Of a stretch of DNA of 64,000 bases, positions 1 through 64,000 are shown in pieces (the stretch's first letter is position 1; each line of letters starts with the position of its first letter). The notes under the pieces are model-generated. The model did no database searches and was not told the origin of the DNA. It saw only the letters and a list, made by a program, of their open reading frames with translations. This DNA is from Clostridiales bacterium (GTDB lineage: Bacteria > Bacillota > Clostridia > Oscillospirales > CAG-272). The stretch is from positions 14,646 to 78,645 of the forward strand of contig DPGD01000024.1 of assembly GCA_003522145.1 (NCBI GenBank). The letters run 5' to 3'. Both the position numbers and the translations under genes were made by a program.

Positions 1-17
1 ACTCGGGCAATAGCATA

Positions 18-416
18 TTGCTGAAAAATATTATTTTGGAGGAAAGCACCATGAAACAAACTGAAAACGAAATCACCTACAACGAGAAAGACGGAATACT
101 TTATCCCGATTTATCAATTCCCGAGCAAACCGACAACCCTATCGGCAAATACGGTCAGATGCGGCTCGACTATTTGAAGAAGCACCGCAGGGGCACTTAC
201 ACCACCCTTTTGATGATGTTCAAATTGAACGCTTACCTCGCAGAGATTGACCGCGAGGTGCGATCAGAAGTCGATTTTTTGACTGAAGCACTTGCCAAAC
301 AGCGAGGTATTGACGAAAACCTTAAAGCAACTGATCAACTTAGATGGGTGCAAGAGATGAACAACTGTAAAGCATCCGCCGATGAAGTTGTGTTTCGGGA
401 GACGATTTACAAATGA
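18..416 (+). CDS. TnpV-like transposon-associated protein
   Basis: 132-aa ORF (ATG at 48, MKQTEN, is an equally plausible start). The pattern GKYGQMRLDYLKKHRRGTYTTLL...NAYLAEID...LRWVQEMNN...ADEVVFRETIY matches my recollection of the TnpV family of clostridial conjugative/mobilisable transposons. Confidence 0.7.
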   Translation: MLKNIILEESTMKQTENEITYNEKDGILYPDLSIPEQTDNPIGKYGQMRLDYLKKHRRGTYTTLLMMFKLNAYLAEIDREVRSEVDFLTEALAKQRGIDENLKATDQLRWVQEMNNCKASADEVVFRETIYK

Positions 417-668
417 GATCTGTTATCACTGAAGTTTGGTACGGGAATATTTGCCCTCAAGAGGACGGCATATTCTATACCTCAGAACTCAAGGAACTGC
501 TCGGCTACATGGCACGCCATCAAGCCAACCTCGAAACAATCTTAACCGATAGTTTTTCGATAAGCTGATGGAAAACCAAATGAGTTTGACAGCCTTGCGG
601 AAGCGGCAATATTTGAGTACAGCTTCAAACTCGGTGCAAAAATGATGCTTGAAATGTTAACCAAATAA
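413..668 (+). pseudogene. DUF6809-like small protein, disrupted by two apparent 1-nt deletions in homopolymer runs
   Basis: ATG at 413 overlaps the TnpV stop (ATGA) and reads MRSVITEVWYGNICPQ... to a stop at 566-568. The family-typical C-terminus (NEFDSLAEAAIFEYSFKLGAKMMLEMLTK, stop 666-668) lies in another frame. Adding one T to the T5 run (554-558) and one A near 578-580 restores a single ORF. Confidence 0.55.
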
Positions 669-671
669 CAA

Positions 672-704
672 TAACCCCGTAGCGCCTAAGTTGCTACGGG
701 GTTA
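672..704. terminator. Bidirectional stem-loop between convergent genes
   Basis: Perfect 12-bp stem TAACCCCGTAGC / GCTACGGGGTTA with a 9-nt loop, located between the + strand pseudogene end and the - strand ORF end at 715. Confidence 0.6.
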
Positions 705-714
705 TCATCAATTT

Positions 715-1542
715 TTAGGTCAAAATACATTCGTATTCATTGATCTTATTAATTATATCTTGCTCGTACTTATCTATGTATTCTGCGATTGAACTACATT
801 CCATTATATCTAATGAGTCGCAATACATATTATTCTCTCGGCAATACTTCTGACAATCAATGATATTAAAGTGTTGCGGAGCTAAAACCATGATAACTTT
901 AAACTTCTGTTTTAGCAAATTAAGTTGTGCCACTGTTATTTTTGGAAAATAAGTTGAAACGAGATTAAATATACCTTTGCCTGCCAATTTGAAATAGTCT
1001 TCGTAATTGGCCACGATCAAGACACTCTTTTTATTGGTTTGGACAGCCAAATTGTATGAATACAAATGGTGTGAGCGTTCAAATGACTTGGAGTTCGGGT
1101 ATTTATATAACTGTTGTTTGTCTGTTATGAAAAAATCAAAGCACGCTACTTTACCATTTTCATCAATGGTAGGAATGATAATACTATTCCGCATCTTGTC
1201 ACAGTAATTGCCCCGGAATGATTTTAATACCAACTTGGCAATCTCTAATTGTGATAATGTGTGTTCCTTTTCTTTTGTCATATAATTGATGAAAGTATTG
1301 AAGGAGTTATCATGAAAACCGATCCTCAACTGAACGATTGTCTTGCCGAATATTCCCCACGAATGCAAAATGTCAATTGCAGATTTTGCTTTGGGATTGC
1401 TCTTTAGTTGTTGGTGATAATACATTGCCGCGTCCCGCATAAGTTCGGAGAGGCATTCTGCTTTGTCTGCATCTAAGTCGATTTCTGCAACAGAAGCCAA
1501 TTCTTGTATTGCAGATTTATAATCCAACTCTTTGGTTTTCAT
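715..1542 (-). CDS. DnaG-like primase homologue lacking the zinc finger, with apparently degenerate Toprim acidic residues
   Basis: 275 aa in a very AT-rich gene. By eye it aligns to the DnaG RNA-polymerase core: AIDILHSWGIFGKTIVQLRIGF ~ ALEYLxxRGxxxExIxxFxIGY; CDKMRNSIIIPTIDENGKVACF ~ FDRFRNRxMFPIxDxxGxVxAF; YKYPNSKSFERSHHLYSYN ~ PKYxNSPETxxFxKxxxLYN. Where DnaG has EGxxD the ORF has ANYED, and where DnaG has DxD it has APQ. Confidence 0.5.
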   Translation of the reverse strand: MKTKELDYKSAIQELASVAEIDLDADKAECLSELMRDAAMYYHQQLKSNPKAKSAIDILHSWGIFGKTIVQLRIGFHDNSFNTFINYMTKEKEHTLSQLEIAKLVLKSFRGNYCDKMRNSIIIPTIDENGKVACFDFFITDKQQLYKYPNSKSFERSHHLYSYNLAVQTNKKSVLIVANYEDYFKLAGKGIFNLVSTYFPKITVAQLNLLKQKFKVIMVLAPQHFNIIDCQKYCRENNMYCDSLDIMECSSIAEYIDKYEQDIINKINEYECILT

Positions 1543-1789
1543 AAGAAATGTTATAATCTTTCATGAAGTGATTGAGTCCTTTCTGTTGGATGGTTTGTGG
1601 TGATTCTATTTTAACAGAACTCAATCACTTTTTCTATACCTTTTTGCTTTTTTCTGTCTCACATCTATTGTAACACTACAAATTACAATTTTATTTTTAT
1701 ATAAGACTCTTGCTTTTTTTACGGTTATATGTTATGCTATATCTGAACAATCAATCAGTCAATTATAAGTGAGGAGTTTACACATATCT

Positions 1790-2383
1790 ATGAGGACAGA
1801 ACGTCAACATAATGACAGAAAAATAGAAATTATGGAAAAATGTTTTGATTGCTATGCCGAAAACGGCCTGTCCAGCACGGGAATCAAAACGCTTGCCAAG
1901 GAATGTGGCTGTACATCGGGAACGCTTTACATTTATTTCAAAAATCTGGACGAGCTGATCGTCGAATCAACGGCTCACTGCATGGCAAAGGTGGAGGACG
2001 ACTTCATGGCCAGATCGCCGAACAGCCCGACGGAGCTTATGCGCTTTATTGATGAAACTCCGTATTGGACGGCAGAAAAGCACGGGAAGAAATACCGCCT
2101 GATGTATCAGGTCTATACGCATCCGAAATACATAGAACACGGCAAAAAATTCTTTGACGGCGTAAACAAGCGTTACACCGAATATGCAAAGAGCCTTGAA
2201 GCAAAGCTTGGCATCCCGTGCGAGGTGCTGACGCCTCTCATCTTCATTCTCATCCGCGCCAGCGTTCATTACGCTATGTTTGAGGACGAATACTATCTGA
2301 AAAGCCAGCTTGACGTTTTGAAGCAAGGCTCGGCCATGTTTATACAAAAATACAAAGCCACGCAGGAAAGCCCGAAGGCATAA
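1790..2383 (+). CDS. TetR/AcrR family transcriptional regulator
   Basis: N-terminal HTH signature RKIEIMEKCFDCYAENGLSSTGIKTLAKECGCTSGTLYIYFKNLDELI. The ORF opens at 1769, but ATG 1790 follows GAGGAG. Confidence 0.85.
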   Translation: MRTERQHNDRKIEIMEKCFDCYAENGLSSTGIKTLAKECGCTSGTLYIYFKNLDELIVESTAHCMAKVEDDFMARSPNSPTELMRFIDETPYWTAEKHGKKYRLMYQVYTHPKYIEHGKKFFDGVNKRYTEYAKSLEAKLGIPCEVLTPLIFILIRASVHYAMFEDEYYLKSQLDVLKQGSAMFIQKYKATQESPKA

Positions 2384-2448
2384 ATTTTCCTCGCGGCAAC
2401 ACATAACACGGCATATACTTATGCAAGGAAAGGATAAGGATAAAGAAC

Positions 2449-2745
2449 ATGACAACCAACAAACTTTTTGAAGGCGAACGGCTTACACTCACCCTGTCGG
2501 GAAGGCTCGACACCAATTCGTCCCCCGCACTGGAGGCGGAGCTGAAGCAATCCGTCGGTGGGGTGAAGGAGCTGATTTTTGATTTTTCCGGCGTAGAATA
2601 CATCTCCTCTGCGGGGCTTCGCATCCTGCTGGCGGCGCAGAAGGTGATGAACCGCCAGGGCAGCATGAAGCTGATCGGCGTAAACGACGACGTTATGGAA
2701 GTATTTGAAATCACCGGCTTTTCCGACATTTTGACCATCGAATAA
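2449..2745 (+). CDS. STAS-domain anti-sigma-factor antagonist (SpoIIAA/RsbV-like)
   Basis: 98 aa. It carries the conserved phospho-serine context DFSGVEYISSAGLRILL and the C-terminal VFEITGFSDIL motif. Confidence 0.9.
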   Translation: MTTNKLFEGERLTLTLSGRLDTNSSPALEAELKQSVGGVKELIFDFSGVEYISSAGLRILLAAQKVMNRQGSMKLIGVNDDVMEVFEITGFSDILTIE

Positions 2746-2755
2746 GCGAGGAATT

Positions 2756-5191
2756 ATGAAAACTTTCTTTTTGCTCTCCGTCGTAGCGCTTTTGCCCGTG
2801 ATTTTGTCCGCGCTGATATACCTTGCGGAACGGACAAAAGCCATCCGCAAGCTTCCCTATGCCGTCAGGCAGCTCCTGATCGGAGTTCTGTTCGGCGGGC
2901 TTGCGATTCTCGGAACGGAATTTGGGATCAAAACCGACGGCGCCATCATCAACGCAAGAGACGCCTCGCCGATCTGCGCGGGACTTCTTTTCGGCGCGCC
3001 GGCAGGAATCATAGCGGGACTGATCGGCGGCGTGGAGCGGTGGTTCGCAGTTCTTTGGGGAGCCGGGCAATATACCCGTCTCGCCTGCAGCATTTCCACC
3101 GTGCTTGCGGGCGTTTTCGCGGCTGTCCTGCGGAAATTCATGTTTGATAACAAAAAGCCGAAATGGTATTACTGTCTTGCGACGGCAACCATTACGGAGG
3201 TCATCCATATGCTGATGATATTCCTTACGAACATGACCGACGCAAGAACCGCGTTTTCGTTTGTGCGAACCTGCTCGCTTCCCATGATTGCGGTCAACAG
3301 TCTTGCCGTGATGCTTGCGGGGCTTCTGCTTTCGATTCTTTCCGGAGCGGATCGTAAAAGCGAAAGGCGCGACCTGAAAAAAATTTCACAGTCGTTTCAG
3401 CGGTTTCTCCTGATCTGCGTTACGGCGGGCTTTCTCATGACAACGATTTTCACATGGGCGTTGCAGACGGAGCTTGCCAAAAACGAGGCAAACAACCTGG
3501 TAAAGCTGAACATCGAAGATGTAAAAGCGGATATTCTTGACGCTTCCAACCACAACCTCCTGTCCCTCACGGCCAAAATCGCCGAACGCATCCATACGGC
3601 GGACAAGGTGGATTACGCGCTGCTTTGCGCCCTCGGAAACGAATACGATGTAGCCGAAATCAACATCATCAATCCGCAAGGCATCATCGTGGAAACCACC
3701 TACGAAAAGTTTCGGAATTACGACATGCGCGGAGGCCATCAATCGGCGGAGTTTCTTGTCCTGCTTGACGGGGAAACCAAGGAATATGTTCAAAACTATC
3801 AGCCTACCTCGTCCAATCCGGCCATTTCCCGCAAATATGCGGGCATCGTGCTGGACGGCGGCGGCTTTGTGCAGGTGGCTTATGACGCGGAGCGCTTCCA
3901 AAAAGACATTGATGACATTGTCATCGGAGTCACGCGCAACCGCCACATCGGAGAAAACGGCAGTATAATCATCGCCGGCGAGGATTGGAACATCGTCAGC
4001 GACAGACACGGAAACGAAGGCAAAAACCTCGATGTTTCCGGCATTTACATAGACCGCCCTACCATGCCCGAGGACAAGTATTTTGACGCCGTTGTTTACG
4101 GCGAGAAATCGCTTTGCCGATATATCGTTTCCGAAGGCTACTACATCGTGGCCGCCATGCCTTACACGGAGGCGGTGTTCTCGCGCGACGTGTCGGTGTA
4201 TGTGACGGTGTTTATGGAATTTGTTGTTTTCGGAATGTTGTTCATCGTCGTTTATTTTCTCATCAAGAAGCTGGTCGTGGACAACATGGTGAAGATCAAC
4301 CAATCGCTGGCAAAGATCACCAGCGGCAACCTTGACACCGTCGTAAATGTAAGAACCAACGAAGAATTTGCTTCCCTTTCCGACGATATAAACTCAACCG
4401 TTCTGACGCTGAAGCGCTATATTGCGGAAGCGGCGGCGCGCATCGACAAAGAATTGGAATTTGCCAAGGCCATTCAACATTCCGCCATTCCGATGGTTTT
4501 CCCGCCGTATCCCGGCCACAGCGAATTTGACATATACGCAACCATGGACACCGCCAAAGAAGTGGGCGGCGACTTTTACGATTTCTATTTTGTCGGCGAA
4601 AACAAGCTCGGATTTCTTATCGCCGATGTTTCCGGCAAAGGGATTCCCGCCGCCATGTTTATGATGACGGCCAAAACCATCATAAAAGGCTATGCCGAGG
4701 CCGGCAGGGACGTAGACGAGGTCTTTACCGTCGCCAATGCCAAGCTGTGCGAATCCAACGAAGCCGGAATGTTTGTCACCGCATGGATGGGCATGCTGGA
4801 TATAACCACCGGAAGGGTTGAATTTGCCAACGCAGGCCACAACCCGCCGCTCGTAAGACATGCAGACGGAAGCTTTGAATTTCTGAAATCCAAGCCGGGC
4901 TTCATTCTTGCCGGAATGGAGGGGATGAAGTATCGCAAAAACGAGCTTGTCCTTTCGGCCGGCGACGAGATCTATCTCTATACCGACGGAGTTACGGAGG
5001 CGACAAACGCGAAAAACGAGCTTTACGGCGAAAAACGGCTGGTAAAGCTGCTGGATTCCCTGCACGGACTGACAAGCGAAGGAATTTGTCGTGCCGTCAA
5101 GGCAGACATAGACGCTTTTGTGGGAGACGCCCCGCAATTCGATGATATTACCATGCTGTATCTGAAATATAACGGAGGCTCTGAAAAATGA
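2756..5191 (+). CDS. Membrane sensor PP2C phosphatase (5TMR-LYT N-terminus, extracytoplasmic Cache-like domain, HAMP, SpoIIE/RsbU-type PP2C)
   Basis: 811 aa. The N-terminal multi-TM region contains the INARDASP/LytS-like motif, followed by a roughly 240-aa extracytoplasmic segment between TM helices. HAMP-like: INQSLAKITSGNLDTVVNVRTNEEFASLSDDIN. PP2C motifs: GGDFYDF, ADVSGKGIPAAMFM, YTDGVTEA, DDITMLY. Confidence 0.9.
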   Translation: MKTFFLLSVVALLPVILSALIYLAERTKAIRKLPYAVRQLLIGVLFGGLAILGTEFGIKTDGAIINARDASPICAGLLFGAPAGIIAGLIGGVERWFAVLWGAGQYTRLACSISTVLAGVFAAVLRKFMFDNKKPKWYYCLATATITEVIHMLMIFLTNMTDARTAFSFVRTCSLPMIAVNSLAVMLAGLLLSILSGADRKSERRDLKKISQSFQRFLLICVTAGFLMTTIFTWALQTELAKNEANNLVKLNIEDVKADILDASNHNLLSLTAKIAERIHTADKVDYALLCALGNEYDVAEINIINPQGIIVETTYEKFRNYDMRGGHQSAEFLVLLDGETKEYVQNYQPTSSNPAISRKYAGIVLDGGGFVQVAYDAERFQKDIDDIVIGVTRNRHIGENGSIIIAGEDWNIVSDRHGNEGKNLDVSGIYIDRPTMPEDKYFDAVVYGEKSLCRYIVSEGYYIVAAMPYTEAVFSRDVSVYVTVFMEFVVFGMLFIVVYFLIKKLVVDNMVKINQSLAKITSGNLDTVVNVRTNEEFASLSDDINSTVLTLKRYIAEAAARIDKELEFAKAIQHSAIPMVFPPYPGHSEFDIYATMDTAKEVGGDFYDFYFVGENKLGFLIADVSGKGIPAAMFMMTAKTIIKGYAEAGRDVDEVFTVANAKLCESNEAGMFVTAWMGMLDITTGRVEFANAGHNPPLVRHADGSFEFLKSKPGFILAGMEGMKYRKNELVLSAGDEIYLYTDGVTEATNAKNELYGEKRLVKLLDSLHGLTSEGICRAVKADIDAFVGDAPQFDDITMLYLKYNGGSEK

Positions 5192-5595
5192 AGGAATTGA
5201 CAATCCCCGCAACCGTTGAAAACATAGAAAAGGTAACCGAATTTGTAAACCGTCAGCTTCAGGAGATCCACTGCCCGAGCAAGGCGCAGATGCAGATTGA
5301 TATAGCGATTGACGAGCTTTTCGGCAACATCGCGCATTACGCATACAGGCCCGAAACAGGCCCCGCCACGGTGCGCGTGGAGGTAACGGAAGCGCCGATC
5401 TCCGTCATTGTCACCTTTATTGATCATGGGGTTCCCTACGATCCTCTGAAAAAGGACGATCCCGACATTACCCTGTCCGCAGACGAACGCGCCATTGGCG
5501 GGCTTGGCATTTTCATGGTCAAGAAAACCATGGACGAAATCACATACGAATATAAGGACGGTCAGAACATCCTTCGCATCCGAAAGGATCTTTGA
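5188..5595 (+). CDS. RsbW/SpoIIAB-like anti-sigma serine kinase (HATPase_c)
   Basis: 135 aa. The start overlaps the phosphatase stop (ATGA). N-box-like DELFGNIAHYAY, G-box-like GGLGIFMVKKTMDE. Confidence 0.85.
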   Translation: MKELTIPATVENIEKVTEFVNRQLQEIHCPSKAQMQIDIAIDELFGNIAHYAYRPETGPATVRVEVTEAPISVIVTFIDHGVPYDPLKKDDPDITLSADERAIGGLGIFMVKKTMDEITYEYKDGQNILRIRKDL

Positions 5596-5638
5596 AGCCG
5601 TTTGGAGCCGATTGAAATTTTATAAACGAGGTAAAGGT

Positions 5639-6115
5639 ATGAGCCAACCGATATTCCGCCAAAAAAGTATGGAAAAAATCTCTTCCCCGGAGCAGATGAA
5701 CGATTACATCCGCGTGTCAAACCCAAGTGTATGGATGATCCTTGCCGCCGTTATCGTACTGCTGGCAGGCGTATGCGTGTGGGGAATGTTCGGATGTCTT
5801 GACACCTCCTTTCAAACGGGCGGCGTCTGCCGGGACGGCTGTCTGACCGTTTATGTCAAGGAAGCCGACTTTGCCAAAATCAAAGGAAAAGCCATTCTTT
5901 CGGTTGACGGCTCGGAGCTTTCGCTGTCCGATCTGCCAGGCTCTCCCGTTCGGCTCGATGACAGTGCCGATCCGTATCTTCTTCATCTCATAGGCGCTTC
6001 GGCGGGCGATTGGGTATATGTTCTGACAGTCGATGCCAAAGACATGAAAAGCGGCACGTTCTCCGTTTCGGTCATTACCGAGCGCGTCAAGCCGCTCGAC
6101 TTTGTGCTGAACTGA
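5639..6115 (+). CDS. Short HlyD-like NHLM/NHLP-type bacteriocin secretion protein (158 aa)
   Basis: ATG at 5639 follows GAGGTAAAGGT. The N-terminal FRQKSMEKISSPEQMNDYIRVSNPSVWMIL + TM helix is the signature opening of HlyD-type adaptors of NHLM bacteriocin exporters (TIGR03794-like, from memory). The protein is far shorter than canonical adaptors. Confidence 0.6.
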   Translation: MSQPIFRQKSMEKISSPEQMNDYIRVSNPSVWMILAAVIVLLAGVCVWGMFGCLDTSFQTGGVCRDGCLTVYVKEADFAKIKGKAILSVDGSELSLSDLPGSPVRLDDSADPYLLHLIGASAGDWVYVLTVDAKDMKSGTFSVSVITERVKPLDFVLN

Positions 6116-6124
6116 GGTGCGGAC

Positions 6125-8305
6125 ATGAAGGCAACCAAAAAAATCAAAGCGCCCCTGACAAAGGGCGTGGCCAAAGTGCCCGTGATCATGCAGATGGAAG
6201 CGCTGGAATGCGGCGCCGCAAGCCTTGCCATGATCCTTGCCTATTATGAAAAATGGATCCCGCTGGAGCAGGTGCGTCTTGACTGCGGCGTTTCGCGCGA
6301 CGGCTCCAACGCAAGAAATCTTCTCCGGGCCGCCCGAAGCTACGGCCTTGCGGCCAAGGGCTATCGCTATGAACCCGAAACCCTGAAAAAAGAGGGGAAA
6401 TTCCCCTGCATTATCCATTGGAATTTCAATCATTTTGTGGTTCTTGACGGCTTCAAGGGCAACAAAGCGGTGTTAAACGATCCCGCAAAGGGCACCTATA
6501 CTGTCCCTATGAGCGTTTTTGACGACTCGTTTACAGGGGTATGCCTGTTTTTTGAGCCGGACGAAGGCTTTGTGCCGGAGGGCAAGCCGCAGTCCATGCT
6601 GAAATATGCGCAAAAACGGCTTGTCGGCGCAAGCACCGCCATTGTATTCGTCGTTCTGACCTCTATGATCACATCCCTGCTCGGCATGATCACGCCGGCG
6701 TTTTCGCGCATCTTTCTTGACCGACTGCTGACAAAAGAAAACCCGGAATGGCTCACGCCGTTTACGATTGCACTTGTGGGAATAAGCGTCATTCAGCTTA
6801 TCGTTGCATGGATCCAGGCCATCTATTCTCTCCGCATCAACGGAAAGCTCGCCATGGTGGGAAACACAACCTTTATGTGGAAAATCCTGCGCATGCCCAT
6901 GGAATTTTTTTCTCAGCGCATGGCAGGCGATCTTCAGGGCAGACAAGCGTCGAACGCCATGATAGCGGAGCGGCTGGTCAACATGTTTGCGCCGCTCGCG
7001 CTCAACGCCGCTATGATGGTGTTTTATCTCGTGGTCATGCTCCGATACAGCGTCGTACTGACGATGATAGGGCTTTTTTCGGTGATTGCCAACCTGGCCC
7101 TTTCGGGAATTATTTCAAGAAAGCGCATCAATATCACCCGCGTGCAAATGCGCGACGCCGGCAAGCTGGCGGGAACCACGGTCGCCGGCATAGAAATGAT
7201 TGAAACCATCAAGGCCAGCGGCGCCGAAAACGGCTTTTTTGAAAAATGGGCCGGCTATCAGGCAAGCGTCAATACAAATCAGGTTCGGTATCAGCGCACC
7301 AATCTGCTTCTTGAGCTACTGCCGGCTCTGATAAGCGCCCTTTGCGGAACGGCCGTGCTGATGACAGGCGTTTTCCTGGCGATGGAAGGTCTGTTTACCG
7401 TCGGTATGATCATGGCGTTTCAGGGCTTTCTTTCGTCGTTCGTTTCCCCCGCAATGTCGCTGATTTCCGCGGGGCAATCGCTCCAGGAAATGCGCACCGA
7501 TATGGAACGGATTGAGGATGTTATGAAATATCCCGCCGACGTGACCTTTGCCGAGCACGAGGAGGAGGCTGTCGAATACGACAAGCTGGCCGGAAACATC
7601 GAAATCAAAAATATAACCTTCGGGTATTCCCGCCTGGCGGAGCCTTTGATTCAGGATTTCAGCATGACCTTGACGCCGGGAAGCCGCATTGCTTTTGTCG
7701 GGCCGTCCGGGTGCGGAAAGTCCACCCTCTCAAAGCTCATATCCGGACTTTACAAGCCTTGGAGCGGCGAAATCCTGTTTGACGGCAAGCCTTTGTCGGA
7801 AATTGATCGCAGCGTGTTTACAGGCTCCCTTGCCGTGGTGGATCAGGATATTATCCTGTTTGAAGATACGATTGCCAACAACATTAAAATGTGGGATAAC
7901 TCCATTGAAGACTTTGAAATGATCATGGCGGCGCGCGACGCGCAGCTTCACGAGGATATTATGCAGCGCGAAGGCGGCTATCAGTACCGGCTGACCGAGG
8001 GCGGAAAGGATTTTTCCGGCGGGCAGAGACAGCGCATGGAGATTGCGCGCGTGCTCGCGCAGGATCCCACGATCATCCTTCTTGACGAGGCGACAAGTGC
8101 GCTGGACGCCAAAACCGAATACGACGTGGTGAAATCCATCAAAGACAGGGGCATCACCTGTATTGTGGTGGCGCACAGACTTTCCACCATACGCGATTGT
8201 GACGAGATTATTGTAATGGATCAGGGAAAAGTCATTGAGCGCGGAACACACGAGGAGCTGATGAAACAAGGCGGAGCTTATACTCAGCTCGTATCAAACG
8301 AGTAA
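6125..8305 (+). CDS. Bacteriocin ABC exporter with N-terminal C39 peptidase domain (NHLM ABC1-type)
   Basis: 726 aa. C39 motif QMEALECGAASLAMILAYY (catalytic Cys about aa 29) and HWNFNHFVVL; six-TM permease region; Walker A GPSGCGKST, signature FSGGQRQR, Walker B ILLDEATSALD. Confidence 0.92.
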   Translation: MKATKKIKAPLTKGVAKVPVIMQMEALECGAASLAMILAYYEKWIPLEQVRLDCGVSRDGSNARNLLRAARSYGLAAKGYRYEPETLKKEGKFPCIIHWNFNHFVVLDGFKGNKAVLNDPAKGTYTVPMSVFDDSFTGVCLFFEPDEGFVPEGKPQSMLKYAQKRLVGASTAIVFVVLTSMITSLLGMITPAFSRIFLDRLLTKENPEWLTPFTIALVGISVIQLIVAWIQAIYSLRINGKLAMVGNTTFMWKILRMPMEFFSQRMAGDLQGRQASNAMIAERLVNMFAPLALNAAMMVFYLVVMLRYSVVLTMIGLFSVIANLALSGIISRKRINITRVQMRDAGKLAGTTVAGIEMIETIKASGAENGFFEKWAGYQASVNTNQVRYQRTNLLLELLPALISALCGTAVLMTGVFLAMEGLFTVGMIMAFQGFLSSFVSPAMSLISAGQSLQEMRTDMERIEDVMKYPADVTFAEHEEEAVEYDKLAGNIEIKNITFGYSRLAEPLIQDFSMTLTPGSRIAFVGPSGCGKSTLSKLISGLYKPWSGEILFDGKPLSEIDRSVFTGSLAVVDQDIILFEDTIANNIKMWDNSIEDFEMIMAARDAQLHEDIMQREGGYQYRLTEGGKDFSGGQRQRMEIARVLAQDPTIILLDEATSALDAKTEYDVVKSIKDRGITCIVVAHRLSTIRDCDEIIVMDQGKVIERGTHEELMKQGGAYTQLVSNE

Positions 8306-8319
8306 GGGGGCGGATCGAT

Positions 8320-10521
8320 ATGGGTTGGTTTGACGAACAAATCAGAGATCGCAAGCATAACGACGACGAGGCTTTTGCCGAAGCCTTTGCCAATATGGCC
8401 TCTGCCATCACCGGCAAAAAAATCGAAGCCTCCTTAAACAACGACCGCGCTGTTACCAAAGACGCCATCGACGAAATTCTGAAATATTATCATGTAAAGA
8501 GCCGCGAGGTGCCGGACGAAATCGGCGACATAAACGAACAGCTTGAATATCTCATGCGCCCTTTCGGCATTATGCGACGCCCGATCCGGCTGGAGGACGG
8601 CTGGTATCGTGACGCAATCGGCGCCATGCTCGGCGTGCTGCGCGAAAGCGGAAGGGTGGTGGCGCTGATTCCCACAGGGCTTTCCGGGTACAGCTATTTT
8701 GATTACGAAGTCGGCAAACGAAGAAAAATCAATCGCAAAAATCAGCACCTGTTTGAAATGGAAGCCATTGCGTTTTACAAGCCCTTTCCGCTGAAAAAAA
8801 TCAGCCTGCCGTCGCTGGCCGCATATATCATGCGGACGCTTTCGGCCTCCGATTTTGTGATGATCGCCCTGGCCACGCTTGCTCTATCGCTGATCGGCAT
8901 GATTTCCCCGATGATCAGCAAGCTCCTGTTTGCTCGTGTGCTTCCGTCGGGAAGCATGCGCCTGCTTATCGCCATTACGGTCTTCTCCGTGTCCGTTTCG
9001 ATCAGCACGCTTCTCTTTTCCGCCGTGAAAAAGCTGATCATGGCCCGGATCGAAACCAAGCTGAACATATCGGTTGACGCAGCCGCCATGATGCGCGTCC
9101 TGTCGCTCCCGGCCGATTTCTTCAAGTCGTACAGCGCAGGCGAGCTTTCAAACCGTGTGTCTCAGGTCGGTGTGCTTTGCAAAATGCTGGCGTCCACCGT
9201 CCTGTCTACGGGACTGACTTCCCTTTTCTCGCTCCTATACCTATCGCAGATATTTGTCTACGCGCCGGCTCTTGTCGCTCCCGCGCTGATAATTATTCTT
9301 GTAACCGTTGTATTTTCCATCCTGTCGTCGCTCATTCAGATGAAAATAAGCATACGTCAGATGGAGCTTTCCGGCAAAGAAGACGGTATGACCTATGCTC
9401 TCATTTCGGGCATACAAAAGATTAAGCTGGCCGGCGCCGAAAAACGCGCCTTTGCAAGATGGGGCAATCTTTATGCCGAAAGCGCAAGGCTTACCTACAA
9501 TCCGCCGATGTTTATCAAGCTCAACACCGTCATCAGCCTTGCCATAAGCCTTGCGGGAACGATCATCATGTACGTCATGGCGGTAAAATCGGGCATTTCC
9601 GTGGCCGATTATTACGCCTTCGGCACGGCATACGGCATGGTGTCCGGCGCATTTACGGCGCTGGCCGGAATCGCGCTCACCGTGGCGCAGATAAAGCCCA
9701 TCCTCCATATGGTAAAACCGTTTTTTGATACCGCACCTGAAGTTTCAGACGGAAAACAGGTGATCACAAGGCTGTCCGGCGGAATTGAACTGAGCAATGT
9801 TTCGTTCCGATACAGCGAAAACATGCCCCTGGTGGTAGACGATATGTCGCTTAAAATACGTCCCGGACAATATGTTGCCATCGTCGGGAAAACGGGCTGC
9901 GGAAAGTCAACGCTTATGCGTCTGCTGCTCGGCTTTGAGCATCCGCAAAAAGGCGCCATCTATTATGACGGGAGAGATCTGGAACGAATTGACCTCCGCT
10001 CTCTGCGGCGTCGGATCGGTTCCGTTATGCAAAACGGGAAGCTGTTCCAGGGCGATATTTATTCCAATATCGTCATTTCCGCACCGTGGCTGTCCCCAAA
10101 CGAAGCATGGGAAGCGGCGGAGCTTGCGGGAATTGCCGAGGATATAAGAAAAATGCCCATGGGGATGAGCACGATCATCTCCGAAGGCTCGGGCGGCATC
10201 TCCGGCGGACAGCGCCAGCGGCTGATGATTGCTCGCGCCATCGCGCCAAAGCCCAGAATCCTTATGTTTGACGAGGCGACAAGCGCGCTGGACAATCTCA
10301 CGCAGAAAAAGATCTCCGAAGCGCTCGACTCATTGAAATGCACCAGAATCGTAATTGCGCACCGGCTTTCGACCATCAAGCAGTGCGACAGGATCCTCGT
10401 GCTGGATCACGGAAAGATCATCGAAGACGGCAAATATGACGAGCTGATTGCAAAGAACGGCTTCTTTGCGGAGCTTGTCGCTCGGCAGAGGCTTGACGGC
10501 GCTCCCAAAGCCGATTTCTAA
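8320..10521 (+). CDS. Second bacteriocin ABC exporter permease/ATPase without peptidase domain (NHLM ABC2-type)
   Basis: 733 aa. It has a non-peptidase N-terminal domain of about 150 aa, a TM region, Walker A GKTGCGKST, signature ISGGQRQR, and Walker B LMFDEATSALD. Confidence 0.9.
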   Translation: MGWFDEQIRDRKHNDDEAFAEAFANMASAITGKKIEASLNNDRAVTKDAIDEILKYYHVKSREVPDEIGDINEQLEYLMRPFGIMRRPIRLEDGWYRDAIGAMLGVLRESGRVVALIPTGLSGYSYFDYEVGKRRKINRKNQHLFEMEAIAFYKPFPLKKISLPSLAAYIMRTLSASDFVMIALATLALSLIGMISPMISKLLFARVLPSGSMRLLIAITVFSVSVSISTLLFSAVKKLIMARIETKLNISVDAAAMMRVLSLPADFFKSYSAGELSNRVSQVGVLCKMLASTVLSTGLTSLFSLLYLSQIFVYAPALVAPALIIILVTVVFSILSSLIQMKISIRQMELSGKEDGMTYALISGIQKIKLAGAEKRAFARWGNLYAESARLTYNPPMFIKLNTVISLAISLAGTIIMYVMAVKSGISVADYYAFGTAYGMVSGAFTALAGIALTVAQIKPILHMVKPFFDTAPEVSDGKQVITRLSGGIELSNVSFRYSENMPLVVDDMSLKIRPGQYVAIVGKTGCGKSTLMRLLLGFEHPQKGAIYYDGRDLERIDLRSLRRRIGSVMQNGKLFQGDIYSNIVISAPWLSPNEAWEAAELAGIAEDIRKMPMGMSTIISEGSGGISGGQRQRLMIARAIAPKPRILMFDEATSALDNLTQKKISEALDSLKCTRIVIAHRLSTIKQCDRILVLDHGKIIEDGKYDELIAKNGFFAELVARQRLDGAPKADF

Positions 10522-10606
10522 CGCAAAAAACTTCAAAAATTTTTTCAGATTTTTATTAGCCTTTTTTTCTTTTGGATCGTATAAATCAACAGAAGGAGGA
10601 AGTAAA

Positions 10607-10843
10607 GTGATAGGCATAAGAGCAGGGCAACAAGACAGATTGCCCGAAATCAGCGAAAAAACGCTTTCGGCGCTGTTTGATTATCAATTGTTTGAAAACG
10701 AGCCTTCGCTCCGAAAACTCATAGATGAAGTGGAAAACGAATACGGTGCCGAAATTTCAGAGGATGACCTCTCGCTTGTCAGTGCGGCGGGCGAAACGGA
10801 ATCTTCCGAAAAGCGCAAAGGCAAAATGGACGGTACTCTATGA
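10607..10843 (+). CDS. Small acidic protein of unknown function, translationally coupled to the sigma factor
   Basis: GTG at 10607 lies 7 nt after AGGAGGA (10594-10600). The 78-aa ORF's stop overlaps the sigma gene ATG (ATGA at 10840-10843). The segment YGAEISEDDLSLVSAAG resembles the Nif11/double-glycine leader end of the downstream precursors. Confidence 0.45.
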   Translation: MIGIRAGQQDRLPEISEKTLSALFDYQLFENEPSLRKLIDEVENEYGAEISEDDLSLVSAAGETESSEKRKGKMDGTL

Positions 10844-11325
10844 GCCTTGCAACGGAAAAGGAAGCGCTGTATACGGAATACCACGACAAGGTAAGCCATT
10901 ATGTTTTCTGCAGACTGCAAAACAAAAGCGACGCAGAAGACATTGTCAGCGAAATCTTCCTGAAAGTTTACGAACATTTCGATACATTTGACGCAAGTCT
11001 TGCTTCCGTTTCCACATGGATTTATACGATCACACGGAACACCGTAACGGATTATTTCAGGTCAAACCGCATCTATGCGGAATTGCCGGAGGAGTTATCG
11101 GACGGAGACGACATCGATTGCGTTGTTTTACAAAAAGAATCTCTTGCGGCGCTCGGAAAAGCGCTCGGCAAGCTTGACGAGCGCCGCTGCGCCCTTGTGA
11201 TTTTAAAGTATTACAAGAAAATGTCTCTGAAAGATATAGCGGCAAGAATGGGCATATCGTATGCCTATGTAAAAATTCTGCACAAAAGTGCGCTGAACAA
11301 ACTTAAAAATGATCTGAGCGGTTGA
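10840..11325 (+). CDS. Sigma-70 family (ECF-like, two-domain) RNA polymerase sigma factor
   Basis: 161 aa. Region 2: DAEDIVSEIFLKVYEHFDTFD...STWIYTITRNTVTDYFR. Region 4 HTH: MSLKDIAARMGISYAYVKILHKSALNKLK. Confidence 0.9.
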   Translation: MSLATEKEALYTEYHDKVSHYVFCRLQNKSDAEDIVSEIFLKVYEHFDTFDASLASVSTWIYTITRNTVTDYFRSNRIYAELPEELSDGDDIDCVVLQKESLAALGKALGKLDERRCALVILKYYKKMSLKDIAARMGISYAYVKILHKSALNKLKNDLSG

Positions 11326-11358
11326 GTTCAAGCATAATTATACAGGAGGACAAACAAC

Positions 11359-11544
11359 ATGAAAGAACAGAAGGAAAAAATCAAAACCGACAAAGCGGAG
11401 CTGAATGAAAACGAGCTTGAAAAAGTAGACGGCGGCATGAAAGTAATAATCATCGGCGACGGAAAGATGGGGATGTGCGAAAGATGCGGCATATATGCCT
11501 ATATCGTTGACGGGCTTTGCGAAAAATGCAGAAAAAATAAGTGA
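11359..11544 (+). CDS. Precursor peptide P1: short double-glycine leader + 35-aa core with CxxCG-x9-CxxC
   Basis: AGGAGG RBS. Leader MKEQKEKIKTDKAELNENELEKVDGG, core MKVIIIGDGKMGMCERCGIYAYIVDGLCEKCRKNK (4 Cys). Confidence 0.75.
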   Translation: MKEQKEKIKTDKAELNENELEKVDGGMKVIIIGDGKMGMCERCGIYAYIVDGLCEKCRKNK

Positions 11545-11568
11545 CCGAGAAGAATAAAATACACGGCT

Positions 11569-11841
11569 ATGGAAAAAAACAAAAAGCTTACAAAAGCAAA
11601 TGCGGACGAATTATCCGATAAAAAACTTGAAAATGTTTCGGGCGGCACCGAAATCACGGACAATGAGAGCATTAAGATAAACAACAATAATTTTGACACA
11701 AGTATAAATTTCAATAATTTTGACACGAGCATCAAAATAAACAACAATAATGTTGATATGAGCATAAAGCATAGCAACGATATGAATAAAAACATTCTGC
11801 TAAACAACGATTCAGATATGAAAATACTGAAAAACAACTGA
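11569..11841 (+). CDS. Precursor peptide P2: short double-glycine leader + 64-aa Asn-rich, Cys-free repeat core
   Basis: Leader MEKNKKLTKANADELSDKKLENVSGG. The core contains IKINNNNFDTSINFNNFDTSIKINNNNVDMSIKH and has AT-rich coding DNA. Confidence 0.6.
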   Translation: MEKNKKLTKANADELSDKKLENVSGGTEITDNESIKINNNNFDTSINFNNFDTSIKINNNNVDMSIKHSNDMNKNILLNNDSDMKILKNN

Positions 11842-11894
11842 AAAGCGCTGTTATCCCGCCCAAAAACTTTTATGAATAAGGAGACGACAAGAAA

Positions 11895-12311
11895 ATGAAC
11901 ACCGAACTTATCGCCAAGGCAAAGGAAGCGAAATCCCCCGAAGAACTGATGGCTCTTGCAAAAGAAAACGGCATGGAACTGACCGAAGAAGCAGCAAGTA
12001 CATATTTTAATCAGCTCAACCCAAAAATGGGCGAGCTTGCAGATGACGAGCTTGACAATGTTGCCGGCGGCGGCTGCTACTCAAGCGGCGGACGTCTAAA
12101 AACTACCTGCGGATATAAATGCAAGCATTATCAAGACGGGCCTTCAACTTATGGTGTAAAAGGCACCTGCTGCAGATGCAGATACTGGGGCGTCGATCCT
12201 AACGCTATAAGCGCTTCTCTTTGGACAACGGTTTTAGAGTTGATCGTAAAAGCGGCTGAGGCGGCTGAACCTCGTGAGTGCTACCATCCCGCCAACAGTA
12301 AAAAGGGCTGA
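11895..12311 (+). CDS. Precursor peptide P3: Nif11-type leader + ~78-aa core (7 Cys)
   Basis: Leader MNTELIAKAKEAKSPEELMALAKENGMELTEEAASTYFNQLNPKMGELADDELDNVAGGG, followed by CYSSGGRLKTTCGYKCKHYQDGPSTYGVKGTCCRCRYWG... Confidence 0.85.
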   Translation: MNTELIAKAKEAKSPEELMALAKENGMELTEEAASTYFNQLNPKMGELADDELDNVAGGGCYSSGGRLKTTCGYKCKHYQDGPSTYGVKGTCCRCRYWGVDPNAISASLWTTVLELIVKAAEAAEPRECYHPANSKKG

Positions 12312-12370
12312 TTGGTACAAAAATTTGCACATTTAATTAAACAAATAAAAAACATCAAAGGAGCATCGCA

Positions 12371-12610
12371 ATGAAAATGAACAATGAACTTATCGCAAAA
12401 GCAAAACAGGCAAAAAACCCCGAAGAGCTTCTGGCTCTTGCAAAAGAAAACGGCGTTGAACTGACGGAAGAAAGCGCAAAGGCGTATTTCAATCAGCTCA
12501 ATCCCAAAACAGGCGAGCTTGCCGACGACGAGCTTGACAATGTCGCCGGCGGCGGCTGCCAGCAGAACAACGGTCATCTTGATAAATACAAGGATTTCAA
12601 CAACATTTGA
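12371..12610 (+). CDS. Precursor peptide P4: Nif11-type leader + very short core (1 Cys)
   Basis: The leader is near-identical to P3/P5. The core after GG(G) is only CQQNNGHLDKYKDFNNI. Confidence 0.7.
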   Translation: MKMNNELIAKAKQAKNPEELLALAKENGVELTEESAKAYFNQLNPKTGELADDELDNVAGGGCQQNNGHLDKYKDFNNI

Positions 12611-12661
12611 TTTTTTCCCGCACAACAAACATCTGAAAAATTTATTATGATAGGAGTTTTT

Positions 12662-13045
12662 ATGAAAAAGGATCTTTTAGTGAAAGCAAAACAAGCAAAA
12701 ACCCCTGAAGAATTGATGTCCTTCGCAAAGGAAAACAACATTGAACTGACCGAAGAGAGCGCAAAGGCGTACTTTGAACAGCTCAACCCCAAAACGGGCG
12801 AGCTTGCAGATGACGAGCTTGACAATGTTGCCGGCGGCGGATGCCATAACGGCGGCAGGCTTGTCGTTTCCGTAATGCATTACTGCGATGAATGGCGTTG
12901 CAAGGATGACGGCTCCCAATGCGATATAGACGGCGTACTGGTAAACTGCAACACCTGCAAGGTCGCCGCATACTGCTTTTCGTGCAAGTACTGTACCTAC
13001 GAAAAAGGGCTCTGGCTCTGCAATAACCCCGTTAACATGAAATAA
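12662..13045 (+). CDS. Precursor peptide P5: Nif11-type leader + ~68-aa core (10 Cys), paralogue of P8
   Basis: ATG 12662 after TAGGAG. Core GCHNGGRLVVSVMHYCDEWRCKDDGSQCDIDGVLVNCNTCKVAAYCFSCKYCTYEKGLWLCNNPVNMK. Confidence 0.85.
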   Translation: MKKDLLVKAKQAKTPEELMSFAKENNIELTEESAKAYFEQLNPKTGELADDELDNVAGGGCHNGGRLVVSVMHYCDEWRCKDDGSQCDIDGVLVNCNTCKVAAYCFSCKYCTYEKGLWLCNNPVNMK

Positions 13046-13071
13046 ACCTACTCAAACAAGGAGATTTTACC

Positions 13072-13485
13072 ATGGACAATAAATTTACACCCGAACTTAT
13101 TGAAAAAGCCAAAGAAGCGAAAACCCCCGAAGAATTGTTCGCTCTTGCAAAAGAAAACGGCGTTGAACTGACCGAAGAGAGCGCAGCGTCGTATTTTGAC
13201 CGGCTGAACCCCAAAACAGGTGAGCTTTCCGACAGTGAGCTTGATAATGTATCCGGCGGCGGTTGCCTCAGTGATGACCCCTACGATACTTGTATGGCGG
13301 ACGGCTACTGTTTGTCCGACTATGTATGCAGCCGTTGCGGCACAAGGGGTATTGACCATAGCACCGGCGTGTTGCGTTGTTCCGGATGTTTTGCAAGCGA
13401 CCCCCGCTGTCGGAACTGTAGGAACAGTATTGGGGATAAGAGCGATTCGGTATTAAAATGCAAGGTTCATCCGAGACCCTGCTAA
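13072..13485 (+). CDS. Precursor peptide P6: Nif11-type leader + ~75-aa core (11 Cys)
   Basis: The core GCLSDDPYDTCMADGYCLSDYVCSRCGTRGIDHSTGVLRCSGCFASDPRCRNCRNSIGDKSDSVLKCKVHPRPC contains CxxCG-x12-CxxC. Confidence 0.85.
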   Translation: MDNKFTPELIEKAKEAKTPEELFALAKENGVELTEESAASYFDRLNPKTGELSDSELDNVSGGGCLSDDPYDTCMADGYCLSDYVCSRCGTRGIDHSTGVLRCSGCFASDPRCRNCRNSIGDKSDSVLKCKVHPRPC

Positions 13486-13519
13486 AGAATATTTTAAATT
13501 GTACAGAGAGGATTCAAAG

Positions 13520-13915
13520 ATGGAAATGAACAAAGAATTGCTTGCAAAAGCAAAAGAAATGAAAACTCCCGAAGAACTCATGGCTCTCGCAAAAGAAAGC
13601 GGCATTGAAATGACAAAAGAAAAAGCGGATGAGTATTTTAAGCAGCTTAGCACAAGCTCCGGCGAGATATCCGATGAGGAACTCGATAATGTTTCCGGCG
13701 GCTGTGGCGGCGGATATGTTGCCGGCAGACCCCATCCTCAATTCGGCGTTGGTGAATCCGTTCTTTATATTTGCGGCTGGTTGGGAGGAGACAGGATAAC
13801 CGCGTCCGCCAAGGTCGTGAAGAGAAGCTATGAAAACGACGCATGGTATTATACCCTGAAAATACATGACGGAAGTGAAATAACGCTAAGCGAGTCGTAT
13901 GTAATAAAGAGCTGA
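13520..13915 (+). CDS. Precursor peptide P7: Nif11-type leader + ~70-aa Cys-poor, beta-rich core (2 Cys)
   Basis: ATG 13520 was chosen by alignment with P4 (MEMNKELLAKAK vs MKMNNELIAKAK). Core CGGGYVAGRPHPQFGVGESVLYICGWLGGDRITASAKVVKRSYENDAWYYTLKIHDGSEITLSESYVIKS. Confidence 0.75.
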   Translation: MEMNKELLAKAKEMKTPEELMALAKESGIEMTKEKADEYFKQLSTSSGEISDEELDNVSGGCGGGYVAGRPHPQFGVGESVLYICGWLGGDRITASAKVVKRSYENDAWYYTLKIHDGSEITLSESYVIKS

Positions 13916-13961
13916 GAACAAGACAGCTTTTACAAAATAAATTTGAGGCAAGGAGATTTTT

Positions 13962-14351
13962 ATGCAAAACAATCAAGAGCTTTTCGCAAAAGCAAAGGAA
14001 GCAAAAACCCCCGAGGAGCTGTTGTCTCTCGCGAAAGAAAACGGCATTGAAATGACCGATGAGAGCGCAAACGCATATTTTGAAATCATACATCCGAAAG
14101 CCGGCGAGCTTGCAGACGACGAGCTTGACAATGTATCCGGCGGCGGATGTCGCAAGAGTGACGGAAGACTTGTAGTTTCCGCCGGCTATTCATGCGGATA
14201 TTGGGAATGCAACAAATGCGGAGTGAAATGGAAAAATGCCGGTTACGGTACTTTTAAGTGCAGTAGGTGCGGAAAATCATCACATTGCAATAACTGCTAC
14301 TGGTGCTCATATGAAAAAGGGCTTTGGCTTTGCAATAACAAGGACAAATGA
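13962..14351 (+). CDS. Precursor peptide P8: Nif11-type leader + ~67-aa core (10 Cys), paralogue of P5
   Basis: Core GCRKSDGRLVVSAGYSCGYWECNKCGVKWKNAGYGTFKCSRCGKSSHCNNCYWCSYEKGLWLCNNKDK. It shares GRLVVS and C-x2-C-x5-C-x2-C-x2-C-x9-C / YEKGLWLCNN with P5. Confidence 0.85.
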   Translation: MQNNQELFAKAKEAKTPEELLSLAKENGIEMTDESANAYFEIIHPKAGELADDELDNVSGGGCRKSDGRLVVSAGYSCGYWECNKCGVKWKNAGYGTFKCSRCGKSSHCNNCYWCSYEKGLWLCNNKDK

Positions 14352-14365
14352 ACTGATTCGGGTAT

Positions 14366-15751
14366 ATGCGTTATATTTTGAACCCCAATGTCGCCCTGCG
14401 TTCATGGCAGCTCGTCCCCTACGCCTATTACATAAAGGGTGAACGCAATGCGGCAGGACTGAAAAAAGAAGAATTTGAATTTCTGTCGGCGTGTGACGGA
14501 AAAACCGACCTGCCGACAGAAAACGAAAGCACTCTCGCACACGAACTCATTGAAAAAGGCTTTATCCATAAAGCGGCGAGCGGAGAAAACCTCTCCGATT
14601 GGAGCAAACCCCGCATTTTTGAAAACCGTTATTTTCCCGCCATGAATCTGATGATAACGGGCAAATGCAATTATAATTGTATTCATTGCTTCAATGCCGC
14701 GGACAATGCCCCGCTGATGAGCGAATGGACTATGGATGAAATGAATACGCTTCTCGATCAGGCGCGCGATTGCGGAATCAATGCGTTCACAATCACCGGC
14801 GGCGAGCCTATGCTGCACAAAAATTTCTTTGAAATTATTGAAGGCATCTATTCGCGCGGAATGTTCGTCGAAGAACTGAACACCAACGGCCATTTCATAA
14901 ACAAGCAAGCGCTTGCGTGCCTGAAAAGCATCGGCTGCGTCCCGCTCGTGAAAATATCCTTTGACGGCATCGGTTATCACGATTGGATGCGGAATCATAA
15001 GGGTGCCGAGCAAATTGCGCTGGATGCGATTTCTCACTGTATTGAAAACGGGTTTCCCGTCAAAGTGCAGACCAACATGAACCGCCAAAACTGCGACATA
15101 ATGCTGGAAACGGCCAAAAAGCTGGACGCGATGGGCGTAAGCGAAACGCGGATGATCCGCACGACCGAAGCTCCGCGTTGGGTACAGAATGCCGGCGACG
15201 CCTGCCTTACGTTTGAAGAATATTTTGATAAAGCGATCTGCCTCTGGCAGAAATACGCGGCGGAAGCTCATGATATGAATCTGACCGTATGGCAAGTGGG
15301 AACGCTTTATCCAAAATCAAAATTTTATACCCTTGCCGCCGTCAATTCCTGCACAGGCCAATATCGCCCAAGCGCCCCCGTGTGCAAAGGCAACCGCGGC
15401 ATGGTTGCGGTGGCGGCCAACGGAAATCTTTACCCCTGCCATCAAATGTCCGGCTATTACGAGCAGCACGGATATTTTCTCGGCAACATCAAACAAACTC
15501 CGCTGAAAGAGTTACTTTCGGGCGGAAAATACCTTGACGAAGTCTGCACCACGCTCGGAACACTGAAAGAAAGCAACCGCAAGTGCGGCAATTGTTCCTA
15601 TTTTGAACGCTGTAACGGCGGTTGTCGCGCTATAGCGTTGGCACTTACAGGCGACAGGCTCGGAATCGATCCCTCCAAGTGCCTTTTCTGGGAAAACGGC
15701 TACGCCGAAAAAATTGCGGCGGCTCTGCCGGATTACGAAACAAATATTTAA
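14366..15751 (+). CDS. Radical SAM/SPASM-domain peptide maturase
   Basis: 461 aa. CX3CX2C = CNYNCIHC (aa 101-108). SPASM-type auxiliary cluster motifs: CKGNRGMVAVAANGNLYPC (C-x12-G-x4-C) and CGNCSYFERCNGGC (CX2CX5CX3C). The ~95-aa N-terminal extension before the SAM cluster could be a leader-recognition (RRE/PqqD-like) domain. Confidence 0.92.
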   Translation: MRYILNPNVALRSWQLVPYAYYIKGERNAAGLKKEEFEFLSACDGKTDLPTENESTLAHELIEKGFIHKAASGENLSDWSKPRIFENRYFPAMNLMITGKCNYNCIHCFNAADNAPLMSEWTMDEMNTLLDQARDCGINAFTITGGEPMLHKNFFEIIEGIYSRGMFVEELNTNGHFINKQALACLKSIGCVPLVKISFDGIGYHDWMRNHKGAEQIALDAISHCIENGFPVKVQTNMNRQNCDIMLETAKKLDAMGVSETRMIRTTEAPRWVQNAGDACLTFEEYFDKAICLWQKYAAEAHDMNLTVWQVGTLYPKSKFYTLAAVNSCTGQYRPSAPVCKGNRGMVAVAANGNLYPCHQMSGYYEQHGYFLGNIKQTPLKELLSGGKYLDEVCTTLGTLKESNRKCGNCSYFERCNGGCRAIALALTGDRLGIDPSKCLFWENGYAEKIAAALPDYETNI

Positions 15752-15773
15752 TATAAAGAAAGGACTCACGAAC

Positions 15774-15980
15774 ATGGATAACAAAAACAACGAAACAAAG
15801 GAATACATCCTCACGGAAGAAGAACTGAAAGCCGTTTCCGGCGGCAAATCGTCACAAGTCCCCGGTATTAACTGTCCGCGTTGCGGCAAATTTATTCCGA
15901 CAACCATTACGGATTTACTGGTCCAACCTCGTATCAGATGCCCGTACTGTTTGTTGATACTGAATATCAATCAGAAATAA
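15774..15980 (+). CDS. Precursor peptide P9: short double-glycine leader + 44-aa core with CxxCG-x17-CxxC
   Basis: ATG 15774 (the track ORF opens earlier, at 15714, overlapping the rSAM gene). Leader MDNKNNETKEYILTEEELKAVSGG, core KSSQVPGINCPRCGKFIPTTITDLLVQPRIRCPYCLLILNINQK. Confidence 0.7.
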   Translation: MDNKNNETKEYILTEEELKAVSGGKSSQVPGINCPRCGKFIPTTITDLLVQPRIRCPYCLLILNINQK

Positions 15981-16054
15981 TCTCATATCGGAGCAGCGTC
16001 AACCGACGCGCGGCATAAACCGGAAAAATTCCGGTGCCGTCATAAAACGCAAAA

Positions 16055-16106
16055 CAAGCGATATCTGTCTATCTGAAAGGATAAACTGATATCGCTTGCT
16101 TTTTTA
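16055..16106 (+). terminator. Rho-independent-type terminator closing the RiPP operon
   Basis: 11-bp stem CAAGCGATATC / GATATCGCTTG (22-nt loop) followed by CTTTTTT. Confidence 0.55.
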
Positions 16107-16137
16107 ATATTAAAATTTTGATAAGCGCTCCGGCGCG

Positions 16138-16461
16138 TCATTTCAATGATTCACGGACATAATACGCCTGTATTTCGCTTTCGGTAACAAGAACGGATTC
16201 CTGACGGAAAAAGGCGCAAAAATCTTTTGCAATATCGTTCACAACGGCTTTTTCAACGTCAATGAGAGTAAGCACAAGACTTGTTTCTCTGGCATATTCC
16301 CCGTTTTCATAAATGTATCCGCCTTCCTGTATGCCGAACGAAAACGGCACCTTGTATGAATGACAAACATTGCGAAGCACCCTGATGTACTTCTCGCTTT
16401 CAAACAGCTGTGTTTTCGTGGTTGAATCGTGCAGCCCTATATAAATTTCCGATTTGACCAT
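16138..16461 (-). CDS. Conserved-looking small hypothetical protein
   Basis: 107 aa from ATG 16461, preceded by GGAGGAGGAAGC. MVKSEIYIGLHDSTTKTQLFESEKYIRVLRNVCHSY... I cannot place the family confidently. Confidence 0.55.
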   Translation of the reverse strand: MVKSEIYIGLHDSTTKTQLFESEKYIRVLRNVCHSYKVPFSFGIQEGGYIYENGEYARETSLVLTLIDVEKAVVNDIAKDFCAFFRQESVLVTESEIQAYYVRESLK

Positions 16462-16508
16462 GCTTCCTCCTCCGCTTCCGCGCACTTTTCCGATGCTTCA
16501 TTATACCA

Positions 16509-16537
16509 TAAATCCACGCAGTTTTCAATCTCAATCA
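16509..16537 (-). promoter_or_regulatory. Sigma-A-type promoter TTGAAA-17-TATAAT (extended TG)
   Basis: On the - strand: TTGAAA (16537-16532), 17-nt spacer ending in TGG, TATAAT (16514-16509). It sits about 45 nt upstream of ATG 16461. Confidence 0.5.
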
Positions 16538-16579
16538 CGCAATTTGCGGATGAAGTGCCGACGACAGGGTATATAACCG

Positions 16580-16609
16580 AAAAAAGCACTTGCGGCGCAA
16601 GTGCTTTTT
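16580..16609. terminator. Bidirectional terminator hairpin
   Basis: AAAAA-AGCACTTGC-GGC-GCAAGTGCT-TTTTT. It is placed just downstream of the - strand phage-remnant genes and upstream of the 16509-16537 promoter. Confidence 0.65.
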
Positions 16610-16654
16610 GTGTGTCTACAGGTTAATTTAGATGCCAAATTTGTGTTATCCAAT

Positions 16655-17050
16655 TTAGATGCAGTGCGAAGAAACACTTCTCTCTTGGTGAAACAAGGGC
16701 TTGCAAGTGACCGCTATCTTCCGGGCTTGCAGAGCCATGCTTGTAAACGAGCTTATGTATGCCGTTTCGGTTTCAAAACCGATGTATTGTCTGCCGGTGA
16801 TGGTGAAATCCGCACCGAGCAGACTGCGGATGATTCTGTTCTTGTCACGCAGATAGTTACCTTTGCTGTAAAGAGACACACGTGCCTCCTGCACATCATA
16901 GGAAAGAGCATCGTCTGCATTGAGGGCAAAGCGGTCGGACATAGGCACCGCCACGATATAGGTATCCGGGGCGGTGTCGGTAAACACACCCGTTTCAAGC
17001 GGAATGCCGAGGGGTGTGAGAGTTTGTTTGATGTCTGCAAGGATATTCAT
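16655..17050 (-). CDS. Phage head-tail joining/tail-completion-like protein (family uncertain)
   Basis: 131 aa, 4-nt overlap with the upstream phage gene. Its position after the gp10-like gene is typical of HK97/SPP1-like head-tail modules. The C-terminal ~30 aa look atypical, so it may be junction-derived. Confidence 0.45.
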   Translation of the reverse strand: MNILADIKQTLTPLGIPLETGVFTDTAPDTYIVAVPMSDRFALNADDALSYDVQEARVSLYSKGNYLRDKNRIIRSLLGADFTITGRQYIGFETETAYISSFTSMALQARKIAVTCKPLFHQERSVSSHCI

Positions 17051-17478
17051 AGCTTATCGATCTCCTCGTCAAGTTTTTGCACCATTGCCGAGATACAGGC
17101 AGATTTTGTGCTTGTTTTTGCGGGTTTCAAAAAAGGCTTTGCAGGCTGACCATGCTTGCCGTATTCGAGAATATTTGCAAGCATTGCATTGCTTTTCCCA
17201 TCGGTGCGGTTTTCTGCAAAGCCGATCTTGACATTAAAGTCACCGTTTCTGTCTTGCAAAGCCCCGGAAGTACCGAGAGCAGACAAAAGCTACCCGGTGC
17301 TTCGGCTTTCCTCCTTGAGTTCTTTGCCGATAACTGCGGTAAGGTTGGAGCGAACTTTGTCTTCCACGATTTCCGCACCCGCTTCAAGCACTCTCGGCAA
17401 GATTTCATCGGTTTTTGCACCAAGGCGGGAGACCTTCAAAAGAAACTCCTCCGGCATTTTAATCGTTGCCTTTGCCAC
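17047..17478 (-). pseudogene. HK97 gp10-family phage protein split by an in-frame TAG
   Basis: ORFs 17290-17478 (MAKATIKMPEEFLLKVSRLGAKTDEILPRVLEAGAEIVEDKVRSNL...) and 17047-17286 (...DRNGDFNVKIGFAENRTDGKSNAMLANILEYGKHGQPAKPFLKPA) are in the same frame. They are separated only by the stop at 17290-17292. Confidence 0.7.
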
Positions 17479-17812
17479 TTGCCGTCACCTCCTTACAAAG
17501 CACTTCGATATACATTCCGCGACCTTTCACATTTTCGACCGAGGTGATTTCAAGCCGCTGTCCTGCATCAATAATAAGCATTTTGGTGGTAATCTCCACC
17601 GAAGGGGTGGCACGGAAGCGGAAAAGGTCGGTAGCCGTTGTAAAGGCGGCTCTGCTTGCCCATTTTTTGCTTCCGTGCCGTCCTTCTCGATAGGCGCGTA
17701 CTCTTGCCACCTCTTTATCCATTTGGACAGAAAAGCCCTCGTTGTCCTTCTCGGTGGTAGGCAGTACGATTTGAAGGAAGTGGTCTTGCCGTCCAAGGCT
17801 CATACCGACCAC
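17459..17812 (-). CDS. Phage head-tail adaptor / head-closure protein
   Basis: 117 aa. The pattern RQDHFLQIVLPTTEKDNEGFSVQ...VARVRAYRE...RFRATPSVEITTKMLIIDAGQRLEITSVENVKGRGMYIEV is typical of the SPP1 gp16/HK97 gp9 adaptor family. Confidence 0.7.
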   Translation of the reverse strand: MVGMSLGRQDHFLQIVLPTTEKDNEGFSVQMDKEVARVRAYREGRHGSKKWASRAAFTTATDLFRFRATPSVEITTKMLIIDAGQRLEITSVENVKGRGMYIEVLCKEVTASGKGND

Positions 17813-18120
17813 CTCCTATCCAAGCGGAGCAGAAGGTTTACGGTGTTCCACACTTGTGTTGCCGCCTGTACATTGTCTGCGAAAAAGCCACCCGTCGAGC
17901 CGTCTCTGCTCTCATAAAAGTGAGAGGCAAGCATAATGACCGCTTGCTCTGTGGTCGCAGGCATGGTGTTTTCCGCATAGTAGTTTTCAGGGATGTGCTG
18001 ATAACTCTCGGCATAGGAAACGGCAGCGGTAATAAAGGACTGCAACAGCGTGTCGTCAGCCGAGTGTTCAAGAATTAGGTTCTGCTTGACTTTTGTAAGC
18101 AGGTCATTCATCACCGCCAC
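17800..18120 (-). CDS. Phage gp6-like head-tail connector protein
   Basis: 106 aa. LTKVKQNLILEHSADDTLLQSFITAAVSYAESY...AVIMLASHFYESR matches the gp6-like/DNA-packaging connector pattern. Confidence 0.7.
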   Translation of the reverse strand: MAVMNDLLTKVKQNLILEHSADDTLLQSFITAAVSYAESYQHIPENYYAENTMPATTEQAVIMLASHFYESRDGSTGGFFADNVQAATQVWNTVNLLLRLDRRWSV

Positions 18121-18129
18121 CTCCCGTCA

Positions 18130-18720
18130 TCAGGCAGTTGCCTTCATTTTGAGAAGCTGTACCGCTTCGGGCAGAATGTGCTTGCCGTCCACGCGCTCCT
18201 TGGCAAGGAAGCCGACCATACCGTTGCCTGCAAAGAGTTCCTTGAGTTCTGCAAAGGAACGAGTGCCACGGTCACCGATGTTGTAGTAGGAAAAGTCACC
18301 GAATGCGACAGCCGCACCACCGGCAGCAGGCACCGGGAAGTAAGGAGAGGTGTAAATTTTGTATCCAAGGCAAGTGCCGGGTTCCCCTGCCTGAAGGGGC
18401 GGCTGCCAGAGATACTGGCCGTTCTTGTCCTTGAGTTTGCGAAGAGCAGCCACACACTTGTCATTGGTGAGGAATGCGGCATTCTTGCGGTAAGGACGCT
18501 TGAGGGAGTAGATGAGGTCGATAATCTCATCTGCGGTTACCTCGGATTCGGATGCAGTAACAACACCGACCTGTGCGCCACCGTTGGCGGCAAGCAGACC
18601 GAGGGGCTGACCGACACCCGTGCCGTTGATGAATGCATCCTCCTCGGCATTGGCGAGTGCCTTACCGAACTGCTTGAGGATGTAGCTTTCAAGATTGAAG
18701 GCATTGTCATAAAGTGTCAT
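18130..18720 (-). pseudogene. HK97-family major capsid protein, C-terminal half only
   Basis: 196 aa containing EEDAFINGTGVGQPLGLL...YRKNAAFLTNDKCVAALRKLKDKNGQYLWQP...GYKIYTSPYFP. Full-length capsids are about twice this size. The N-terminal half, plus the protease, portal and terminase genes, are absent. Confidence 0.8.
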
Positions 18721-18944
18721 TTCTTTGATATGATTCTTTTTATCTTCTCGTGAACACTCTCTGAAGCATCCTTGTCAAAGAATGTTCGCACGATATATTT
18801 GGTTTCGTCAATCTCCTTGACAAAGTCAAGCGGCTCGGGATAAAGGCTTGCGGCATAACGCTTTAAGCGATCTTCCTTTGTCATACGAGATTGTGCGATT
18901 ACTATTTCGTCTATCAGTTTGTGAATATCTTGATTCTCGTCCAT
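18717..18944 (-). CDS. Small TnpW-like protein (tentative)
   Basis: 75 aa. The C-terminal EIDETKYIVRTFFDKDASESVHEKIKRIISKK resembles the IGxTTYxVxxxFxxxxxETxxDKIxRLI motif I recall for TnpW-type proteins of clostridial transposons. Its stop overlaps the truncated capsid start (ATGA). Confidence 0.35.
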   Translation of the reverse strand: MDENQDIHKLIDEIVIAQSRMTKEDRLKRYAASLYPEPLDFVKEIDETKYIVRTFFDKDASESVHEKIKRIISKK

Positions 18945-18969
18945 TGGTTTTCCTTTCTTTTTTGAGTTT

Positions 18970-19456
18970 TTGGTAGCGCATCAAACTGATGCGTTAGCTC
19001 ACAATCGTTGTTGGCTTGATAGGACCGCACTGGAAGGACAGATTTCTGCGGCACAGACCGCACTGCAAGCTGCAATCGATCAGGTGCAACAAAATCTTGA
19101 TGATGCCAAAGCAGAACTCGACAAAGCCATTGCAGACGGCGACAAAGCGCTGGACGATAAGATCAAAGCACTGAGCGACGCGCTGGCTGCTGCCAAGACG
19201 GCACTTGATACAACAGGCGAAACCAATAAGACCGTACTGGAAGGACAGATTTCTGCGGCACAGACCACACTTCAGGCTGCAATCGATACGCTGAATGAAA
19301 GACTGGTCACTGCGGAAGACGAGCTGACCGCCGTTCGTTCCGAGACAAAAAAAAGCGCTCGTTACGGCGATCATCGTGATCTGCGCAGTGTTTGCCATAG
19401 CAGATGTTGCGATTTTGACTGTTGTCATGATCCGGACACGAAAAAACAAGAAATGA
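18970..19456 (+). pseudogene. 5'-truncated, frameshifted coiled-coil protein with C-terminal TM anchor
   Basis: The frame is open from 18970 with no convincing start. It encodes Ala/Gln/Asp-rich coiled-coil repeats. After the A8 run (19347-19354) the +1 frame encodes KKALVTAIIVICAVFAIADVAILTVVMIRTRKNKK-stop (19454-19456), a classic TM anchor. Confidence 0.65.
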
Positions 19457-19479
19457 CTTCTCGCAAAATGCTAAAGCAC

Positions 19480-19562
19480 GGGGATGGTAAAAAATTCTTT
19501 CGGAATTTTTTACCATCCCCGACGACATTGGTCTTGGCGGCTTTCAGCCGTCATTTTGCCGC
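19480..19562 (+). repeat. Intergenic hairpin + conserved GGCGGCTTTCAGCCGTCATTTTGCCGC motif (copy A)
   Basis: Hairpin GGGGATGGTAAAAAATTC-TTTC-GGAATTTTTTACCATCCCC (19480-19520), then CGACGACATTGG...GGCGGCTTTCAGCCGTCATTTTGCCGC (19536-19562). A homologous copy lies at 46584-46666. Confidence 0.6.
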
Positions 19563-19696
19563 AACAACCTTCATCCTTCCTTCTGCAAAAAGTCTTGCTT
19601 GCAGCGGCTGTCCGCTGTCTCTGCCAACTTTTTGCAGGTTCAGGTCCGCATCAGAAGGTTGCGGTGGCATCTTTTTCGTTACCTGTTACGAGCAAG

Positions 19697-19740
19697 AGAA
19701 ATCCGAACCCAAAGCCGCTTGGCAAAGGGTTCGGATTTCT
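19697..19740. terminator. Strong stem-loop (14-bp perfect stem) between the island and the his operon
   Basis: AGAAATCCGAACCC-16 nt-GGGTTCGGATTTCT followed by ATATATTTGTTT on the + strand. Confidence 0.45.
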
Positions 19741-19936
19741 ATATATTTGTTTCCGAAAGAAAATAGGTGTTCGGTACAGGCACGGTCGATCTGCCGTTGT
19801 CGGCATCACGCCCGGACATCGGCTATGAGCATATTCTTTGATAGCCGGCGCCAGGCAAAAACGAATTTCAGAACGGTCTTGGGCTCTTTACGCTTGTTTA
19901 TGCCGAGCATTCCGGATATGCCTGAATTCCGGAAAA

Positions 19937-20599
19937 TTATTTTGTCATTTTTTCCTGCTTTACCTTGTGGTCTATAATGTGACGGGAGGCCAGTTCCCTA
20001 TGCACATCCTCCACGGTAATGCCCATCTGCACCATCAGCACCAGCACATGGTACGCCAAATCGGCAATCTCATAGACCGTCTCCTTTTTGTCCTCGGCTT
20101 TTCCGGCGATGATGACCTCCGTCGATTCCTCTCCCACCTTCTTCAGTATTTTGTCCAAGCCTTTATCAAAAAGATAGGTGGTATAGGAGCCCTCGGGCCG
20201 CTTTGCCTTTCGCTCCTCCAACAACCGATAAAGCCCTTCCAGGCTGAATGTGCTAAGCTCTTCGTTCTGCCACACGGGATTTTCAAAGCAGGAAAAGCTT
20301 CCGGTGTGACAGGCCGGCCCCTCCGGCTCCACCACAACGGTCAGTGCGTCTTTGTCGCAATCGGCGGTTATGGAAACAATATTCTGATAGTTTCCGCTGG
20401 TTTCGCCTTTTCTCCACAGCTTCTGACGGGACCGACTGAAAAAGCAGGTCCTTTTTTCCTTTATGGAGATTTCCAGACTTTCCCGATTCATATAGGCAAG
20501 TGTCAGCACCCTTTTGGACACCGAATCCACCACAATGGCCGGAATCAATCCTTTTTCATCAAATTTCAGCTCATTTATATCCACCATGACTTTTACCAC
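19937..20599 (-). CDS. hisI: Bifunctional phosphoribosyl-AMP cyclohydrolase / phosphoribosyl-ATP pyrophosphatase
   Basis: 220 aa. HisI part: LIPAIVVD...[11 protein letters not shown]...[16 protein letters not shown]...[20 protein letters not shown]. HisE part: [24 protein letters not shown]...[14 protein letters not shown]. Confidence 0.95.
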
Positions 20600-20616
20600 C
20601 TTCTTTTAGATTGTCC

Positions 20617-21375
20617 TCAGATTCTCACATGGATTCCGTTTTGGGCAAGCTCTTTCTTCAGGTCCTTCAACCGAACCTCTCCGAAATGGAAGACCGAAGC
20701 AGCAAGACCGGCGTCCACCCCCGGCACCGCCTGAAAGAGCTCCACAAAATGCTGCGCACATCCGGCTCCGCCCGAAGCGATTACCGGAACCTCCACGGCA
20801 CGGCAGACAAGAGACAGCATTTCCAGATCAAAACCGTTCTTCACGCCGTCGGTATCGATGGAATTCACCACGACCTCTCCCGCACCGGAACCGACACATC
20901 TTTTGATCCACTCGATTGCTTCAAGACCTGTATCTTCTCTTCCGCCCTTTGCAAAAATATGCATCTCGTTTCCGACTCTTTTTACATCCGCCGAAAGGAC
21001 GACGCACTGGTCTCCGTAGCGTTTTGCCGCCTCACCCACTAATCCCGGATTCCGTATGGCCCCGGAATTCACACTGACCTTGTCTGCTCCGTTCCTCAGC
21101 GCATTTTCAAAATCCTCAAGAGTTCCGATTCCTCCGCCGACGGTAAGGGGAATAAAGATGGCGGAGGCCACTTTTTTCAGCACCTCGGTAAAGAGCTGTC
21201 TGCCTTCAAAGGAGGCCGTGATGTCGTAAAAAACCAGCTCATCCGCCCCGTTCTGACTGTAGTATTCCGCCAGCTCCACCGGATCGGAAACATCCCGCAG
21301 TCCTTTGAAATTTGTGCCCTTCACGACCCTGCCGTTCCGTATATCCAGACAGGGAATAATTCTTTTTGTAATCAT
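20617..21375 (-). CDS. hisF: Imidazole glycerol phosphate synthase cyclase subunit
   Basis: 252 aa. KRIIPCLDIRNGRVVKG...ADELVFYDITAS...PLTVGGGI...ADKVSVNSGA...GAGEVVVNSIDTDG. Confidence 0.96.
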   Translation of the reverse strand: MITKRIIPCLDIRNGRVVKGTNFKGLRDVSDPVELAEYYSQNGADELVFYDITASFEGRQLFTEVLKKVASAIFIPLTVGGGIGTLEDFENALRNGADKVSVNSGAIRNPGLVGEAAKRYGDQCVVLSADVKRVGNEMHIFAKGGREDTGLEAIEWIKRCVGSGAGEVVVNSIDTDGVKNGFDLEMLSLVCRAVEVPVIASGGAGCAQHFVELFQAVPGVDAGLAASVFHFGEVRLKDLKKELAQNGIHVRI

Positions 21376-22082
21376 CTTGCCGCCTCTATCGCTTCCTTTA
21401 GAGCTATCGCTCCTGTATAGTAAGCCTTACCGATGATCGCTCCGTAAAGCCCCATTTTGCGCAGTGCGCATACATCGTCCAAGGTGGATACGCCCCCCGA
21501 AGCGGTGATCCGCACCGAATAGGAGTGGCTCAACCGGCTGTAAAGCTCCCGGTTTGTCCCGGACATGGCACCGTCCTTTGAAATATCGGTACAGATGATA
21601 TTGCAAACCCCCAAGGCCTCCATATCGGCAAAGAAGTCGTCCACCGTGACCGACGAGGTTTCCGTCCAGCCTTTGACCGAAATACAGCCCTCTCTGATGT
21701 CCGCACCCACTGCGATCTTCTCCCCGTACTGCCTTAAAGCCTCCGCCAACAGTTCCCTGTTTTCAAGCGCCGCCGTGCCGAGTATCACCCTGGACGCACC
21801 TGCGTCAATATAGGAGGCAATGGCTTCCATCGTGCGGATTCCTCCTCCGATCTCCACAAAAGGAATCTCCCTGATGATTTCCTTCACCATTTCAAGGTTG
21901 GGCGTTCCTCCGTCACGGGCGCCCATCAGGTCTACGATATGAACCTGCTCCGCACCCTTTTTCCAAAAATCCTTGGCTACCTCCAGAGGAGAGTCGCTGT
22001 ATACCGTCATACGGCTGTAGTCGCCCTTGTACAGTCTGACGGCCTTTCCGCCGTACAGATCAATTGCCGGAAAAATAATCAT
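21372..22082 (-). CDS. hisA: ProFAR isomerase
   Basis: 236 aa. MIIFPAIDLYGGKAVRLYKGDY...HIVDLMGA...EIGGGIRT...RVILGTAA...ICTDISKDGAMSG...ASGGVSTLDD. Confidence 0.95.
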   Translation of the reverse strand: MIIFPAIDLYGGKAVRLYKGDYSRMTVYSDSPLEVAKDFWKKGAEQVHIVDLMGARDGGTPNLEMVKEIIREIPFVEIGGGIRTMEAIASYIDAGASRVILGTAALENRELLAEALRQYGEKIAVGADIREGCISVKGWTETSSVTVDDFFADMEALGVCNIICTDISKDGAMSGTNRELYSRLSHSYSVRITASGGVSTLDDVCALRKMGLYGAIIGKAYYTGAIALKEAIEAAR

Positions 22083-22091
22083 GTTGTTCCC

Positions 22092-22703
22092 TCACTTTAC
22101 GGCACAGAATGCTTTCAGAATGGCAAGACCCTTTTCCCCGCTCTTTTCGGGATGAAACTGACAGCCAAAAACATGGTCTTTCTCTGCGGCGGCGGTCAAT
22201 GTCCCGCCGTATTCCGTCACGGCACTCACGCTCTCACTGCAATGCACGGCATGAAAAGAGTGGACAAAATACACAAAGTCGCCCTCTTTCAGTTCCCCGA
22301 AAAGCGGACTGCTCTTCCGGAAGGAAAGAGCGTTCCAGCCGATGTGGGGAATCTTCAAGCCCGCAGGAATTACTTCGGCAATCGGGCGTATCTCCCCGGG
22401 AATCAGTCCAAGACCCAAATGCTCGCCGTACTCATAGCTTTTTTCAAACAGCAGCTGCATCCCCAGACAAATGCCCAGCAAAGGCTTGCCCTTGGCAACC
22501 TGTTGGCACACGATTTCGTCCAACCCATGACTTCTCAGTTTTTTTGCGGCGTCTCCGAAGGCGCCCACGCCGGGCAACACCAACCGATCCGCCCCCTCGA
22601 TCACCTCAGGGTCAGAGGTGACACAGCTTTCTTCTCCCACGGCCTTGAAGGAGCTGTGAAGCGAAAATAAATTTCCTACCCCGTAATCGACAATGGCAAC
22701 CAT
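22092..22703 (-). CDS. hisH: Imidazole glycerol phosphate synthase glutamine amidotransferase subunit
   Basis: 203 aa. MVAIVDYGVGNLFS...LVLPGVGAFGDA...LLGICLGMQLL...HIGWN...YFVHSF...FGCQFHPEKSG. Confidence 0.95.
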   Translation of the reverse strand: MVAIVDYGVGNLFSLHSSFKAVGEESCVTSDPEVIEGADRLVLPGVGAFGDAAKKLRSHGLDEIVCQQVAKGKPLLGICLGMQLLFEKSYEYGEHLGLGLIPGEIRPIAEVIPAGLKIPHIGWNALSFRKSSPLFGELKEGDFVYFVHSFHAVHCSESVSAVTEYGGTLTAAAEKDHVFGCQFHPEKSGEKGLAILKAFCAVK

Positions 22704-23290
22704 CAGAGTACCCCCTTGGTGGAGGGAATTTCATCCTCAAAGCCGCTCTCCGTTGCAACGGCCCTTCTTAGCGACCGTGCAAAGGATTTGAAGGCTCCTT
22801 CGATAATGTGATGCGCATTGCTTCCGGAAAGCTGTTTCACATGAAGGGTACACTCTGCGCTCCGCACAAAGGCGTAAAAGAACTCTTCGGCCAGTTCCGT
22901 GTCAAAATCTCCCACCTTTCCGGCACGAATATTCAACCCGTAGCCAAGGTAAGCTCTGCCCGAAAGATCCACCGCCGTCAGGATCAGTGCTTCATCCATC
23001 GGAAGCACGGTAAATCCATAGCGGCAGATCCCCCTTTTCTCTCCCACAGCCTGCAAAAAGACCTTTCCCAAGCAGACACCCACATCTTCCACCGTGTGGT
23101 GACCGTCCACCTGCAGATCGCCTGTGCATTTTACCGTCAGATCGAATCGGCCGTGACGGGCAAACAGCGCGAGCATATGGTCGAGAAATCCGATTCCGGT
23201 GTCGATCTTCCCCACTCCCCTGCCGTCCAGATTGATCTCGGCGTAAATATCGGTTTCATTTGTTTTTCTCTTGATTTCGGCTTTTCTCAT
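22703..23290 (-). CDS. hisB: Imidazoleglycerol-phosphate dehydratase
   Basis: 195 aa. RKTNETDI...GIGFLDHML...DLQVDGHHTVEDVG...NAHHIIEGAFKSFARSLR. Confidence 0.95.
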   Translation of the reverse strand: MRKAEIKRKTNETDIYAEINLDGRGVGKIDTGIGFLDHMLALFARHGRFDLTVKCTGDLQVDGHHTVEDVGVCLGKVFLQAVGEKRGICRYGFTVLPMDEALILTAVDLSGRAYLGYGLNIRAGKVGDFDTELAEEFFYAFVRSAECTLHVKQLSGSNAHHIIEGAFKSFARSLRRAVATESGFEDEIPSTKGVL

Positions 23291-23398
23291 TTTTCACTCC
23301 CCGCCGCACCGGACGGCTGAAACAACTCCGGTACAGTCCTGTTTTTTATAGGAACACGGCCCTGTATTCAACCGGTTCTGAAAATTCTGAACCGCCCT

Positions 23399-24463
23399 CT
23401 ATACCGGTTCCTTCAAAATGCTTTCCGTTGCCTCGAAGAACCGCTCCATCTGGTCTTTTGTGCCGATGGTGACTCGGTTGTATTCCCGAATTCGCTCAAG
23501 GCCGAAATGCCGCACCAGGATCCCTCTGGCCTTCAACTCCCGATACAGCTTCTCCCCCGCTATCTTTCCATGCCGCACAAACAGGAAATTCGTCTTGGAG
23601 GGGCAAACCTCAAAGCCCATTTCCCGGAGCTTTTTCGCCGTATATTCCCGGTTTTCTTCGATGATCCGGCAGTTTTTTTCGGTGTATTCCGGGTCGGACA
23701 GGGTCCCGATGCCCGCCGCCATGGTCATGGAATTTACATTGTAGGGGTTTGTGGAATACTTCATTCTGCGTAGGTCTTCAATCAGCTCCGGACACCCGGC
23801 GCCCAATCCCAGTCTTGCCCCCGCCATGGAACGGGATTTTGAAAAGGTCTGGGTTACCAGCAGATTTCGGTACTTCTTTATAAGGGGAATACAGCTTTCT
23901 CCTCCGAAATCCACATAGGCTTCATCTACCACCACCACATTGTCGGGATTGGAGCGGAGAATCTTTTCGATCTCACAGGTCGGAAGCGCAATGCCGGTGG
24001 GAGCGTTCGGGTTTGCGATAAAGATCGTTTTGTGAATGCCGCAGTAATCCTCGGCGCAAAGGGTAAAATCTTTTTTCAAGGGTATTTCGGTATAGGGAAC
24101 CGAATTGATTGCCGCAAAAACCGGATAAAAACCGTAGGTCACATCCGCAAAGGCCGCACCGTTTCGATCATCGCAGAAGGCCATAAAGGCAAAATTCAGT
24201 ATCTCGTCCGAACCGTTTGTCATTAAGACCTGATCCCGGTTCAAGCCAAGCGTCTTGGCCATTTTCTCTGTCAAAAGAGCACATTCCGGATCGGAATACA
24301 ACTGCAACCCTTCTGCCGCCTCTGCTGCGGCCATGACCGCTTTTTTGGAAGGGGGAAAGGGAGACTCGTTTGTATTCAGCTTGATATACTTCATACCATG
24401 GGGCTGCTCTCCCGGTGTGTAGGGGGAAAGCGTCTTGTATCTGCTGCTAAGAAACTCACTCAT
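23399..24463 (-). CDS. hisC: Histidinol-phosphate aminotransferase
   Basis: 354 aa. KLNTNESPFPPS...YSDPEC..., PLP-lysine context TFSKSRSMAGARLG. Confidence 0.9.
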   Translation of the reverse strand: MSEFLSSRYKTLSPYTPGEQPHGMKYIKLNTNESPFPPSKKAVMAAAEAAEGLQLYSDPECALLTEKMAKTLGLNRDQVLMTNGSDEILNFAFMAFCDDRNGAAFADVTYGFYPVFAAINSVPYTEIPLKKDFTLCAEDYCGIHKTIFIANPNAPTGIALPTCEIEKILRSNPDNVVVVDEAYVDFGGESCIPLIKKYRNLLVTQTFSKSRSMAGARLGLGAGCPELIEDLRRMKYSTNPYNVNSMTMAAGIGTLSDPEYTEKNCRIIEENREYTAKKLREMGFEVCPSKTNFLFVRHGKIAGEKLYRELKARGILVRHFGLERIREYNRVTIGTKDQMERFFEATESILKEPV

Positions 24464-24487
24464 TTTCTGTTTCTTCCGGTCCTTTCC

Positions 24488-25771
24488 TCACTGCTCGGAC
24501 TTTCTGCCCCGAATCCGTGCGCTCTCGGCATGAGCGGTCAGCCCTTCCTTTTCGGCAAAATAGGAAACACTTTCGGAAACCCGCCCCAGCGCCTCCGAGG
24601 TAAAATAGGTGTATTGGGTCTTTTTTACGAAATCATCCACCGAAAGAGGACTGGAAAACCGGGCCGTTCCGCCGGTGGGCAGGGTGTGATTTGGCCCTGC
24701 CAGATAATCTCCCAACGCTTCCGGACAGTTGCGTCCCATAAAGACCGAGCCGGCATGGCGTATTTTGTCTAAATAATCAAAGGGCTCGTCCACGCACAGC
24801 TCCAGATGTTCGGGAGCAATGGTATTGGACACCTGAATCGCCGTATTCAGATCCTGCACCACGATGATCTTGCCATTTGCGTCAATGGAGACCCGTGCGA
24901 TCTCTCTTCTCGGAAGCTCGGGAATTTGCTTTTCCAACTCTTCGGCAACCTTTTCGGCCAGCTCCTCGCTGTCGGTCACCAGCACGGCGCTTGCCAGCTT
25001 GTCATGCTCCGCCTGGGAAAGCAGGTCCGCCGCCAGAAACCGGGGGTTCGATTTTCCGTCGGCAATAATCAGTATTTCGCTGGGACCGGCGATCATATCA
25101 ATGGACACCCGACCGAATACCTGTTTTTTCGCTTCGGCAACAAAAGCGTTTCCCGGTCCCACAATTTTGTCCACCTTGGGAATGCTCTCGGTGCCGTAAG
25201 CCAGCGCCGCAACCGCCTGCGCACCTCCGACCTTGAAGATCCGATCCACACCGGCAATTTTGGCGGCCGCCAGAATCACCGGATTCACCTTTCCGTCCCG
25301 GCCGGGAGGCGTGACCATGACGATCTCCCCGCAACCGGCAATCTTGGCAGGAATGGTATCCATCAGAACTGTGGAGGGATAGGCCGCCGTGCCGCCCGGA
25401 ACATAAATGCCCGCCCGGTCGAGAGGAATCACCTTCTGCCCCATCACGATCCCATCGCTGTCGTTGATGATAAAGCTGTTGCGCACCTGTCTGGAGTGGA
25501 ATTTTGAAATATTGGCTTCTGCCTGCTTCAGCACCTTGATGAACTCCGGCTCCACCGTCTCAAAGGCCTTTGAAATTTCTTCCCCGGTCACTTCAAGACT
25601 CTCCAGCTTCACTCGGTCGAATCGCTCGGTGTATTCCCTTAACGCCGAATCCCCTTCCTTACGCACTTTTTCAAGAATTTCCGAAACCGTTTTTTCCACA
25701 TCGGTCTCCGGAACAGCTCTTGCAAAAATCTCGCTGTCCGGAATCTCACCGTATTTCATTATTTTAATCAT
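24488..25771 (-). CDS. hisD: Histidinol dehydrogenase
   Basis: 427 aa. GIYVPGGTAAYPSTVLM...KVGGAQAVAALAYGTE...VDKIVGPGNAFV...IAGPSEILIIAD...AEHD...EHLEL. Confidence 0.96.
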   Translation of the reverse strand: MIKIMKYGEIPDSEIFARAVPETDVEKTVSEILEKVRKEGDSALREYTERFDRVKLESLEVTGEEISKAFETVEPEFIKVLKQAEANISKFHSRQVRNSFIINDSDGIVMGQKVIPLDRAGIYVPGGTAAYPSTVLMDTIPAKIAGCGEIVMVTPPGRDGKVNPVILAAAKIAGVDRIFKVGGAQAVAALAYGTESIPKVDKIVGPGNAFVAEAKKQVFGRVSIDMIAGPSEILIIADGKSNPRFLAADLLSQAEHDKLASAVLVTDSEELAEKVAEELEKQIPELPRREIARVSIDANGKIIVVQDLNTAIQVSNTIAPEHLELCVDEPFDYLDKIRHAGSVFMGRNCPEALGDYLAGPNHTLPTGGTARFSSPLSVDDFVKKTQYTYFTSEALGRVSESVSYFAEKEGLTAHAESARIRGRKSEQ

Positions 25772-25807
25772 GTATCCTTCATTCCTTTCCGGCCGTCTGC
25801 CCGGTCC

Positions 25808-26446
25808 TCACTGTTTTTCGGCTACCTGAAGGGACAGACTGGACAGTATCTCCTCGATCGGCCGATCCTTGAACCGATAGCTGGATTTGTTGGAAATCAG
25901 CCTTGCGCTGATGCCCACGATCGTGTCAATGACCTCAAGACGGTTTTCTTTCAGCGTTGTACCCGTTTCCACAATGTCAACAATTACATCCGACAATCCC
26001 AAAATCGGTGCAATTTCGATGGAGCCGTTCAGATGAATAATATCGATGTCCCGTCCCAGCGACCGGTAGTATTTCTTGGCGATATTGGAAAACTTCGTGG
26101 CCACCTTCAGCGTGCGCCTGGTATCGTCCCGGAAATTTTCCTTTGCCGCCACGGCCATCCGGCAAACACCGGTTTTCAGATCCAACAGCTCATACACATT
26201 CGGCTCATACTCCAACAGGATGTCTTTTCCGGCAACGCCGATGTCGGCGGCTCCCCGCTCCACATAAATTGCCACATCCGACGGCTTCACCCAAAAGTAC
26301 CGTACCCCTTTTTCCGGGTTCTCGAATATCAGCTTTCTGCTGTTCTCCATCATCGACCGGCATTCAAAGCCCGCCTTTTCAAACATCGTATACACTTTTT
26401 CGCCCAGTCTTCCCTTGGGAAGGGCCACATTCAGCATCTCATCCAT
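25808..26446 (-). CDS. hisG: ATP phosphoribosyltransferase, short (HisZ-dependent) form
   Basis: LNVALPKGRLGEKVY... is the typical HisG opening. The start is ambiguous between ATG 26446 and 26437; the track ORF opens at 26467. Confidence 0.9.
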   Translation of the reverse strand: MDEMLNVALPKGRLGEKVYTMFEKAGFECRSMMENSRKLIFENPEKGVRYFWVKPSDVAIYVERGAADIGVAGKDILLEYEPNVYELLDLKTGVCRMAVAAKENFRDDTRRTLKVATKFSNIAKKYYRSLGRDIDIIHLNGSIEIAPILGLSDVIVDIVETGTTLKENRLEVIDTIVGISARLISNKSSYRFKDRPIEEILSSLSLQVAEKQ

Positions 26447-27557
26447 GGCTTTTACCTCCGTCGGCACGGAGCAGTCTCCGGTATCTGAACCTCTCCGGAA
26501 TATTTTTCAGCGCCGTCACGCTCTCTCCTTGATTACGAAGCCCGGCACACAGTCCTGCAAGCTCCTCCAGATCGCAATCATCGCCATAGACCACCAGCAC
26601 ATCCACATCATAACCGTCCCCCTTGCGCTTCAGCTCCTCCAGCATATCCAGATATACGGCAAAGCCGATGGCCTCATAGTTTTTGCCCATCTTCCGGACA
26701 AGACTGCCGTATTGCCCTCCGGACAGCATACCGGAGGGGATTCCGTTCACATAGCCTCTGAACACGATCCCGTTGTAATAATTCATATCATTGACTACCG
26801 AAAAATCAATGCGGAGCTTGTCGGCCGGTACCTCTTTGCAGAGCATTCCCACGGCCTCGGCCAACTCCTCTGACGCCTTTCCCGGAAAATTTTTCTGCAA
26901 AAAAATAAGGGATTCCTGAACACTTCCCTTCATCTTCATCAGGGATTCTATTTTTTCGGGAGAAAGGCCGTTGCTTTCAAATATTTCGCAGACACCGCGC
27001 AGATTTTTTTCGCCCATATACTTCAGGATTTCGTTCTTTGTGCCTGCGGAAAAGCCGTATTCGTCCAGAATATCGGAAAGGATGCCAGCGTGGGAAATCT
27101 CCAGCACATAGCAGGAAGAAATCAGCTCCAGACTTTTCGCCGCCAGCCCCAACACCTCGGAAATGCAGAAAACATCGATATTTCCAAGGCACTCTAATCC
27201 TGCCTGCTTGATTTCCTTGAACATCCGGGTGCCGCTGGACATTCTGTATACATTTTCATCGTAAAACAGTTTTTCTGTCTCGGCGGGCTTGGGATGTGCA
27301 TTCTTGATAATGGAAAGGGTCACATCCGGCTTCAGCGCCATCAGCTTTCCGTCTGTATCGGTGAAGGTGATCACATTGTCCGAAACAAGAAAATTTTTAT
27401 TGCTTGCATACAGGTCATACTCCTCGAATTTGTTCATTTTATACTGGGTATACCCGTAGCTTTTGTACAGACTCCGAAGCGAAAGCTCTGTCCGCTCTCC
27501 GAAGGTCAGAATATCATCCGAAACGATCATTTTGCCGTTCTTCCTTTCACTGTCCAT
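26439..27557 (-). CDS. hisZ: ATP phosphoribosyltransferase regulatory subunit
   Basis: A 372-aa HisRS-paralogue-like sequence directly upstream of short-form hisG. The start may be ATG 27530 (MIVSDD) rather than 27557. Confidence 0.85.
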   Translation of the reverse strand: MDSERKNGKMIVSDDILTFGERTELSLRSLYKSYGYTQYKMNKFEEYDLYASNKNFLVSDNVITFTDTDGKLMALKPDVTLSIIKNAHPKPAETEKLFYDENVYRMSSGTRMFKEIKQAGLECLGNIDVFCISEVLGLAAKSLELISSCYVLEISHAGILSDILDEYGFSAGTKNEILKYMGEKNLRGVCEIFESNGLSPEKIESLMKMKGSVQESLIFLQKNFPGKASEELAEAVGMLCKEVPADKLRIDFSVVNDMNYYNGIVFRGYVNGIPSGMLSGGQYGSLVRKMGKNYEAIGFAVYLDMLEELKRKGDGYDVDVLVVYGDDCDLEELAGLCAGLRNQGESVTALKNIPERFRYRRLLRADGGKSHG

Positions 27558-27843
27558 TTCTATCCTTCATTTTATCGAGAATACTGCGGTATCCGCCGCT
27601 GCCGTAAACCAGGCATTTATTCACCCGGCAGATGGTGGCCGTGCTTGCCCCTGTTTCCTTTGAGATTTCCTGATACCCTTTCCCCTCATCCAGCATCGTT
27701 GCCACCCGCAGTCGAAGGGACATATCCATGATCTCTCTTATGGTGCAGATATCCTCAAAAAAAGCCTCGCATTCTTCTGTGGTCCGCAATTTCAGAATCG
27801 CCTCATAGAACCGCTCTGTTTCCTGATCGTTTATTCTCTTCAT
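27547..27843 (-). CDS. YerC/YecD-family TrpR-like DNA-binding protein, first gene of the his operon (HisR-like candidate)
   Basis: 98 aa. FYEAILKLRTTEECEAFFEDICTIREIMDMSLRLRVATMLDEGKGYQEISKETGASTATICRVNKCLVYGSGGY is the YerC/YecD signature. It overlaps the hisZ ORF by 11 nt. Confidence 0.8.
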   Translation of the reverse strand: MKRINDQETERFYEAILKLRTTEECEAFFEDICTIREIMDMSLRLRVATMLDEGKGYQEISKETGASTATICRVNKCLVYGSGGYRSILDKMKDRNGQ

Positions 27844-27873
27844 TTCCCTACCCTCTCATTTTGGCTCTTTACT

Positions 27874-27902
27874 ATTTTATCATGCTAAAACAATAAAGTC
27901 AA
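27874..27902 (-). promoter_or_regulatory. Sigma-A-type promoter of the his operon, TTGACT-17-TAAAAT
   Basis: - strand TTGACT (27902-27897), 17-nt spacer, TAAAAT (27879-27874). It lies about 30 nt upstream of the yerC-like ATG. Confidence 0.5.
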
Positions 27903-28022
27903 CGGCTTTTCTCTTTCGTTTGTAAATATTCTTTTAACTCCTTTGAGAAGTTCCGTGAAATCTGCCGGACCGTCCTCAACAGGATAAAGGACACCTCTCC
28001 CTGTTCAACAGATGCCGACGGC

Positions 28023-28053
28023 AAAAAAAGTGCGGGAAAACCTGTTCCCGCAC
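28023..28053 (-). terminator. Rho-independent terminator of the 28101-28520 gene
   Basis: - strand GTGCGGGAA-CAGGTT-TTCCCGCAC followed by TTTTTTT. Confidence 0.7.
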
Positions 28054-28100
28054 CGGATGAACGCCTGTTCTACAAAAGGAAAACCGCAGAATCTCCTCTT

Positions 28101-28520
28101 TCATTTGTATATGGAAGTATAGGTTTTATCCGCCTTTTTCTTCTTTTTTCTTCCGAGATAAATCAGGAGCACAATGGGGCAGATGAGCGCATAGAGAATC
28201 AGATAGGCCACCAACAACAGCACCCACTTTTCAGACCGGTTCATATACCCGGAAAAATAAATCATGCCCAAAAGCACCAGACCGGTGCAAATAAAATGCG
28301 TGGAAACCCTGAAATACAGATTCAGCTTCGGAACAAAGAACACCAGGTTCGTCAGCGAAATGCCGGCCGCAACAAAAAGCAGAACCAAAATGTGCTTCCG
28401 ATCCATGGAGGATGCGCCGGACGCCAGAAAGAACAGCAGAATCAAGACCATGAAAATCCCACTCATCGGCAACAAAAAACGATATAATAGCTTTTTCAGT
28501 TGTTCAGAACTTTTTTTCAT
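28101..28520 (-). CDS. Small integral membrane protein (4 predicted TM helices), unknown function
   Basis: 139 aa with hydrophobic segments and a Lys-rich tail (GRKKKKKADK). Confidence 0.6.
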   Translation of the reverse strand: MKKSSEQLKKLLYRFLLPMSGIFMVLILLFFLASGASSMDRKHILVLLFVAAGISLTNLVFFVPKLNLYFRVSTHFICTGLVLLGMIYFSGYMNRSEKWVLLLVAYLILYALICPIVLLIYLGRKKKKKADKTYTSIYK

Positions 28521-28887
28521 ACAAGCGCAACCGCAGAAGGCGTCCCTCTCCGCATACTCTTCCTCCGTATACTTTTCTTCAGTATACTCTATTTTTCTCG
28601 GAATTGCAAGGGTAAATCAAAAAAAGTATCCGATTCTTGTGTATGTGCTGAAATTCCGGAAACCCAGAAACCAAAAATGAAATTCACAACGGGGATATGG
28701 TATAACGAACCGCCACAAACCATCGACCAAGGCAAGGTGTGCTTTCTCCGGGAATACCGTGGCACCAAAGGCAAAGAAACGGCCAGCGGCCGTTGAAGAT
28801 TTCCATTCGGAAGGATACCAGGAGCCTTTCTCCTGAATTTGTCTATTCTGCACAAATATTCTAAAGAAAAATTGTATGAAAAACATA

Positions 28888-28917
28888 TTGCCAACTGGCA
28901 AATCATTTTGATATAAT
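28888..28917 (+). promoter_or_regulatory. Candidate promoter TTGCCA-18-TATAAT upstream of the GH92 gene
   Basis: TTGCCA 28888-28893 and TATAAT 28912-28917, about 55 nt upstream of ATG 28971 (RBS GGAGG). Confidence 0.4.
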
Positions 28918-28970
28918 TGCATTAGTAAACAGAGTTTACAATTATCAAGAAACCAACCTGGAGGTTTACC

Positions 28971-31900
28971 ATGACAAGTTTAAAAAAGGCATTGATCCAT
29001 GCGGCGTCACTTCTGTTGACGACAATGCTTCTTCTTCCGGAAGGTGCAATGCTCCTTCCCGCTTTTGCAGAAGGATCAGACAGCCGCGCCACAAACGAGA
29101 CCCTGTTTGAAACATCGTTTGAAGAAAACGCTGTAGGGGCCTTTCTGCCCTCCAAAACAGAAGAAGGATCGGTATCCGGCGTTGTGATGGGCGAAAGCCC
29201 GATGGGCGGCGGCCCCGGCATCCCGATACTGTATGAAAGCCTTGAGGGCTCTCCCGATTATGTCAGCAGTGAAAACAAATTCAATCTGTTTGACGGAAAG
29301 AACAGCACCAAGTATATCTCAAGCGGCGCAGACATTTATGTCAGTTTTTCAACCGAAAAGTCGGTAGTGATCGACCGCTATGAAGTCTCTTCGGCAAATG
29401 ACTATCCGGGAAGAGACCCCAAGTCGTGGACGCTCTATGGCTCAAGCGACGGTAAGACATGGCAAAAGATCGACGCGCAAAGCGGGATAACCTTCCCCAC
29501 CCGTATGACCACCAAGAGCTTTGAAATCGGTAACACCGTGTCCTACAAGTGGTATAAATTCCATGTCACTGCCAACGGCGGTGAGTCGCTGACTCAATTT
29601 TCCGGTCTTGCCCTTTACGAAAAGGGTGATAGCTCTGACGAAGAGAAAGTAGATCTTGGAACACCGTATGAATTTGACCTTCCCACTATCCGATCCTCCG
29701 GAACCCTTTCCGGCGGCGAAGGCGTTTTAAATGCATTTGATGGCAATGTCGACAGCAAGGCTTGTATCGTCAACACCAGCACCTTGTGGATTTCCGGGAA
29801 GCTGAAGACACCTGCGGCGATCAATATGTACCGCATCGTATCGGCAAACGACCATGATCCGAGAGACCCTAAGGATTGGAATTTCTACGGCTCGCATGAC
29901 GGAGTAACATGGACGATGCTCGATACCCGCAAGGAAGCCGATCTGCCGGACAGAAATACGGGCTATTCCTTCTATTTTGACAATACCACCGTATACGAAT
30001 ACTACAAGCTGGACATCACCGCCAACAACGGCAAGGATTCTGTCGGTCTTAATGTCGTACAGTTTGCGGAGCTACAGCTCTATGTCGGTGAAAAGCAGGA
30101 TGTTTCCGACACCGCCGGTCCCGGTATGAAGACGGAGATCGCCTTCGGTCCGATTTCAACCGAGTGCAACCAGCCCGGTGCATGGAGCGGCAGGGCTTGT
30201 CTTGGAATCTACGGTGTGCAGACCCAGAAAGAGGATACCCACGCAAAGAGCGTGATCTTTGAGGGTCTTTCCATCAAGGTAGGAGAAGACACCACGCTCA
30301 GCTATGTTGTTTTCCCGGGACTCTATAACATCAATCAGTATGATTATGAATACACATCCTGCAGGGTGATCATCGACCTGAAATTCACCGATGGCAGTTA
30401 CCTTTCCGATCTCACGGTAAAGGATCAGAACGGTTCTGTGCTTACCCCTGCCGGACAGGTGGCGGGCGAATGTCTGTACACCGCACAGTGGAACTATGTC
30501 GAAGCCAACATCGGTGCGGCAAAGGGCAAGACTATTGAAAAGATCCTTGTTTATTTTGAGATGGACAAAGCGGAGGATGCCTCTAAATTCGTCACCTTCT
30601 TTGATGATATCAAGATCGAAAATAAGGTGGAAGAAAAGTACGAGCATCTTTCCGAGTACATCAACATTTTAAGAGGAACCAACAACAATATTGCCTTCTC
30701 AAGAGGAATGTGCACACCCGGTGTAACCGTTCCCAATGGTTTTAACTTCGTCACTCCCGTGACCGATCCTGAGGCCCCCACCCTGCCTTACACCTATCAG
30801 CAGAACGGGGACGGCAATCCGATCGACTCCTTCTCGGTCATTCATGCCCCCAACTTCTGGATCGGAAGTTACGGTTCCTTCCAGTTCATGCCAAACAGCT
30901 CGGTGAACACCCGGAACAGCACTCAAAACATCAGCGAAAGTGCTCTATCCACGAAAAACCGTGAATCGAATTTCAGTCACGACAACGAGACGGCAAACGC
31001 CCACTATTACAGTGTGGTGTTTGACGAAGGCAGCCCGGCATCTAAGGTGAAGGTGGAGATCACACCCACTTCCCACGCCTTCTATGTACGCTTCACCTTT
31101 CCGGATGATGCGGCAAACACCAATGTGATCTTCGACAATCTTTGGTCCTCCGGCACCCTTAAATTCGACGATGAGGGCAAAACCTTCCAAGCGACTACCA
31201 ACCACGGCAAAAAGATGCTCGTTTACGGTGTCTTTGATCAAAATCCCGCTTCTGCCACGGTGATCGGAGGAAAACAGGGAATCGTTTTCTTCCCGCAGGG
31301 CACTCGTGTGGTGACCATGAAGGTTGCAACTTCCTTCCTCTCTTCCGCCCAGGCCAAACACAATCTTGAGCTTGAGATCGGAAGCGCCGGCTTTGATGCC
31401 ATTTATAAGAGCGCACGCACTGCGTGGGATGATGTTTGCGGCATCTTTGAGATCGAGGGTGCAAGCTATACAGAACTGGTTTCCTTCTACTCCTCGCTTT
31501 ACAGAATGTACGCATATCCCAGCCTGTATTCCGAAAATGAAGGAACGAATGAAGATCCGATATGGGTATACGGTTCTCCCTACAAAAGCGGTATAAAAAC
31601 CGGTGGCATGATGTACACAAACAACGGCTTCTGGGACACCTATCGCACCGCATGGGCCGGCTATGCCCTCTTCACTCCCGAACGGGATACGGATTACTTA
31701 AACGGTATGGTGCAGCACTATATCGAAACCGGATGGATGCCCAGATGGCTTGGTCCGGGGGCAGTAAACTGCATGGTCGGCACCTCCAGTGATACCATCT
31801 TTGCGGATGCCTATCTGAAAGGAGTAAAGTTCAATTATGAAGCGGCCTGGGAATCGATGCTAAAGAATGCCTCTTCCTATTCCTCCAACATGACCTCCGG

Positions 31901-33578
31901 CGGCAGAAAGGAAAACCACACCGCTCCCTATTACGGTTACATTGCCAATAATGATCCTGTTGACGGCTCGTTCGTGCAGGAAGCATATTCCAGCTCGATT
32001 GAAGGATACATCAACGACTACGGCCTTTACAGAATGGCGGAGGCGATGGGAATGACCGATGAAGCGGAGTACTACTTTAACCGCTGCATCAGCTATATCC
32101 ATCTGTTCAACAAGGATGCCGACTTCTTTATGGGCAAGTCTACGACGGGCATCTTCTCCAGCACTGCTTCCGGCTATAATCCTGCAAAATGGAATGGCGA
32201 TATGTACGACTACACCGAATCGGTCGGTTGGGTCAATGCATTCCCGGCGGTATTTGACGGAGAAGGACTTACTGCTCTTTACGGCGGTGAGGAAGCGCTG
32301 ACCAGGAAGTTGGATGCCCTCTTTGATGACAGCATAACTGCCATGAAAAATGTGGTGGAGCTTGCTTCCGTTCACCATGAGATCAGTGAGTTCAAGGAAG
32401 TCAAGATGGGACAGTATATGCACAACAACCAGCCTTCCCATCATGTTATTTTCACCTATGCATTCTCTTCCACACCCTACAAGGTGCAGGAATACACCCG
32501 GGAGGTACTCCGCCATGTCTATGTCGGTTCTGAGATCGGACAGGGCTATCCGGGCGATGAGGATAACGGCGAAATGTCTGCCTGGTATGTCTTTAATGCC
32601 CTTGGTTTCTATCCTTACAGCTCCGGGTCGGGCGAGTATGTCATCGGCTCTCCCCTCTTTAAAAAGGTGACCGTTCATCTTGAAAACGGAAATGATATTG
32701 TGATCGTTGCCAACAACAATTCTCAGGAAAATGTATACATTCAGTCCGCAACGCTGAACGGAGAGAGCTTTAACAAGATGTTTTTAACGCACGAGCAGCT
32801 GACAAGCGGCTGTGAGATTGTTTTTGAAATGGGATCGGAACCCTCCGCCTGGGGCTCTGACGAGGACAGCGAGCCAACCTCGCTCACCGTTGCCGGAGCC
32901 GCACCGAATGCGCCTGGACAAGACCTCCTGGTTTCTGCGAAGGTGGAAACAGCCATTGCAGACAGCGCAAAGCTGTTTGACAACAACAGCTTGACCTCTG
33001 CTACTGTTACAAAGGGGGACATCATCACGCTGGATGCGGGCGCAGGAAAGGTTTCCATACTCACCATCACTTCTGCAAGCAAAAAGAATGCACCCACCGC
33101 CTTCACTCTTGAAGTTTCAAATGACAAAGAAACCTGGGTCAGCGTGCGCAGTGAAACCGATGAGTCCTGGCAGTTCAACAACTATATCAGACCGTTCGCC
33201 ATCCCGGAAAGTATGCGCGGAAACTACCGCTACTACCGTTTGACCTTTGATGCGGCAGGAACTGTCGCAGAGGTCGAGTTGCTCGGCAGTGCCGGTGAGG
33301 GTAGTCTTGATGCGCTTCCTTCTGAAGAAACGGATACCTCCACCGAGCCGCCTTCCGAGAGTCCGAGCGAAGGCCCTTCTCTACAGACCAGTGAAAGCCC
33401 TGCGGACACTTCAAGCGAAGCTCCGGGCATTGATCCCGGCAGCGAACCCTCTGAGCCGACAGATCATCGTCCGGAGGATGGGAAGGATAACAGCGTTTTG
33501 TATATCGTTATTGCGGCGATTGCCGTCGCTGTGATCGCTACGGCGGTACTCTTCATCATCCTGCGCAAAAAGAAGTAA
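28971..33578 (+). CDS. Secreted, membrane-anchored GH92-family alpha-mannosidase with multiple F5/8 type C (discoidin/CBM32-like) domains
   Basis: 1535 aa with a signal peptide and two N-terminal discoidin-like repeats (FDGKNSTKYIS...WTLYGSSDGKTW / FDGNVDSKACI...WNFYGSHDGVTW). GH92 hallmarks: NNQPSHHVIFTYAF and GYPGDEDNGEMSAWYVFNALGFYP. A further discoidin-like domain, an S/E/P-rich linker and a C-terminal TM helix + RKKK follow. Confidence 0.88.
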   Translation: MTSLKKALIHAASLLLTTMLLLPEGAMLLPAFAEGSDSRATNETLFETSFEENAVGAFLPSKTEEGSVSGVVMGESPMGGGPGIPILYESLEGSPDYVSSENKFNLFDGKNSTKYISSGADIYVSFSTEKSVVIDRYEVSSANDYPGRDPKSWTLYGSSDGKTWQKIDAQSGITFPTRMTTKSFEIGNTVSYKWYKFHVTANGGESLTQFSGLALYEKGDSSDEEKVDLGTPYEFDLPTIRSSGTLSGGEGVLNAFDGNVDSKACIVNTSTLWISGKLKTPAAINMYRIVSANDHDPRDPKDWNFYGSHDGVTWTMLDTRKEADLPDRNTGYSFYFDNTTVYEYYKLDITANNGKDSVGLNVVQFAELQLYVGEKQDVSDTAGPGMKTEIAFGPISTECNQPGAWSGRACLGIYGVQTQKEDTHAKSVIFEGLSIKVGEDTTLSYVVFPGLYNINQYDYEYTSCRVIIDLKFTDGSYLSDLTVKDQNGSVLTPAGQVAGECLYTAQWNYVEANIGAAKGKTIEKILVYFEMDKAEDASKFVTFFDDIKIENKVEEKYEHLSEYINILRGTNNNIAFSRGMCTPGVTVPNGFNFVTPVTDPEAPTLPYTYQQNGDGNPIDSFSVIHAPNFWIGSYGSFQFMPNSSVNTRNSTQNISESALSTKNRESNFSHDNETANAHYYSVVFDEGSPASKVKVEITPTSHAFYVRFTFPDDAANTNVIFDNLWSSGTLKFDDEGKTFQATTNHGKKMLVYGVFDQNPASATVIGGKQGIVFFPQGTRVVTMKVATSFLSSAQAKHNLELEIGSAGFDAIYKSARTAWDDVCGIFEIEGASYTELVSFYSSLYRMYAYPSLYSENEGTNEDPIWVYGSPYKSGIKTGGMMYTNNGFWDTYRTAWAGYALFTPERDTDYLNGMVQHYIETGWMPRWLGPGAVNCMVGTSSDTIFADAYLKGVKFNYEAAWESMLKNASSYSSNMTSGGRKENHTAPYYGYIANNDPVDGSFVQEAYSSSIEGYINDYGLYRMAEAMGMTDEAEYYFNRCISYIHLFNKDADFFMGKSTTGIFSSTASGYNPAKWNGDMYDYTESVGWVNAFPAVFDGEGLTALYGGEEALTRKLDALFDDSITAMKNVVELASVHHEISEFKEVKMGQYMHNNQPSHHVIFTYAFSSTPYKVQEYTREVLRHVYVGSEIGQGYPGDEDNGEMSAWYVFNALGFYPYSSGSGEYVIGSPLFKKVTVHLENGNDIVIVANNNSQENVYIQSATLNGESFNKMFLTHEQLTSGCEIVFEMGSEPSAWGSDEDSEPTSLTVAGAAPNAPGQDLLVSAKVETAIADSAKLFDNNSLTSATVTKGDIITLDAGAGKVSILTITSASKKNAPTAFTLEVSNDKETWVSVRSETDESWQFNNYIRPFAIPESMRGNYRYYRLTFDAAGTVAEVELLGSAGEGSLDALPSEETDTSTEPPSESPSEGPSLQTSESPADTSSEAPGIDPGSEPSEPTDHRPEDGKDNSVLYIVIAAIAVAVIATAVLFIILRKKK

Positions 33579-33767
33579 CTGCCAAACAATCAAAACTGCG
33601 GTTGGCATTTTTGACCGCAGTTTTGAGATAACAAAAGAATTTGGACTACAACTTTTTCAAACCGTGTTTTGCGAACCGTTTTCCGCTGTGCATCCATTTT
33701 CAGCGAAAGCCACTCATCATCCGATAAGAAAGGAAGTTTTTCTAATCAAAACGAAGGGCATAAAACT

Positions 33768-35366
33768 ATGAAAAACAAAGCAATTTCCGCACTGCTGTTC
33801 GGGGCGCTGTTATTCCCCTGCTTTTTGTTCGCCGGTTGTAACGAACAACCGAAGGAAACAACCAAGAATACTCCGTCGGAAAGCGTTCTCGTGGAGAGTC
33901 AAACACCGTCCGTGATCGGCACGGAAAGCACGGCATCATCCGATGAGACGCCGGATCCGACAACTTCTCCCTCAGAGGAAAGTGCTTCTCCCTCAGAGGA
34001 AAGTACAAGTGAACCTGAAAAAAGTGAATACCGAGTGTTGCTGGCAAGCGACATTCACAACAACAATCAACTGAATTGGTATGGGGTCTCTAACGAGAAA
34101 AGAATGGAGATGTTCGTTTCCGCCGTCAATGCAGAACATGAAAAGCAACCCTTTGATCTGATCCTGCTTTTGGGTGACTACTCGCTCGACTTCTGGGTAC
34201 ACGGCGGCTCGGTGCTCAATAACGGCCAAAGCAACACCGAGGATCTCATGAAAAATATCGCCTCGAAATTTCCGGCAGATGTCCCGGTCTTCTATCTGCC
34301 GGGGAACCACGAGCAGTATGGAAACGAAGCATGGAAAAAGATTACCGGCAATGACCGTTTCGGCACGGTAGTACTGGGAGACAATGTCTTTGTGATGCTG
34401 GATACCTTTGCGGGGAATCTTGATCCGACGGGCAATTCGGACGGAACATACACCGGCATTGATATGGCGTATCTTGAAGAACAATTTGATTCCTATCCCA
34501 ATGCAAACTTCTACATCTGTGCCCATTACATCAACCAAAACAGCGAGATGGCAAAGCTGCAAAAACTTACCGCCGAGCATGACAACATCGTCGGCTTTTT
34601 CATGGGACACGACCACAAAACAACGGTCATACAGCTTGGAAACAGCTGTCAGAACAAGACCATCGCACAGCTCGGTAACTTTGCCTATGGCAAGGGCGGA
34701 AGCAGCGATACGGAAAATTACTATTGGGGCTTCAGAGATCTTGTAATTACTCCGGATCGTGCTGTCAGCCGTTATATCGTTGCGGAAAGCGATGCAGTAA
34801 TCAACGGCAGTGCGGTGTACCGCACCAGAAGATTAATCTCTCAGCTGGAATATTACCCAAATGCAGGGCTTTTAGAAGATGAACCCGATCTCACGCCCAA
34901 ACCTCCGGTTGAGCCTTCTCTCGGAATTGACAAGCTCAATACCGTTCTTACAGAGTTGAAAAAGGAAAACGCTGCCGTTCCGGAGAGCGGCACCACCGTA
35001 TTATTCACAAATGCGCTCAGCGATTGCTATGATATTCGTTCCGCAACGGCGCTGAAATTTGATGTGACCTTCCATGCCGATGCGGATCTCACGCTGATTT
35101 CGGGGGTGTCGCAGTTTGAAATTACATCCTCCGGCAAATGCGATCTGGACGAATCGAACTGGGACGCTGCCGCGGCGTTTAAGGCACTCGGAAGCGTTAC
35201 CGCAGGGCAGAAGGTGACAATCACACTCCACATTTCCGACCTTAAGCCGGAAACGAAAGCAGGATCGCAAGAACTGGATCTTGAAAGGGTCAACTTCCTG
35301 CGTTGGTACTTCAAAAATGCAGGTGTAGCGATCATTTTTACGGCGGACAATTTCAGGTTTGAATAA
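33768..35366 (+). CDS. Lipoprotein metallophosphoesterase (calcineurin-like) with unknown C-terminal domain
   Basis: ATG 33768 gives MKNKAISALLFGALLFPCFLFAGC (lipobox). S/E/P-rich linker; phosphoesterase motifs LLASDIHN, LLLGDYSLD, LPGNHE, GHDH. Confidence 0.8.
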   Translation: MKNKAISALLFGALLFPCFLFAGCNEQPKETTKNTPSESVLVESQTPSVIGTESTASSDETPDPTTSPSEESASPSEESTSEPEKSEYRVLLASDIHNNNQLNWYGVSNEKRMEMFVSAVNAEHEKQPFDLILLLGDYSLDFWVHGGSVLNNGQSNTEDLMKNIASKFPADVPVFYLPGNHEQYGNEAWKKITGNDRFGTVVLGDNVFVMLDTFAGNLDPTGNSDGTYTGIDMAYLEEQFDSYPNANFYICAHYINQNSEMAKLQKLTAEHDNIVGFFMGHDHKTTVIQLGNSCQNKTIAQLGNFAYGKGGSSDTENYYWGFRDLVITPDRAVSRYIVAESDAVINGSAVYRTRRLISQLEYYPNAGLLEDEPDLTPKPPVEPSLGIDKLNTVLTELKKENAAVPESGTTVLFTNALSDCYDIRSATALKFDVTFHADADLTLISGVSQFEITSSGKCDLDESNWDAAAAFKALGSVTAGQKVTITLHISDLKPETKAGSQELDLERVNFLRWYFKNAGVAIIFTADNFRFE

Positions 35367-35392
35367 AAAATCTGTCACGGGCAGACAGATAG

Positions 35393-35441
35393 AAAAAAGC
35401 GGTTGATCCTTGCCGAAAGGTTTGGAACAACCGCTTTTTTG
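35393..35441 (+). terminator. Rho-independent terminator (bidirectional shape)
   Basis: AAAAAAGCGGTTG-22 nt-CAACCGCTTTTTT. Confidence 0.65.
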
Positions 35442-35478
35442 CCATGGATTGCATAATTAAATATTTAAATTAAATATT

Positions 35479-35517
35479 CAAAAAGGCAGATGCCCGGCGT
35501 TTTCCGGGTATCTGCCT
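35479..35517 (-). terminator. Rho-independent terminator of the infB operon
   Basis: - strand AGGCAGATACCCGG-AAAACG-CCGGGCATCTGCCT followed by TTTTT. Confidence 0.8.
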
Positions 35518-35533
35518 TTCTACTCTGCCCTGT

Positions 35534-38188
35534 TTATACTTCTCTCTTCACTTCCACCATTTCGTAGGCTTCCAGAATATCGCCTATCTTGATGTCATTG
35601 AATTTTTCGATGCCGATGCCGCACTCATATCCGGCGGCAACCTCCTTCACATCGTCCTTGAACCGGCGCAGAGAAGAAATCTTATCCTCGAAAATCACGA
35701 TGCCATCCCGCACGATCCGAATCTGAGCCTTTCTGGTAACCTTACCGTCCTGCACATAGCATCCGGCAATGGTGCCCACATTGGGTACATGAATGGTCTG
35801 CCGCACCTCGGCGTGTCCTTCCAATTCTTCCCGGAAGGTAGGTGCCAGCATGCCCGCCATGGCCGCCTTGATTTCGTCAATGCACTCATAGATGATCCGG
35901 TAGGTCCGGATGTCCACCGACTGACGCTTTGCCGAATCGATCGCCGTTTTATCCGGACGGACATTAAAGCCCACGATGATGGCATTGGAAGCCGCCGCCA
36001 GCATCACATCGCCCTCGGTAATGCCGCCGACAGCCGAGTGAATGACCCGCACCTTGACTTCCTCGTTGGACAGCTTCTCCAGACTTGCCTTCACCGCCTC
36101 CGCAGAACCGCCCACATCGGCTTTCACAATGATATTCAGTTCCTTGGCTCCGGCCGAAATCTGATTGAACAGGTCGTCCAAGGATACCTTGGCGGTGGAT
36201 TTGTACAGATCTTCCTTTTGTCTGGTCTTGCGCTGTTCGGCCAGTTCTCTTGCCATCCGCTCATCTTCCACGGCGTTGAATTCATCCCCCGCCTGGGGCA
36301 CATCGGCCAGTCCCGTGATCTCTACAGGCACCGAGGGGCCGGCAGTTCTGACCACCTTTCCCCGCTCGTCGGTCATGGCACGCACTCTGCCTACAGTGGT
36401 TCCGGCAATCACAATATCCCCGCTGTGCAGGGTTCCGTTCTGCACCAGCACCGTGGCCACCGGCCCTCTTCCCTTATCCAGCTTCGCTTCGATCACCAAG
36501 CCGGAGGCACGCCGGTCCGGATTGGCCTTCAACTGCTTCACTTCAGCGACCAGCAACACATTTTCAAGAAGCTCGTCAATGCCCGCTCCGGTCAGTGCCG
36601 AAACCGGCACACAGATCACATCTCCGCCCCATTCCTCGGGCACCAGTCCGTACTGGGTCAATCCCTGCTTTACCTGATCCGGATTGGCATGCGGCTTATC
36701 CATTTTGTTGATGGCCACAATGATGTCGATATTGGCCGCCTTGGCATGATTGATGGCCTCCACGGTCTGAGGCATGATGCCGTCATCCGCCGCCACCACC
36801 AGAATGGCAATATCGGTAGACTTGGCACCTCTGGCACGCATGGCAGTAAAGGCCTCGTGTCCGGGGGTATCCAAAAAGGTGATGTCCTTTCCCTGAACCT
36901 GCACTCTGTAAGCACCGATATGCTGCGTGATGCCGCCGGCTTCCCCGGCAGTGACCTTGGTGTGCCGGATGGCATCCAAAAGCGAGGTCTTGCCATGGTC
37001 CACATGACCCATAACGCAAACCACCGGTGCCCGCTCCTTCAGACTTTCTTCGGAATCCGCTTCCTCTTCAAAGAGCCGGTCTTCAATGGTGACCACCACT
37101 TCCTTTTGTACCTTCACACCGAATTCATCGGCAATCAAATAGGCAGTGTCGTAGTCAATGGTTGCATTGACACCCACCATCATTCCCATGGCGAAGAGCT
37201 TCTTCACCACTTCAGCGGCGGTTCTCTTCATTTTGGAGGCCAGATCGCTGACCACAATCTCGTCTCCGATGGTAATTTCCAACTGCTTTTTCGGGGCGTC
37301 CTTGGCCTTTTGCTGTTGATGGCGAAACCGATCCAACTGGTTATTCTGGTTCTGATTTTTGCCGTTCTTTCCGCCCTTGTTGCCTTCCAACTGGCTGTTT
37401 TTGTTCTGCTTCTTCAGCTTCTGAGTACCGCCCGCAAAGGCCTTTTTGGAGGTATCCACAAAGCCTTCCAGCTTTTCGTCATATTTGGACAGGTCCACAT
37501 TTCCGGAGCTTCTGGTGTCCACGACCCTGGTGCCGGCCACACGGGAGGACTTTTCGTCCAGCGTGGTGACTGTGGTCATCGGCTGATCGTTGTGCAGTCC
37601 GGTCTTGGGTACAAACACCTTCTGGCTCTGCTTTTCCTGCTGTTTTTCCTGCTGTTTCTTCTGCCGTTCCTGCTGTTTCTGAACCTGAAGCTCCATCTGC
37701 TTCTGCAAAGCGTCCTTGAAACGGGCCTGCTTTTCGGCGGCGATTTCCGCTTTGCTCTTCTGCACGGGGGCAGGTGCCGGTTTGGGCGCTTTCTTTTCTT
37801 CCTTGGGAGCCGATGCTTTCTTTTCTTCTGTCGGAGTCTCTTTCGGAGTTGCAACGGATGCCTTTTCAGCCGCCTTGGCTTCTTCCTTGGGCTTCTCTTC
37901 TTTCGGTTTTTCCGCTTTCTGCTTTTCCTCTTCGGGCTTTTCTTCCTTCGGCTTTTTCTCTTCCGTCCGGATATAACTCTCGCCCATCAGATATGCTCCC
38001 ATATCGGAAATCTGATTGTCGCCGGTCAAGACCGTTAGAAGTGCGTCAAATTCTTCGCTTTCCAAGGTCGCCATATTGCTTTTGTCCTTCAGACCGGCCT
38101 TCTCGGTATAGACGGCAAAATCCTTCGGCTTCATTCCGAAATCCTTTGAAAGACTGTTGATTTTGTATTTGTATTTATTGGTTACCAT
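35534..38188 (-). CDS. infB: Translation initiation factor IF-2
   Basis: 884 aa. K/E/P-rich N-terminus; GTPase core [17 protein letters not shown]...DTPGHEAF...NKMDK; conserved C-terminal domains. Confidence 0.97.
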
Positions 38189-38196
38189 ATGTTGCC

Positions 38197-38514
38197 CTAC
38201 CCTTTCTTCTGATTGAGAATAGCTTTTGCAAAGCCCTCATCGCATACACCCACTACTGCCACTTCTCCGCTTTTTCCAAGCAGGTGCCCCAATTCCGCAC
38301 CCGTCATGGAAAGGCGTTCCGTATCGAGTTCGTAATACCTGCAGCAGTCGGTGATTCTCTTTACGGTGTTTTCCGAAGCATCCTGCGCAATCAGCACCAG
38401 ATACGGCGACTTTTTTCCGCTCCGGATCGCCTCTATTGTCAACTCCGTGCCGATGACCGTTCTGCCTGCCTTCCGGCAAATGCCCAATAATCCGCTGATT
38501 TTACTCTGTTCCAT
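38197..38514 (-). CDS. ylxQ: L7Ae/L30e-family RNA-binding protein (YlxQ-like)
   Basis: 105 aa. [41 protein letters not shown]. Canonical position between ylxR and infB. Confidence 0.8.
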
Positions 38515-38779
38515 GTTCTTCCAGTTCTGTTGCGAGTACCCGCAAAAGCTCCTCCGGAATCGTGCAATTCAGATTGTTTTCCAGTCGCTTTGCCTTAACT
38601 GCCTTCCGGAAGCACTCCGCATTCCGGCAGATATATGCTCCTCTTCCTGCCTTCTTGCCCGTGAAATCCAGACTTACAAGCCCGTTTTGATCCCGAACCA
38701 CCCGTATCAGTTCCTTTTTCGGAAATCCCTTTCCGCAACCGACACAGCGTCTTTCGGGAATTTTTTTTACCGTTGCCAC
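38501..38779 (-). CDS. ylxR: YlxR/RnpM (DUF448) protein
   Basis: 92 aa. [21 protein letters not shown]...GRGAYIC. Confidence 0.85.
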
Positions 38780-38815
38780 AGAACCTCTCCTCCTTTCAAA
38801 TCAGCGTTTTCTCAA

Positions 38816-39847
38816 TCAAAGCCGATCCGTCTTGATGTCGATGCGAAACCCGGTCAGCCGTGCCGCCAATCTGGCATTTTGTCCTTCCTTGCCAATGGCA
38901 AGGGAGAGCTGATCCGGCGCCACCACCACCCGACAGCTCCGCTCTCCGTCGAGAATGACCTCGTCCACAGTGGCGGGGGACAAGGCCGCACGGACAAATT
39001 CTGCCGGGTCCTCGCTGTATTTGATCACATCGATCTTTTCGTTGCCCAATTCGGACATGATGTTGTTGATCCGTATGCCCTTGGAGCCAATGCAGGAGCC
39101 GATGGGATCTACCCCCTCCTCCCGGCTCATCACGGCGATCTTGGTCCGGTATCCGGCTTCTCTGGTGACACCCTTGATGACTACGGAGCCATCGGCAATT
39201 TCGGGAATCTCCAGTTCAAAGAGCCGTTTGACAAAGTTGGGGTGAATCCGGCTCAGAGTCACCAAAGGCCCTCTGCTTTCCTTGCGCACCTCGGTGATAA
39301 AGACTTTCACATGATCGCCCACATCAAAATTGTCGCTGTACAGCATCTCCTTCTTCAGAAGAGTGGCGTAGCCCGTACCGGTATCCACCACCGCATTTCC
39401 GGTAGTCGGATCGATTTTCTGCACGGTCACCGAGATAATATCCTCTTTTTTGTCCTCATACTGCTGAATCATGATGCCCCGCTCGGCCTCTCGGATGCCC
39501 TGAATGATCACCTGCTTTGCAATCTGTGCGGGAATCCTGCCAAAGTTTTTGGTCTTCATCTCAATCTCCAGCAGATCGCCCACATTCAGATGCCGTCTTG
39601 TATGCTTCTTTGCTTCCTCCATGGTGAATTCGGAAACCGGATCGGTAACCTCCTCCACCACCGTCATCTGACGGTACACATGGAATGCTCCCTTTTCTCG
39701 GTCAATGGCCACCCGCACATTGTTGCCGCCCACTTCCTTCTTCACGGCACTCAGCAGTGCTGCTTCCACCTTTTCCAGCATGTACTCCTTGGGAATGCCT
39801 TTCTGTCTTTCCAGATCCTCCAAAGCAGAAATTACTTCGTTGCTCAT
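38816..39847 (-). CDS. nusA: Transcription termination/antitermination factor NusA
   Basis: 343 aa. S1 and KH domains; [23 protein letters not shown]...[23 protein letters not shown]. Confidence 0.96.
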
Positions 39848-39864
39848 TTCTTATTTCCTTTCTT

Positions 39865-40404
39865 TCACTTAACTTTCCGATTCTCTTCCTTTTCAGACAG
39901 ATCCGCCGGTTCTTGTTCCTCTGAATCCATTCCGTCAAAATCAAAATAGATATTCGCTCTTGAAATTTTCTTCTTCTCGATGGCAAGCTCTCTGTTCTCC
40001 GCCTCCAAATGTACCGTGCCGTCTTCCTCCGCCGAGATCAGTCTGCCCTTCCATTCTTTTCTTCCCTCCACCGGGGTGAAAAGCTTCAGCACAATTTCTT
40101 CCCCCAGGGACTTTTGAAAATGCTCCGGCGTGCGCAGTTCCCGTTCCAGTCCGGGAGAGGAGACCTCCAGATGGTATGCCCCTTCCACCGGGTCCAGCTC
40201 GGTGATGATGGGGTCTACCAACCGCATCACCTTTTCGCAGTCGTCTAAGTCCACGCCCTTTTCACTGTCGATCGTTATGCGCAAGTACCATTCGCTGCCC
40301 TCTTTTACATAGTCTAAATCCCAGATGGAATACCCCAGTGCCTCCACCGGTTCCCTGACGGCCTTGTACACCGCCGCCGCTACGCTTTTCTGTTCTGTAG
40401 CCAT
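39865..40404 (-). CDS. rimP: Ribosome maturation factor RimP
   Basis: ATG 40404 (MATEQKS...); the track ORF opens at 40476. LRITIDSEKGVDLDDCEKVMRLVDPIITELDPVEGAYHLEVSSPGLERELR. Acidic C-terminal tail. Confidence 0.88.
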   Translation of the reverse strand: MATEQKSVAAAVYKAVREPVEALGYSIWDLDYVKEGSEWYLRITIDSEKGVDLDDCEKVMRLVDPIITELDPVEGAYHLEVSSPGLERELRTPEHFQKSLGEEIVLKLFTPVEGRKEWKGRLISAEEDGTVHLEAENRELAIEKKKISRANIYFDFDGMDSEEQEPADLSEKEENRKVK

Positions 40405-40779
40405 TTCTGCTCCGCTATGCCTTTTGCAAGATTTTTGCAAAGTCTCCCTTTCTTCCGGTATTGCGCCCCAAGGCACTTTTTTGAAGGTTCTCTTACAACA
40501 AGGAAGAGCAGTTTTTTCAAACTGCCCTCCATACTGAACTATCTTACCTTCTTACTATAACACATCTTCCGCTCTTTTGCAAGTACTTTTTTGAAAAAAC
40601 TGAAATTTTTTGCAGTTCGGACCCTGTTTTCAAGCCCCAAAAGGACAAAACGGTTGAAGCCGACCGGGAAAACCGCTCTCTGCGCCTGTATCCTCCGGGC
40701 TCCCTTCTCCTTTTTTTCGGTAGCTTAGGCCTCAAAGCCGGACATCCCGGATTTTTTTGGAAAAATTCAAAGTTTTCTG

Positions 40780-40808
40780 TTGTACTTTTCAAAACGGTAT
40801 GGTATAAT
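40780..40808 (+). promoter_or_regulatory. Sigma-A-type promoter TTGTAC-17-TATAAT (extended TG) upstream of lepB
   Basis: TTGTAC 40780-40785, spacer ending TGG, TATAAT 40803-40808. Confidence 0.5.
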
Positions 40809-40878
40809 GAAGGGTATAGAAGACGCACCCTGAAGAAGTACAAGGGTATCTTTGCAGATTTATAGGAGTGATCGAATC

Positions 40879-41937
40879 ATGTATCTTGAACAGCCGGATA
40901 AAGATCAGAATGAACTCGAAAAAAAAGGCCTTTCCAAAGAGGATGCTGACATTGTAAAGGACGGTTGTCCCAGCGACAACGAATATACACGATCCACGAA
41001 GGAAGCTCCGGATTCCACGCCGGCTTCTCCTGCCGACAAAGAGTTTTCCTCAGAGGAGGCGGAATCCGGAAATGAAGAATGCCTGAAGAAAGAAGCGGGC
41101 AAGGATCAGACTCCATCGGAGAATTCCGAGGATGCCTCCGATCTTCACAACGAAAGCGAAGTGCAATTGCCTATCACAGAAGAAAACAGCGGCTCGGACA
41201 CGGACAACGAAACCCTTCCCGAAATTTCGGAAAAGACCGGAGAAGAAAGCGAAACCGAAAAAGCATCCGAAACACCCGAAAAAGGCTCGGTTCAAACTTC
41301 CGGCCGGAAGAAATCCCGGAAGGAAGGCTTTTCTGCAACGGTTTTTGATTTTGTGGAGTTGGTTACCGTCTCGCTGACGATTGTCATGCTTTTGCTTACC
41401 TTTGTCCTGCGTCACTCGCCGGTTATCGGTCCTTCCATGAATCCCACCATTGAAGGAAGCTCGAAAACCGGAGGAGAAACCAAGGATGTGCTTCTCATTT
41501 CCAAAATGTTCTATACGCCGAAGAGAGGCGACATTGTGGTTTTGCAGACCACCAATGTTGAAGGAACGGTGCAAAGCTCCCTGAACCATCCGATCGTGAA
41601 GAGAATCATTGCCGTGGGTGGAGACACGCTGGTGATCGATCGGGAAAACTGGAAGGTTACGGTCACCGATTCCACCGGAAATGTGGTCTATGAAGAAAAA
41701 GGCAGAGAAAGCACCTCCTATGTAAATTATACAGATGCGGATATGCGTGCGGGCTATTTCATCGGAATGGGCAACATCTGCACCCTGGAAATTCCCGAAG
41801 GCTTTGTCTTTGTGATGGGAGACAACCGGAACAACTCCAGAGACAGCCGGGACATTGGCTTTATCGACGAACGGCTGATCGTAGGCCGATCCGTTTTGCG
41901 CATTTTCCCCTTTGACCGCTTCGGCACCGTAAGCTGA
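40879..41937 (+). CDS. lepB: Signal peptidase I with ~165-aa acidic N-terminal extension
   Basis: ATG 40879 after AGGAG. S26 motifs GPSMNPT, VKRIIAVGGD, GDNRNNSRDSR. They are preceded by an E/S/D/T-rich low-complexity region and one TM helix. Confidence 0.88.
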   Translation: MYLEQPDKDQNELEKKGLSKEDADIVKDGCPSDNEYTRSTKEAPDSTPASPADKEFSSEEAESGNEECLKKEAGKDQTPSENSEDASDLHNESEVQLPITEENSGSDTDNETLPEISEKTGEESETEKASETPEKGSVQTSGRKKSRKEGFSATVFDFVELVTVSLTIVMLLLTFVLRHSPVIGPSMNPTIEGSSKTGGETKDVLLISKMFYTPKRGDIVVLQTTNVEGTVQSSLNHPIVKRIIAVGGDTLVIDRENWKVTVTDSTGNVVYEEKGRESTSYVNYTDADMRAGYFIGMGNICTLEIPEGFVFVMGDNRNNSRDSRDIGFIDERLIVGRSVLRIFPFDRFGTVS

Positions 41938-41965
41938 AAGACCAACAACAGAGAGAGGACACACT

Positions 41966-42850
41966 ATGCCTTCCACTGAAATACAATGGTTTCCGGGGCA
42001 CATGGCCAAAACGCGGAGGATGATCCGGGAGTGCCTGCAGTTGGTGGATCTGGTTATCGAAATCTTGGATGCCAGAATCCCCTATTCCAGCAAAAATCCC
42101 GAAATTTCCTCCCTGTGTGAGAACAAACCCATTCTGACGGTTTTCAACAAATCTTCCCTGTCCGATCCGGCCGTAAACGACCGCTGGGTGTCCCATTATC
42201 GGAAAAACGGCGGAAATCCCCTTTTCATTGACTGTAAGACCGGCGTGGGGCTCAACCGCATAGAGCCGGAAATCCGCACCGTCCTGCAAGAAAAGATCCG
42301 GAGATACGAAAACAAAGGCATGTCCGGCAAGCGTCTAAAAGCCATGGTGGTGGGCATTCCCAATGTGGGAAAATCCACCTTCATCAACTGTTTGGCCGGT
42401 CGGGTAAAGGCAAAGGCGGAGGACCGTCCCGGCGTGACCGTCACCAAGCAGTGGGTCACCACCTCCGCCGGTATGGACCTTCTGGATATGCCAGGCGTGC
42501 TCTGGCCCAAATTTGAGGATCGTCTGGTGGGCGAGAACCTGGCGGCCACGGGAGCGATCAAGGATCAGATTTTAGATACCGAAGCTATTGCCGTGGCGCT
42601 TTGCGGTCGGCTTTTCGCCGTTGCGCCGGACAAGCTCTGCGCTCGCTATAAGCTGGAAAGAGAAGCTCTTGAAGGCCTTGAAAGCTGGCAGATTTTTGAA
42701 TTGATCGGAAAAAGGAGAGGCTTTCTGATGTCCGGAGGGATCGTGAACACCGAACGGACTGCCTTGATGCTTTTGGACGAATTCCGTTCGGCAAAAATCG
42801 GGCAGATCTCCTTGGAAACACCTGAAATTCTTGAAACAAATTCTATTTGA
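41966..42850 (+). CDS. rbgA: Ribosome biogenesis GTPase A (YlqF/RbgA)
   Basis: 294 aa. IQWFPGHMAKTRR...ILDARIP...NKSSL...GIPNVGKST...DMPGVLWPKF (circularly permuted GTPase). Confidence 0.93.
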   Translation: MPSTEIQWFPGHMAKTRRMIRECLQLVDLVIEILDARIPYSSKNPEISSLCENKPILTVFNKSSLSDPAVNDRWVSHYRKNGGNPLFIDCKTGVGLNRIEPEIRTVLQEKIRRYENKGMSGKRLKAMVVGIPNVGKSTFINCLAGRVKAKAEDRPGVTVTKQWVTTSAGMDLLDMPGVLWPKFEDRLVGENLAATGAIKDQILDTEAIAVALCGRLFAVAPDKLCARYKLEREALEGLESWQIFELIGKRRGFLMSGGIVNTERTALMLLDEFRSAKIGQISLETPEILETNSI

Positions 42851-43494
42851 AGACTGGTAAAAATATGCAGACGCCGGATTTTTTTTATGAGCAGGAAGCC
42901 ATAACCCAGGGCTTTGCGCTTGTCGCCGGAACCGATGAAGCAGGAAGAGGTCCCCTTTGCGGAGAAGTGGTGGCGGCAGCCGTCATTCTGCCCTCCGGAC
43001 TGACGATCAAAGGACTCAACGATTCCAAAAAGCTCTCGGAAAAAAAGAGGGAGTATCTTTTTGAGGTCATCCGGGAAAAGGCGGTTTCCTTCGGTATCGC
43101 CTCTGCCTCCGTGGAGGAAATAGACCGGTTGAACATTCTCAACGCCGCCCAGCTTGCCATGCGGCGGGCGGTGGCACAGTTAAACCCTTTTCCGGATATG
43201 GTTCTGGTGGACGGAAATATTGCAAGGGACTTTCCCTGTCCCACCAAAACCCTGATCGGGGGAGACGGATGCTCCTGTTCCATTGCCGCCGCCTCGATTC
43301 TGGCAAAGGTCACAAGAGACCGGATGTGTCTTTTGTGGGATCGGGAATACCCCCAATACGGAATCTCCGCTCACAAGGGGTACGCCACCAAGGCCCATAC
43401 AGAGGCTTTGCGCACCTACGGTCCCTGTCCCATCCACAGAAAGAGCTTTTTAACAAAAATCCTTGCGGGAACCCCTTTTGAAACCGAAAAATAG
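42847..43494 (+). CDS. rnhB: Ribonuclease HII
   Basis: VAGTDEAGRGPLCGEVVAAAVIL...LNDSKKLSEKKRE...DGN...ASILAKVTRDR...GYATKAH. The start is either TTG 42847 or ATG 42865. Confidence 0.93.
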   Translation: MKTGKNMQTPDFFYEQEAITQGFALVAGTDEAGRGPLCGEVVAAAVILPSGLTIKGLNDSKKLSEKKREYLFEVIREKAVSFGIASASVEEIDRLNILNAAQLAMRRAVAQLNPFPDMVLVDGNIARDFPCPTKTLIGGDGCSCSIAAASILAKVTRDRMCLLWDREYPQYGISAHKGYATKAHTEALRTYGPCPIHRKSFLTKILAGTPFETEK

Positions 43495-43546
43495 GAACTG
43501 CGCCTTCTTCCGAACAGAAGGGCGCAATCCCTTTGGTATCGTTTTT

Positions 43547-43744
43547 TCAGATGCTTCTCTGACGGAAGGTGGCACAGACGGTGTCGGTGCAGGATGTGGC
43601 GTAGGTCGGACCTACGGCAATCTTCTCGGCGGTGCAGTGGCTGTGCTGGTCGTTGTACACACAGTTTTTCACATCGCAAACCACGCCTCTCAATTTTTTC
43701 TTTCCCTCGGTACTGGTCTCTTCAGGCGGTAAAAACTGATTCAT
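43547..43744 (-). CDS. DUF1540-domain protein
   Basis: 65 aa from ATG 43744. VVCDVKNCVYNDQHSHCTAEKIAVGP...CTDTVCATF. Confidence 0.75.
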   Translation of the reverse strand: MNQFLPPEETSTEGKKKLRGVVCDVKNCVYNDQHSHCTAEKIAVGPTYATSCTDTVCATFRQRSI

Positions 43745-43821
43745 GTTCGCTCCTCCTTTCGCTGTTGTTGCCCCTTTATTTTGCCCCCAACGCCCGATTG
43801 TATACATGGGAGAGAAATTTT

Positions 43822-44520
43822 ATGGCTTTATATGTTCTGTCAGATACACATCTTTCCGGTGCTACCGAAAAGCCTATGGACATTTTCGGGGAACGCTGGA
43901 AAAATCATACCGAACGGATCGGCTATTTTTTTGAAAAAACACTCCGAACAGGCGATACCGTGGTCATTCCGGGCGATATTTCCTGGGGCATGACCTTGGA
44001 GGAGGCCCTTCCCGATCTGCAGTTTCTGAATTCTCTTCCGGGAAAAAAGATTCTTATGAAGGGAAATCACGACTATTGGTGGTCCACCGTCTCTAAAATT
44101 GAAAAATTCTTTGCAGAGCATCAGCTTTCAACGCTCTCTTTGCTTTTCAACAACGCCTATAAGGTGGAAAGCTTTGCTCTGTGCGGCACGAGAGGCTGGT
44201 ACAGCGACAGCACCAATCCTCCCTGCACCGACCGGGCAAAAATCGTTTTAAGGGAAGCCGGGCGCCTGGAGCGCTCCCTGCAGGCAGGGAGACAGTTGGA
44301 AGCGGAGGAGCTTCTGGCCTTTCTGCACTTCCCTCCTGTGTGGGGGAGTTTTGTCTGTAGGGAACTTTTGGAGGTGTTGCTCCGCTACGGAGTGAAACGG
44401 TGCTATTTCGGGCATATGCACGGACAATACAATCTTGCCCCCACTTTTGAATACGAAGGGATCTCCTTCACCCTCGCCTCCTCCGACTATCTGCAGTTCC
44501 GTCCTCTTTCCATTGTGTGA
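43822..44520 (+). CDS. Metallophosphoesterase family protein
   Basis: ATG 43822. MALYVLSDTHLS...VIPGDISW...MKGNHDYWW...LHFPP...GHMHG. Confidence 0.8.
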   Translation: MALYVLSDTHLSGATEKPMDIFGERWKNHTERIGYFFEKTLRTGDTVVIPGDISWGMTLEEALPDLQFLNSLPGKKILMKGNHDYWWSTVSKIEKFFAEHQLSTLSLLFNNAYKVESFALCGTRGWYSDSTNPPCTDRAKIVLREAGRLERSLQAGRQLEAEELLAFLHFPPVWGSFVCRELLEVLLRYGVKRCYFGHMHGQYNLAPTFEYEGISFTLASSDYLQFRPLSIV

Positions 44521-44555
44521 AGAACAGTATCCCATACTAAAGGAGTAATAGTATT

Positions 44556-45419
44556 ATGAAAATCGTTGAAAATCAAAGAATGGACGAGGAACGGGCCCTC
44601 TACAATTTGCAGAACGCCAGAGTGTCCAACTGCCGGTTTGAGGGTCCCCTGGACGGAGAATCGGCATTGAAGGAAGGACGGAATCTGGAAATCGACCGCT
44701 GTGTGTTTGCCCTTCGCTATCCCCTGTGGCATGTTCAGAACTGCACGGTTTCCGACTGTATTCTGGAAGAAGGCTGTCGGGCACCTGCCTGGTATGTGCA
44801 AAACGGCACTTTCGTGAATACCGTTGTGGAAGGAGTGAAATGTCTGCGGGAGTGTACCCAGGTGCAGTTTGAATCCTGCAAGGTCCATTCTCCGGAGTTC
44901 GGCTGGCGGTGCAAGGATGTACGGCTCACAGACAGCGAGTTTGTAAGCGAATACTTTCTCTTTGAAGGCAAGGATGTGGTCTTGAACCGTGTCCGGATGA
45001 AGGGCAAATACTCCTTTCAATATGTGGAGAATATGGTGATTGAGGATTCCATTCTGGATACCAAGGACGCCTTTTGGCACGCCAAAAATGTTAAGGTAAA
45101 AAACAGCACGGTGAAAGGCGAATACTTAGGCTGGTATTCTGAGGGATTAACCTTGATCAACTGCCGCATCATCGGTACCCAGCCCCTCTGCTATTGCAAA
45201 AATCTGACCCTACAAAACTGCACCATGGAAGAAACCGACCTGTCTTTTGAGTATTCGGAGGTCAACGCCGATGTGCAAGGCTCGATTCTTTCGGTTAAAA
45301 ACCCGAAAAGTGGCCGGATCGTGGCCGATTCCTACGGGGAAATCATTCTGGAGCATCCGGTTTATGAAAACTCCTGCTCGATTCTGACAAGGACACAGGC
45401 ACATGTGCGTCTCACATAG
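44556..45419 (+). CDS. DUF3737-like beta-helix repeat protein
   Basis: 287 aa with periodic repeats (NCRFEG / RCVFAL / NCTVSDC / NGTFVNT / SCKVHS ...). The family name is from memory. Confidence 0.5.
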   Translation: MKIVENQRMDEERALYNLQNARVSNCRFEGPLDGESALKEGRNLEIDRCVFALRYPLWHVQNCTVSDCILEEGCRAPAWYVQNGTFVNTVVEGVKCLRECTQVQFESCKVHSPEFGWRCKDVRLTDSEFVSEYFLFEGKDVVLNRVRMKGKYSFQYVENMVIEDSILDTKDAFWHAKNVKVKNSTVKGEYLGWYSEGLTLINCRIIGTQPLCYCKNLTLQNCTMEETDLSFEYSEVNADVQGSILSVKNPKSGRIVADSYGEIILEHPVYENSCSILTRTQAHVRLT

Positions 45420-45441
45420 GGATTTTTAAGGACATTGAAAA

Positions 45442-45548
45442 AGAGCAGCAAAATTTTTGCTGCTCTCAGTCTGTCGAAAAACGCCCATCAAGCGAGAGCT
45501 GAAATGGGCGTTTTTCGACAGACTGACTCGACTTATAATAAGTCGAGT
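45442..45548. repeat. Three abutting perfect hairpins (the first is terminator-like)
   Basis: 45442-45466: AGAGCAGCAAAA/TTTTGCTGCTCT. 45467-45525: 22-bp perfect stem CAGTCTGTCGAAAAACGCCCAT / ATGGGCGTTTTTCGACAGACTG with a 15-nt loop. 45526-45548: ACTCGACTT-ATAAT-AAGTCGAGT. Confidence 0.75.
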
Positions 45549-45649
45549 TTCATAATTTATTCAATTAAAATCCCTGCGGGAAGGGCGCATAACTCCTTCT
45601 CTTTTTTCATAGTATGTGAAATAGTTCCTTTCGGAAGGAGAACCGCTTC

Positions 45650-46570
45650 ATGATTCTGGTGGATGCCCATTGCGACAGTCTGGAAAAAGCCTCTCAAACC
45701 CAAAGCTCTCTCATTTCCCCCTACAACTTCTCCAAGAACCATCGGCAGCTCCAGTTTGCTGCGATCTTCTGCGGAGTTGAAGGAGAATCGCCCAAAGACA
45801 GCTACCTTCGTGCCCAAAGGCTTCTGGGGCAGTATACCCTCTCTCTTTCGTCTGAAGGGCTTTTGCCCGTGCGCAATTCTTTGGAATTAGACGAATTTCT
45901 ACGCTCCGACCGGAACGGGCTTCTTCTTTCCATGGAAGGTTCCACCGGACTTTTGGGCGATCCTGCAATTCTTGAAAAATTCTATAACGCCGGTTTAAGA
46001 GTTATGGGGCTCTGCTGGACCCACAACGAGCTTGCAAAGAGCAGTCGGCTTCTGGAAGGGGAAAAAGACACTGGCTTGAGCGCCCAGGGACGGAAAATGG
46101 TGGAGGCCGGCAATCGATTGGGGATGCTTTTTGATGTTTCGCACCTGTCAGATCGTAGTTTTTGGGATCTCTCTGCTCTTTCAAAAAAGCCGATTCTTGC
46201 CACACATTCCGATTTCCGGGGGCTCTGCTCCTGCAATCGGAATCTGACCGATGAAATGGCCCAGGAAATTGTACGGCAGGACGGGATGATCGGCCTGAAC
46301 CTCTGCCCGAAATTTCTTTCCGATCGGGAGGAAAGACAGACCCTTTTCGGATTTTTTGACCATTTGGAATACGGGCTTTCCCGTTTTGGCGAAGACCACC
46401 TTGGATTCGGACTGGATATTGACGGAATTGACCGGTATCCGGAGCCTTTGACTCCGGATTCCTCTCTGCACGACCGGATTGCGGAGTTTCTCCTGAAGCA
46501 CTATCCGCAAAGAGTCGTCGAAAAAATCTCCGGCAGCAATTTCATTTCTTTTCTGAAGAAGTACCTCTGA
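45650..46570 (+). CDS. Membrane-dipeptidase family (M19) dipeptidase
   Basis: 306 aa. ILVDAHCDSL...LSMEG...GLCWTHNE...DVSHLSD...ATHSDFR...NLTDEM. Confidence 0.8.
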   Translation: MILVDAHCDSLEKASQTQSSLISPYNFSKNHRQLQFAAIFCGVEGESPKDSYLRAQRLLGQYTLSLSSEGLLPVRNSLELDEFLRSDRNGLLLSMEGSTGLLGDPAILEKFYNAGLRVMGLCWTHNELAKSSRLLEGEKDTGLSAQGRKMVEAGNRLGMLFDVSHLSDRSFWDLSALSKKPILATHSDFRGLCSCNRNLTDEMAQEIVRQDGMIGLNLCPKFLSDREERQTLFGFFDHLEYGLSRFGEDHLGFGLDIDGIDRYPEPLTPDSSLHDRIAEFLLKHYPQRVVEKISGSNFISFLKKYL

Positions 46571-46583
46571 ACAGAAAAAAAGA

Positions 46584-46666
46584 GACTGTTAAAAAATCTT
46601 TCAGAATTTTTTACAATTTTTTACAGTCCCGACAACATGGGCGGCTTTCAGCCGTCATTTGGCCGC
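46584..46666 (+). repeat. Intergenic hairpin + conserved GGCGGCTTTCAGCCGTCATTTGGCCGC motif (copy B)
   Basis: Hairpin GACTGTTAAAAAAT...ATTTTTTACAGTC (46584-46628), then CCGACAACATGG-GCGGCTTTCAGCCGTCATTTGGCCGC (to 46666). Homologous to 19480-19562. Confidence 0.6.
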
Positions 46667-46752
46667 GGCATCCACTGAAATTTCTAAAAAATGAAGGGCA
46701 AAACCGACCAAGATCCCCTCAAAAATGCCGGAACCCACACCGACATTTTGAA

Positions 46753-46795
46753 GGGCTGTAAAAAACATCGAGTTTTTTACAGCCCCTTTTTGTTT
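46753..46795 (+). terminator. Plus-strand rho-independent terminator with no annotated plus-strand gene immediately upstream
   Basis: GGGCTGTAAAAAA-CATCGAG-TTTTTTACAGCCC followed by CTTTTTGTTT. Confidence 0.55.
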
Positions 46796-47015
46796 ATTGG
46801 TCGCTGCGGGAAGTTTTGAATACTTCCGAGCGATCTCTGACCAAGAGAGAAATGCACCAAAGAGCCGAAATGCCCACGATGGTGAAAATAATACGACTCA
46901 ACACCGAGTCACTGCCGCCGCAAATCCAGGAAACAATATCAAACTGGAACAATCCGATGCTGCCCCAATTGATTCCACCGATAATTGCAAGCGTCAGAGC
47001 AATCTTATCAAGCAT
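46794..47015 (-). CDS. DUF378-domain membrane protein
   Basis: 73 aa. LTLAIIGGINWGSIGLFQFDIVSWICGG...IFTIVGISALW. Confidence 0.8.
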   Translation of the reverse strand: MLDKIALTLAIIGGINWGSIGLFQFDIVSWICGGSDSVLSRIIFTIVGISALWCISLLVRDRSEVFKTSRSDQ

Positions 47016-47157
47016 ACGCTTTCTTTCCTTCTTTCGGGAATATTACTCCATAAGAGCCTAAACAGTATGCACTTTCCGGCCGTCTGCTATACATCGCACA
47101 GACAAGCGGATTCTCTTCCGGAAAAAAAGAAATTTTTTCTTTATTCTGAGCTTTGAC

Positions 47158-48849
47158 TCACCTGTGTTCCAACACAAAGAGGATGCTCTCTTTTACCTGA
47201 CGGAATACGGCCTTCAGTCTGCACTCTTCCCCTGCGGCCGGTAAATTTTTCAAATCGTTCTTTAAGGCCGAAATAGTCATACTCAGCATTTCATCTCTGA
47301 AGGCTTGCGCCGCATTGTCGCCCATTTTCGGCATAATACTGCGCATCAGCGCTTCCGCACTTTCCTCGCACACATACGGATGGGCACAAAAGCCCAGAAC
47401 AAACTCGGCCAGCGCCTCAACATCCAGCTTCTCAAAAGTCAGATCCTTCAATTCCTCTTCGGAAGAAAGAATTCCTGAAAGCCCGTTGCTGAGTAAAGAA
47501 ACCGCACGGGTTTCTCTTGCTACATCCTGAACACCTTGATCTGCCCTCTGGCGCATCTGTTCTTTTATGGAATGCATCTGCTCTGTGAAATGCTCCTCCT
47601 TTACCGTAAAGGACTCCTCCAGCCGGTCAAAAGCATAAAACACCGTGCTGTCAAATATCTCGGAGGTCATTTTGCCGGACCGGATATTGCTCACTAAGAT
47701 TGCCGTATACCGCTCCTCGCCCAGTTTCTTGAAAAACTGCTCTTTATCCTCGGTATACCGGAAGAGTTCCTGTTCGATGGAGGCGTCCAGTATTTTCGCA
47801 ATACCTACAATGCTTTCTTGCACATCCTCCGCACCGCACTGTGCCAAGGGAGTAAGAATGCCTTTCAAATCCTTCTCACCCTCGCCGTCCTCCTCAATCG
47901 TCGATTCACCGTACCGGCAGAAATCCGCAACCAGTCCGCAGATATACTTTTCATTTGCCACAGACTCTCCGATCTGCCGGACAAATTGACTGTCCGCCTC
48001 TTTGTATGTATCCGCTTCAAGCGTGGCAATCTTCATTCCGTCGGCAATCACAACGGCGCTGTGATCAATCACCTCAAAGGCATTGTATCGGGTCCCTTCC
48101 ATGTTGAATGCCCCAAAGTAGCCTGTGCAAAAATTAAAAGGCACTTTTGAAGCCAACCAGACCGGAGGACAGTTCAGAACCGAATCCGTAACTTTTGAAA
48201 CATCTTTCTCCAAAGACACGCCCTCGCTTTTGGAAATCTCCTCCAAAAACCCGTTTTGAACCAATTCCTCCGAAAAATCCTTTGCTACCGTTGCCACGCT
48301 GTTTACCGTGGAATACAGCGGCAACAGGAAAAAGAAAGAGAGCAAAAGAGCGTCTACTGCGCCAATTACCATGCCAATCACTCTCAGATGCTTCTTTACA
48401 CCGCTTACGGCAAAGGCAAGCCGAAAAGCACCGCCCAGAATCAACTTTCCCAAAAGAAGGAAAACAAAATACAGCAGCAAAAACAATCCCGAGGCGACCA
48501 GTGCGGTAATCAGACCCTCTGAAAGCGCACCGGTATAGGGCATCTGTTCAAGGGTCCGCCCCACATCTCCGCTTTCGCGGGAGACGATTTTCAAAACAGA
48601 TGAATAGATTTTCCCTGCAATGGGTCTTGCGATCAGTTTTGCAAGGAAAACCGCCGGAAACAGCGCCACCACCGTAATCGTAAGGGAGATCAACGAAAGG
48701 GCGGCACCCTTTCGGAATCCCCGGAACATTCTTATGGGCAAAAGGATCACCAGGAGCAGCAAAAAGGGCAGTAACAACACCAATAACAACAGCGGAAAGG
48801 CACCGATTTCCTTGAAAATATCGCTGAAAAACCTCAAAAAGCCGTCCAC
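47158..48849 (-). CDS. Large membrane protein with CvpA-like N-terminal TM region, unknown function
   Basis: 563 aa, GTG start 48849 after GGAGGAG. It has four to five N-terminal TM helices and a long soluble C-terminal region with no recognisable motif. Confidence 0.6.
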   Translation of the reverse strand: MDGFLRFFSDIFKEIGAFPLLLLVLLLPFLLLLVILLPIRMFRGFRKGAALSLISLTITVVALFPAVFLAKLIARPIAGKIYSSVLKIVSRESGDVGRTLEQMPYTGALSEGLITALVASGLFLLLYFVFLLLGKLILGGAFRLAFAVSGVKKHLRVIGMVIGAVDALLLSFFFLLPLYSTVNSVATVAKDFSEELVQNGFLEEISKSEGVSLEKDVSKVTDSVLNCPPVWLASKVPFNFCTGYFGAFNMEGTRYNAFEVIDHSAVVIADGMKIATLEADTYKEADSQFVRQIGESVANEKYICGLVADFCRYGESTIEEDGEGEKDLKGILTPLAQCGAEDVQESIVGIAKILDASIEQELFRYTEDKEQFFKKLGEERYTAILVSNIRSGKMTSEIFDSTVFYAFDRLEESFTVKEEHFTEQMHSIKEQMRQRADQGVQDVARETRAVSLLSNGLSGILSSEEELKDLTFEKLDVEALAEFVLGFCAHPYVCEESAEALMRSIMPKMGDNAAQAFRDEMLSMTISALKNDLKNLPAAGEECRLKAVFRQVKESILFVLEHR

Positions 48850-48910
48850 CCTTTTTCTCCTCCATCCTTACATCAAATACATTTTGTATTCTTTTCCGAC
48901 TCAATCGCTC

Positions 48911-50593
48911 TTATGAAAGTCTGTTTTCCGCAATCAAACCGTTTTCGATCAGTTTTTGCAACTCCACCGGCACTCCGTATACCGAGGCACCCACATGGAA
49001 ATTGAAATTGAAGCTTGAATTCAAGCCGCCGTCCGCCGCATGGGACAGGAATTGACCGGCTGTCACGCTGTCGCCCACGCTGACGGCAATATCTGAGGAA
49101 AGATTGGTATACCAGGTCATCAATCCGCTTCCGTGATCCACGATCACCATGCGCCCGGTGTAGATATGCTCTCCCACAAAGACCACCTTCCCGTCAAAGG
49201 CGGCGTGAACCTCTGTGATCTTTCCTTCCACATTCATGCCCTGTCCGCCGGTGGTTGCGCAATACATATTGTCGTAGGCGATATAGGTTTTGTTCAACTC
49301 CACGATCCGCACCCGCATTCCGAAACTGTAGTTGGAGGTATCCGAAACATAGTTCTTGGCGGCAGGCAGAACAAATTTTCCGCCGGCAAAAGAGAAGGCC
49401 GAATCGGCTGTCAGCACCTTCATCATCTTCGCATTCAGGTCTTTGAGAATCTCGTCCGTATAGAGAAGCTCTGCATTTTCAAAAGAATAGGGAATTTCGC
49501 CTTTGTCCGCAAAGGGCGAAACGGTCAGAAGCAGAATATCGGTGGCGGTGGAAGAGGTCAGACGGAGCGTATAGGCCGTTTCGGAATCCACCAGATCCAT
49601 CTTCAGGGGAATCAGGGCCTGCCAGCTCTCGCCCACCTTATAGAATTGGGGCGTGTACCCCAGCTCCGGCTCGGAAGTAAACTGAATTTCATTGGGGTCC
49701 ACCACATTGTAGGCAGAAAGGATCAGCACTTCCCCGCACCGGGCAAAGCTCTTGCTCAGGGAGAAGGCCGGCGTACCGAACATTCTGCCGCTGAAGTAGT
49801 ATTTGGCCTCGCCGTAGTACCCCTTGGCATCGCTCTGCTTCCAGTATGCCGTCAGGTCCACATACACATTCTTGGAGCCTTCAATGGAAATTTCCGAAAG
49901 ATTCTCCATACCGCCGGCATAAATCTGATAATTGGTGTCCTGCTCCCGGATCACGACCTGAACTTCATCCGGTTTCACCGAACTGTCCAGAGAAAAAATC
50001 GCATTGAAGCCCTCAACAAAGGTCTTTTCATCCCGGTCGGCATAGGAGCAGGAGGCCGTTTTCAACTGTCCTCCCGCTGTTTTATAGTGCCAGTCCAGTG
50101 TGTAAGGAACAAGGCTCTTTCCGCCGAAGGACACGACAGGCGCTTTCGCCTCGGCGTACACCGCCTCCGAAAAATCAGAATCCAGAAAAGCACCCGCACT
50201 TTCGGACGCAATCTTATATACCCGCTGTTCCGCATCGGTAAAATAGCAGGAATTGCTGTCGGAAGAAAGATAATAGACATAACTGTGCTCCACCCCATAG
50301 GCATCCAGATAGGTGGCCTCGTACCGCTCATAAGACAGCGCCTCCTCGGGAAGCACCGTCAACGCTGTGGGTCTGTTTTTTTCCTCTTCCCCGTGCAGTC
50401 CCGAAAAAATTTTCAGCGCCTCACTCTCCTTGTCACATTCGAGAGTTATGCCGTCGGCTTTCAGCACCATTTTTTCAATATCCGACAGCTTCTTGGCAGA
50501 CTCACTTCCCGAATAGAAATGATACCCCACCATAAAAATGGTAGGCAAGAGAACCACCAACACACAGGCAATAATCACAAATACTTTTTTCAT
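48911..50593 (-). CDS. M23-family (LytM-type) metallopeptidase with N-terminal membrane anchor
   Basis: 560 aa. C-terminal VVFVGEHIYTGRMVIVDHGSGLMTWYTNLSSDIAVSVGDSVTAGQFLSHA...FNFHVGASVYGVPVE. Confidence 0.8.
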   Translation of the reverse strand: MKKVFVIIACVLVVLLPTIFMVGYHFYSGSESAKKLSDIEKMVLKADGITLECDKESEALKIFSGLHGEEEKNRPTALTVLPEEALSYERYEATYLDAYGVEHSYVYYLSSDSNSCYFTDAEQRVYKIASESAGAFLDSDFSEAVYAEAKAPVVSFGGKSLVPYTLDWHYKTAGGQLKTASCSYADRDEKTFVEGFNAIFSLDSSVKPDEVQVVIREQDTNYQIYAGGMENLSEISIEGSKNVYVDLTAYWKQSDAKGYYGEAKYYFSGRMFGTPAFSLSKSFARCGEVLILSAYNVVDPNEIQFTSEPELGYTPQFYKVGESWQALIPLKMDLVDSETAYTLRLTSSTATDILLLTVSPFADKGEIPYSFENAELLYTDEILKDLNAKMMKVLTADSAFSFAGGKFVLPAAKNYVSDTSNYSFGMRVRIVELNKTYIAYDNMYCATTGGQGMNVEGKITEVHAAFDGKVVFVGEHIYTGRMVIVDHGSGLMTWYTNLSSDIAVSVGDSVTAGQFLSHAADGGLNSSFNFNFHVGASVYGVPVELQKLIENGLIAENRLS

Positions 50594-50713
50594 TCCACTG
50601 TTTTCCTTCCTGAAAATTCAGGCAATGCCCCGCTTGATTCATTATACACGAAAAGCACCAAAACATCAAGTATTTTTCACAAGATTTCTACAGAATTCTG
50701 CTTTTTGGGGCTT

Positions 50714-51430
50714 TCAGACAATCACCAGTCCCCCGTTTACTCCAAGAACCTGCCCGGTAATGAAGGCTCCGTCCTCCGAGGAAAGAAAAATACAGGCCTT
50801 TGCCACATCCAAAGGGGTGCCCAATCTTCCTAAAGGCGTTTCTTCCTTCAGTTCCTTCCGTGTATCTCCGGAAAGGCCGGCATTCATCTCGGTATCCACG
50901 ACCCCGGGTGCTATGCAGTTGACTGTAATTCCGGAGGGCCCGACTTCCTTGGCCAAGGCCTTTGTGAAACCGATCACTCCGGCTTTTGCGGCGCTGTACG
51001 CCACTTCGCAGGATGCGCCCACCTGTCCCCACATGGAGGAGATATTGAGAATCCGACCGTATTTTTGCCGAATCATCCCCGGCAAAAAGGCTCTGGTCAG
51101 ATAAAACGGCGCATCGTAGTTTACCGACCGCACCGCTTCCCACATCTCATCGGTCACCTCGTGAAGCAGAGAAAACTGAGCAATGCCGGCATTGTTCACA
51201 AGCACCTGCACGCTTCCTTCCTCCGCAAGAATCCTCTTGCAGGTTTCCTTCAGGGCCGAAAGGTCTGAAAGGTCGCACCTGTACCCCACTGCACCCAGTT
51301 GCCTTAGTTCTTCTGCCTGTTCTTCCGATTTCCGGTAAAGAAAAAGCACCCTGTCGCCCCTTTGCAGGAAGGCTTCTGCCACAGCTCTGCCGATTCCTCT
51401 TGTTCCTCCGGTCACCAAAACCCTTCTCAT
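50714..51430 (-). CDS. SDR-family oxidoreductase (FabG-like)
   Basis: 238 aa. TGGTRGIGRA...NNAG...YSAAKAG. Confidence 0.85.
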   Translation of the reverse strand: MRRVLVTGGTRGIGRAVAEAFLQRGDRVLFLYRKSEEQAEELRQLGAVGYRCDLSDLSALKETCKRILAEEGSVQVLVNNAGIAQFSLLHEVTDEMWEAVRSVNYDAPFYLTRAFLPGMIRQKYGRILNISSMWGQVGASCEVAYSAAKAGVIGFTKALAKEVGPSGITVNCIAPGVVDTEMNAGLSGDTRKELKEETPLGRLGTPLDVAKACIFLSSEDGAFITGQVLGVNGGLVIV

Positions 51431-51497
51431 TTTTTCTCTTCCTCTGACAAAATCTTAAAAATCAAGGGCTGCCGTAACCGACAGCCCTTCTGCTCTT

Positions 51498-52658
51498 TCA
51501 GCGCTTGTTCTTATTCAGCAGATCCAGCAATTCGCCGAATTCGTCATCCGAGAAGCCGCTGTCAGCCGCCTCGTCCTTTTCTTCGGTCTTTTCTGCCGTC
51601 TGCTCTGCACCGGTGCCTTCATTCACAGGCTTGGCAGTCGGAGCAGCTTTTTTGGCCGTAGCAGCGGAAGCCGCCTTCTCTGCCTGCGTATATTTATTGT
51701 TTCCGTCAAATCCGGCCGCAATAACGGTGATCCGCATTTCATCTTCCAGGGTGGGATCGATGATCGAACCCCAGATGACCGTTGCATCGGGATGAGCCTC
51801 ATCGGAAATGATATGCGAAGCAATGTCAATTTCCTCCAAGGAAATATCGGGAGAAGATGTGATATTGATCAGCAACCCTCTTGCTCCCTCGATGGAGGTC
51901 TCCAGCAATGGGCTGGAAATGGCGGCCTTTGCGGCCTGCTCTGCTTTATCCTTGCCCTGTGCTACGCCCACACCCATATGTGCGTATCCGGCATCCTTCA
52001 TGATGGTCGTCACATCGGCAAAATCCAGATTGATAATACCGATATTCCGGATCAGGTCGGAAATCGACTGCACACCGTGCTTGAGCACATTGTCTGCTTC
52101 CACAAAGGCGTTCAGGAAAGTAATGCGGGTGTTGGAAATCTGTTTCAGCCGCTCGTTGGGAATCACCAGCAGAGAATCCACGGTATCCCGCAGATTCTTA
52201 ATGCCGGCTTCCGCCTGCAGCATTCTCTTTCTTCCTTCAAAATCGAAGGGCTTGGTCACTACGGCAACCGTCAGAATGCCCATATCCCGGGCGATCTTCG
52301 CCACAATCGGGGCCGCGCCTGTTCCGGTGCCGCCACCCATACCGGCAGTGATAAAGACCATATCTGCGCCCTTCAGAGCCGCCGTCAGGTCCTCAACACT
52401 CTCCTCCGCCGCTCTTGCGCCCACATCGGGGTTCGCTCCTGCGCCGTGTCCCTTGGTCAACTTTTCGCCGATGGCCACCTTGTACGGTGCAACGGATTTG
52501 TTTAAGGCTGCCTTATCGGTGTTCACCGCCACGAATTCCACGCCTTCCACGCCCGATTCGATCATCCGGTTGATGGCATTGTTTCCGCCGCCGCCGACAC
52601 CTACGACCTTGATTTTTACCAGTGTGCTTTCAAACTGTTCCTGCATATCCATTGGCAT
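51498..52658 (-). CDS. ftsZ: Cell division protein FtsZ
   Basis: 386 aa. [16 protein letters not shown]...GAGANPDVG...[16 protein letters not shown]. Confidence 0.97.
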
Positions 52659-52783
52659 TCCCTGCCCTCCTGATTTTTATATTTTCTGTCCCCTTTGAAT
52701 ATCTTCTACGCCTATAGTACAATAATAAAGGATTATCGTCTGATTTTCAATAGGAGATTTCGTTTTTTACAAAAAATTAACAT

Positions 52784-53644
52784 TTATTTTGCTTCGCTTC
52801 CGGGTCTTGCATATGCTTTCTTCACATCCTCCACGCAAATCAGTCCGGAAAAGTCCTTTCCCAGCTTGTCCAGGATGCTTTCCGCCAGAGCGATCTTTTC
52901 GCTTTGATTCTTCTTATTGCCTAACCGTACTTCCACCGGGTCCGTCCCGTCTGCCTTATAACTCCAAAAGCCTAAATTGAACCGGCTTCCGGCATCCAAA
53001 ACCTTAAAACCTTCCCCGAAGACCGAAGCCTTTATCAAACGGATCAGTTCCGGAATATACCCTTCATCTCCCTCATCCGCATATTGGATACGGTTTCCTG
53101 CCACCGCATAGCGCACCTCCGGCATTTTTACCTCGATCAGTCCCGGATATGCCTGCTCCAAAGCCGCTCTGCTCTCATATATTCCAAGAATTTTTTCGCT
53201 TTCCGCCACTGCCGCAAAAACGGTTCGGCTGTTTTCGCCGAGGGCATAATCTCCCGTCTCGTAAAAGAACAGCGGACGCTCTTCCTGTACCTTCAGAATC
53301 ACGCCGTCCGGGTAGTCCTTCTCCACCGTTATATCTTCAATCAGCCTGTAATTCTCAAGAATGTTGCTTCTGATTTTCCCGGAATTGATAAAGAAAAGAA
53401 CATCCCCTTTTTTAACGCCGGCCTTTTCAAGAAGTTCTGCGGAATCGTAAACGGTGTTTCCCTCCACCTTCACCTCTTTGGCCTTGAAAAAGAGCTGACA
53501 GCACAGCAAAAACAGCAGACTCAGCACGATCAACGCACAAAGCACACAGGTCAGAACGATCATCCGGCCTCTTCGCTTCACTTTTTTCTCTAACTGCTGT
53601 TTCAACTCCTCATTGAGCAGTTCTTCTCTCTTCCATTCATCCAC
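52784..53644 (-). CDS. ftsQ: FtsQ/DivIB-type cell division protein
   Basis: 286 aa. One TM helix, then a POTRA-like KEVKVEGNTVYDSAELLEKAGVKKGDVLFFIN. Position between murG and ftsZ. Confidence 0.8.
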   Translation of the reverse strand: MDEWKREELLNEELKQQLEKKVKRRGRMIVLTCVLCALIVLSLLFLLCCQLFFKAKEVKVEGNTVYDSAELLEKAGVKKGDVLFFINSGKIRSNILENYRLIEDITVEKDYPDGVILKVQEERPLFFYETGDYALGENSRTVFAAVAESEKILGIYESRAALEQAYPGLIEVKMPEVRYAVAGNRIQYADEGDEGYIPELIRLIKASVFGEGFKVLDAGSRFNLGFWSYKADGTDPVEVRLGNKKNQSEKIALAESILDKLGKDFSGLICVEDVKKAYARPGSEAK

Positions 53645-53673
53645 GACCTTTCACCTCTTTTCAGGCGGGCTTT

Positions 53674-54801
53674 TCATTTCTTTCTTTTTTTCTTCTCCTC
53701 AACAACCTCTGCGATCTTCCGGAAGATCGTTTCCTCCGCATTGCGCACCGCAAAGCCCTTTGCCGCCATTCCCATATTCTCTAACTCTTTCCCGGAAGAA
53801 AGAAGTCTTGCGACTTCGTCGGAAAGTCTGTTTTCCGAAAGCTCGCTTTCTTTCAGAAGAACGGCCGCCCCCTTGTCGCTCAAAAGCCGGGCGTTCTTGG
53901 TTTGCTGGTTGTTGGTCACATTCGGAGAGGGAATCAGCACGGAGGGCTTCCCCATCACGGAAATCTCCGACAGCGTCATAGCGCCCGACCGGCAGATGAC
54001 CAGATCCGCCGCCGCCATATATTTGGGCATATCGTAGATATAATCCGAACACCGGATATTGGGGCAGTCTTTCAGCCCGGTTTTCTCAAAGGCAACCGCA
54101 AACTCTTCCTTGCACCGGTCGCCTGCGGCATGAAAGAACAGTACCTCCGGATGCTTCTTTCCGTAATTTTCAAAAACACCCAGCATCTCTTCGTTCAGCT
54201 TCTGGGCACCCAAAGATCCGCCGAAGGACAGCACCACCTTCCGGCAACCGGCCGGAATACGCAGCTCCCTCCGGGCGCTCTCCTTGTCCCAGGTGTAGTA
54301 CCCGCTTTTCAGAGGCGTTCCCACATGCAGCGTTTCCTTGGCGCTGGGAAGCTTTTCGGCAGTCTTGGCAAAATTCACAAAAATCACATCGGCCTTCCGC
54401 TCCAGCATCTTGACCGCAAACCCCGGTTCCGCATTGGATTCGTGCAAAAAGCAGGGTATGCCCTTGGAAGCCGCCGCCGCACAGACAGGCCAGCAAACAT
54501 AGCCTCCCGTCCCGATCACCGCATCGGGCTTCAATTGCTGTAAAAGCTTTTCCGCCGCACGAAAAGCCTTCACGGTCAGCACCGCCGTTTTTACATTTTC
54601 AAGAGTCAGGCGCCGCCTCAATCCCTGTATCTCCACATGGTGCATGGGATATTTTGCCGGAACCAGACGATTCTCAATGCCCCCGGGCGTGCCCACATAA
54701 TGAATCTCTGCCGCCGGGTCATGCTTTTCAATGGCTTCGCCGATGGCCAGGGCCGGATTCACATGCCCGCCGGTTCCTCCGCCGGATAACAGTATTTTCA
54801 T
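53674..54801 (-). CDS. murG: UDP-N-acetylglucosamine--LipidI transferase MurG
   Basis: ATG 54801 gives MKILLSGGGTGGHVNPALAIGEAI... The track ORF continues to 55578, but that part overlaps ftsW out of frame. Confidence 0.93.
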   Translation of the reverse strand: MKILLSGGGTGGHVNPALAIGEAIEKHDPAAEIHYVGTPGGIENRLVPAKYPMHHVEIQGLRRRLTLENVKTAVLTVKAFRAAEKLLQQLKPDAVIGTGGYVCWPVCAAAASKGIPCFLHESNAEPGFAVKMLERKADVIFVNFAKTAEKLPSAKETLHVGTPLKSGYYTWDKESARRELRIPAGCRKVVLSFGGSLGAQKLNEEMLGVFENYGKKHPEVLFFHAAGDRCKEEFAVAFEKTGLKDCPNIRCSDYIYDMPKYMAAADLVICRSGAMTLSEISVMGKPSVLIPSPNVTNNQQTKNARLLSDKGAAVLLKESELSENRLSDEVARLLSSGKELENMGMAAKGFAVRNAEETIFRKIAEVVEEKKKRKK

Positions 54802-54857
54802 AGAATCTCCTTGTATGGTCGGAATATTCAGGATATACGGAAAAACGAAGCTTCCGT

Positions 54858-56219
54858 TCAGCTCTTCTCCAGGCAGGAATACCGGGAAATACAAAGCAAA
54901 ACGCCCATCTCCATGAAAAGAATGATCAGGGCGCTCCCTCCGTAGGAGAAAAAGGGAAGCGAAACGCCGGTATTCGGGATCAGATTTGTGACCACGGCAA
55001 TGTTCAGAAACGCCTGAATCACCACCTTGGACACAATACCGATCACCGTCAATTTTGAAAAAACATCGGGTACTCTTTTGGAAATAATCAATCCGCGCAT
55101 GAAAAATGCCACAAACAGCGCAATGACGGCCACCGCTCCGATCAGGCCCAGTTCCTCGCAAACAATGGCAAAGATAAAGTCGTTTTGCGGTTGGGAAACG
55201 AACAGATGCTTCTGCCTGGAGTTTCCTAAACCTACGCCGAAAAAACCTCCCGAACCCACGGCATACAGTCCCTGCAGTGTCTGCCAGACCTCCGACTGGA
55301 CCGAATAGTTTTCCGGGTTCCGGAAGATATCCAGCCTCTTGGTTGCATAATCCGTGAATGCAATGATCGCAGCCACCCCGGCTCCGAAGCCTCCCACGGC
55401 TGCGGCGAACCACACTTTTTTGCCTCCTGCGGACCAGATGACCGCCATTCCGATGGCAAACATAATTACCGTACCCGAAATGTGCTTCTCCAGTGCCACC
55501 AGAATACAAACGACCAACACGATTCCCAACGGGATAAAGGTGCTGAACAGCGAGGAACGCCAGAAGCCCTTCGCCCACACCTGTTTTTCGGTCAGACTAT
55601 AGTAATAGGCCAAGATCAGCACCAGGCCCAGCTTCATAATCTCCGAGGGCTGAATCGAGAAAGAACCGATATACAGCCAGCGAACCGCCTCTCCTTCCGC
55701 CACCCCCAGAACCAAAACGGCCAGGAGCAGCAACACCGCTCCCCCGAAATACAGAGGGGTAATCTTTCGGATAAACCGATAGTCCAAAAAGGAAATTCCG
55801 AACATCAAGGCAATGCCGATTGCCGAAAAAGCCAACTGTCTTTTGATGAAAAAGTAGCTGTCACCGGTTTTTGAAAGGGCGTAGGCATAGGAGGCTGAAA
55901 AAACCATGATCGAGCCAAAACAAATGAGCAAAAGAATGATGACCAGCATCGGCCGGTCCACCCCGCCCCGCTCTCTGAAAATCTCCTTTGAATCCTCCGC
56001 CGCCGCAAGGACATTGCGCAAGCAGAAGCGCTTTTTTCCTGCTTTTTTTTCTTTTTCTTCGGGAACCTGAAGGATCGGCTCTTTTTTTCGGCCGCTTTCC
56101 TCAAAACCGTGAGCTGCATTTCCCTTCACTTCTCCCGAAACGGCCTCTCCCTTGCGCTTGATCTTCTGCTCTGCCGGCGGGGATTTCTTATCCTTTTTTC
56201 TTCCGGAAATGAATGACAT
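54858..56219 (-). CDS. ftsW: FtsW/RodA/SpoVE-family peptidoglycan glycosyltransferase
   Basis: 453 aa. A basic ~90-aa N-terminal extension precedes 10 TM segments. QPSEIMKL...SQPQNDFIFAIVCEELG...PFFSYGGS. Confidence 0.92.
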   Translation of the reverse strand: MSFISGRKKDKKSPPAEQKIKRKGEAVSGEVKGNAAHGFEESGRKKEPILQVPEEKEKKAGKKRFCLRNVLAAAEDSKEIFRERGGVDRPMLVIILLLICFGSIMVFSASYAYALSKTGDSYFFIKRQLAFSAIGIALMFGISFLDYRFIRKITPLYFGGAVLLLLAVLVLGVAEGEAVRWLYIGSFSIQPSEIMKLGLVLILAYYYSLTEKQVWAKGFWRSSLFSTFIPLGIVLVVCILVALEKHISGTVIMFAIGMAVIWSAGGKKVWFAAAVGGFGAGVAAIIAFTDYATKRLDIFRNPENYSVQSEVWQTLQGLYAVGSGGFFGVGLGNSRQKHLFVSQPQNDFIFAIVCEELGLIGAVAVIALFVAFFMRGLIISKRVPDVFSKLTVIGIVSKVVIQAFLNIAVVTNLIPNTGVSLPFFSYGGSALIILFMEMGVLLCISRYSCLEKS

Positions 56220-56433
56220 TGCTCACCGTCCTGTCCTTTCTTCAGAATTCAGGGTACCTCTGCATATTCAAAGTGTGTTCAAAGGGCATTTTGCCGCAGA
56301 ATAAAGCGCAGAACCAAAGAATACTTTGCCTTCCCGCAAAGCTCTGCGGCAATACTGCGGTTGCCGGCTGCGCCGGAAATTTTGAAAAACGCCCTTCAGG
56401 AGCTCTCCTGCCGACCTGCCGGGCAGGTCCCTT

Positions 56434-57462
56434 TTAAAACAGTCCGCTGCCGCAAAGTCCTGCGAATGCGAAAAGTACCGTCAGTGCCGAAAACACCGAC
56501 ACGATTTTCACCTCCGACCATCCGCACTTCTCAAAATGATGGTGTATAGGGCTCATTTTGAAGAGCCGTTTGCCATGGGTCAGCTTGAAATATCCGACCT
56601 GAAGAATCACCGAAAGGGTCTCCAGAATGTAGATCAATCCGCAGAACAGCACCACAAAGGGATTTTTTGCAAGGAAGGCCAGCCCGACCACAAGGCCTCC
56701 CAGAAAGAGCGAGCCGGTATCGCCCATGAAAACCCTTGCCGGGTAAAAATTGTACACCAAAAAGCCGGCGCATCCGCCCGTCAAGGCCGCAGAAAGCAAC
56801 AGTACACTGTTGTTTTCCATCAGAAATGCGCAGAGAATCGCATAGAACAGCCCGACCACCAATGTGACCGAGGAAGCCAACCCGTCGATCCCGTCGGTCA
56901 GATTGACCGCATTGACCATTCCCGTCAGAAGCACCAGGCAAAGAGCATAGTAGAATATCCGGAATCCGGTATTGGACAGCCAATATCTGTAGCCGAAGAA
57001 GGGGATGTATAGCGCATCGTTGGCCCCGCCCGGAATGACATTCAGATAAATGCCCACAAAAAGGAAGAGACAGGCCACAAACAACTGGAGAAAATACTTC
57101 TGGGGAGGGGTCAGCCCTTCATTTTTTCCTTTTTTGAATTTTGTCCGGTCGTCGATCACCCCGATCAGACAATTCAACAGTGCATAACCGTATACCAACA
57201 GCAATCCCTTGATGTCGGAGAGAAAATCAAGAGCATACCCTAAAGGAACCACCACCAGAAGCACCAGAAAAGATGCAAAGACAAAGGACAGTCCCCCCAT
57301 CGTCGGGGTTCCCTCCTTGTTCTTGTGCCACCGGGGTCCGATCTCCAGAATTTTCTGCCCCATCTTCTTGCTCTTCAAATAGGGAATGAGAAAACGGGAA
57401 ATCAGAACTGTCAGCAAAAATGTGGCAAAAAGTGTTCCCCCGTAGAATAACCCCTTCATCAT
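56434..57462 (-). CDS. mraY: Phospho-N-acetylmuramoyl-pentapeptide transferase
   Basis: 342 aa. HKNKEGTPTMGG...NAVNLTDGIDGLA...MGDTGSLFLGG...PIHHHFE. Confidence 0.96.
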   Translation of the reverse strand: MMKGLFYGGTLFATFLLTVLISRFLIPYLKSKKMGQKILEIGPRWHKNKEGTPTMGGLSFVFASFLVLLVVVPLGYALDFLSDIKGLLLVYGYALLNCLIGVIDDRTKFKKGKNEGLTPPQKYFLQLFVACLFLFVGIYLNVIPGGANDALYIPFFGYRYWLSNTGFRIFYYALCLVLLTGMVNAVNLTDGIDGLASSVTLVVGLFYAILCAFLMENNSVLLLSAALTGGCAGFLVYNFYPARVFMGDTGSLFLGGLVVGLAFLAKNPFVVLFCGLIYILETLSVILQVGYFKLTHGKRLFKMSPIHHHFEKCGWSEVKIVSVFSALTVLFAFAGLCGSGLF

Positions 57463-57495
57463 ACTGTTTTCTTTTCCTTTCCTGCGGACCTTCTG

Positions 57496-58968
57496 TCAGT
57501 TCCTGCCCGATTCTTTTTCGGCAAGGGCCGCCTTCAGGATGGCTTTCTCACTGAAGGGATGCTTGCCTTCCGCCGTGATCTCGTAGTTCTCATGTCCCTT
57601 GCCGGCGACCAGAATGATGTCGTCCTTCCGGGCATTCCGGACCACCCACTGCAACGCTTCCGTCCGGTTGGGGATCACTGTATAATTGCTCCCCTCCGAA
57701 ACGCCTGTAAGGATCTGCCGGATGATCTCCTTGGGGTCCTCCGTCCGGCTGTTGTCCGAAGTAATCACCGTAAAATCCGCCATGGCCGTGGCAATGCCAC
57801 CCATCACCGGCCGCTTGGTCTTATCCCGGTCGCCTCCGCACCCGAAGAGCGCCACCAGACGCTGAGACGGAGTTTTGAACGCCCGGATCGTTTTCAGCAC
57901 ATTCTCCAGAGCGTCCGGAGTGTGCGCATAGTCGATCAGAACCGTGAAATCCCCTCCGAGAGAAACCGTTTCCATTCTGCCGGATACCCCCTGCAGGCGG
58001 CGCAACGCCAGCGCCACATCCTTGCAGGACGCTCCGCAAAGCCTTGCCGACACGGCCGCCGCCAGGGAATTGGACACCGAGAACGCTCCCGGAATGGCAC
58101 AGGAGATATGGATCGCTTCATTTTCGCTGATCAGGTCGTATTCACTGCCCCGGATACCGTTGCTGACAATATTCTGGGCGGTAAAATCGGCGTAGCGGCT
58201 CTCTCTGCTGTAGGTATACCGTCTGCCGGACGCCTGCTCGTACATATACTTTCCGTAGCTGTCGTCGGCATTGATCACCGAGATCTTACTCATCTTGAAC
58301 AGTTTGGCCTTGGCCTTGGCATAGTTGGCCATGGTGCCGTGGTAGTCCAGATGATCGGGGGTCAGATTGGTAAAGATTCCGATTTCCGGAGTGATGGGCG
58401 CCAGCTTTTCATAGTCCAAAGCATGGGAGGAGGCTTCCATCACCAAATATTCCACTCCCGCATCCCGCATATCCGCAATCAGCTTGTATAACTGTGCAGG
58501 CAGAGGCGTGGTCATACTGCTTTTTACCTCCACATCACCGATCATATTCTTGATCGTACCGATGACTCCCACCTTTTTCCCCATTTCTTCCAAAATGCTC
58601 TTGAGCATATAGGTGATGGTGGTTTTCCCGTTGGTTCCGGTCACGCACAGCACCTTCAAGGAATCTGCCGGGTCGCCGTAGAACCGGCTCCACAGGAAGG
58701 CGTCCGTGCGGCGGGTGGAATTCACAATTACATGGGGATACTCCTCAAAGCCCTGGGGAACACGCTCGCAGATCAGTACCTTCGCTCCCTTTTCCACCGC
58801 TTTTCCGATATAATCGTGTCCGTCGTTATGCTCTCCCACAAGACAGACAAAGGCTTTTCCTTCAAGGTCCTCCCGGCTGTCCTCGGAAATTCCTTCAATT
58901 TCATAGTCCAGCACCCCTTCGCTACAGTCCGATACCTCAATTCCCTCTAAAAGTTTCTTCAGTTTCAT
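57496..58968 (-). CDS. murE: UDP-MurNAc-L-Ala-D-Glu:meso-DAP ligase
   Basis: 490 aa. VTGTNGKTT...EASSHAL...DYAHTPDALEN...GCGGDRDKTKRP (DNPR-type region consistent with a DAP-type enzyme). Confidence 0.92.
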   Translation of the reverse strand: MKLKKLLEGIEVSDCSEGVLDYEIEGISEDSREDLEGKAFVCLVGEHNDGHDYIGKAVEKGAKVLICERVPQGFEEYPHVIVNSTRRTDAFLWSRFYGDPADSLKVLCVTGTNGKTTITYMLKSILEEMGKKVGVIGTIKNMIGDVEVKSSMTTPLPAQLYKLIADMRDAGVEYLVMEASSHALDYEKLAPITPEIGIFTNLTPDHLDYHGTMANYAKAKAKLFKMSKISVINADDSYGKYMYEQASGRRYTYSRESRYADFTAQNIVSNGIRGSEYDLISENEAIHISCAIPGAFSVSNSLAAAVSARLCGASCKDVALALRRLQGVSGRMETVSLGGDFTVLIDYAHTPDALENVLKTIRAFKTPSQRLVALFGCGGDRDKTKRPVMGGIATAMADFTVITSDNSRTEDPKEIIRQILTGVSEGSNYTVIPNRTEALQWVVRNARKDDIILVAGKGHENYEITAEGKHPFSEKAILKAALAEKESGRN

Positions 58969-58989
58969 ACAGCTTATCCTTTCGCTTTT

Positions 58990-61278
58990 TCAGTTGTTGT
59001 CCTCAACGCCGTCGGTATGCCGGCTCTCCAGAATGATGACCGTGCCTATAGGGACCTTCCGCCCCTGGGGAATGGACTGGGAGATCACCGTTGCTCCCGT
59101 GCCCGCTTCATAATTCACCGAACCGGTGATCTGCACATTGAATCCGCCGGAAATCAGGGTGGTCAGAGCCGCTGAAACCTTATATCCGGTCACATAGGGC
59201 ACCGTCACCTCGCTTGGCTGGATCGGCTCCGCAGGTTCTTCCCCCGCAGGGCATACATAGAGATAGATCCGGCCTCCTTCGATCTGCATTCGGCTTCCTT
59301 GTGCAGGAAGCTGTCCGTAAATCGTATCTCCCTCTCCGATCAGCTCGTATTTCAAGCCCGCCTTCTGAATCTGGATCCTTGCATCGTTCAGGGTCATGGA
59401 GGTGAAATCCGGAACATCATAGCTCCGCAGCGCCAGCTCTTCCTCGGTATAATTTCTGCCCACGCCTAAATATTGCAGAGTTTCATCGACCACGCCTGCC
59501 ACATAAGGCGCTGCCACCGTACCGCCCGACTTGACGCTGGAGCCCGGCTCATCTACGATAATCAATACGGCAATCTTGGGATCATCCGCCGGTGCAAAGG
59601 CCACCGTAGAGCCCACGCGCAGAGTTTTGTCCTCTTCGTCTCTCTTCTCGGAGGTACCGGTCTTGGCCGCAACATTGTAGCCGGCCACATAGGCGTTTTT
59701 CGCAACGCCTGAAATCACGCCCTCGGCTAAAATCTCGGCAAGCTCCTTGCCCACCTCCTCGCTGATGATCTGTCGCTTTGCCGTCTTGTCTGCGTAGGAA
59801 ACCACCACATTTCCCTGGTCGTCTAAAAGCGACTCCACCACATGAGGGGTGACCATATACCCGCCGTTTGCCACGGCACAAACCGCAGTGATCTGCTGTA
59901 TGGGCGTGGTCTTGAAGGTCTGGCCGAAGGAGGAAGTGGCCAATTCCACCGCATTGAAATTTGAGAGCTTGTGATTGATGCCGGAGGCCTCTCCCGGCAG
60001 GTCAATTCCGGTTTTCCCGGTATAACCGAACTCCTCAAAATACTTCCAGAAGGTGTCCTTGCCGACCAGCGCCGCCGCCTGCATCATGGCAGGGTTGCAG
60101 GACTGCTGAAGCAGGTAAGAGAAGCTGTTTTCGCCGTGCCCCGTCTTTTTGTGACAGCTGATATGGGTACCTGCCACCGTCAGTCCTCCGGTGCAGGTCA
60201 TGCGGGTTTCGGGCGTCACCGCCCCGGTTTCCAAGGCAATGGCGGAGGTCACGATCTTGAATGTGGAACCCGGCTCATAGGTCTCGCTGACGCATTTGTT
60301 GCGCCACATGGAATAAATGAGGGACCACTTTAACTCGTTGTATTCCTCTGTCCCGGCGCTCAATCCGGAAAACTTCAGCTCGTCTGCATATTCGTCGGTC
60401 AGCGTGAAGGGAGAATTCAGGTCAAAGCCCCAGTTGGTGGCCATGGCGTAAATCGCTCCGGTCTCCACATCCATCACGATCCCGCAAACATTGTTTCCCG
60501 CCAAATTTTCCTTGTAGGTCTGCTCCAGATAGTTTTCCAGAATCGCCTGAATATTCATATCCAGCGTGGTCACCAAACCGTAGCCGTTCTTGGGATCGAT
60601 TTTGCTGTCGTACTTGCTGGGCATACTCTGATTTTTGGCATTGCGTGCCGTGATGTACTTGCCGTCCGTTCCGGTCAACTGCTCATTATATTGCAGCTCC
60701 AGCCCGAAAAGTCCTCCGTCGGTTCCCAAATAACCGATCACCTGGGCCGCAGAATTTTCATACGGATAATACCGCTTACTTCCGGCCTCCAGATAGATCT
60801 GCCCCACAAAATTGTTTTTGTCAATAAACCGGCGCACCTCATCGGCCGTGTCCTTGTCCACATCCTTCTTGATGGTCTCATCCTTTCTTGTGACCTTCAG
60901 AAGTTTCTTGTAGATGTCCTCATAATCCACCTGCAGAATGTCGGAAAGCCCCTTGGCAACCGTGTCCCGGTCCTCTTCCTTTATGTCCGCCGGAGAAACA
61001 AAGATCCGATAGGTCGTGATGTTCATGGCAAGGGCCTGCATATTCCGGTCGTAAATTGCTCCCCGCTCGGCTTTTATAACATTTTCCTGAATCAGATTGT
61101 CTAAAACCTTTCCCAGATAATAGTCATATTTCACAACTTGAAGGTCGAAAAGATTCGCTATCAATATTCCTGCCACCACCAGAACGACGGTCAGTATAAA
61201 GATCGTTCTTGCGTAAATGGACTTCGACCACTGTTTCATATTCTGAAGATTCCTTTCGATTTTCAACCGTGCGCCCAT
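58990..61278 (-). CDS. Class B penicillin-binding protein (FtsI/SpoVD-type) with C-terminal PASTA domains
   Basis: 762 aa. N-terminal TM; dimerisation domain; transpeptidase motifs STFK, SCN, KTGT; two PASTA-like repeats at the C-terminus. Confidence 0.92.
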   Translation of the reverse strand: MGARLKIERNLQNMKQWSKSIYARTIFILTVVLVVAGILIANLFDLQVVKYDYYLGKVLDNLIQENVIKAERGAIYDRNMQALAMNITTYRIFVSPADIKEEDRDTVAKGLSDILQVDYEDIYKKLLKVTRKDETIKKDVDKDTADEVRRFIDKNNFVGQIYLEAGSKRYYPYENSAAQVIGYLGTDGGLFGLELQYNEQLTGTDGKYITARNAKNQSMPSKYDSKIDPKNGYGLVTTLDMNIQAILENYLEQTYKENLAGNNVCGIVMDVETGAIYAMATNWGFDLNSPFTLTDEYADELKFSGLSAGTEEYNELKWSLIYSMWRNKCVSETYEPGSTFKIVTSAIALETGAVTPETRMTCTGGLTVAGTHISCHKKTGHGENSFSYLLQQSCNPAMMQAAALVGKDTFWKYFEEFGYTGKTGIDLPGEASGINHKLSNFNAVELATSSFGQTFKTTPIQQITAVCAVANGGYMVTPHVVESLLDDQGNVVVSYADKTAKRQIISEEVGKELAEILAEGVISGVAKNAYVAGYNVAAKTGTSEKRDEEDKTLRVGSTVAFAPADDPKIAVLIIVDEPGSSVKSGGTVAAPYVAGVVDETLQYLGVGRNYTEEELALRSYDVPDFTSMTLNDARIQIQKAGLKYELIGEGDTIYGQLPAQGSRMQIEGGRIYLYVCPAGEEPAEPIQPSEVTVPYVTGYKVSAALTTLISGGFNVQITGSVNYEAGTGATVISQSIPQGRKVPIGTVIILESRHTDGVEDNN

Positions 61279-61470
61279 GGCTCTTCCGGCCCCGGCGTCT
61301 TTACGAAACCGATTCTGTTTTATTGTACTCTGAATTTGTGAACTATTTGTGATAATCGGCGTGCTTCTATAAATTTATTTTACTTTTGTCCTTCCTATTC
61401 CTCAATACACAAATTGAGAGTATAACTTTTTTGTTCTACTCTCAATCGTTTTATTTATTCGGAATAAAGC

Positions 61471-62202
61471 CTACGATTCTCCCGTAAAGGCTTCCCAGAC
61501 ATCGGTAAAGTTCTTGGCCAAGGCGTTCAGCACCACCGAAACCACGGTTTCGCTCTTTTCGGGAGCGTCATAGTCCTCCACCTGATCCTCCTTCCGGGGT
61601 GTAACGGCAATGGGGGCGTTCATTTTTCCCTCATCCACCATGCCTAAATTTCCGGTGCTCTCCAAATACTGCCGCAGCTTGTCCACACTGTTCTTATTGT
61701 TCAACTCGGTCTGAAGTTGGTTCTTTTGATTGGACAGCTGCTCCACTTCGCTTTGCATGGCGGAAATATCCTTGGTATACTCGTTGATCCGCACGAAATT
61801 GAAAACCATGGACATGAAAAGCAGCGTACAGATCCCGCAGAAGACCACGGTCATTGCCGGAAAAGGTACTTTTTTCTTCTGAGAAATGGTATGCACCTTT
61901 ATTTTCCTTTTCTGCTTCTGACGGAATCCTTTCTCTCGTTCCGCAAAAAAGGAGACCTCCCCGATGGTCATGTCTTTCTTTTCTGCCGGAGCCGGTAAAT
62001 TTTTCTTCGCTTTTTCCGCTTTTCCCTGCTTTTTTGTCTTTTCTCCGGCATTTATCTTCTTTTTCTCCCCATGGGGCGTTTCCCAAGGCTCTTTGCGCTT
62101 GATCTTCCCCTCTCTGGAAATAATCGGCGCACAGCAGTAAGGCTGTTTCTTCTTTTCTTCATCTTTTTTTTTCATTTTCCGCAACCGCCTTTCTCTGAGC
62201 AC
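61471..62202 (-). CDS. ftsL: FtsL/DivIC-like septum protein with long Lys-rich N-terminal extension
   Basis: TM helix AMTVVFCGICTLLFMSMVFNFV followed by a coiled coil, EYTKDISAMQSEVEQLSNQKNQLQTELNNK. Position between rsmH and the PBP. The start is uncertain (62202 or 62175). Confidence 0.7.
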   Translation of the reverse strand: MLRERRLRKMKKKDEEKKKQPYCCAPIISREGKIKRKEPWETPHGEKKKINAGEKTKKQGKAEKAKKNLPAPAEKKDMTIGEVSFFAEREKGFRQKQKRKIKVHTISQKKKVPFPAMTVVFCGICTLLFMSMVFNFVRINEYTKDISAMQSEVEQLSNQKNQLQTELNNKNSVDKLRQYLESTGNLGMVDEGKMNAPIAVTPRKEDQVEDYDAPEKSETVVSVVLNALAKNFTDVWEAFTGES

Positions 62203-62249
62203 TCGGTTCTTTCTTTCAATCTCAAATACGGATGTCCGTATACGGTTTT

Positions 62250-63212
62250 TTACAGCTTTTCCGCACTGCGCAGTCTGGCACTGCGGCTACGGGGATTTTC
62301 TTCCAGTTCCTTTTCTCCCGGCTCGGTGCCCTTGTCTAAAAGACGGATCTGCGGCTTTTTTCCGCAGACGCATACGGGAAAGTCCGGAGGGCAGGTACAG
62401 CCCTTTGCCAAAGAAGCAAAGGTCTGCTTGGTGATCCGATCTTCCAGAGAATGGAAGGTAATTACCGCTATCCGCCCGCCTTTTTGCAGCAGGGACACCA
62501 GGATTCTCAAGGTCGGCTCGATAATGTCCAACTCCTTGTTGACCTCGATCCGTATGGCCTGAAAGGATTTTTTGGCCGGATGATGCCCGGTGGCTCTGGC
62601 CTTTAACGGAACGGCCCCCTTGATGATCTCGGCCAATTCCAGTGTGGTTCCGATCGGTTCCTTTTCCCTTTTCTGCACGATCGCCCTTGCGATCCGGGGG
62701 GCAAACTGCTCTTCCCCCCAGTGATACAGCACCCGGCGCAATTCCCCTTCGCCGTACCCGTTTACCACATCGTAAGCGGAAAAGCTCTGGCTCTGATCCA
62801 TGCGCATATCCAAAGGCGCATCTTTCATGTAGGAAAAGCCTCTCTCTGCCGTATCCAGCTGGTAGGAGGAAACGCCCAGATCCAACAGCGCTCCGTCAAT
62901 CCGCCCGATGCCCTCGTTTTTCAGCACTTCGCCCACATCCGAGAAATTGCTTTTTACCGTGCAAAAGCGTCCCTCGTAATCTTTCAGCCGCTCAGCGCAG
63001 GCCTTCAGTGCCGCATCATCCCGATCAATGCAGAACAGTCTTCCTTCCGGAGAGAGTCTTTTCAGAATTTCCAGACTGTGCCCGCCTCCCCCGGCAGTAC
63101 AGTCCACATATATCCCGTTTTCTTTTATGTTCAAGGCTTCGATCGCCTCGTTCTTCAACACCGAATAGTGGGAAAAGGTGCCCGTACCTTCCTCTTTTGT
63201 CTCTTCGTTCAT
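62250..63212 (-). CDS. rsmH: 16S rRNA (cytosine1402-N4)-methyltransferase
   Basis: 320 aa. [13 protein letters not shown]...[12 protein letters not shown]...[12 protein letters not shown]...[10 protein letters not shown]. Confidence 0.96.
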
Positions 63213-63251
63213 CCCGTTTCCCCTTTTCTTTTGCAGGACCCCGTCTGCCTT

Positions 63252-63668
63252 TTACAGTCCCAAAGCAATCAGGTCGGCTTCCAGTGCGGTGGCATCCATG
63301 CCCTTCTTGTACTCGTTGTAGGCATCCACATCCCAGATTTCCGCCTTCTCTCCCACGCCGATCACCACCACCGATTTTTGCAGACCGGCCAGATCCCGCA
63401 ATTGCTGGGGAATCAGAACTCGACCCTGGCTGTCCACATCGGTCTCGTTGGCCGAGGCGCAGAGCGAACGCTTCACATCCCTTGCCCGGATGGGCGGCAG
63501 TTCATCCAGCTTGGCGATGAATTTCTTCCACTCCTCCACCGGGTAAATGCAAACGCATTTGTCCACGCTCCGTGTCAGGTACACCTTCTCGCCCAGCTCC
63601 AAACGGAATTTTGAAGGAAGAAACATCCTGCCCTTTCCATCTATTGTGTGCTCATACTCACCGAACAT
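63252..63668 (-). CDS. mraZ: Transcriptional regulator MraZ
   Basis: 138 aa. MFGEYEHTIDGKGRMFLPSKFR...VDSQGRVLIPQQLR (duplicated SpoVT/AbrB-like halves). Confidence 0.96.
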   Translation of the reverse strand: MFGEYEHTIDGKGRMFLPSKFRLELGEKVYLTRSVDKCVCIYPVEEWKKFIAKLDELPPIRARDVKRSLCASANETDVDSQGRVLIPQQLRDLAGLQKSVVVIGVGEKAEIWDVDAYNEYKKGMDATALEADLIALGL

Positions 63669-63786
63669 GAATGCCCCCCTCCTTTCTTCCGCTCTGTATT
63701 TTCTGGAAAAATGGCTCTTTTTCCCTTTTCCGGCTTCGATTGCTCCACCGGAAGGGTCTCACACTCCAAAATTTCTCTGAAGTTTC

Positions 63787-63852
63787 ACCACTTTGCTCCA
63801 CTATGGTATATTTTTACTACACTTTCCACCACCTGAGTGAATTATAGACCAC
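63787..63852 (-). promoter_or_regulatory. Phased GTGG[TA]/GTGTA direct repeats, candidate MraZ operator
   Basis: - strand boxes GTGGT (63852-63848), GTGGT (63832-63828), GTGTA (63822-63818), GTGGA (63801-63797), GTGGT (63791-63787). Spacings are 20, 10, 21 and 10 nt. Two boxes sit in an AAAGTG context. Confidence 0.5.
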
Positions 63853-63869
63853 ACTTTTCTGCATTGCAA
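63841..63869 (-). promoter_or_regulatory. Sigma-A-type dcw promoter TTGCAA-17-TATAAT
   Basis: - strand TTGCAA (63869-63864), 17-nt spacer, TATAAT (63846-63841), about 170 nt upstream of the mraZ ATG. Confidence 0.55.
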
Positions 63870-63913
63870 GGAAAAAAAGCCGTGAATCGCTTTTTTTCGA
63901 CAAGAAAATGAAT

Positions 63914-63958
63914 AAAAAAAATCAATCGGAAAACAAAAAGATTTTCCGATTGATTTTG
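63914..63958. terminator. Bidirectional terminator hairpin upstream of the dcw promoter
   Basis: A-run, then ATCAATCGGAAAA-CAAAAAGA-TTTTCCGATTGAT, then T-run. Confidence 0.65.
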
Positions 63959-64000
63959 TTCAGAAACCGATGTTCGTTTATGCTATTTCAAACCTTTTCT

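Follow-up and report, generated by a model that had tools for sequence, protein, structure and literature searches.

A partner-switching triad linked to a RiPP exporter probably does not control the ECF-type sigma factor of its own cluster

The window analysed here is a 64,000-nt stretch of DNA from a Clostridiales bacterium. In it, genes encoding a STAS protein, a 5TMR-LYT-dCache-HAMP-PP2C phosphatase and an RsbW-like kinase (the triad) are packed against those for a short HlyD-like protein and two NHLP-type ABC subunits, ABC1 and ABC2 (Table 1), and the placement and identities given to the triad genes in a first-pass annotation of the sequence are borne out by Pfam and NCBIfam matches and by the coordinates. 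The spacing given there was likewise reproduced: there is a 10-nt gap between the STAS and phosphatase genes, the phosphatase and kinase genes overlap by 4 nt (ATGA), and a 43-nt spacer (5596–5638) separates the kinase gene from that for the HlyD-like protein. Scanning for a G+C-rich hairpin with a T-run found none in this spacer, in agreement with that annotation, and none downstream of ABC2 in the interval 10522–10606. The HlyD-like gene lies directly 5′ of ABC1 and is conserved in all related loci; a C39 peptidase domain was not detected in the N-terminal domain of ABC2. The TetR ORF was listed from a GTG at 1769 but likely starts at the ATG at 1790; orthologues precede STAS in L003–L005 and in the L088 group, and in L012, too, the exporter is directly adjoined by a TetR gene. 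The genes of the precursor array are separated by 24–59 nt, and one of them (11895–12311) matches the Nif11-leader model TIGR03798 (7.7e-7). The ECF-like sigma gene is indeed the only one nearby, as first described, with no other sigma gene detected among the ORFs tested over the whole window.

Table 1 Features of the triad, exporter and precursor region (window coordinates)
Feature	Coordinates	Strand	Evidence
Predicted sigmaA-type promoter of the TetR/triad/exporter operon	1710..1738	+	-35 TTGCTT 1710-1715; 17-nt spacer; extended -10 TGT-TATGCT, hexamer 1733-1738
TetR-family regulator, first gene of the operon in the window lineage	1790..2383	+	PF00440 1.8e-7
STAS, single-domain, anti-anti-sigma type	2449..2745	+	PF01740 4e-16; TIGR00377 68.6 vs cut-off 53.45
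Membrane sensor phosphatase	2756..5191	+	5TM-5TMR_LYT 3e-30; SpoIIE/PP2C 9e-51
RsbW-like GHKL serine kinase, 135 aa	5188..5595	+	HATPase_c_2 3.5e-22
Short HlyD-like accessory protein of the NHLP exporter, 158 aa, membrane-anchored	5639..6115	+	TIGR03794, first 51 positions only, 5.5e-9, below cut-off
ABC1, NHLP-type exporter subunit 1 (PCAT: C39 peptidase + permease + ATPase)	6125..8305	+	TIGR03796 939.7 vs cut-off 853; Peptidase_C39 2e-34
ABC2, NHLP-type exporter subunit 2 (permease + ATPase)	8320..10521	+	TIGR03797 736.7 vs cut-off 709
Predicted ECF-type promoter TAGCC-N16-CGTAT(A)AA	10557..10582	+	~25 nt 5′ of the 78-aa ORF
78-aa acidic helical protein	10607..10843	+	GTG start after AAGGAGG ribosome-binding site
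ECF-type sigma, 161 aa, regions 2 + 4	10840..11325	+	Sigma70_r2 2.6e-18; r4 1.2e-10; TIGR02937 95.9 vs cut-off 42.9
Eight-gene precursor array, GG-type or Nif11-like leaders, Cys-rich cores	11359..14351	+	Translations
Radical SAM/SPASM peptide maturase	14366..15751	+	Radical_SAM 2.9e-15; SPASM 3.7e-7

The elements expected of a partner switch are all in place, as had been proposed. Ser54 of the STAS protein, located in YISSAGL, aligns with the serine of YMDSTGL in RsbV (6m36_B) and is the predicted phospho-site; among solved structures the STAS protein resembles RsbV and SpoIIAA, and it also matches MlaB chains (7ch8_K, 1.3e-6; 6xbd_K, 3.8e-3). The phosphatase consists of a 5TMR-LYT region (residues ~1–200), a predicted extracytoplasmic double-Cache region (~210–475), a TM/HAMP-like coiled coil (~475–576) and a PP2C domain (~590–806), with no variation across 36 homologues in the catalytic Asp motifs GGDFYD, DVSGKG, TDG and FDD. 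Its earlier description as a Cache/HAMP protein holds in part: a double-Cache fold is visible in the AlphaFold model only (pLDDT 88), but Pfam finds no Cache domain in the protein, and its HAMP match is marginal (E=0.055). Foldseek aligned the model with the PP2C domains 3ke6 (the top structural match), 6k4e and 5ucg, and with the dCache domains 6iot, 4xmr and 6mni; the double-Cache fold matched ligand-binding domains of Mlp24, Tlp3 and PscC. The kinase has RsbW (6m36_A, 2.4e-5) as its best solved relative, matches the RsbW equivalog models far below their cut-offs only, and carries the motifs N-box (DELFGN), DHG and GGLG. Taken together, these features support the reading of the triad as an intact set of partner-switching proteins.

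Co-transcription of the triad with the exporter, also proposed in the first-pass annotation, is very probable. Spacers between the kinase and HlyD-like genes in orthologous loci measure 11–70 nt and contain no hairpins, and a TTGnnT-N17-TATACT-like element is found directly 5′ of STAS in the TetR-less lineages L125, L146, L158, L162 and L166 and 5′ of TetR in the window, L088 and L003. In the window this putative sigmaA-type promoter was read from the sequence, a simple consensus scan having missed it. As to an independent promoter between the modules, we found none in the triad/exporter gap, whereas the exporter/sigma gap contains the predicted ECF-type promoter. Because ABC2 has no downstream terminator in the window, transcription may continue into the sigma unit.

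The ECF-type motif TAGCC-N16-CGTAT has a single match in the window (0.11 expected by chance) and keeps its position in every sigma-bearing lineage, while its flanks diverge. It is present in 40 or more sigma-bearing loci and absent from the sigma-less loci L003–L005, L106, L116, L012 and L048; in L168 it lies 5′ of the precursor genes, which there precede the small (78-aa) ORF and the sigma gene. Since this conserved promoter heads the precursor/radical SAM unit only in sigma-bearing lineages, the sigma, whose best solved relatives are RpoE (2q1z), SigW and SigL, plausibly drives that unit, and the corresponding step of the circuit suggested earlier is a plausible one. Overlapping the start of the sigma gene by an ATGA, and translationally coupled to it, is the 78-aa ORF, which was given too little weight in the first-pass annotation. 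Its family has 204 members in which A60, A61 and G62 are invariant, and the gene co-occurs with the sigma gene in ~48 loci; L167 is the only sigma locus that lacks it, and in L137, where the sigma was not detected, it is a frameshifted copy near the contig end. The 78-aa protein has no match in Pfam or NCBIfam, is helical in its AlphaFold model (pLDDT 70), and carries a double-glycine-leader look-alike, AEISEDDLSLVSAAG.

According to the circuit suggested earlier, the kinase is the anti-sigma of the cluster's ECF sigma, such that a signal would act through the PP2C phosphatase, STAS would capture the kinase, and the sigma thereby freed would turn on the precursor and radical SAM genes, with the 78-aa protein perhaps as a second input. 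The switch is intact in every part, and an ECF-type promoter from which the sigma plausibly acts is conserved; moreover, of 17 lineages (ABC1 clusters at 95% identity) in which the two modules were scored, 11 hold both in one cluster, so cross-talk is possible there. L050 is the only locus with a sigma gene (of ECF type) directly after the kinase gene, 23 nt downstream in the classical rsbW–sigB order, so a kinase–sigma interaction is possible in some lineages. However, three lineages have the triad without the sigma (the L003 group, L012 and L048) and three have the sigma without the triad (the L103 group, L130/L170 and L167). The L003 group nests among lineages with both modules (90% ABC1 identity), and the triad and sigma are gained and lost independently. 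Where the sigma is missing the triad persists under strong purifying selection: over all lineages in which dS was estimable, dN/dS for STAS, phosphatase and kinase is 0.03–0.11, including L162, whose lack of a sigma is only probable, while in L003 dS was saturated. The kinase appears as conserved in sigma-less lineages (84–89% amino acid identity to the window in L003 and L162, with the same proviso for L162) as in sigma-bearing ones (86–91%). The sigma, for its part, seems to function in triad-less lineages and is near-obligately paired with the 78-aa ORF instead. Furthermore, of the 80 loci with phosphatase relatives, only two have any gene of the sigma-70 family within 10 kb, namely L050 and L018 (where it is a group-3 sigma in convergent orientation). 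On the model of the SpoIIAB–sigmaF structure (1L0O), GHKL anti-sigmas hold a sigma by its domain 3, which the cluster sigma, with regions 2 and 4 only, lacks. Given these distributions, and a sigma with its own partner and its own predicted promoter, sequestration of the ECF-like sigma by the kinase is unlikely, and the sigma of this cluster is probably not under the control of the switch.

Could the kinase be a true anti-sigma whose target is encoded elsewhere in the genome, with the triad setting transcription outside the cluster, or that of the exporter operon in which it hitch-hikes? The likeness of the kinase to RsbW, and of STAS to RsbV and SpoIIAA, fits this idea, and some clusters with a triad have no sigma gene of their own, as expected for a distant target. 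The kinase domain is fused to the phosphatase in many homologues (~945 aa), which is compatible with anti-sigma activity on the example of Mycobacterium tuberculosis Rv1364c (3ke6), a phosphatase–kinase fusion that is reported to act on SigF. Nevertheless, we regard a distant sigma target as quite improbable. The promoter predicted for the triad-headed operon is of the sigmaA rather than an alternative-sigma type, no group-3 sigma was detected among the ORFs tested in the window, and the one in L018 is the only such gene among the 80 phosphatase-relative loci. Fusions within the family also point to outputs other than a sigma: in the closest non-RiPP relatives a PP2C–kinase fusion is paired with a STAS protein and a STAS–APH fusion, suggesting that STAS is wired to an enzyme there, and in L119 the kinase is fused to a MatE transporter.

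The association of the triad with RiPP exporters extends to other genomes, a point on which the first-pass annotation had called for a survey. In many Clostridia, a minimum of 14 lineages covering ABC1 identities of 57–100%, the triad adjoins the HlyD-like/ABC1/ABC2 unit. It lies upstream of and co-directional with the exporter in loci of the window type, is divergent from it in L119 and convergent with it in L012 (where PP2C and kinase are fused), and is split around it in L048 and L050, while the neighbouring maturases vary (radical SAM in the window, YcaO and LanM in L048). This adjacency, recurring in many lineages and several gene orders, is beyond chance, and the comparison supports the exporter, rather than any maturase or sigma, as what the triad is linked to. 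Although the phosphatase family is huge (94,315 representatives at E<=0.001) and the exporter is absent nearby in most of the 80 loci, recurrence over gene orders, strands and RiPP classes, together with the short spacers and one conserved promoter, makes it highly implausible that the triad is a general envelope-stress sensor, functionally unconnected to the RiPP system, that came to lie upstream of the exporter by chance in one clade.

The likeliest design, to which we assign a probability of about 0.5, comprises two transcription units and two regulators that work independently of each other. The first unit would run from the sigmaA-type promoter through TetR, the triad, the HlyD-like protein, the PCAT and the second ABC subunit. 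Within it, the kinase would phosphorylate Ser54 of STAS, and the membrane phosphatase, with 5TMR-LYT and double-Cache regions facing the membrane and the outside, would strip the phosphate upon an envelope or extracellular cue, possibly the mature peptide itself. The output, on export or production, would bypass the ECF sigma of the cluster: STAS in its unphosphorylated form, or the kinase displaced by it, would act on a non-sigma target, and gene linkage and analogy point to the co-encoded exporter or processing machinery as the most plausible one. The second unit would run from the ECF-type promoter through the 78-aa protein, the sigma and the eight precursors to the radical SAM maturase. 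It would be autoactivated by the sigma, and the 78-aa protein, not the kinase, would control the sigma.

Among known systems, SiaC, SypA and All4160 act on enzymes, and the STAS protein MlaB, chains of which are among the solved relatives of the window STAS, binds an ABC transporter. A partner-switching-like module regulates a biosynthetic enzyme in Anabaena (bioRxiv 10.64898/2026.04.08.717354). At the btr locus of Bordetella, BtrU/W/V govern secretion beside the ECF sigma BtrS and BtrA, its anti-sigma, which is itself secreted (PMC7498569, PMC8256260). The cluster in the window would resemble btr in having two independent regulators, a putative phospho-switch on export or production beside an ECF sigma with a partner of its own.

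Between 1.7 and 15.8 kb, the plus strand of the window carries a compact gene set that runs from a TetR regulator through a radical SAM/SPASM maturase (see the table), in which genes for a STAS protein, a membrane PP2C phosphatase and an RsbW-like kinase (the triad) precede those for a short HlyD-like protein and the two subunits of an NHLP-type exporter, ABC1 and ABC2. The first-pass annotation, made by a model from the sequence alone, had reported a 10-nt gap, a 4-nt overlap and a 43-nt spacer here, each of which we read as exact, and had proposed that the triad is co-transcribed with the exporter genes, which is well supported. Specifically, no terminator-like hairpin was found between the kinase and HlyD-like genes (5596-5638), the spacer between these genes is short (11-70 nt) in every orthologous locus, and cross-lineage alignment 5′ of STAS revealed a conserved promoter of sigmaA type (TTGnnT and a TATACT-like element 17 nt apart, in many cases with a TG upstream) that lies directly 5′ of STAS where TetR is absent and 5′ of TetR where it is present. 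These observations together argue for a unit made up of the promoter, TetR (in some loci), STAS, phosphatase, kinase, HlyD-like protein, ABC1 and ABC2. A scan for consensus promoters and terminators, which found nothing in the two key spacers, also missed both promoters later found by comparison and is not decisive. We note that a conserved AACAATCAATCA...TTATAAG segment, with equivalents in the comparison loci L088 and L003, falls 3′ of the sigmaA-type promoter and ahead of the TetR start and could be a TetR operator; if so, the triad/exporter operon would be under TetR autorepression.

Coordinates of features in the window and in comparison loci from other contigs (L numbers)
Sequence	Feature	Coordinates	Strand	Profile match or remark
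Window	DnaG-type primase core	715-1542	minus	
Window	Predicted sigmaA-type promoter	1710-1738		ahead of TetR
Window	Candidate TetR operator	1740-1768		
Window	TetR regulator	about 1790-2383	+	
Window	STAS protein	2449-2745	+	PF01740 4e-16
Window	Membrane phosphatase, 811 aa	2756-5191	+	5TM-5TMR_LYT 3e-30; SpoIIE/PP2C (PF07228) 9e-51
Window	HATPase_c_2 kinase, 135 aa	5188-5595	+	PF13581 3.5e-22
Window	HlyD-like protein, 158 aa	5639-6115	+	TIGR03794 positions 1-51 only
Window	NHLP exporter subunit ABC1, with C39 peptidase	6125-8305	+	TIGR03796 above cut-off
Window	NHLP exporter subunit ABC2	8320-10521	+	TIGR03797 above cut-off
Window	Predicted ECF-type promoter, TAGCC-N16-CGTAT	10557-10582		
Window	78-aa ORF, with leader look-alike	10607-10843	+	
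Window	ECF-type sigma, 161 aa	10840-11325	+	TIGR02937 above cut-off
Window	Eight precursors, GG/Nif11-like leaders	11359-14351	+	
Window	Radical SAM/SPASM maturase	14366-15751	+	
Window	Small ORF with GG-type leader	15714-15980		
Window	Truncated phage capsid gene	18130-18720	minus	Phage_capsid positions 87-279
L001	HlyD-like gene, 158 aa	12877-13353		
L001	78-aa leader look-alike	17873-18109		
L002	ABC1 directly after kinase	12840-12877		
L050	MatE transporter with RsbW-like domain	5807-7585		
L050	78-aa leader look-alike	14375-14611		
L119	MatE transporter with RsbW-like domain	7591-9360	minus	
L166	78-aa leader look-alike	9798-10004		
L167	Tandem repeats	9722-10001		
L168	78-aa leader look-alike	9811-9999		
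L014	PP2C-kinase/STAS/STAS-APH-type phosphotransferase module	13192-14364		
L017	Same module	12463-13641		
L018	Same module	8835-9962		
L030	Same module	2868-4052		

Judged by its predicted gene content (STAS, GHKL kinase and PP2C phosphatase), the triad is an intact partner-switching set. The single-domain STAS protein scores 68.6 against TIGR00377 (cut-off 53.45), its Ser54 aligns with the RsbV serine in YMDSTGL, and it matches the RsbV of structure 6m36, whose RsbW is the best solved relative of the kinase. The kinase keeps the N-box and Gly-rich motifs in translation, with scores of 33-37 bits against the NCBIfam RsbW and SpoIIAB equivalog models that are far below their cut-offs of 135-155. 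In the phosphatase, D606, D609, D624, D744, D796 and D797, the PP2C metal-binding/catalytic residues, are invariant among 36 homologues (37-55% identity). In its confident AlphaFold model (pLDDT 88), a long helix leads into two alpha/beta modules that lie between the membrane segments, and Foldseek matched this model both to the PP2C domains of Rv1364c (the top match), SiaA and SpoIIE, with the RsbU fold likewise, and to the double-Cache ligand-binding domains of Mlp24, Tlp3 and PscC. The domain string 5TMR-LYT/Cache/HAMP/PP2C that had been assigned to the phosphatase thus appears right, with the Cache part resting on structure prediction, since a Pfam search at E<=10 returned no Cache match and a marginal one to HAMP.

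Both exporter subunits score above the equivalog cut-offs, with 939.7 for ABC1 against TIGR03796 (cut-off 853.3) and 736.7 for ABC2 against TIGR03797 (cut-off 709.4). The HlyD-like protein scores 35.4 against the 421 positions of full-length TIGR03794 (cut-off 156.2) and is thus no full-length HlyD-type secretion protein, and its short, 158-aa form is kept in all related Clostridia loci. Loci L001 and L002 have identical phosphatases and the HlyD-like gene is present in the former and absent from the latter, where it may be dispensable or recently deleted. The eight precursor ORFs have ...ELDNV(A/S)GG leaders, and the TIGR03798 match, in the ORF at 11895-12311, scores just below the cut-off (7.7e-7; 29.3 against 32.3). 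Just beyond the radical SAM gene is a further short ORF; with two CxxC pairs and EELKAVSGG as its GG-type leader, it resembles an additional precursor that lies apart from the array.

Orthologous loci, with phosphatases 81-99% identical to that of the window, keep the same arrangement; the source names of the 81%-identical phosphatases read Ruminococcus sp., and the related contigs are largely from human-gut metagenomes. Scanning species-representative genomes with a phosphatase profile gave 80 loci (30-64% identity), the majority of which have STAS and/or kinase genes beside the phosphatase without an exporter. An exporter lies near the phosphatase in four of the 80: L012 (a PP2C-kinase fusion and STAS, convergent with TetR and the exporter), L048 (the triad and an exporter with YcaO and LanM maturases), L050 (dCache PP2C, kinase, sigma, radical SAM, precursors, exporter and STAS) and L064 (phosphatase and kinase, one intervening gene, then the exporter). 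Using the HlyD-like protein to scan metagenomes yielded a further 80 loci, and context look-ups of homologues of the sigma and of its coupled 78-aa partner added five. When loci were clustered into lineages by ABC1 at 95% identity, the triad was found adjacent to the exporter in at least 14 exporter lineages (57-100% ABC1 identity), in several gene orders and on either strand, which indicates more than inherited synteny and bears out the expected link between triad and RiPP exporter in other genomes. The set in the exporter operon is kept among gut Clostridia and in more than one RiPP class. In L050 and L119, MatE efflux transporters with a C-terminal RsbW-like HATPase_c_2 domain, a second kinase domain at these loci, are encoded in RiPP exporter clusters beside PP2C and STAS genes; as predicted from these fusions, a partner-switching kinase is here physically tethered to a transporter.

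The first-pass annotation had the kinase sequester the ECF sigma of the cluster as its anti-sigma, a proposal that we find unsupported and consider unlikely. Both modules do occur in most lineages, the sigma gene of L050 starts 23 nt after the kinase gene, Rv1364c is an existing fused RsbU-RsbW protein, and no terminator was found after ABC2 in the window, with weak hairpins at this place in some lineages (L001, L103), none of them canonical (a G+C stem with a T-run). Against this, triad and sigma vary independently across lineages: 11 carry both, three certainly carry the triad without the sigma (the L003 group, L012 and L048, with L162 a probable fourth), and three carry the sigma without the triad (the L103 group, L130/L170 and L167), counts that match the expectation for two independent accessory modules. 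The sigma-less L003 group nests among lineages carrying both (90% ABC1 identity), and the triad-less L103 group is nearest L119 (92%), which itself has a variant triad. L162 and L165 were downgraded from sigma-less, L162 to probable, because their contigs end ~1 kb after ABC2 and because the precursors can precede the sigma gene, as in L168. Where dS could be estimated (it was saturated for the L003 comparison), dN/dS of STAS, phosphatase and kinase is 0.03-0.11, including in the probably sigma-less L162, and the kinases of L003 and L162 are 84-89% identical to that of the window as compared with 86-91% in sigma-bearing lineages. Across the 80 phosphatase-family loci, a sigma profile detected a sigma-70-family gene within 10 kb at L050 and L018 (convergent, group 3) only.

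The set shares a phospho-serine STAS protein, a GHKL serine kinase and a PP2C phosphatase with the RsbU/RsbV/RsbW-SigB and SpoIIE/SpoIIAA/SpoIIAB-SigF systems of B. subtilis. However, in these classical systems the gene for a group-3 sigma follows that for the kinase, whereas in the window no sigma gene lies beside the kinase, and the sole sigma found among the tested ORFs, an ECF type with two domains, is encoded 5 kb downstream, past the three exporter genes, and has a predicted promoter and a partner of its own; the adjacent cognate group-3 sigma expected of an anti-sigma is therefore missing, L050 being the exception among the loci. GHKL anti-sigmas hold sigma domain 3, as in the SpoIIAB-sigmaF structure, and the window sigma is without this domain. 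The frequent fusion of kinase and phosphatase had also seemed to argue against an anti-sigma role, an argument weakened by the top structural match to Rv1364c, a fusion that is reported to act on SigF.

The sigma itself (TIGR02937 95.9, cut-off 42.9) has regions 2 and 4 only, and its top solved relatives are ECF sigmas. Its start codon is overlapped (ATGA) by the 78-aa ORF, which has a strong ribosome-binding site and to which it is translationally coupled. The two occur together in about 48 loci; alone among the sigma loci, L167 lacks the 78-aa ORF, L137 has a frameshifted copy near a contig end without a detectable sigma, and L050 has a distant copy. The family has 204 database members; the 78-aa ORF has no Pfam or NCBIfam match, and its AlphaFold model, built with database homologues, is a low-confidence helical bundle (pLDDT 70), too weak for a fold search. 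We observed that the 78-aa protein contains a segment resembling the double-glycine leader of the precursors: its AEISEDDLSLVSAA-G matches the precursor GELADDELDNVAGG-G at the hydrophobic -12, -7 and -4 positions, with Ala-Ala-Gly in place of Gly-Gly, invariant across about 200 members. The protein may mimic a leader that resists cleavage and so connect the sigma with the peptidase domain of the exporter.

Between ABC2 and the 78-aa ORF, TAGCC-N16-CGTAT(A/C)AA is kept in all sigma-bearing lineages, preceded by an A/T-rich stretch, while the flanks diverge. TAGCC-N16-CGTAT occurs once in the window, against 0.11 occurrences expected by chance, recurs at this position in >40 sigma-bearing loci and is missing from the sigma-less ones; in L168 it lies ahead of the precursors, which precede the small ORF and sigma. 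A CGTAT -10 element resembles those of ECF promoters, and the candidate has the layout predicted for autoregulated ECF promoters (a -35 element, about 16 nt and a CGT-containing -10). Given this conserved predicted promoter and the 78-aa coupling, the earlier proposal that the sigma drives the precursors and maturase is plausible, and the sigma probably regulates itself positively, with the 78-aa protein as its regulator. In L167, ~45-nt tandem repeats (GAAAGGCAGGCAGATGCAGAAAGAAC...) fill the ABC2-sigma spacer and no precursors follow, and this may be a decaying cluster.

Most likely, then, the cluster has two regulators that act independently of each other. Co-expressed with the exporter, the phospho-switch would sense a membrane or extracellular cue and have a non-sigma output, for which we infer the exporter or a processing step as the most plausible target by analogy, and the 78-aa/sigma pair would control the precursor and maturase unit. 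Among described designs, the nearest appears to be the Bordetella btr locus, in which BtrU (PP2C), BtrW (kinase), BtrV (STAS), the ECF sigma BtrS and its secreted anti-sigma BtrA are encoded beside type III secretion genes; BtrU/W/V control type III secretion, not the sigma, by an unknown mechanism, and BtrS has its own antagonist coupled to the secretion apparatus (PMC7498569, PMC8256260). The window likewise combines a PP2C/kinase/STAS set with secretion genes, an ECF sigma and a small, separately encoded sigma partner (putatively an antagonist), although the likeness drawn here is one of gene content and layout, and sigma binding and export of the 78-aa protein are putative. It differs from btr in that the machine is a Gram-positive peptidase-containing ABC exporter of RiPPs, not a Gram-negative type III system, and in that its phosphatase is a predicted membrane sensor (5TMR-LYT and dCache).

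STAS outputs other than sigmas are found in P. aeruginosa SiaABCD (SiaC), V. fischeri SypE/SypA and Anabaena HenR/All4160, in which a phosphatase and kinase set the phosphorylation of a STAS or STAS-like protein that acts on an enzyme or an unknown target (PMC8256260, PMC8457831, bioRxiv 10.64898/2026.04.08.717354). The SiaA PP2C domain is among the top structural and NCBIfam matches to the window phosphatase, and kinase-phosphatase fusions, as in SypE, are common in its family; those systems control a diguanylate cyclase or polysaccharide synthesis, whereas the window switch is linked to RiPP export or production. For a STAS protein on an ABC transporter, MlaB provides a precedent. In lantibiotic autoinduction of the NisRK and SpaRK type, a His-Asp phosphorelay leads to a DNA-binding regulator. 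As there, the phosphatase is a membrane sensor encoded with a bacteriocin, and it might respond to the mature peptide by tuning production, export or immunity, but it would act through a Ser phospho-switch with no DNA-binding output identified.

An improbable but more novel reading is that production is coupled to export by two layers. The Ser phospho-switch would gate the peptidase-containing ABC exporter post-translationally, unphosphorylated STAS docking on the transporter when the 5TMR-LYT/dCache phosphatase senses a peptide or membrane cue. The precedent for such contact is MlaB, a single-domain STAS protein that binds the Mla ABC transporter ATPase MlaF and modulates the transporter; MlaB is among the relatives of the window STAS (chain 7ch8_K, 1.3e-6; NF033618, 6.8e-7), although at 29.6 bits against a cut-off of 90 the likeness is generic to STAS domains and exporter contact is putative. 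To our knowledge MlaB is under no kinase/phosphatase pair. The 78-aa protein would be an anti-sigma that mimics a leader peptide, with invariant Ala-Ala where cleavage needs Gly-Gly; given this likeness it could be captured, uncut, by C39 or C39-like domains of the exporter, freeing the ECF sigma in step with exporter occupancy, a logic that resembles FlgM and BtrA, anti-sigmas handled by a secretion apparatus. Neither layer has been described previously for RiPPs. That the kinase targets a distal sigma encoded elsewhere in the genome is likewise improbable.

Full-text literature searches found no earlier description of partner switching in RiPP or bacteriocin clusters. The parts are all of known kinds; what is new is a conserved partner-switching set inside NHLP-type RiPP exporter operons of gut Clostridia and, alongside it, a leader-like partner of an ECF sigma. 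Regulators of these clusters are usually described as two-component systems, quorum-sensing peptides or dedicated sigma/anti-sigma pairs, to which a Ser/Thr switch would add a kind. Besides Bordetella, these would be further partner switchers attached to a secretion machine and not to a sigma, a type of module whose outputs are an open problem in the field. For genome mining, expression of these clusters of abundant human-gut Ruminococcus-like species may need an extracellular cue, and the predicted ECF promoter with its sigma offers a handle for heterologous activation of the precursor/maturase unit.

The closest non-RiPP relatives have a ~945-aa PP2C-kinase fusion, then a STAS protein and a STAS-APH fusion (L014, L017, L018 and L030), a conserved module that appears undescribed and whose predicted output would be enzymatic rather than a sigma. 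At the flanks of the RiPP cluster, a DnaG-type primase core upstream, a truncated phage capsid gene downstream and a G+C content of 38% in the first 2 kb of the window, against about 50% elsewhere, suggest remnants of mobile elements. In L133, a triad-less cluster adjoins recombinase genes.

What the first reader, a model, noticed from the sequence alone, without database searches (positions are those of the whole stretch)
5639..15980. Nine-precursor radical-SAM/SPASM RiPP locus with Nif11-type and short double-glycine leaders and an NHLM-type exporter
**Gene block.** One same-strand block with no visible internal terminator contains:
- a short HlyD-like secretion protein
- a C39-peptidase ABC exporter
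- a second ABC permease/ATPase
- a small ORF plus an ECF-like sigma factor
- eight tandem small ORFs
- a single radical SAM/SPASM enzyme (CNYNCIHC; C-x12-G-x4-C; CX2CX5CX3C)
- a ninth small ORF, followed by a terminator at 16055-16106

**Precursor signature.** All nine small ORFs end their N-terminal part in EL-x3-(E)L-x2-V-[ADS]-GG. That is the cleavage signature expected for the C39 exporter encoded five genes upstream.

**Relation to known systems.** Exporter plus leader matches the Nif11/NHLP-leader plus NHLM-exporter paradigm described by Haft and co-workers. Pairing with a SPASM enzyme recalls the TIGRFAM-level 'nif11-like peptide radical SAM maturase' concept (TIGR03798, TIGR03794/6/7, TIGR04064, all from memory).

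**What looks unusual.**
- The cores are large (35-79 aa).
- Cys content ranges from 0 to 11.
- Two unrelated leader architectures occur in one operon.
- There is a single tailoring enzyme.
- No recognisable immunity gene is present.

I know of no characterised product with such cores, but I cannot confirm novelty without a search.
Basis: partly seen in the sequence, partly recalled or inferred. Interest (0 to 1): 0.92.

Follow-up and report, generated by a model that had tools for sequence, protein, structure and literature searches.

The report
Gut-clostridial radical-SAM peptide export locus
This is a real, intact gene cluster, common in gut Clostridia but with no characterised member found, that makes leader-tagged small proteins, most likely modifies them at one fixed cysteine with a radical-SAM enzyme, and exports them through a leader-cleaving ABC pump, apparently under its own sigma factor.

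Summary

**What the tools confirm**
- A true NHLM exporter pair (TIGR03796 and TIGR03797, both above cutoff).
- Six Nif11-leader precursors and three short double-glycine peptides.
- One RRE–radical-SAM–SPASM enzyme that reaches no curated family cutoff. Its nearest solved relative is the sactisynthase SkfB.

**What I add**
1. The cluster is a widespread, unnamed family: 47 species-level genomes of gut Oscillospirales, Lachnospiraceae and one Bacilli, and more than 1,500 enzyme homologues.
2. In 128 of 133 distinct Nif11-type cores the only constant feature is a Cys at core position 1 or 2 after the GG site. It is the sole Cys in 15 of them. This is the probable enzyme target.
3. The rest of each core looks like a small folded domain or a short 15–25-residue peptide.
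4. The system also includes an ECF-like sigma factor, a conserved small protein that mimics the leader's cleavage motif with AAG in place of GG, a conserved promoter-like element (TTAGCC-N16-CGTATAAA), and often a STAS/PP2C/RsbW module.

The chemistry is inferred, not shown. I rate it a new variant of a known kind, of moderate to high interest.

The parts
2449..2745 (+). STAS-domain anti-sigma-antagonist-like protein (partner-switching module)
   Evidence: Pfam STAS scores 59 bits against a cutoff of 22.6. It is syntenic with the locus in several related genomes.
2756..5191 (+). Membrane PP2C phosphatase with a 5TMR-LYT sensor domain and a SpoIIE domain
   Evidence: Pfam 5TM-5TMR_LYT 105.6 bits and SpoIIE 173 bits. 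It lies upstream of the exporter in about 15 Oscillospirales-type loci and elsewhere in the locus in L024 and L027.
5188..5595 (+). RsbW-like serine kinase / anti-sigma (HATPase_c_2)
   Evidence: Pfam HATPase_c_2 79 bits. It is 83-93% identical in the closer related loci and sits immediately before the HlyD-like gene.
5639..6115 (+). Short HlyD-like membrane protein (158 aa: N-terminal TM segment plus a small domain)
   Evidence: TIGR03794 matches only residues 13-63 (35 bits, below the cutoff of 156). It always precedes ABC1 in related loci.
6125..8305 (+). NHLM ABC exporter subunit 1 with an N-terminal C39 leader peptidase
   Evidence: TIGR03796 939.7 bits (cutoff 853.3). Peptidase_C39 118.5 bits. 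The ECG Cys and the NHFVVL His are visible in the translation.
8320..10521 (+). NHLM ABC exporter subunit 2 (permease/ATPase, no peptidase domain)
   Evidence: TIGR03797 736.7 bits (cutoff 709.4). Its N-terminal 175 aa show no similarity to the C39 domain (hhalign P 0.12).
10556..10585 (+). Conserved promoter-like element TTAGCC-N16-CGTATAAA
   Evidence: This is the only copy in the window. It is conserved upstream of smallX in related loci (the strict pattern hits 11 of them). It lies directly upstream of precursor genes in L024 and L025, and occurs as TTGGCT/TTAGCC-N16-TCGTATAAA upstream of the precursor in 10 Lachnospiraceae loci.
10607..10843 (+). smallX: conserved 78-aa protein carrying a leader-like motif with AAG in place of GG. 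It is a candidate sigma regulator or pseudo-leader.
   Evidence: GTG start behind a GGAGG site, and a 4-nt overlap with the sigma gene. It has no Pfam or NCBIfam hit. It is conserved next to the sigma gene in about 32 loci. It has 263 relatives among the 50%-identity cluster representatives, and 112 of 146 short members keep ...DL..V.AAG. Only the 16-aa motif aligns to the Nif11 leaders (hhalign P 2.5e-5).
10840..11325 (+). ECF-like sigma-70 family sigma factor (regions 2 and 4 only)
   Evidence: TIGR02937 95.9 bits (cutoff 42.9). Sigma70_r2 and Sigma70_r4 both hit.
11359..11544 (+). Short double-glycine-leader peptide p1, with a 35-aa CxxC...CxxC core
   Evidence: Leader ...ELNENELEKVDGG. It is conserved in 9 related loci at 54-75% identity, with a weaker 39% match in a tenth. 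It has no Nif11 leader and no N-terminal Cys.
11569..11841 (+). Short double-glycine-leader peptide p2, with a 64-aa Asn-rich repeat core and no Cys
   Evidence: Described. Internal 27-33-nt repeats. Conserved in 8 related loci.
11895..12311 (+). Nif11-leader precursor 1: core GC..., 79 aa, 7 Cys
   Evidence: TIGR03798 29.3 bits, just under the cutoff of 32.3. The family recurs in many loci.
12371..12610 (+). Nif11-leader precursor 2: 18-aa core GCQQNNGHLDKYKDFNNI, single Cys
   Evidence: Pfam Nif11 25.6 bits (cutoff 23.8). A short-core family GCxxxxGxL[DN]... is present about once per locus in about ten related loci and is abundant in metagenomes.
12662..13045 (+). Nif11-leader precursor 3: core GCHNGGRLVV...EKGLWLCN, 10 Cys (an alternative start lies at 12647)
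13072..13485 (+). Nif11-leader precursor 4: core GCLSDDPYD...KCKVHPRPC, 11 Cys
13520..13915 (+). Nif11-leader precursor 5: core CGGGY...; SH3-like appearance by eye, not tested; 2 Cys
   Evidence: Described. It belongs to a 10-member core family found in 9 loci.
13962..14351 (+). Nif11-leader precursor 6: core GCRKSDGRLVV...EKGLWLCN, 10 Cys
   Evidence: TIGR03798 33.8 bits (cutoff 32.3). It has 560 homologues. The AF2 model shows a helical leader, a disordered linker and a compact beta-rich core with pLDDT 76-93.
14366..15751 (+). Radical SAM/SPASM peptide maturase with an N-terminal RRE-like domain
   Evidence: Pfam Radical_SAM 57.3 bits and SPASM 30.8 bits. AF2 pLDDT 89.6. Foldseek best hits are SkfB, SuiB, CteB and anSME. 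No NCBIfam equivalog cutoff is reached.
15774..15980 (+). Short double-glycine-leader peptide p9, with a 44-aa CPxCG...CPYC zinc-ribbon-like core
   Evidence: Described. It is conserved downstream of the enzyme in 13 related loci at 49-96% identity.
16057..16106 (+). Intrinsic-terminator-like hairpin plus T-run that closes the operon
   Evidence: Read directly from the sequence. The consensus scan did not find it because the loop is long.

Best explanation
This is a self-contained system for making and exporting leader-tagged peptides.

**Modification (inferred).** Six paralogous precursors carry a three-helix Nif11-type leader. This leader most likely docks on the N-terminal RRE-like domain of the single radical SAM/SPASM enzyme. 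The enzyme then acts at a fixed distance from the leader, on the invariant Cys at core position 1 or 2. The most probable reaction is a thioether (sactionine- or ranthionine-type) link to a nearby residue, frequently the Asp at Cys+4, giving a small N-terminal ring.

**Export.** The heteromeric NHLM ABC exporter cuts after the Gly-Gly with its C39 domain and secretes the products. It is assisted by the short HlyD-like protein. The exporter assignment is shown by family membership; cleavage and secretion are inferred.

**Cargo (inferred).** The hypervariable remainder of each core is not the enzyme's substrate. It is a Cys-rich zinc-ribbon-like domain, an SH3-like domain or a short tail. The three peptides with short double-glycine leaders use only the exporter.

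**Regulation.** Expression of the precursor/enzyme operon (10556-16106) is driven by the locus's ECF-like sigma factor from a conserved TTAGCC-N16-CGTATAAA promoter. Conservation of the promoter is shown; its assignment to this sigma factor is inferred. The translationally coupled small protein smallX copies the leader's cleavage motif with AAG instead of GG. It and the upstream STAS/PP2C/RsbW module probably gate the sigma factor. This could link transcription to exporter activity or to an external signal (speculative).
For: **Components**
- Exporter subunits score above the curated cutoffs, and the C39 domain is present.
- The leaders are Nif11-type.
- The enzyme has the CX3CX2C cluster and eight further invariant Cys in its C-terminal SPASM region, including the seven-Cys SPASM motif. 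Its model shows RRE-like, radical-SAM and SPASM domains at pLDDT 89.6.
- Its best structural and sequence relatives are RiPP maturases. The sactisynthase SkfB comes first: Foldseek 1e-16 and profile 1.1e-15.

**The fixed Cys**
- Cys sits at core position 1 or 2 in 128 of 133 distinct cores from 47 loci, and is the only Cys in 15 of them.
- Two metagenome-wide samples agree: 118 of 119 cores and 53 of 61 distinct cores.
- Cys+4 is Asp in 69 of 128 cores.

**Cargo-like cores**
- The modelled core folds confidently, separated from the leader by a disordered linker that contains the GG site.

**Conservation and regulation**
- Synteny of exporter, smallX, sigma factor, precursors and enzyme holds across Oscillospirales and Lachnospiraceae.
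- The promoter motif lies upstream of smallX or directly upstream of precursor genes in distant loci.
- smallX shares only the 16-residue cleavage motif with the leaders. It has 263 relatives among the 50%-identity cluster representatives, with conserved heads and variable tails.
Against: - No chemistry has been observed. The enzyme reaches no curated family cutoff: the best peptide-maturase models score only 70-92 bits against cutoffs of 340-725.
- No acceptor residue is universal. Asp/Asn/Glu at Cys+3 to Cys+5 occurs in 101 of 128 cores. Several families have only Gly/Ser-rich linkers after the Cys.
- The -10 part of the promoter motif (TATAAA) would also fit a housekeeping sigma factor, so the sigma assignment rests on co-location only.
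- The partner-switching module was not found within 10 kb in the Lachnospiraceae loci.
- No expression data were available.
- The zinc-ribbon reading of the cores rests on CPxCG-type patterns and on non-significant fold matches.
Confidence: 0.6

Rival explanations
1. Classical multi-bridge sactipeptide or ranthipeptide reading. The enzyme installs several thioether bridges throughout the Cys-rich cores. The N-terminal Cys is just the first of many donors.
For: - Cores carry up to 11-12 Cys.
- The nearest solved relative, SkfB, and the fold hit CteB form thioethers.
- StsB and PapB are among the NCBIfam hits.
Against: - 15 cores have a single Cys, and whole families have only 1-2 Cys.
- The extra Cys fall in CPxCG / CxxC...CxxC zinc-knuckle-like pairs.
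- The modelled core folds confidently without cross-links.
- Only the position of the first Cys is conserved across unrelated core families.
Confidence: 0.17
2. Single-residue chemistry on the fixed Cys without a ring. Examples are anSME-like oxidation to formylglycine, conversion to another reactive group, or attachment of a non-peptide group. This would give the secreted domains a reactive or anchoring N-terminus.
For: - Only the Cys is invariant, and several families have just Gly/Ser linkers after it.
- anSME gives the lowest rmsd (4.7-5.1 A in most entries) and the highest target-normalised TM-score (0.70-0.73) among the fold hits.
Against: - anSME lacks the RRE-like domain and acts on a defined sulfatase motif that is absent here.
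- The anSME family scores only 63 bits against a cutoff of 349.
- A C-x3-D-G-x-L module is conserved in most cores, which suggests a second partner residue.
Confidence: 0.15
3. Different radical-SAM chemistry that does not involve the Cys, such as epimerisation or C-C/C-O cross-linking. In this reading the Cys is conserved for another reason, for example processing, metal binding or product activity.
For: - SuiB (Lys-Trp cross-linking), TigE, PqqE and the epimerase EpeE are also fold neighbours.
- The WgkB and DynA models score as well as the thioether enzymes.
Against: No other residue or aromatic pair is conserved across the core families. A fixed-position Cys next to the leader is the simplest substrate signature.
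Confidence: 0.06
4. The small ORFs or the whole cluster are non-functional: decaying paralogues beside a prophage remnant.
For: - A degraded prophage lies immediately downstream.
- No expression data were available.
Against: - All ORFs are intact, and ribosome-binding sites are visible upstream of most of them.
- Order, leader and promoter are conserved across 47 species-level genomes.
- The pattern of conserved leaders with diversifying cores is typical of precursor families under selection.
Confidence: 0.02

Closest known systems
NHLP/Nif11-leader RiPP systems with the NHLM three-gene exporter, including those whose only maturase is a radical SAM enzyme (Haft, Basu & Mitchell 2010, PMC2887384; Haft 2011, PMC3023750; family TIGR04064)
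   Same: - Nif11-type leader ending in V-x-G-G.
- Paralogous precursors with hypervariable cores.
- TIGR03796/TIGR03797 exporter pair.
- A single SPASM radical SAM enzyme with the C-x2-C-x5-C-x3-C motif.
   Different: - The enzyme belongs to neither TIGR04064 nor TIGR04103.
- The HlyD component is truncated.
- The cores carry a fixed N-terminal Cys and are protein-like.
- A dedicated sigma factor with a leader-mimic protein is part of the cassette.
- The hosts are gut Clostridia.
Sactipeptide maturases: SkfB (sporulation killing factor) and the type-2 sactisynthases GggB/QmpB, which make small 4-residue sactionine rings (PMC9389541)
   Same: - SkfB is the best sequence and fold match.
- One enzyme, leader-dependent, with Cys as donor.
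- Small rings close to the donor Cys are an established outcome.
   Different: - Identity is only 12-19%.
- The StsB model scores 88 bits against a cutoff of 625.
- SkfB has a twitch domain rather than a full SPASM domain (my own knowledge, not tested here).
- Substrates of the known enzymes are short peptides, not 70-80-aa domains.
- The thioether here is unproven.
Ranthipeptide maturase PapB (freyrasin), which links Cys to Asp in C-x3-D motifs (PMC9413430, PMC10739248)
   Same: C-x3-D spacing occurs at the fixed Cys in 54% of cores. Both are SPASM enzymes.
   Different: - The PapB family model scores 72 bits against a cutoff of 340.
- There is a single motif per core, at a fixed position, rather than six repeats.
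- Asp is not universal.
Prochlorosin-type Nif11 systems (ProcM) and other cases of one promiscuous enzyme serving many hypervariable cores
   Same: Many paralogous Nif11 precursors are served by one tailoring enzyme and a C39 exporter. Leader-coding repeats are conserved while cores diversify.
   Different: - The enzyme class differs (radical SAM here, LanM there).
- Modification here seems confined to one fixed site rather than spread through the core.
ECF sigma/anti-sigma feed-forward control of RiPP clusters (microbisporicin MibX/MibW; from my own knowledge) and export-coupled anti-sigma control (FlgM/sigma-28; from my own knowledge)
   Same: A cluster-encoded ECF-type sigma factor is paired with a small translationally coupled partner and a cluster-specific promoter.
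   Different: - smallX is soluble and unrelated to known anti-sigma families (no Pfam or NCBIfam hit).
- It carries a pseudo double-glycine leader motif.
- Its role is untested.

Membership tests
NHLM bacteriocin exporter (TIGR03796 / TIGR03797 / TIGR03794) | The peptidase-containing ABC subunit scores above the TIGR03796 equivalog cutoff | tested here: met
   939.7 bits against a cutoff of 853.3. Peptidase_C39 118.5 bits.
NHLM bacteriocin exporter (TIGR03796 / TIGR03797 / TIGR03794) | The second ABC subunit, without a peptidase domain, scores above the TIGR03797 cutoff | tested here: met
   736.7 bits against a cutoff of 709.4.
NHLM bacteriocin exporter (TIGR03796 / TIGR03797 / TIGR03794) | Full-length HlyD-like membrane-fusion subunit (TIGR03794, 421 positions) | tested here: not met
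   The protein is 158 aa. Only profile positions 1-51 match, at 35.4 bits against a cutoff of 156.2. It is a truncated form, conserved in all related loci.
Nif11-like leader RiPP precursors (TIGR03798 / PF07862) | The leader scores at or above the curated cutoff and ends in a Gly-Gly cleavage motif | tested here: met
   The 13962 ORF scores 33.8 against 32.3. The 12371 ORF scores 25.6 against 23.8 on Pfam Nif11. The other four fall just below cutoff (17.6-29.3 bits), but they form one 219-nt repeat family with these two. All end in V-[AS]-G-G.
Radical SAM / SPASM peptide maturases | CX3CX2C cluster, SPASM domain with the seven-Cys motif, and an N-terminal peptide-recognition (RRE-like) domain | tested here: met
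   PF04055 57.3 bits and PF13186 30.8 bits. The Cys are invariant. The model has a winged-helix-like N-terminal domain and matches SkfB, SuiB and CteB. Leader binding itself was not tested.
nif11-class peptide radical SAM maturases (TIGR04064, TIGR04103) | Score above the equivalog cutoff | tested here: not met
   TIGR04103 scores 70 bits against a cutoff of 725. TIGR04064 is absent from the 25 best of 74 families, all of which score at least 56 bits.
Sactipeptides | Cys-S to acceptor C-alpha thioether installed by the radical SAM enzyme | not testable with these tools
   Only similarity could be measured: SkfB 1e-16, and the StsB model at 88 bits against a cutoff of 625. MS/NMR of the modified peptide is needed.
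Ranthipeptides (PapB type) | PapB-family enzyme and C-x3-D/E motifs that become Cys-to-C-beta/gamma thioethers | tested here: inconclusive
   The enzyme model scores 71.8 bits against a cutoff of 340, so that part is not met. The C-x3-[DNE] motif is present at the fixed Cys in 77 of 128 cores. The chemistry is untested.
ECF-type sigma-70 factors | Regions 2 and 4 only, with a score above the TIGR02937 cutoff | tested here: met
   95.9 bits against a cutoff of 42.9. Sigma70_r2 and Sigma70_r4 both hit. The protein is 161 aa.
Partner-switching module (RsbV/RsbW/PP2C type) | Adjacent STAS protein, HATPase_c_2 kinase and SpoIIE/PP2C phosphatase | tested here: met
   All three Pfam domains score above cutoff. 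Whether the module controls the locus's sigma factor was not tested.

The most novel reading that the evidence does not exclude
The cluster is not a conventional antibiotic-peptide pathway. It is a general route for secreting small folded domains (zinc-ribbon-like or SH3-like) and short signal-like peptides. Each receives one radical-SAM-made modification at a fixed N-terminal Cys. The pathway is governed by a previously undescribed circuit. In that circuit a leader-mimic protein (smallX, with AAG in place of GG) ties the activity of a dedicated sigma factor to the C39 exporter. This would resemble FlgM export control, but through a bacteriocin-type ABC pump.
Probability: 0.2. Interest if true: 0.85.

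Novelty: new variant of a known kind. Interest (0 to 1): 0.62.

Why it matters
**Possible new enzyme specificity.** The enzyme family has more than 1,500 homologues in gut metagenomes. It has no curated name, no solved close relative and no paper that I could find. Finding its reaction would add a RiPP maturase whose specificity seems set by position, the first or second residue after the leader, rather than by core sequence. That kind of specificity is attractive for tagging arbitrary peptides or mini-proteins.

**Relevance to gut ecology.** The products are numerous, fast-diversifying secreted molecules from abundant but poorly cultured human-gut Clostridia. They are candidates for interbacterial antagonism or signalling.

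**Testable regulation.** The conserved sigma factor, leader-mimic protein and promoter form a compact regulatory hypothesis. Cultured mouse-gut isolates (Sporofaciens musculi, Petralouisia muris, Eubacterium sp. 14-2) carry a minimal one-precursor version, which makes experiments feasible.

Tried and rejected
- **ABC2 as a degenerate C39-like domain for smallX.** hhalign of family alignments of the ABC2 N-terminal 175 aa against the ABC1 C39 domain gave P 0.12. This gives no support.
- **smallX as a diverged Nif11 leader.** Only a 16-residue C-terminal motif aligns. It is a mimic of the cleavage motif, not a homologue of the leader domain.
- **Fold search of the precursor model against the PDB.** Nothing was significant; the best E-value was 1.9. 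The weak hits are zinc-ribbon ribosomal proteins, TFS4 and C1 domains. The zinc-ribbon reading therefore stays a sequence-pattern inference.
- **Automatic terminator and promoter scan.** It missed both the real terminator hairpin and the conserved promoter element. Both were found by reading and comparing sequences.
- **Eight of the nine full-text literature searches.** Seven combined Nif11, radical SAM, SPASM, thioether, gut taxa, sigma factor and TIGR accessions; one looked up ChlB. None returned a description of this family. The library holds open-access papers only, so a subscription-journal report cannot be excluded.
- **NCBIfam and Pfam scans of the cores, p1, p2, p9 and smallX.** No family reached its curated cutoff, and smallX and p2 had no hits at all; the only core-region hits were weak.
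- **Taxonomy look-up of the closest named genome.** It failed on name syntax. The organism is known only as a relative of Eubacterium sp. CAG:841, whose enzyme is 92% identical.

Full report
**1. What is in the sequence.**

The + strand carries an uninterrupted block of genes from 2449 to 15980. In order they are:
- a STAS protein (2449-2745)
- a membrane 5TMR-LYT/SpoIIE PP2C phosphatase (2756-5191)
- an RsbW-like HATPase_c_2 kinase (5188-5595)
- a 158-aa HlyD-like protein (5639-6115)
- a C39-peptidase ABC exporter (6125-8305)
- a second ABC permease/ATPase (8320-10521)
- a 78-aa ORF, here called smallX (10607-10843), overlapping by 4 nt an ECF-like sigma factor (10840-11325)
- eight small ORFs (11359-14351)
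- a radical SAM/SPASM enzyme (14366-15751)
- a ninth small ORF (15774-15980)

A hairpin followed by a T-run lies at 16057-16106. Gaps between genes are -4 to 88 nt, and ribosome-binding sites are visible upstream of most of the precursor ORFs. All nine small ORFs carry a double-glycine leader motif. A six-frame scan of the 64-kb window recovers eight of them plus smallX, all between 10.4 and 14.4 kb. The ninth (IL in place of EL) escaped that stricter pattern. Only five other matches appear, in four unrelated ORFs. The six long leaders form a six-copy 219-nt direct repeat. One correction is needed: core lengths are 18-79 aa, not 35-79.

**2. Family assignments.**

- *Exporter.* Both subunits are true members of the NHLM exporter families: TIGR03796 at 940 bits against a cutoff of 853, and TIGR03797 at 737 against 709. 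The first has a complete C39 domain.
- *HlyD-like protein.* It matches TIGR03794 only over its first 50 residues. It is a truncated form.
- *Leaders.* Two of the six long leaders reach the curated Nif11-leader cutoffs, and the others fall just below.
- *Enzyme.* It has the Radical_SAM and SPASM domains. It reaches no NCBIfam equivalog cutoff. The best models are haem-pathway NirJ/AhbD-type enzymes (97-107 bits against cutoffs of 500-650). A spread of peptide maturases follows: ScmE 92, WgkB 88, StsB 88, DynA 79, PapB 72, nif11-maturase-3 70, MftC 70 and PqqE 68 bits, all far below cutoff.
- *Enzyme model.* The AF2 model (pLDDT 89.6) shows an N-terminal winged-helix-like domain, the radical-SAM barrel and a SPASM domain. 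Foldseek places it with SkfB, SuiB, CteB, anSME, TigE, PqqE and ChlB at 12-19% identity. A family profile also ranks SkfB first, at 1.1e-15.
- *Upstream genes.* The three genes at 2449-5595 are a textbook partner-switching set by Pfam.

**3. It is a conserved family, not a one-off.**

- The enzyme has 1,553 database homologues at E ≤ 1e-10. The 120 listed all carry no source-given name.
- Relatives occur in 47 species-representative genomes. The closest is Eubacterium sp. CAG:841 (92%). Others are many human-gut Oscillospirales MAGs, mouse-gut Lachnospiraceae including cultured Sporofaciens musculi, Petralouisia muris and Eubacterium sp. 14-2 (about 60%), and a Bacilli MAG (46%).
- Gene order is conserved: HlyD-short, ABC1, ABC2, smallX, sigma, precursors, enzyme. 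In Lachnospiraceae the smallX-sigma pair sits just after the enzyme and there is a single precursor.
- The STAS/PP2C/RsbW genes accompany the locus in most Oscillospirales-type loci. They lie elsewhere in the locus in L024 and L027, and were not seen within 10 kb in Lachnospiraceae.
- The precursor family has 560 homologues, unnamed or 'hypothetical'.

**4. The key regularity: one fixed cysteine.**

I collected 133 distinct Nif11-type cores from the window and the 47 loci.
- 128 have a Cys at core position 1 or 2 after the Gly-Gly: GG|xC (x = G in about 100, otherwise A, S, H or D) in 114, and GG|C in 14.
- In 15 cores it is the only Cys.
- Two independent metagenome-wide samples agree: 118 of 119 cores and 53 of 61 distinct cores. 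In the second sample, several of the exceptions are very short or look like frame-shifted fragments, and three are a Cys-poor 9-aa core type (VLLRPKIKL and variants).

Everything after the Cys varies:
- several Cys-rich families ending in EKGLWLCN, CYHPANSKK or KCKVHPRPC
- an SH3-like family (CGGGY..GRP..F.VGE.V)
- other small-domain families
- a recurrent short family of 15-25 aa (GCxxxxGxL[DN]...), found about once per locus in about ten of the related loci

A C-x3-D-G-x-L module follows the Cys in the largest group. Asp sits at Cys+4 in 69 of 128 cores, and Asp/Asn/Glu sits at Cys+3 to +5 in 101 of 128. No acceptor is universal.

The model of the 13962 precursor shows a helical leader and a disordered linker containing the cleavage site. 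The core is a compact beta-rich fold at pLDDT 76-93. It has no significant PDB neighbour. The weak matches are zinc-ribbon proteins.

*Inference.* The enzyme, docked on the leader, acts at a fixed distance on this Cys. The rest of the core is cargo.

The three short-leader peptides p1, p2 and p9 have neither the Nif11 leader nor the N-terminal Cys. They are conserved in related loci. They most likely share only the exporter.

**5. Regulation.**

*smallX.*
- It is conserved beside the sigma gene in about 32 loci.
- It has no Pfam or NCBIfam match.
- It has 263 relatives among the 50%-identity cluster representatives.
- Members share the head LFD[YF]Q.FE...ELSDDDL..V[SN]AAG[ED], followed by a hypervariable 10-77-aa tail.
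- Profile comparison with the Nif11 leaders aligns only the last 16 residues: GAEISEDDLSLVSAAG against tGELsDdELdNVaGGg, P 2.5e-5. It therefore copies the C39 recognition motif but replaces GG with AA.

*Promoter-like element.*
- TTAGCC-N16-CGTATAAA lies 22 nt upstream of the smallX start codon. It occurs once in the window.
- The same element precedes smallX in related loci (the strict pattern hits 11 of them).
- It precedes individual precursor genes in L024 (three copies) and L025 (at least four copies).
- It precedes the single precursor in 10 Lachnospiraceae loci, as TTGGCT or TTAGCC-N16-TCGTATAAA.

*Inference.* The locus's sigma factor drives an operon running from 10556 to the terminator at 16106. 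The link of smallX and of the partner-switching module to that sigma factor is a hypothesis. The -10 part of the element would also suit a housekeeping sigma factor.

**6. Most likely mechanism and rivals.**

*Best explanation (0.6 for the overall scheme; roughly 0.4-0.5 for the thioether itself).*
- Leader-guided, position-specific radical-SAM modification of the fixed Cys.
- The reaction is probably a thioether to a nearby residue, often the Asp at Cys+4.
- C39 cleavage after GG and ABC export follow.
- Transcription comes from a dedicated sigma-dependent promoter.

*Rivals.*
- Many thioether bridges through the Cys-rich cores (0.17). This is disfavoured by the single-Cys cores and by the zinc-knuckle-like Cys spacing.
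- Ring-less chemistry on the Cys, such as anSME-like formylglycine (0.15). The lack of a universal acceptor and the good anSME superposition favour it. The conserved C-x3-D-G-x-L module and the RRE architecture count against it.
- Chemistry not involving the Cys (0.06).
- A non-functional cluster (0.02).

**7. Comparison with known systems.**

The cluster works like the NHLP/Nif11 'one leader family, interchangeable maturase, NHLM exporter' systems defined by Haft and colleagues. Those include cases whose only maturase is a SPASM radical SAM enzyme (PMC2887384, PMC3023750). Its exporter and leaders are members of those families. Its enzyme is not a member of any curated maturase family.

It resembles sactipeptide and ranthipeptide pathways in enzyme architecture and in the Cys signature. 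Small rings next to the donor Cys are known from type-2 sactipeptides (PMC9389541), and C-x3-D rings from PapB (PMC9413430). Membership of either class cannot be decided without chemistry.

The features I did not find described are:
- the fixed-position Cys
- the protein-like cargo
- the sigma / leader-mimic / promoter cassette

Eight literature searches gave no report of this family. The library covers open-access papers only.

**8. Verdict.**

- It is a new variant of a known kind rather than categorically new.
- It is less exceptional than first scored, because it is a common gut-clostridial cassette.
- It remains uncharacterised as far as my searches show, and it offers a sharply testable substrate rule and regulatory hypothesis.
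- Interest: 0.62.

Noticed in passing
window 16655-18720 (- strand): A degraded prophage fragment lies directly after the locus terminator. By PHROGs it contains a tail terminator, a neck/tail-completion protein, head closure, a head-tail adaptor, and only the C-terminal 196 aa of a major head protein. No packaging or tail genes follow; the ORFs beyond about 19.9 kb were not annotated here.
   Followed up: partly
window 1-2000: A low-GC stretch (38% against about 50% elsewhere). It carries a phage-family ORF of unknown function (18-416, phrog_24764) and a primase-like gene (715-1542, - strand; DNAG_N / phrog_6444). It may be the edge of another mobile element just upstream of the TetR gene at 1769-2383.
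   Followed up: partly
window 10607-10843 and proteins P0241-P0390: smallX belongs to a sizeable unannotated family of small proteins: 263 relatives among the 50%-identity cluster representatives. Members have a conserved head ending in ...DL..V.AAG and a hypervariable tail of 10-77 aa, which is itself a leader/core-like layout. One member, P0269, reads as sigma-factor region 2 fused to smallX. It may be a chimera.
   Followed up: partly
L015:9151-9357; proteins such as P0489: The same Nif11 leader is occasionally followed by a 9-residue cationic core, usually without any Cys (GG|VALRLKKLF, GG|VLLRPKIKL). This is an exception to the Cys rule. It may be an unmodified signal or decoy peptide.
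   Followed up: no
window 11667-11768 (inside the 11569-11841 ORF): The Cys-free, Asn-rich peptide p2 is built from imperfect 27-33-nt tandem repeats encoding NNFDTSI(K/N)-like units. The peptide type is conserved in 8 related loci, and its function is unknown.
   Followed up: no
L024:11407-12923 and L025:5140-10767: In these divergent Oscillospiraceae loci most precursor genes lie downstream of the enzyme. Several of them, about half, have their own copy of the TAGCC-N16-GCGTATAAA element. This suggests modular precursor cassettes that carry their own promoter.
   Followed up: partly
L001:8287-8715: The closest public genome (Eubacterium sp. CAG:841) has a run of ambiguous bases inside one precursor gene, translated as XXXXX and flanked by a duplicated CHNGG. 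This is probably an assembly problem caused by the repeated leader/core sequences.
   Followed up: no

Follow-up and report, generated by a model that had tools for sequence, protein, structure and literature searches.

Organization of the locus

We analyzed a 64,000-nucleotide stretch of DNA (the window; positions 14,646 to 78,645 of contig DPGD01000024.1, assembly GCA_003522145.1) from a Clostridiales bacterium (Oscillospirales; CAG-272). A small ORF overlaps the start of an alternative sigma factor gene, downstream of the genes for a peptide exporter and upstream of a series of precursor peptide genes. The features of interest, all on the + strand, are the following.

2449-5595 (+), partner-switching module: STAS antagonist (2449-2745), 5TMR-LYT/SpoIIE-type PP2C phosphatase (2756-5191) and RsbW-like kinase/anti-sigma (5188-5595)
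5642-6115 (+), short single-pass accessory protein (p158), of which only the N-terminus resembles the NHLP-system HlyD protein
6125-8305 (+), C39 peptidase-ABC exporter (PCAT), NHLM_micro_ABC1
8320-10521 (+), second ABC subunit without a peptidase domain, NHLM_micro_ABC2
10557-10584 (+), ECF-type promoter-like element, TAGCC-N16-CGTATAA, 23 nt upstream of the GTG
10594-10600 (+), Shine-Dalgarno sequence AGGAGGA
10607-10843 (+), small ORF starting with GTG and encoding 78 aa
10655-10744 (+), residues 17-46 of the small protein, conserved N-terminal module (EKxLxxLFDYQxFExNxxLxxLI...), proposed sigma-binding part
10751-10795 (+), residues 49-63, double-glycine-leader-like segment E-I-S-E-D-D-L-S-L-V-S-A-A-G-E
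10784-10792 (+), codons for A60-A61-G62
10796-10840 (+), residues 64-78, variable charged tail (TESSEKRKGKMDGTL), of which the last codons carry the translation start context of the sigma gene
10840-11325 (+), ECF-type (group 4) sigma factor, 161 aa, translationally coupled to the small ORF
11359-15980 (+), cargo and maturase genes downstream in the same apparent operon: GG-leader peptides (11359-11544, 11569-11841, 15774-15980), six Nif11-leader Cys-rich precursors (11895-14351) and an rSAM/SPASM maturase (14366-15751)

The sigma factor contains Sigma70_r2 and r4 and matches TIGR02937 at 95.9 bits (cutoff 42.9). The two ABC subunits form the pair of the NHLM (NHLP/Nif11) bacteriocin export system, as they match TIGR03796 (939.7 bits, cutoff 853.3) and TIGR03797 (736.7 bits, cutoff 709.4), respectively, and the catalytic Q23, C29, H103 and D119 of the PCAT are invariant in 29 orthologues. 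The HlyD-like partner, p158, is truncated to 157 aa and matches only positions 1-51 of TIGR03794 (E 5.4e-9), but co-occurs with the PCAT pair in at least 35 loci. We considered the possibility that the 175-aa N-terminus of ABC2 is a degenerate C39-like domain that would specifically hold an uncleavable leader, but a profile-profile comparison (hhalign) of 47 ABC2 N-termini with 44 C39 domains gave a probability of 0.4% and an E-value of 0.16, so that this idea is not supported at the sequence level. In this apparent operon, the intergenic gaps of the downstream genes are 24-53 nt, and no terminator-like site lies on the + strand between the genes.

The small ORF is a gene of an undescribed family

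The initial annotation had described the ORF as a real gene, co-translated with the sigma gene and carrying a leader-like segment, and this observation was confirmed. The Shine-Dalgarno sequence lies 6 nt before the GTG, rather than 7 nt as had been indicated, and the stop codon TGA (10841-10843) overlaps the sigma ATG (10840-10842) as ATGA. The ribosome-binding site and the GTG align across 21 related loci, and the ATGA coupling is conserved in close relatives. We found 32 close homologues sharing 50-99% identity, nearly all 77-79 aa long, and a profile search returned 841 representative clusters at E<=1e-3. Among 14 orthologues, dN/dS was 0.25 overall, 0.15 for residues 14-63, 0.55 for the tail and 0.89 for residues 2-13, indicating that the core is under purifying selection.

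The family consensus is M-E-K-K-L-x-x-LFDYQRFE-x-N-x-x-L-x-x-LI…RY…LSDDDL-x-x-V-x-AAG-E, followed by a variable tail. No Pfam or NCBIfam match was found for the ORF at E<=1, and scanning 137 members individually against both libraries gave no recurrent family, but only scattered weak hits and one GLUG-motif hit in a tail. A profile search of solved structures gave nothing meaningful (best E-values 0.31 and 0.87), and there was no Rfam hit in the window, which argues against a known RNA element in place of an ORF. No TM helix is evident, as the initial annotation had stated. AF2 predicted two short helices (residues 17-23 and 33-46) with the rest extended and no globular fold (pLDDT 72, pTM 0.33), so that the protein looks disordered, as is the case for FlgM- or NepR-type anti-sigmas. 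In the N-terminal module, L20, L23, F24, D25, Q27, F29, L35 and I39 are each conserved in >=90% of the 137 members.

The tail ranges from about 8 to about 90 aa across the family. Most tails, including that of the present protein, are short, K/D/E-rich and low in complexity, with relaxed rather than diversifying selection. Tail subfamilies nevertheless have their own motifs (GGTISGN; GLUG-like GG[IL][TA]GDF; W[YH]G..N...PGSRFW.KW), and some members (L and P numbers designate loci and proteins of our collection) have long or cargo-like tails, as in L093 (82 aa of Gly-rich GGLTGDF repeats), L094 (70 aa), and L046 and P0120 (zinc ribbons).

The C-terminal segment resembles double-glycine leaders

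A profile-profile comparison of the family with the Nif11-type precursors of the same loci gave a single local match of 18 columns (E 8.5e-5, probability 60%), which aligns eLSDDdLxxVsAAGe with GELSDeELDNVaGGGc. The resemblance proposed by the initial annotation is thus statistically detectable, and it concerns the most conserved part of the family, but the register differs from the one that had been drawn: A60-A61 fall on the Gly-Gly positions and G62 on +1. Nothing resembles the N-terminal Nif11 domain (PF07862/TIGR03798), the idea of a divergent Nif11 domain was rejected, and the resemblance is to the generic double-glycine recognition helix rather than to Nif11 leaders as such.

Counting A61 as -1, the family has L/I at -12 (residue 50) in 136/137 members, D/E at -8 (residue 54) in 113/137, L at -7 (L55) in 132/137 and V at -4 (V58) in 127/137, and these match the published C39 recognition positions (PMC6363468, PMC10885120). 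By contrast, the known C39 site is GG, GA or GS at -2/-1 (PMC6363468, PMC10885120), while AAG is present in 137/137 members, none of which has Gly at -2 or -1. In the 5 exceptions found among 180 sequences inspected, G62 is still kept. The only variant with GG in register is L046, which has AAGG. Every other cargo peptide in these loci ends in GG. A single A>G change would create GA or GG, so both Ala residues are under selection. A signal-peptidase AXA site (S-A-A|G) was also considered, but rejected because there is no hydrophobic signal sequence.

The gene is found next to one type of sigma factor

In 79 non-redundant loci, the order is small gene>sigma in 47 and sigma>small gene in 17, while a further 8 are adjacent after correction of ORF-start artefacts or lie within 1.5 kb. 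A homologue of this ECF-type sigma is thus adjacent in about 90% of the loci, in either order. The initial annotation had named, as a finding that would count against it, sigma homologues with their own start context and no such ORF. We found that, of 7 sigma homologues sharing 49-56% identity, 6 have a family member directly adjacent, so that the proposal was not refuted. One sigma-exporter locus (L085/L086) lacks the small gene. Stand-alone pairs of sigma and small gene, with the AAG segment intact, sit among housekeeping genes in L042, L051, L069, L064, L044 and L050, lacking both an exporter and a sensor in cis. Most loci carry a single copy of the small gene, whereas cargo genes come in 4-10 copies; a few loci (L054, L055, L058 and L094) have a second, sometimes partial, copy.

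Among the 34 loci with full flanks, an NHLM-type C39 exporter pair is present in 24, an rSAM gene in 15 and a SpoIIE-type gene in 15, while about 30% have no PCAT within 10 kb. NHLM exporters are rare genes, and in many loci they form one operon with the sigma; in L045 the ABC2 and sigma genes overlap by 4 nt. In minimal loci with the order p158-PCAT-ABC2-sigma-small gene (L040, L045, L052 and L070), no other GG peptide lies within the locus, which makes the small protein the only candidate exporter substrate there.

The promoter-like element is conserved across 21 loci in an otherwise diverged intergenic region, and occurs once in the window against 0.04 expected. Only the bipartite motif is specific, since CGTATAA alone gave 2 hits against 2.4 expected. 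A PWM scan of 2.56 Mb gave 56 hits, almost all just upstream of small-family genes and the rest upstream of GG-leader peptide genes. In the 44 of 79 loci in which the motif was found, it lies directly upstream of the small gene, which in most of them is the first gene downstream, including sigma>small gene loci where the motif lies between the two genes. That the cognate sigma recognizes this element is inferred.

Possible function of the small protein

The best explanation that we can offer, though only tentatively, is that the ORF encodes an intrinsically disordered regulatory protein with two interfaces. Its N-terminal module (residues about 17-46) would bind the neighboring sigma and, by analogy with almost all direct ECF partners, hold it inactive. 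Its C-terminal segment (residues 49-63) would be a double-glycine-type recognition helix that docks on the C39 peptidase domain of the exporter and, because the scissile Gly-Gly is replaced by Ala-Ala-Gly, the protein would be handled differently from normal cargo, being not cleaved, cleaved slowly or cleaved in another register. In this view, the exporter would remove or sequester the small protein and free the sigma, which would transcribe the operon of small gene, sigma, precursor peptides and rSAM maturase from TAGCC-N16-CGTATAA. Precursor synthesis would thereby be tied to the presence and free capacity of the exporter, with built-in feedback because the small gene is the first gene of the regulon. 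The logic would be that of FlgM/sigma-28 and BtrA/BtrS. The reality of the gene, the purifying selection acting on it, the family and its motifs, the adjacency to the sigma, the enrichment of the exporter and the promoter motif are documented by our data, whereas sigma binding, the sign of the regulation, docking on C39, cleavage, and export, removal or sequestration by the exporter are inferred.

This reading rests first on the sigma being the constant partner. The N-terminal module is retained in loci with no modifying enzyme and no exporter, and as C39 recognition needs only about the last 13 leader residues (PMC6363468), this module needs another partner; the sigma is the only gene that is nearly always present. 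It rests also on the match of the C-terminal segment to GG leaders of the same loci, on the replacement of GG by AA, on the enrichment of NHLM-type exporters beside the pair, on the usual single copy per sigma and on the promoter shared with cargo. There is, moreover, a precedent in Bordetella, where an ECF sigma, a secreted anti-sigma and a partner-switching module occur together in one secretion locus (BtrS/BtrA/BtrUVW; PMC10732220, PMC6483047). Several findings fit less well. The locus already encodes an RsbW-like anti-sigma with STAS and PP2C partners, which could be the real sigma antagonist, and some tails look like exported payloads rather than regulator appendages. The AAGG of L046, the loci without PCAT and the locus without the small gene also count against it. 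No class I or class II anti-sigma domain signature is present: the ORF has no Cys or His motif of the zinc-binding type (HxxxCxxC), only two short predicted helices instead of a four-helix domain, and no Pfam anti-sigma hit. Finally, the leader of a PCAT substrate stays in the cell, so export would not by itself remove the proposed sigma-binding part.

A bolder version of this reading, which we consider unlikely although our data do not exclude it, is that the protein is a pseudo-substrate adaptor through which a peptide exporter talks to RNA polymerase. The AAG segment would dock in the C39 groove without being processed normally, the N-terminal module would hold the sigma, and real GG cargo would compete for the same groove, so that the amount of free small protein, and hence sigma activity, would track how busy the exporter is. 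This would be a FlgM-like checkpoint for bacteriocin/RiPP production in gut Clostridia, built from a leader-peptide mimic, and the PP2C/STAS/RsbW module might act as a second input.

The main rival, which is somewhat less likely, is that the protein is an exported precursor with a new kind of long leader. The conserved 60 residues would be a leader for the NHLM exporter, a third type beside the NHLP and Nif11 leaders, AAG would be a genuine processing site and the variable tail the secreted product. In short-tail members such as the present one, the product would be a signaling peptide feeding back on the sigma, for example through the membrane 5TMR-LYT/PP2C phosphatase, STAS and the RsbW-like kinase, and the gene would sit beside the sigma for the same reason that comC, blpC and plnA sit beside their regulators. 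In favor of this are the conserved N-terminus followed by a hypervariable C-terminus, the tail motifs and the long or zinc-ribbon tails, which are like those of GG-leader cargo in the same clusters, the shared promoter motif, the minimal loci, the AAGG of L046 and the recurrence of the sensor phosphatase module in 15 of 34 loci. Placing the pheromone gene first in the regulator operon is, furthermore, the classical layout of GG-pheromone systems; these have been reviewed (PMC7595303). Against it are the absence of Gly at -2 and -1 in the 137 members, the short charged tails under relaxed selection, unlike those of known GG pheromones, the usual single copy, the stand-alone pairs, and the long N-terminal module, which has no function in this model when no modifying enzyme is present.

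It is also possible, but unlikely, that the protein is purely a cytoplasmic partner of the sigma, either a mini anti-sigma like NepR or CnrY or an activator/stabilizer like ComW, without any part played by the exporter. The LSDDDLxxVxAAG segment would then belong to the sigma-binding surface and its likeness to double-glycine leaders would be convergent or vestigial. Adjacency to the sigma is indeed more constant than adjacency to the exporter, stand-alone pairs keep the AAG segment, the predicted structure is two helices plus an extended segment, and the leader match is short. Translational coupling gives fixed stoichiometry, as in rsbW-sigB or spoIIAB-sigF. However, the four C39 recognition positions and the acidic pattern are all kept in the right register, the exporter is frequent beside the pair, often in one operon with the sigma, and the long, secretion-type tails of some members are hard to explain. 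A decayed Nif11-type or rSAM precursor, or a chance ORF kept only for the sigma start context, could be suspected from the precursor-rich cluster, the absence of Cys from the tail and the overlap of the last codons with the sigma start region, but is in practice refuted by the 841 clusters, the core dN/dS, the occurrence of the family in loci without rSAM or Nif11 genes and downstream of the sigma gene, and the lack of similarity to the Nif11 domain. The family is far wider than the rSAM/Nif11 clusters, and the protein does not fit the rSAM/SPASM-modified precursors of this cluster, as its tail lacks a Cys-rich core and rSAM is present in only 15 of the 34 full-flank loci.

The interpretation given in the initial annotation is therefore partly supported. 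Of the roles that it had proposed, a degenerate precursor does not hold, whereas a soluble anti-sigma or adaptor, a decoy and a signaling peptide processed by the C39 exporter all remain compatible with the data; the never-Gly AA at the scissile position favors an adaptor or decoy-type role over an ordinary processed pheromone, while the long cargo-like tails of some members keep the export reading alive.

Comparison with described systems

Full-text literature searches found no paper on this family or on a sigma/anti-sigma link to PCATs, and only analogies turned up. Like FlgM, the export-coupled anti-sigma of sigma-28, the present protein is small, soluble and, as predicted, largely disordered, is encoded with the sigma that it would control and that would transcribe it, and is linked to a dedicated export machine, so that gene expression could report the state of the exporter. 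There is no sequence similarity, however, the exporter is a C39-ABC transporter and not a type III system, and FlgM is exported whole, whereas a PCAT leader normally stays in the cell; binding and export are here only inferred. The BtrA (BspR)/BtrS system with BtrU-BtrV-BtrW (PMC10732220, PMC6483047) has the same component list in one locus, namely an ECF sigma, a secreted anti-sigma candidate, a PP2C/STAS/RsbW-type partner-switching module and a secretion system. The analogy is one of architecture only, without homology: BtrA is a much larger protein, it uses a T3SS chaperone, and the organisms are Gram-negative pathogens.

Double-glycine leader peptides (the ComC, BlpC and PlnA pheromones and class II bacteriocin or RiPP precursors processed by PCATs) share with the family an amphipathic acidic helix with the residues at -12, -8, -7 and -4 described above, followed by small residues, a C39 exporter in the locus, a position next to the regulator gene and a variable C-terminal part. 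The family differs from them by its Ala-Ala, by a further conserved module of about 35 residues upstream, by its mostly charged, low-complexity tails and by a regulator that is a sigma factor rather than a two-component system. The Nif11-type and NHLP-type leaders (TIGR03798, TIGR03793) are likewise conserved N-terminal regions of about 60 aa before a variable C-terminus and are associated with the same exporter pair, but there is no HMM match, profile similarity is confined to the last 18 residues, the site is AAG instead of GG, there is usually one copy instead of gene arrays, and the family also occurs without the exporter in cis. The mini anti-sigmas NepR and CnrY (class II anti-sigma domains) similarly have about 50-70 residues and two short helices, are disordered when free and partner an ECF sigma, and NepR also works within a partner-switching scheme; there is no sequence relation, CnrY is membrane-anchored and neither carries a secretion-leader-like motif. 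ComW of Streptococcus pneumoniae, a small activator/stabilizer of sigma-X, is also a protein of about 78 aa dedicated to one alternative sigma in a peptide-export and quorum circuit, but acts positively, is not homologous and has no leader-like motif.

Known circuits controlling RiPP and bacteriocin production use two-component systems, Rgg-type regulators or membrane anti-sigmas, and how producers in gut Clostridia match precursor synthesis to export capacity is largely unknown. The present system is a compact, testable candidate of about 60-80 residues, found in hundreds of species-level clusters of Oscillospiraceae, Lachnospiraceae, Christensenellales and Erysipelotrichaceae, which combines a sigma-factor partner, an exporter-recognition motif with a conserved non-canonical site and a defined promoter motif. 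If the adaptor or exported anti-sigma reading holds, it would be a new way of coupling a type of ABC exporter to transcription and would give a practical handle (deleting or titrating the small gene, supplying the sigma) for switching on silent RiPP clusters from uncultured gut bacteria; if the precursor reading holds, it would define a third long-leader family and a non-GG processing site for PCATs. Either way, the family deserves a name and a model in the protein-family databases. We also considered that LSDDDL could contain a phosphosite targeted by the RsbW-like kinase, but rejected this because the Ser is replaced by N, D, P or T in many members.

Results

The small ORF and its gene cluster

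The small ORF runs from a GTG at 10607 to a TGA at 10843 and encodes 78 aa. AGGAGGA lies at 10594-10600, six bases before the start codon, and the stop codon overlaps the ATG of the next gene as ATGA. This next gene encodes a 161-aa group-4 (ECF-type) sigma factor with regions 2 and 4. The genes surrounding the pair are listed below.

Genes of the cluster, in gene order
1769-2383, TetR-like gene
2449-2745, STAS antagonist
2756-5191, membrane 5TMR-LYT/SpoIIE-type PP2C phosphatase
5188-5595, RsbW-like kinase
5642-6115 (+), short HlyD-N-terminus-like protein (p158)
6125-8305, C39-ABC exporter (PCAT), above the TIGR03796 cutoff
8320-10521, peptidase-less partner (ABC2), above the TIGR03797 cutoff
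10607-10843, the small ORF
10840-11325, the sigma factor
11359-11841, two GG-leader peptides
11895-14351, six Nif11-leader Cys-rich precursors
14366-15751, rSAM/SPASM maturase
15774-15980, one more GG peptide

The HlyD-family partner of the NHLM exporter is reduced here to a single-pass protein of about 157 aa (p158), which matches only positions 1-51 of TIGR03794; this truncated form is conserved in at least 35 loci. The GG-leader peptide at 11569-11841 (+), whose leader ends in LENVSGG, has as its core an Asn-rich repeat (NNNNFDTSI-like, three copies), and in this differs from the Cys-rich Nif11 cargo of the same operon. The cores of the two other GG-leader peptides (11359-11544 and 15774-15980, both +) have CxxC...CxxC zinc-ribbon-like patterns. 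Directly downstream of the peptide cluster, at 16655-18720 on the - strand, lies a prophage remnant comprising a truncated major head protein (only the C-terminal part of phrog_10), head-tail adaptor Ad1, head closure Hc1, a Neck1 protein and a tail terminator.

The small ORF is a real gene and belongs to an undescribed family

A sequence search returned 32 homologues of 50-99% identity, nearly all of 77-79 aa, none of which has a name or a Pfam domain. A profile search of 1.84 billion representatives gave 841 clusters at E<=1e-3. Among 14 orthologues, dN/dS was 0.25 overall, 0.15 for residues 14-63, 0.55 for the tail and 0.89 for residues 2-13. The typical family member is 60-70 aa long and begins at the equivalent of residue 16-17, so that the N-terminal extension found here is a lineage-specific, nearly neutral addition. 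No Rfam family was found in the window. The observation made in the initial annotation, i.e. a genuine small gene coupled to the sigma gene and carrying a leader-like segment, was confirmed.

In an alignment of 137 members, the consensus is MExKLxxLFDYQRFExNxxLxxLIxETExRYxxELSDDDLxxVxAAGE, followed by a variable tail. A60, A61 and G62 are invariant, while L20, L23, F24, D25, Q27, F29, L35, I39, D52, L55 and V58 are conserved in >=90% of the members. AF2, run with this alignment, predicted helices at 17-23 and 33-46 only (pLDDT 72, pTM 0.33), indicating that this is not a globular domain. No solved structure and no Pfam or NCBIfam family matched, even when each of the 137 members was scanned on its own. 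One 126-aa protein of the representative library (P0078) joins the N-terminus of this sigma family to a small-family protein at KAS-LFDYQ, but it is probably an assembly or frameshift chimera rather than a natural fusion.

Some members carry long tails after AAG. These are Gly-rich GG[LI][TA]GDF (GLUG-like) repeats or a 70-aa domain-like sequence (loci L093, 4637-5029; L094, 4551-4907; L036, 5959-6300; L030/L031), and many have a GG a few residues after AAG, for example AAGEFTMPGG-TISGN. The tail of the L093 member consists of 82 aa of GGLTGDF repeats and that of the L094 member is 70 aa long, while two other members, L046 and P0120, have zinc-ribbon tails similar to the cores of the two zinc-ribbon-like GG peptides of the window.

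Resemblance to double-glycine leaders

Profile-profile comparison of the family with the Nif11-type precursors of the same loci gave one 18-column match (E 8.5e-5, probability 60%), which places A60-A61 on the Gly-Gly positions and G62 on +1. Nothing resembled the N-terminal Nif11 domain. In this register, the published C39 recognition determinants, namely hydrophobic residues at -4, -7 and -12 and an acidic residue at -8 (PMC6363468, PMC10885120), are all present and highly conserved. In contrast, the canonical GG/GA/GS site never occurs, although the member in L046 has AAGG in the canonical register, while every other cargo peptide in these loci ends in GG. Because one A-to-G change would make a canonical site, the invariance argues for selection on Ala-Ala-Gly itself.

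Genomic neighbourhood of the family

A scan of species-representative genomes gave 80 loci in Oscillospiraceae, Lachnospiraceae, Christensenellales, Erysipelotrichaceae and other Clostridia MAGs. In 79 non-redundant loci, a homologue of this sigma was directly downstream of the small gene in 47 and directly upstream in 17; it was adjacent or within 1.5 kb in 8 more once ORF-start artefacts were corrected, and six loci had none nearby. Starting from the sigma instead, we found that 6 of 7 homologues at 49-56% identity have a family member adjacent. In the seventh, a sigma-exporter locus (L085 and L086), the place of the small gene is taken by a 235-nt spacer (5767-6000) made of tandem repeats of about 45 nt (GGGGCTGAAAGGCAGGCAnATGCAGnAAGAACnTTGAGATAACC), and no small-family gene lies within 6 kb.

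Among the 34 loci with at least 8 kb on both sides, 24 contain the NHLM exporter pair, 15 a SpoIIE-type phosphatase and 15 the rSAM maturase. Two extreme arrangements are informative. Minimal loci (L040, L045, L052 and L070) have the order p158-PCAT-ABC2-sigma-small, with housekeeping genes around and no other GG peptide, while stand-alone sigma+small pairs sit among housekeeping genes in L042, L051, L069, L064, L044 and L050.

A conserved promoter-like element upstream of the small gene

The intergenic region upstream of the small gene carries TAGCC-N16-CGTATAA at 10557-10584, which is conserved where the surrounding sequence is not. This element occurs once in the window against 0.04 expected. 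A weight matrix built from 31 instances found 56 sites in 2.56 Mb of scanned sequence. Nearly all of these lie just upstream of a small-family gene, including in sigma>small loci, where the site lies between the two genes; the few others precede GG-leader peptide genes. The -10 part is of the ECF type (CGTATA, as for Bacillus sigma-W). In the window, the gaps from the small gene to the rSAM gene are 24-53 nt, with no terminator-like site on the + strand. Thus, this putative promoter probably drives the small gene, the sigma, the precursors and the maturase as one autoregulated operon, its recognition by the cognate sigma being inferred.

Discussion

Three facts need to be explained together: the presence in most loci of one copy per sigma, next to it in either order; a strongly conserved N-terminal module that persists where there is no modifying enzyme and no exporter in cis; and a C39-type recognition helix with an invariant non-canonical AAG, together with a strong enrichment of NHLM exporters. 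The reading that covers all three, which we put forward only tentatively, is a two-interface regulator. In this view, the N-terminal part would be for the sigma, most likely as an anti-sigma, since direct ECF partners usually are, and the C-terminal part would be for the peptidase domain of the exporter. This would tie sigma activity to the exporter, with the logic of FlgM/sigma-28 and of BtrA/BtrS; the Bordetella system also sits with a PP2C/STAS/RsbW-type module (PMC10732220, PMC6483047). While the gene, its conservation and its genomic company are established by the sequence data, binding to the sigma, inhibition of the sigma and interaction with the peptidase domain are inferred, without biochemical evidence. 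Furthermore, an RsbW-like anti-sigma is already present in the locus, a PCAT leader normally stays in the cell, and the long, cargo-like tails of L093 and L094, the zinc ribbons of L046 and P0120, and the AAGG of L046 do not sit easily with this reading.

Those tails, the shared promoter and the minimal loci support the main alternative, a new type of long-leader precursor whose tail would be exported, acting as a signal in short-tail members. We consider this possible, but somewhat less likely. A plain sigma partner unrelated to the exporter appears less likely still. A decayed precursor or a chance ORF is effectively excluded. Of the roles suggested in the initial annotation (a soluble anti-sigma or adaptor, a degenerate precursor, a decoy or signalling peptide), the degenerate precursor is thus ruled out in practice, and the interpretation is only partly supported.

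The protein differs from GG-leader substrates in lacking the defining GG/GA/GS site, from Nif11 leaders in that no model matches, and from class I anti-sigma domains in having neither the fold nor the motif. It behaves like an anti-sigma in gene-neighbourhood terms and like a leader in motif terms. Export-linked sigma regulators and leader peptides are both known, but no paper describing this family was found in the literature searched. The family is of clear interest because the competing mechanisms are directly testable. In one locus (L092, 1325-3698), the small-sigma pair is preceded by two STAS genes, a RelA_SpoT-domain gene and an HD_4-domain gene, which hints at a link between this sigma module and (p)ppGpp-type signalling.
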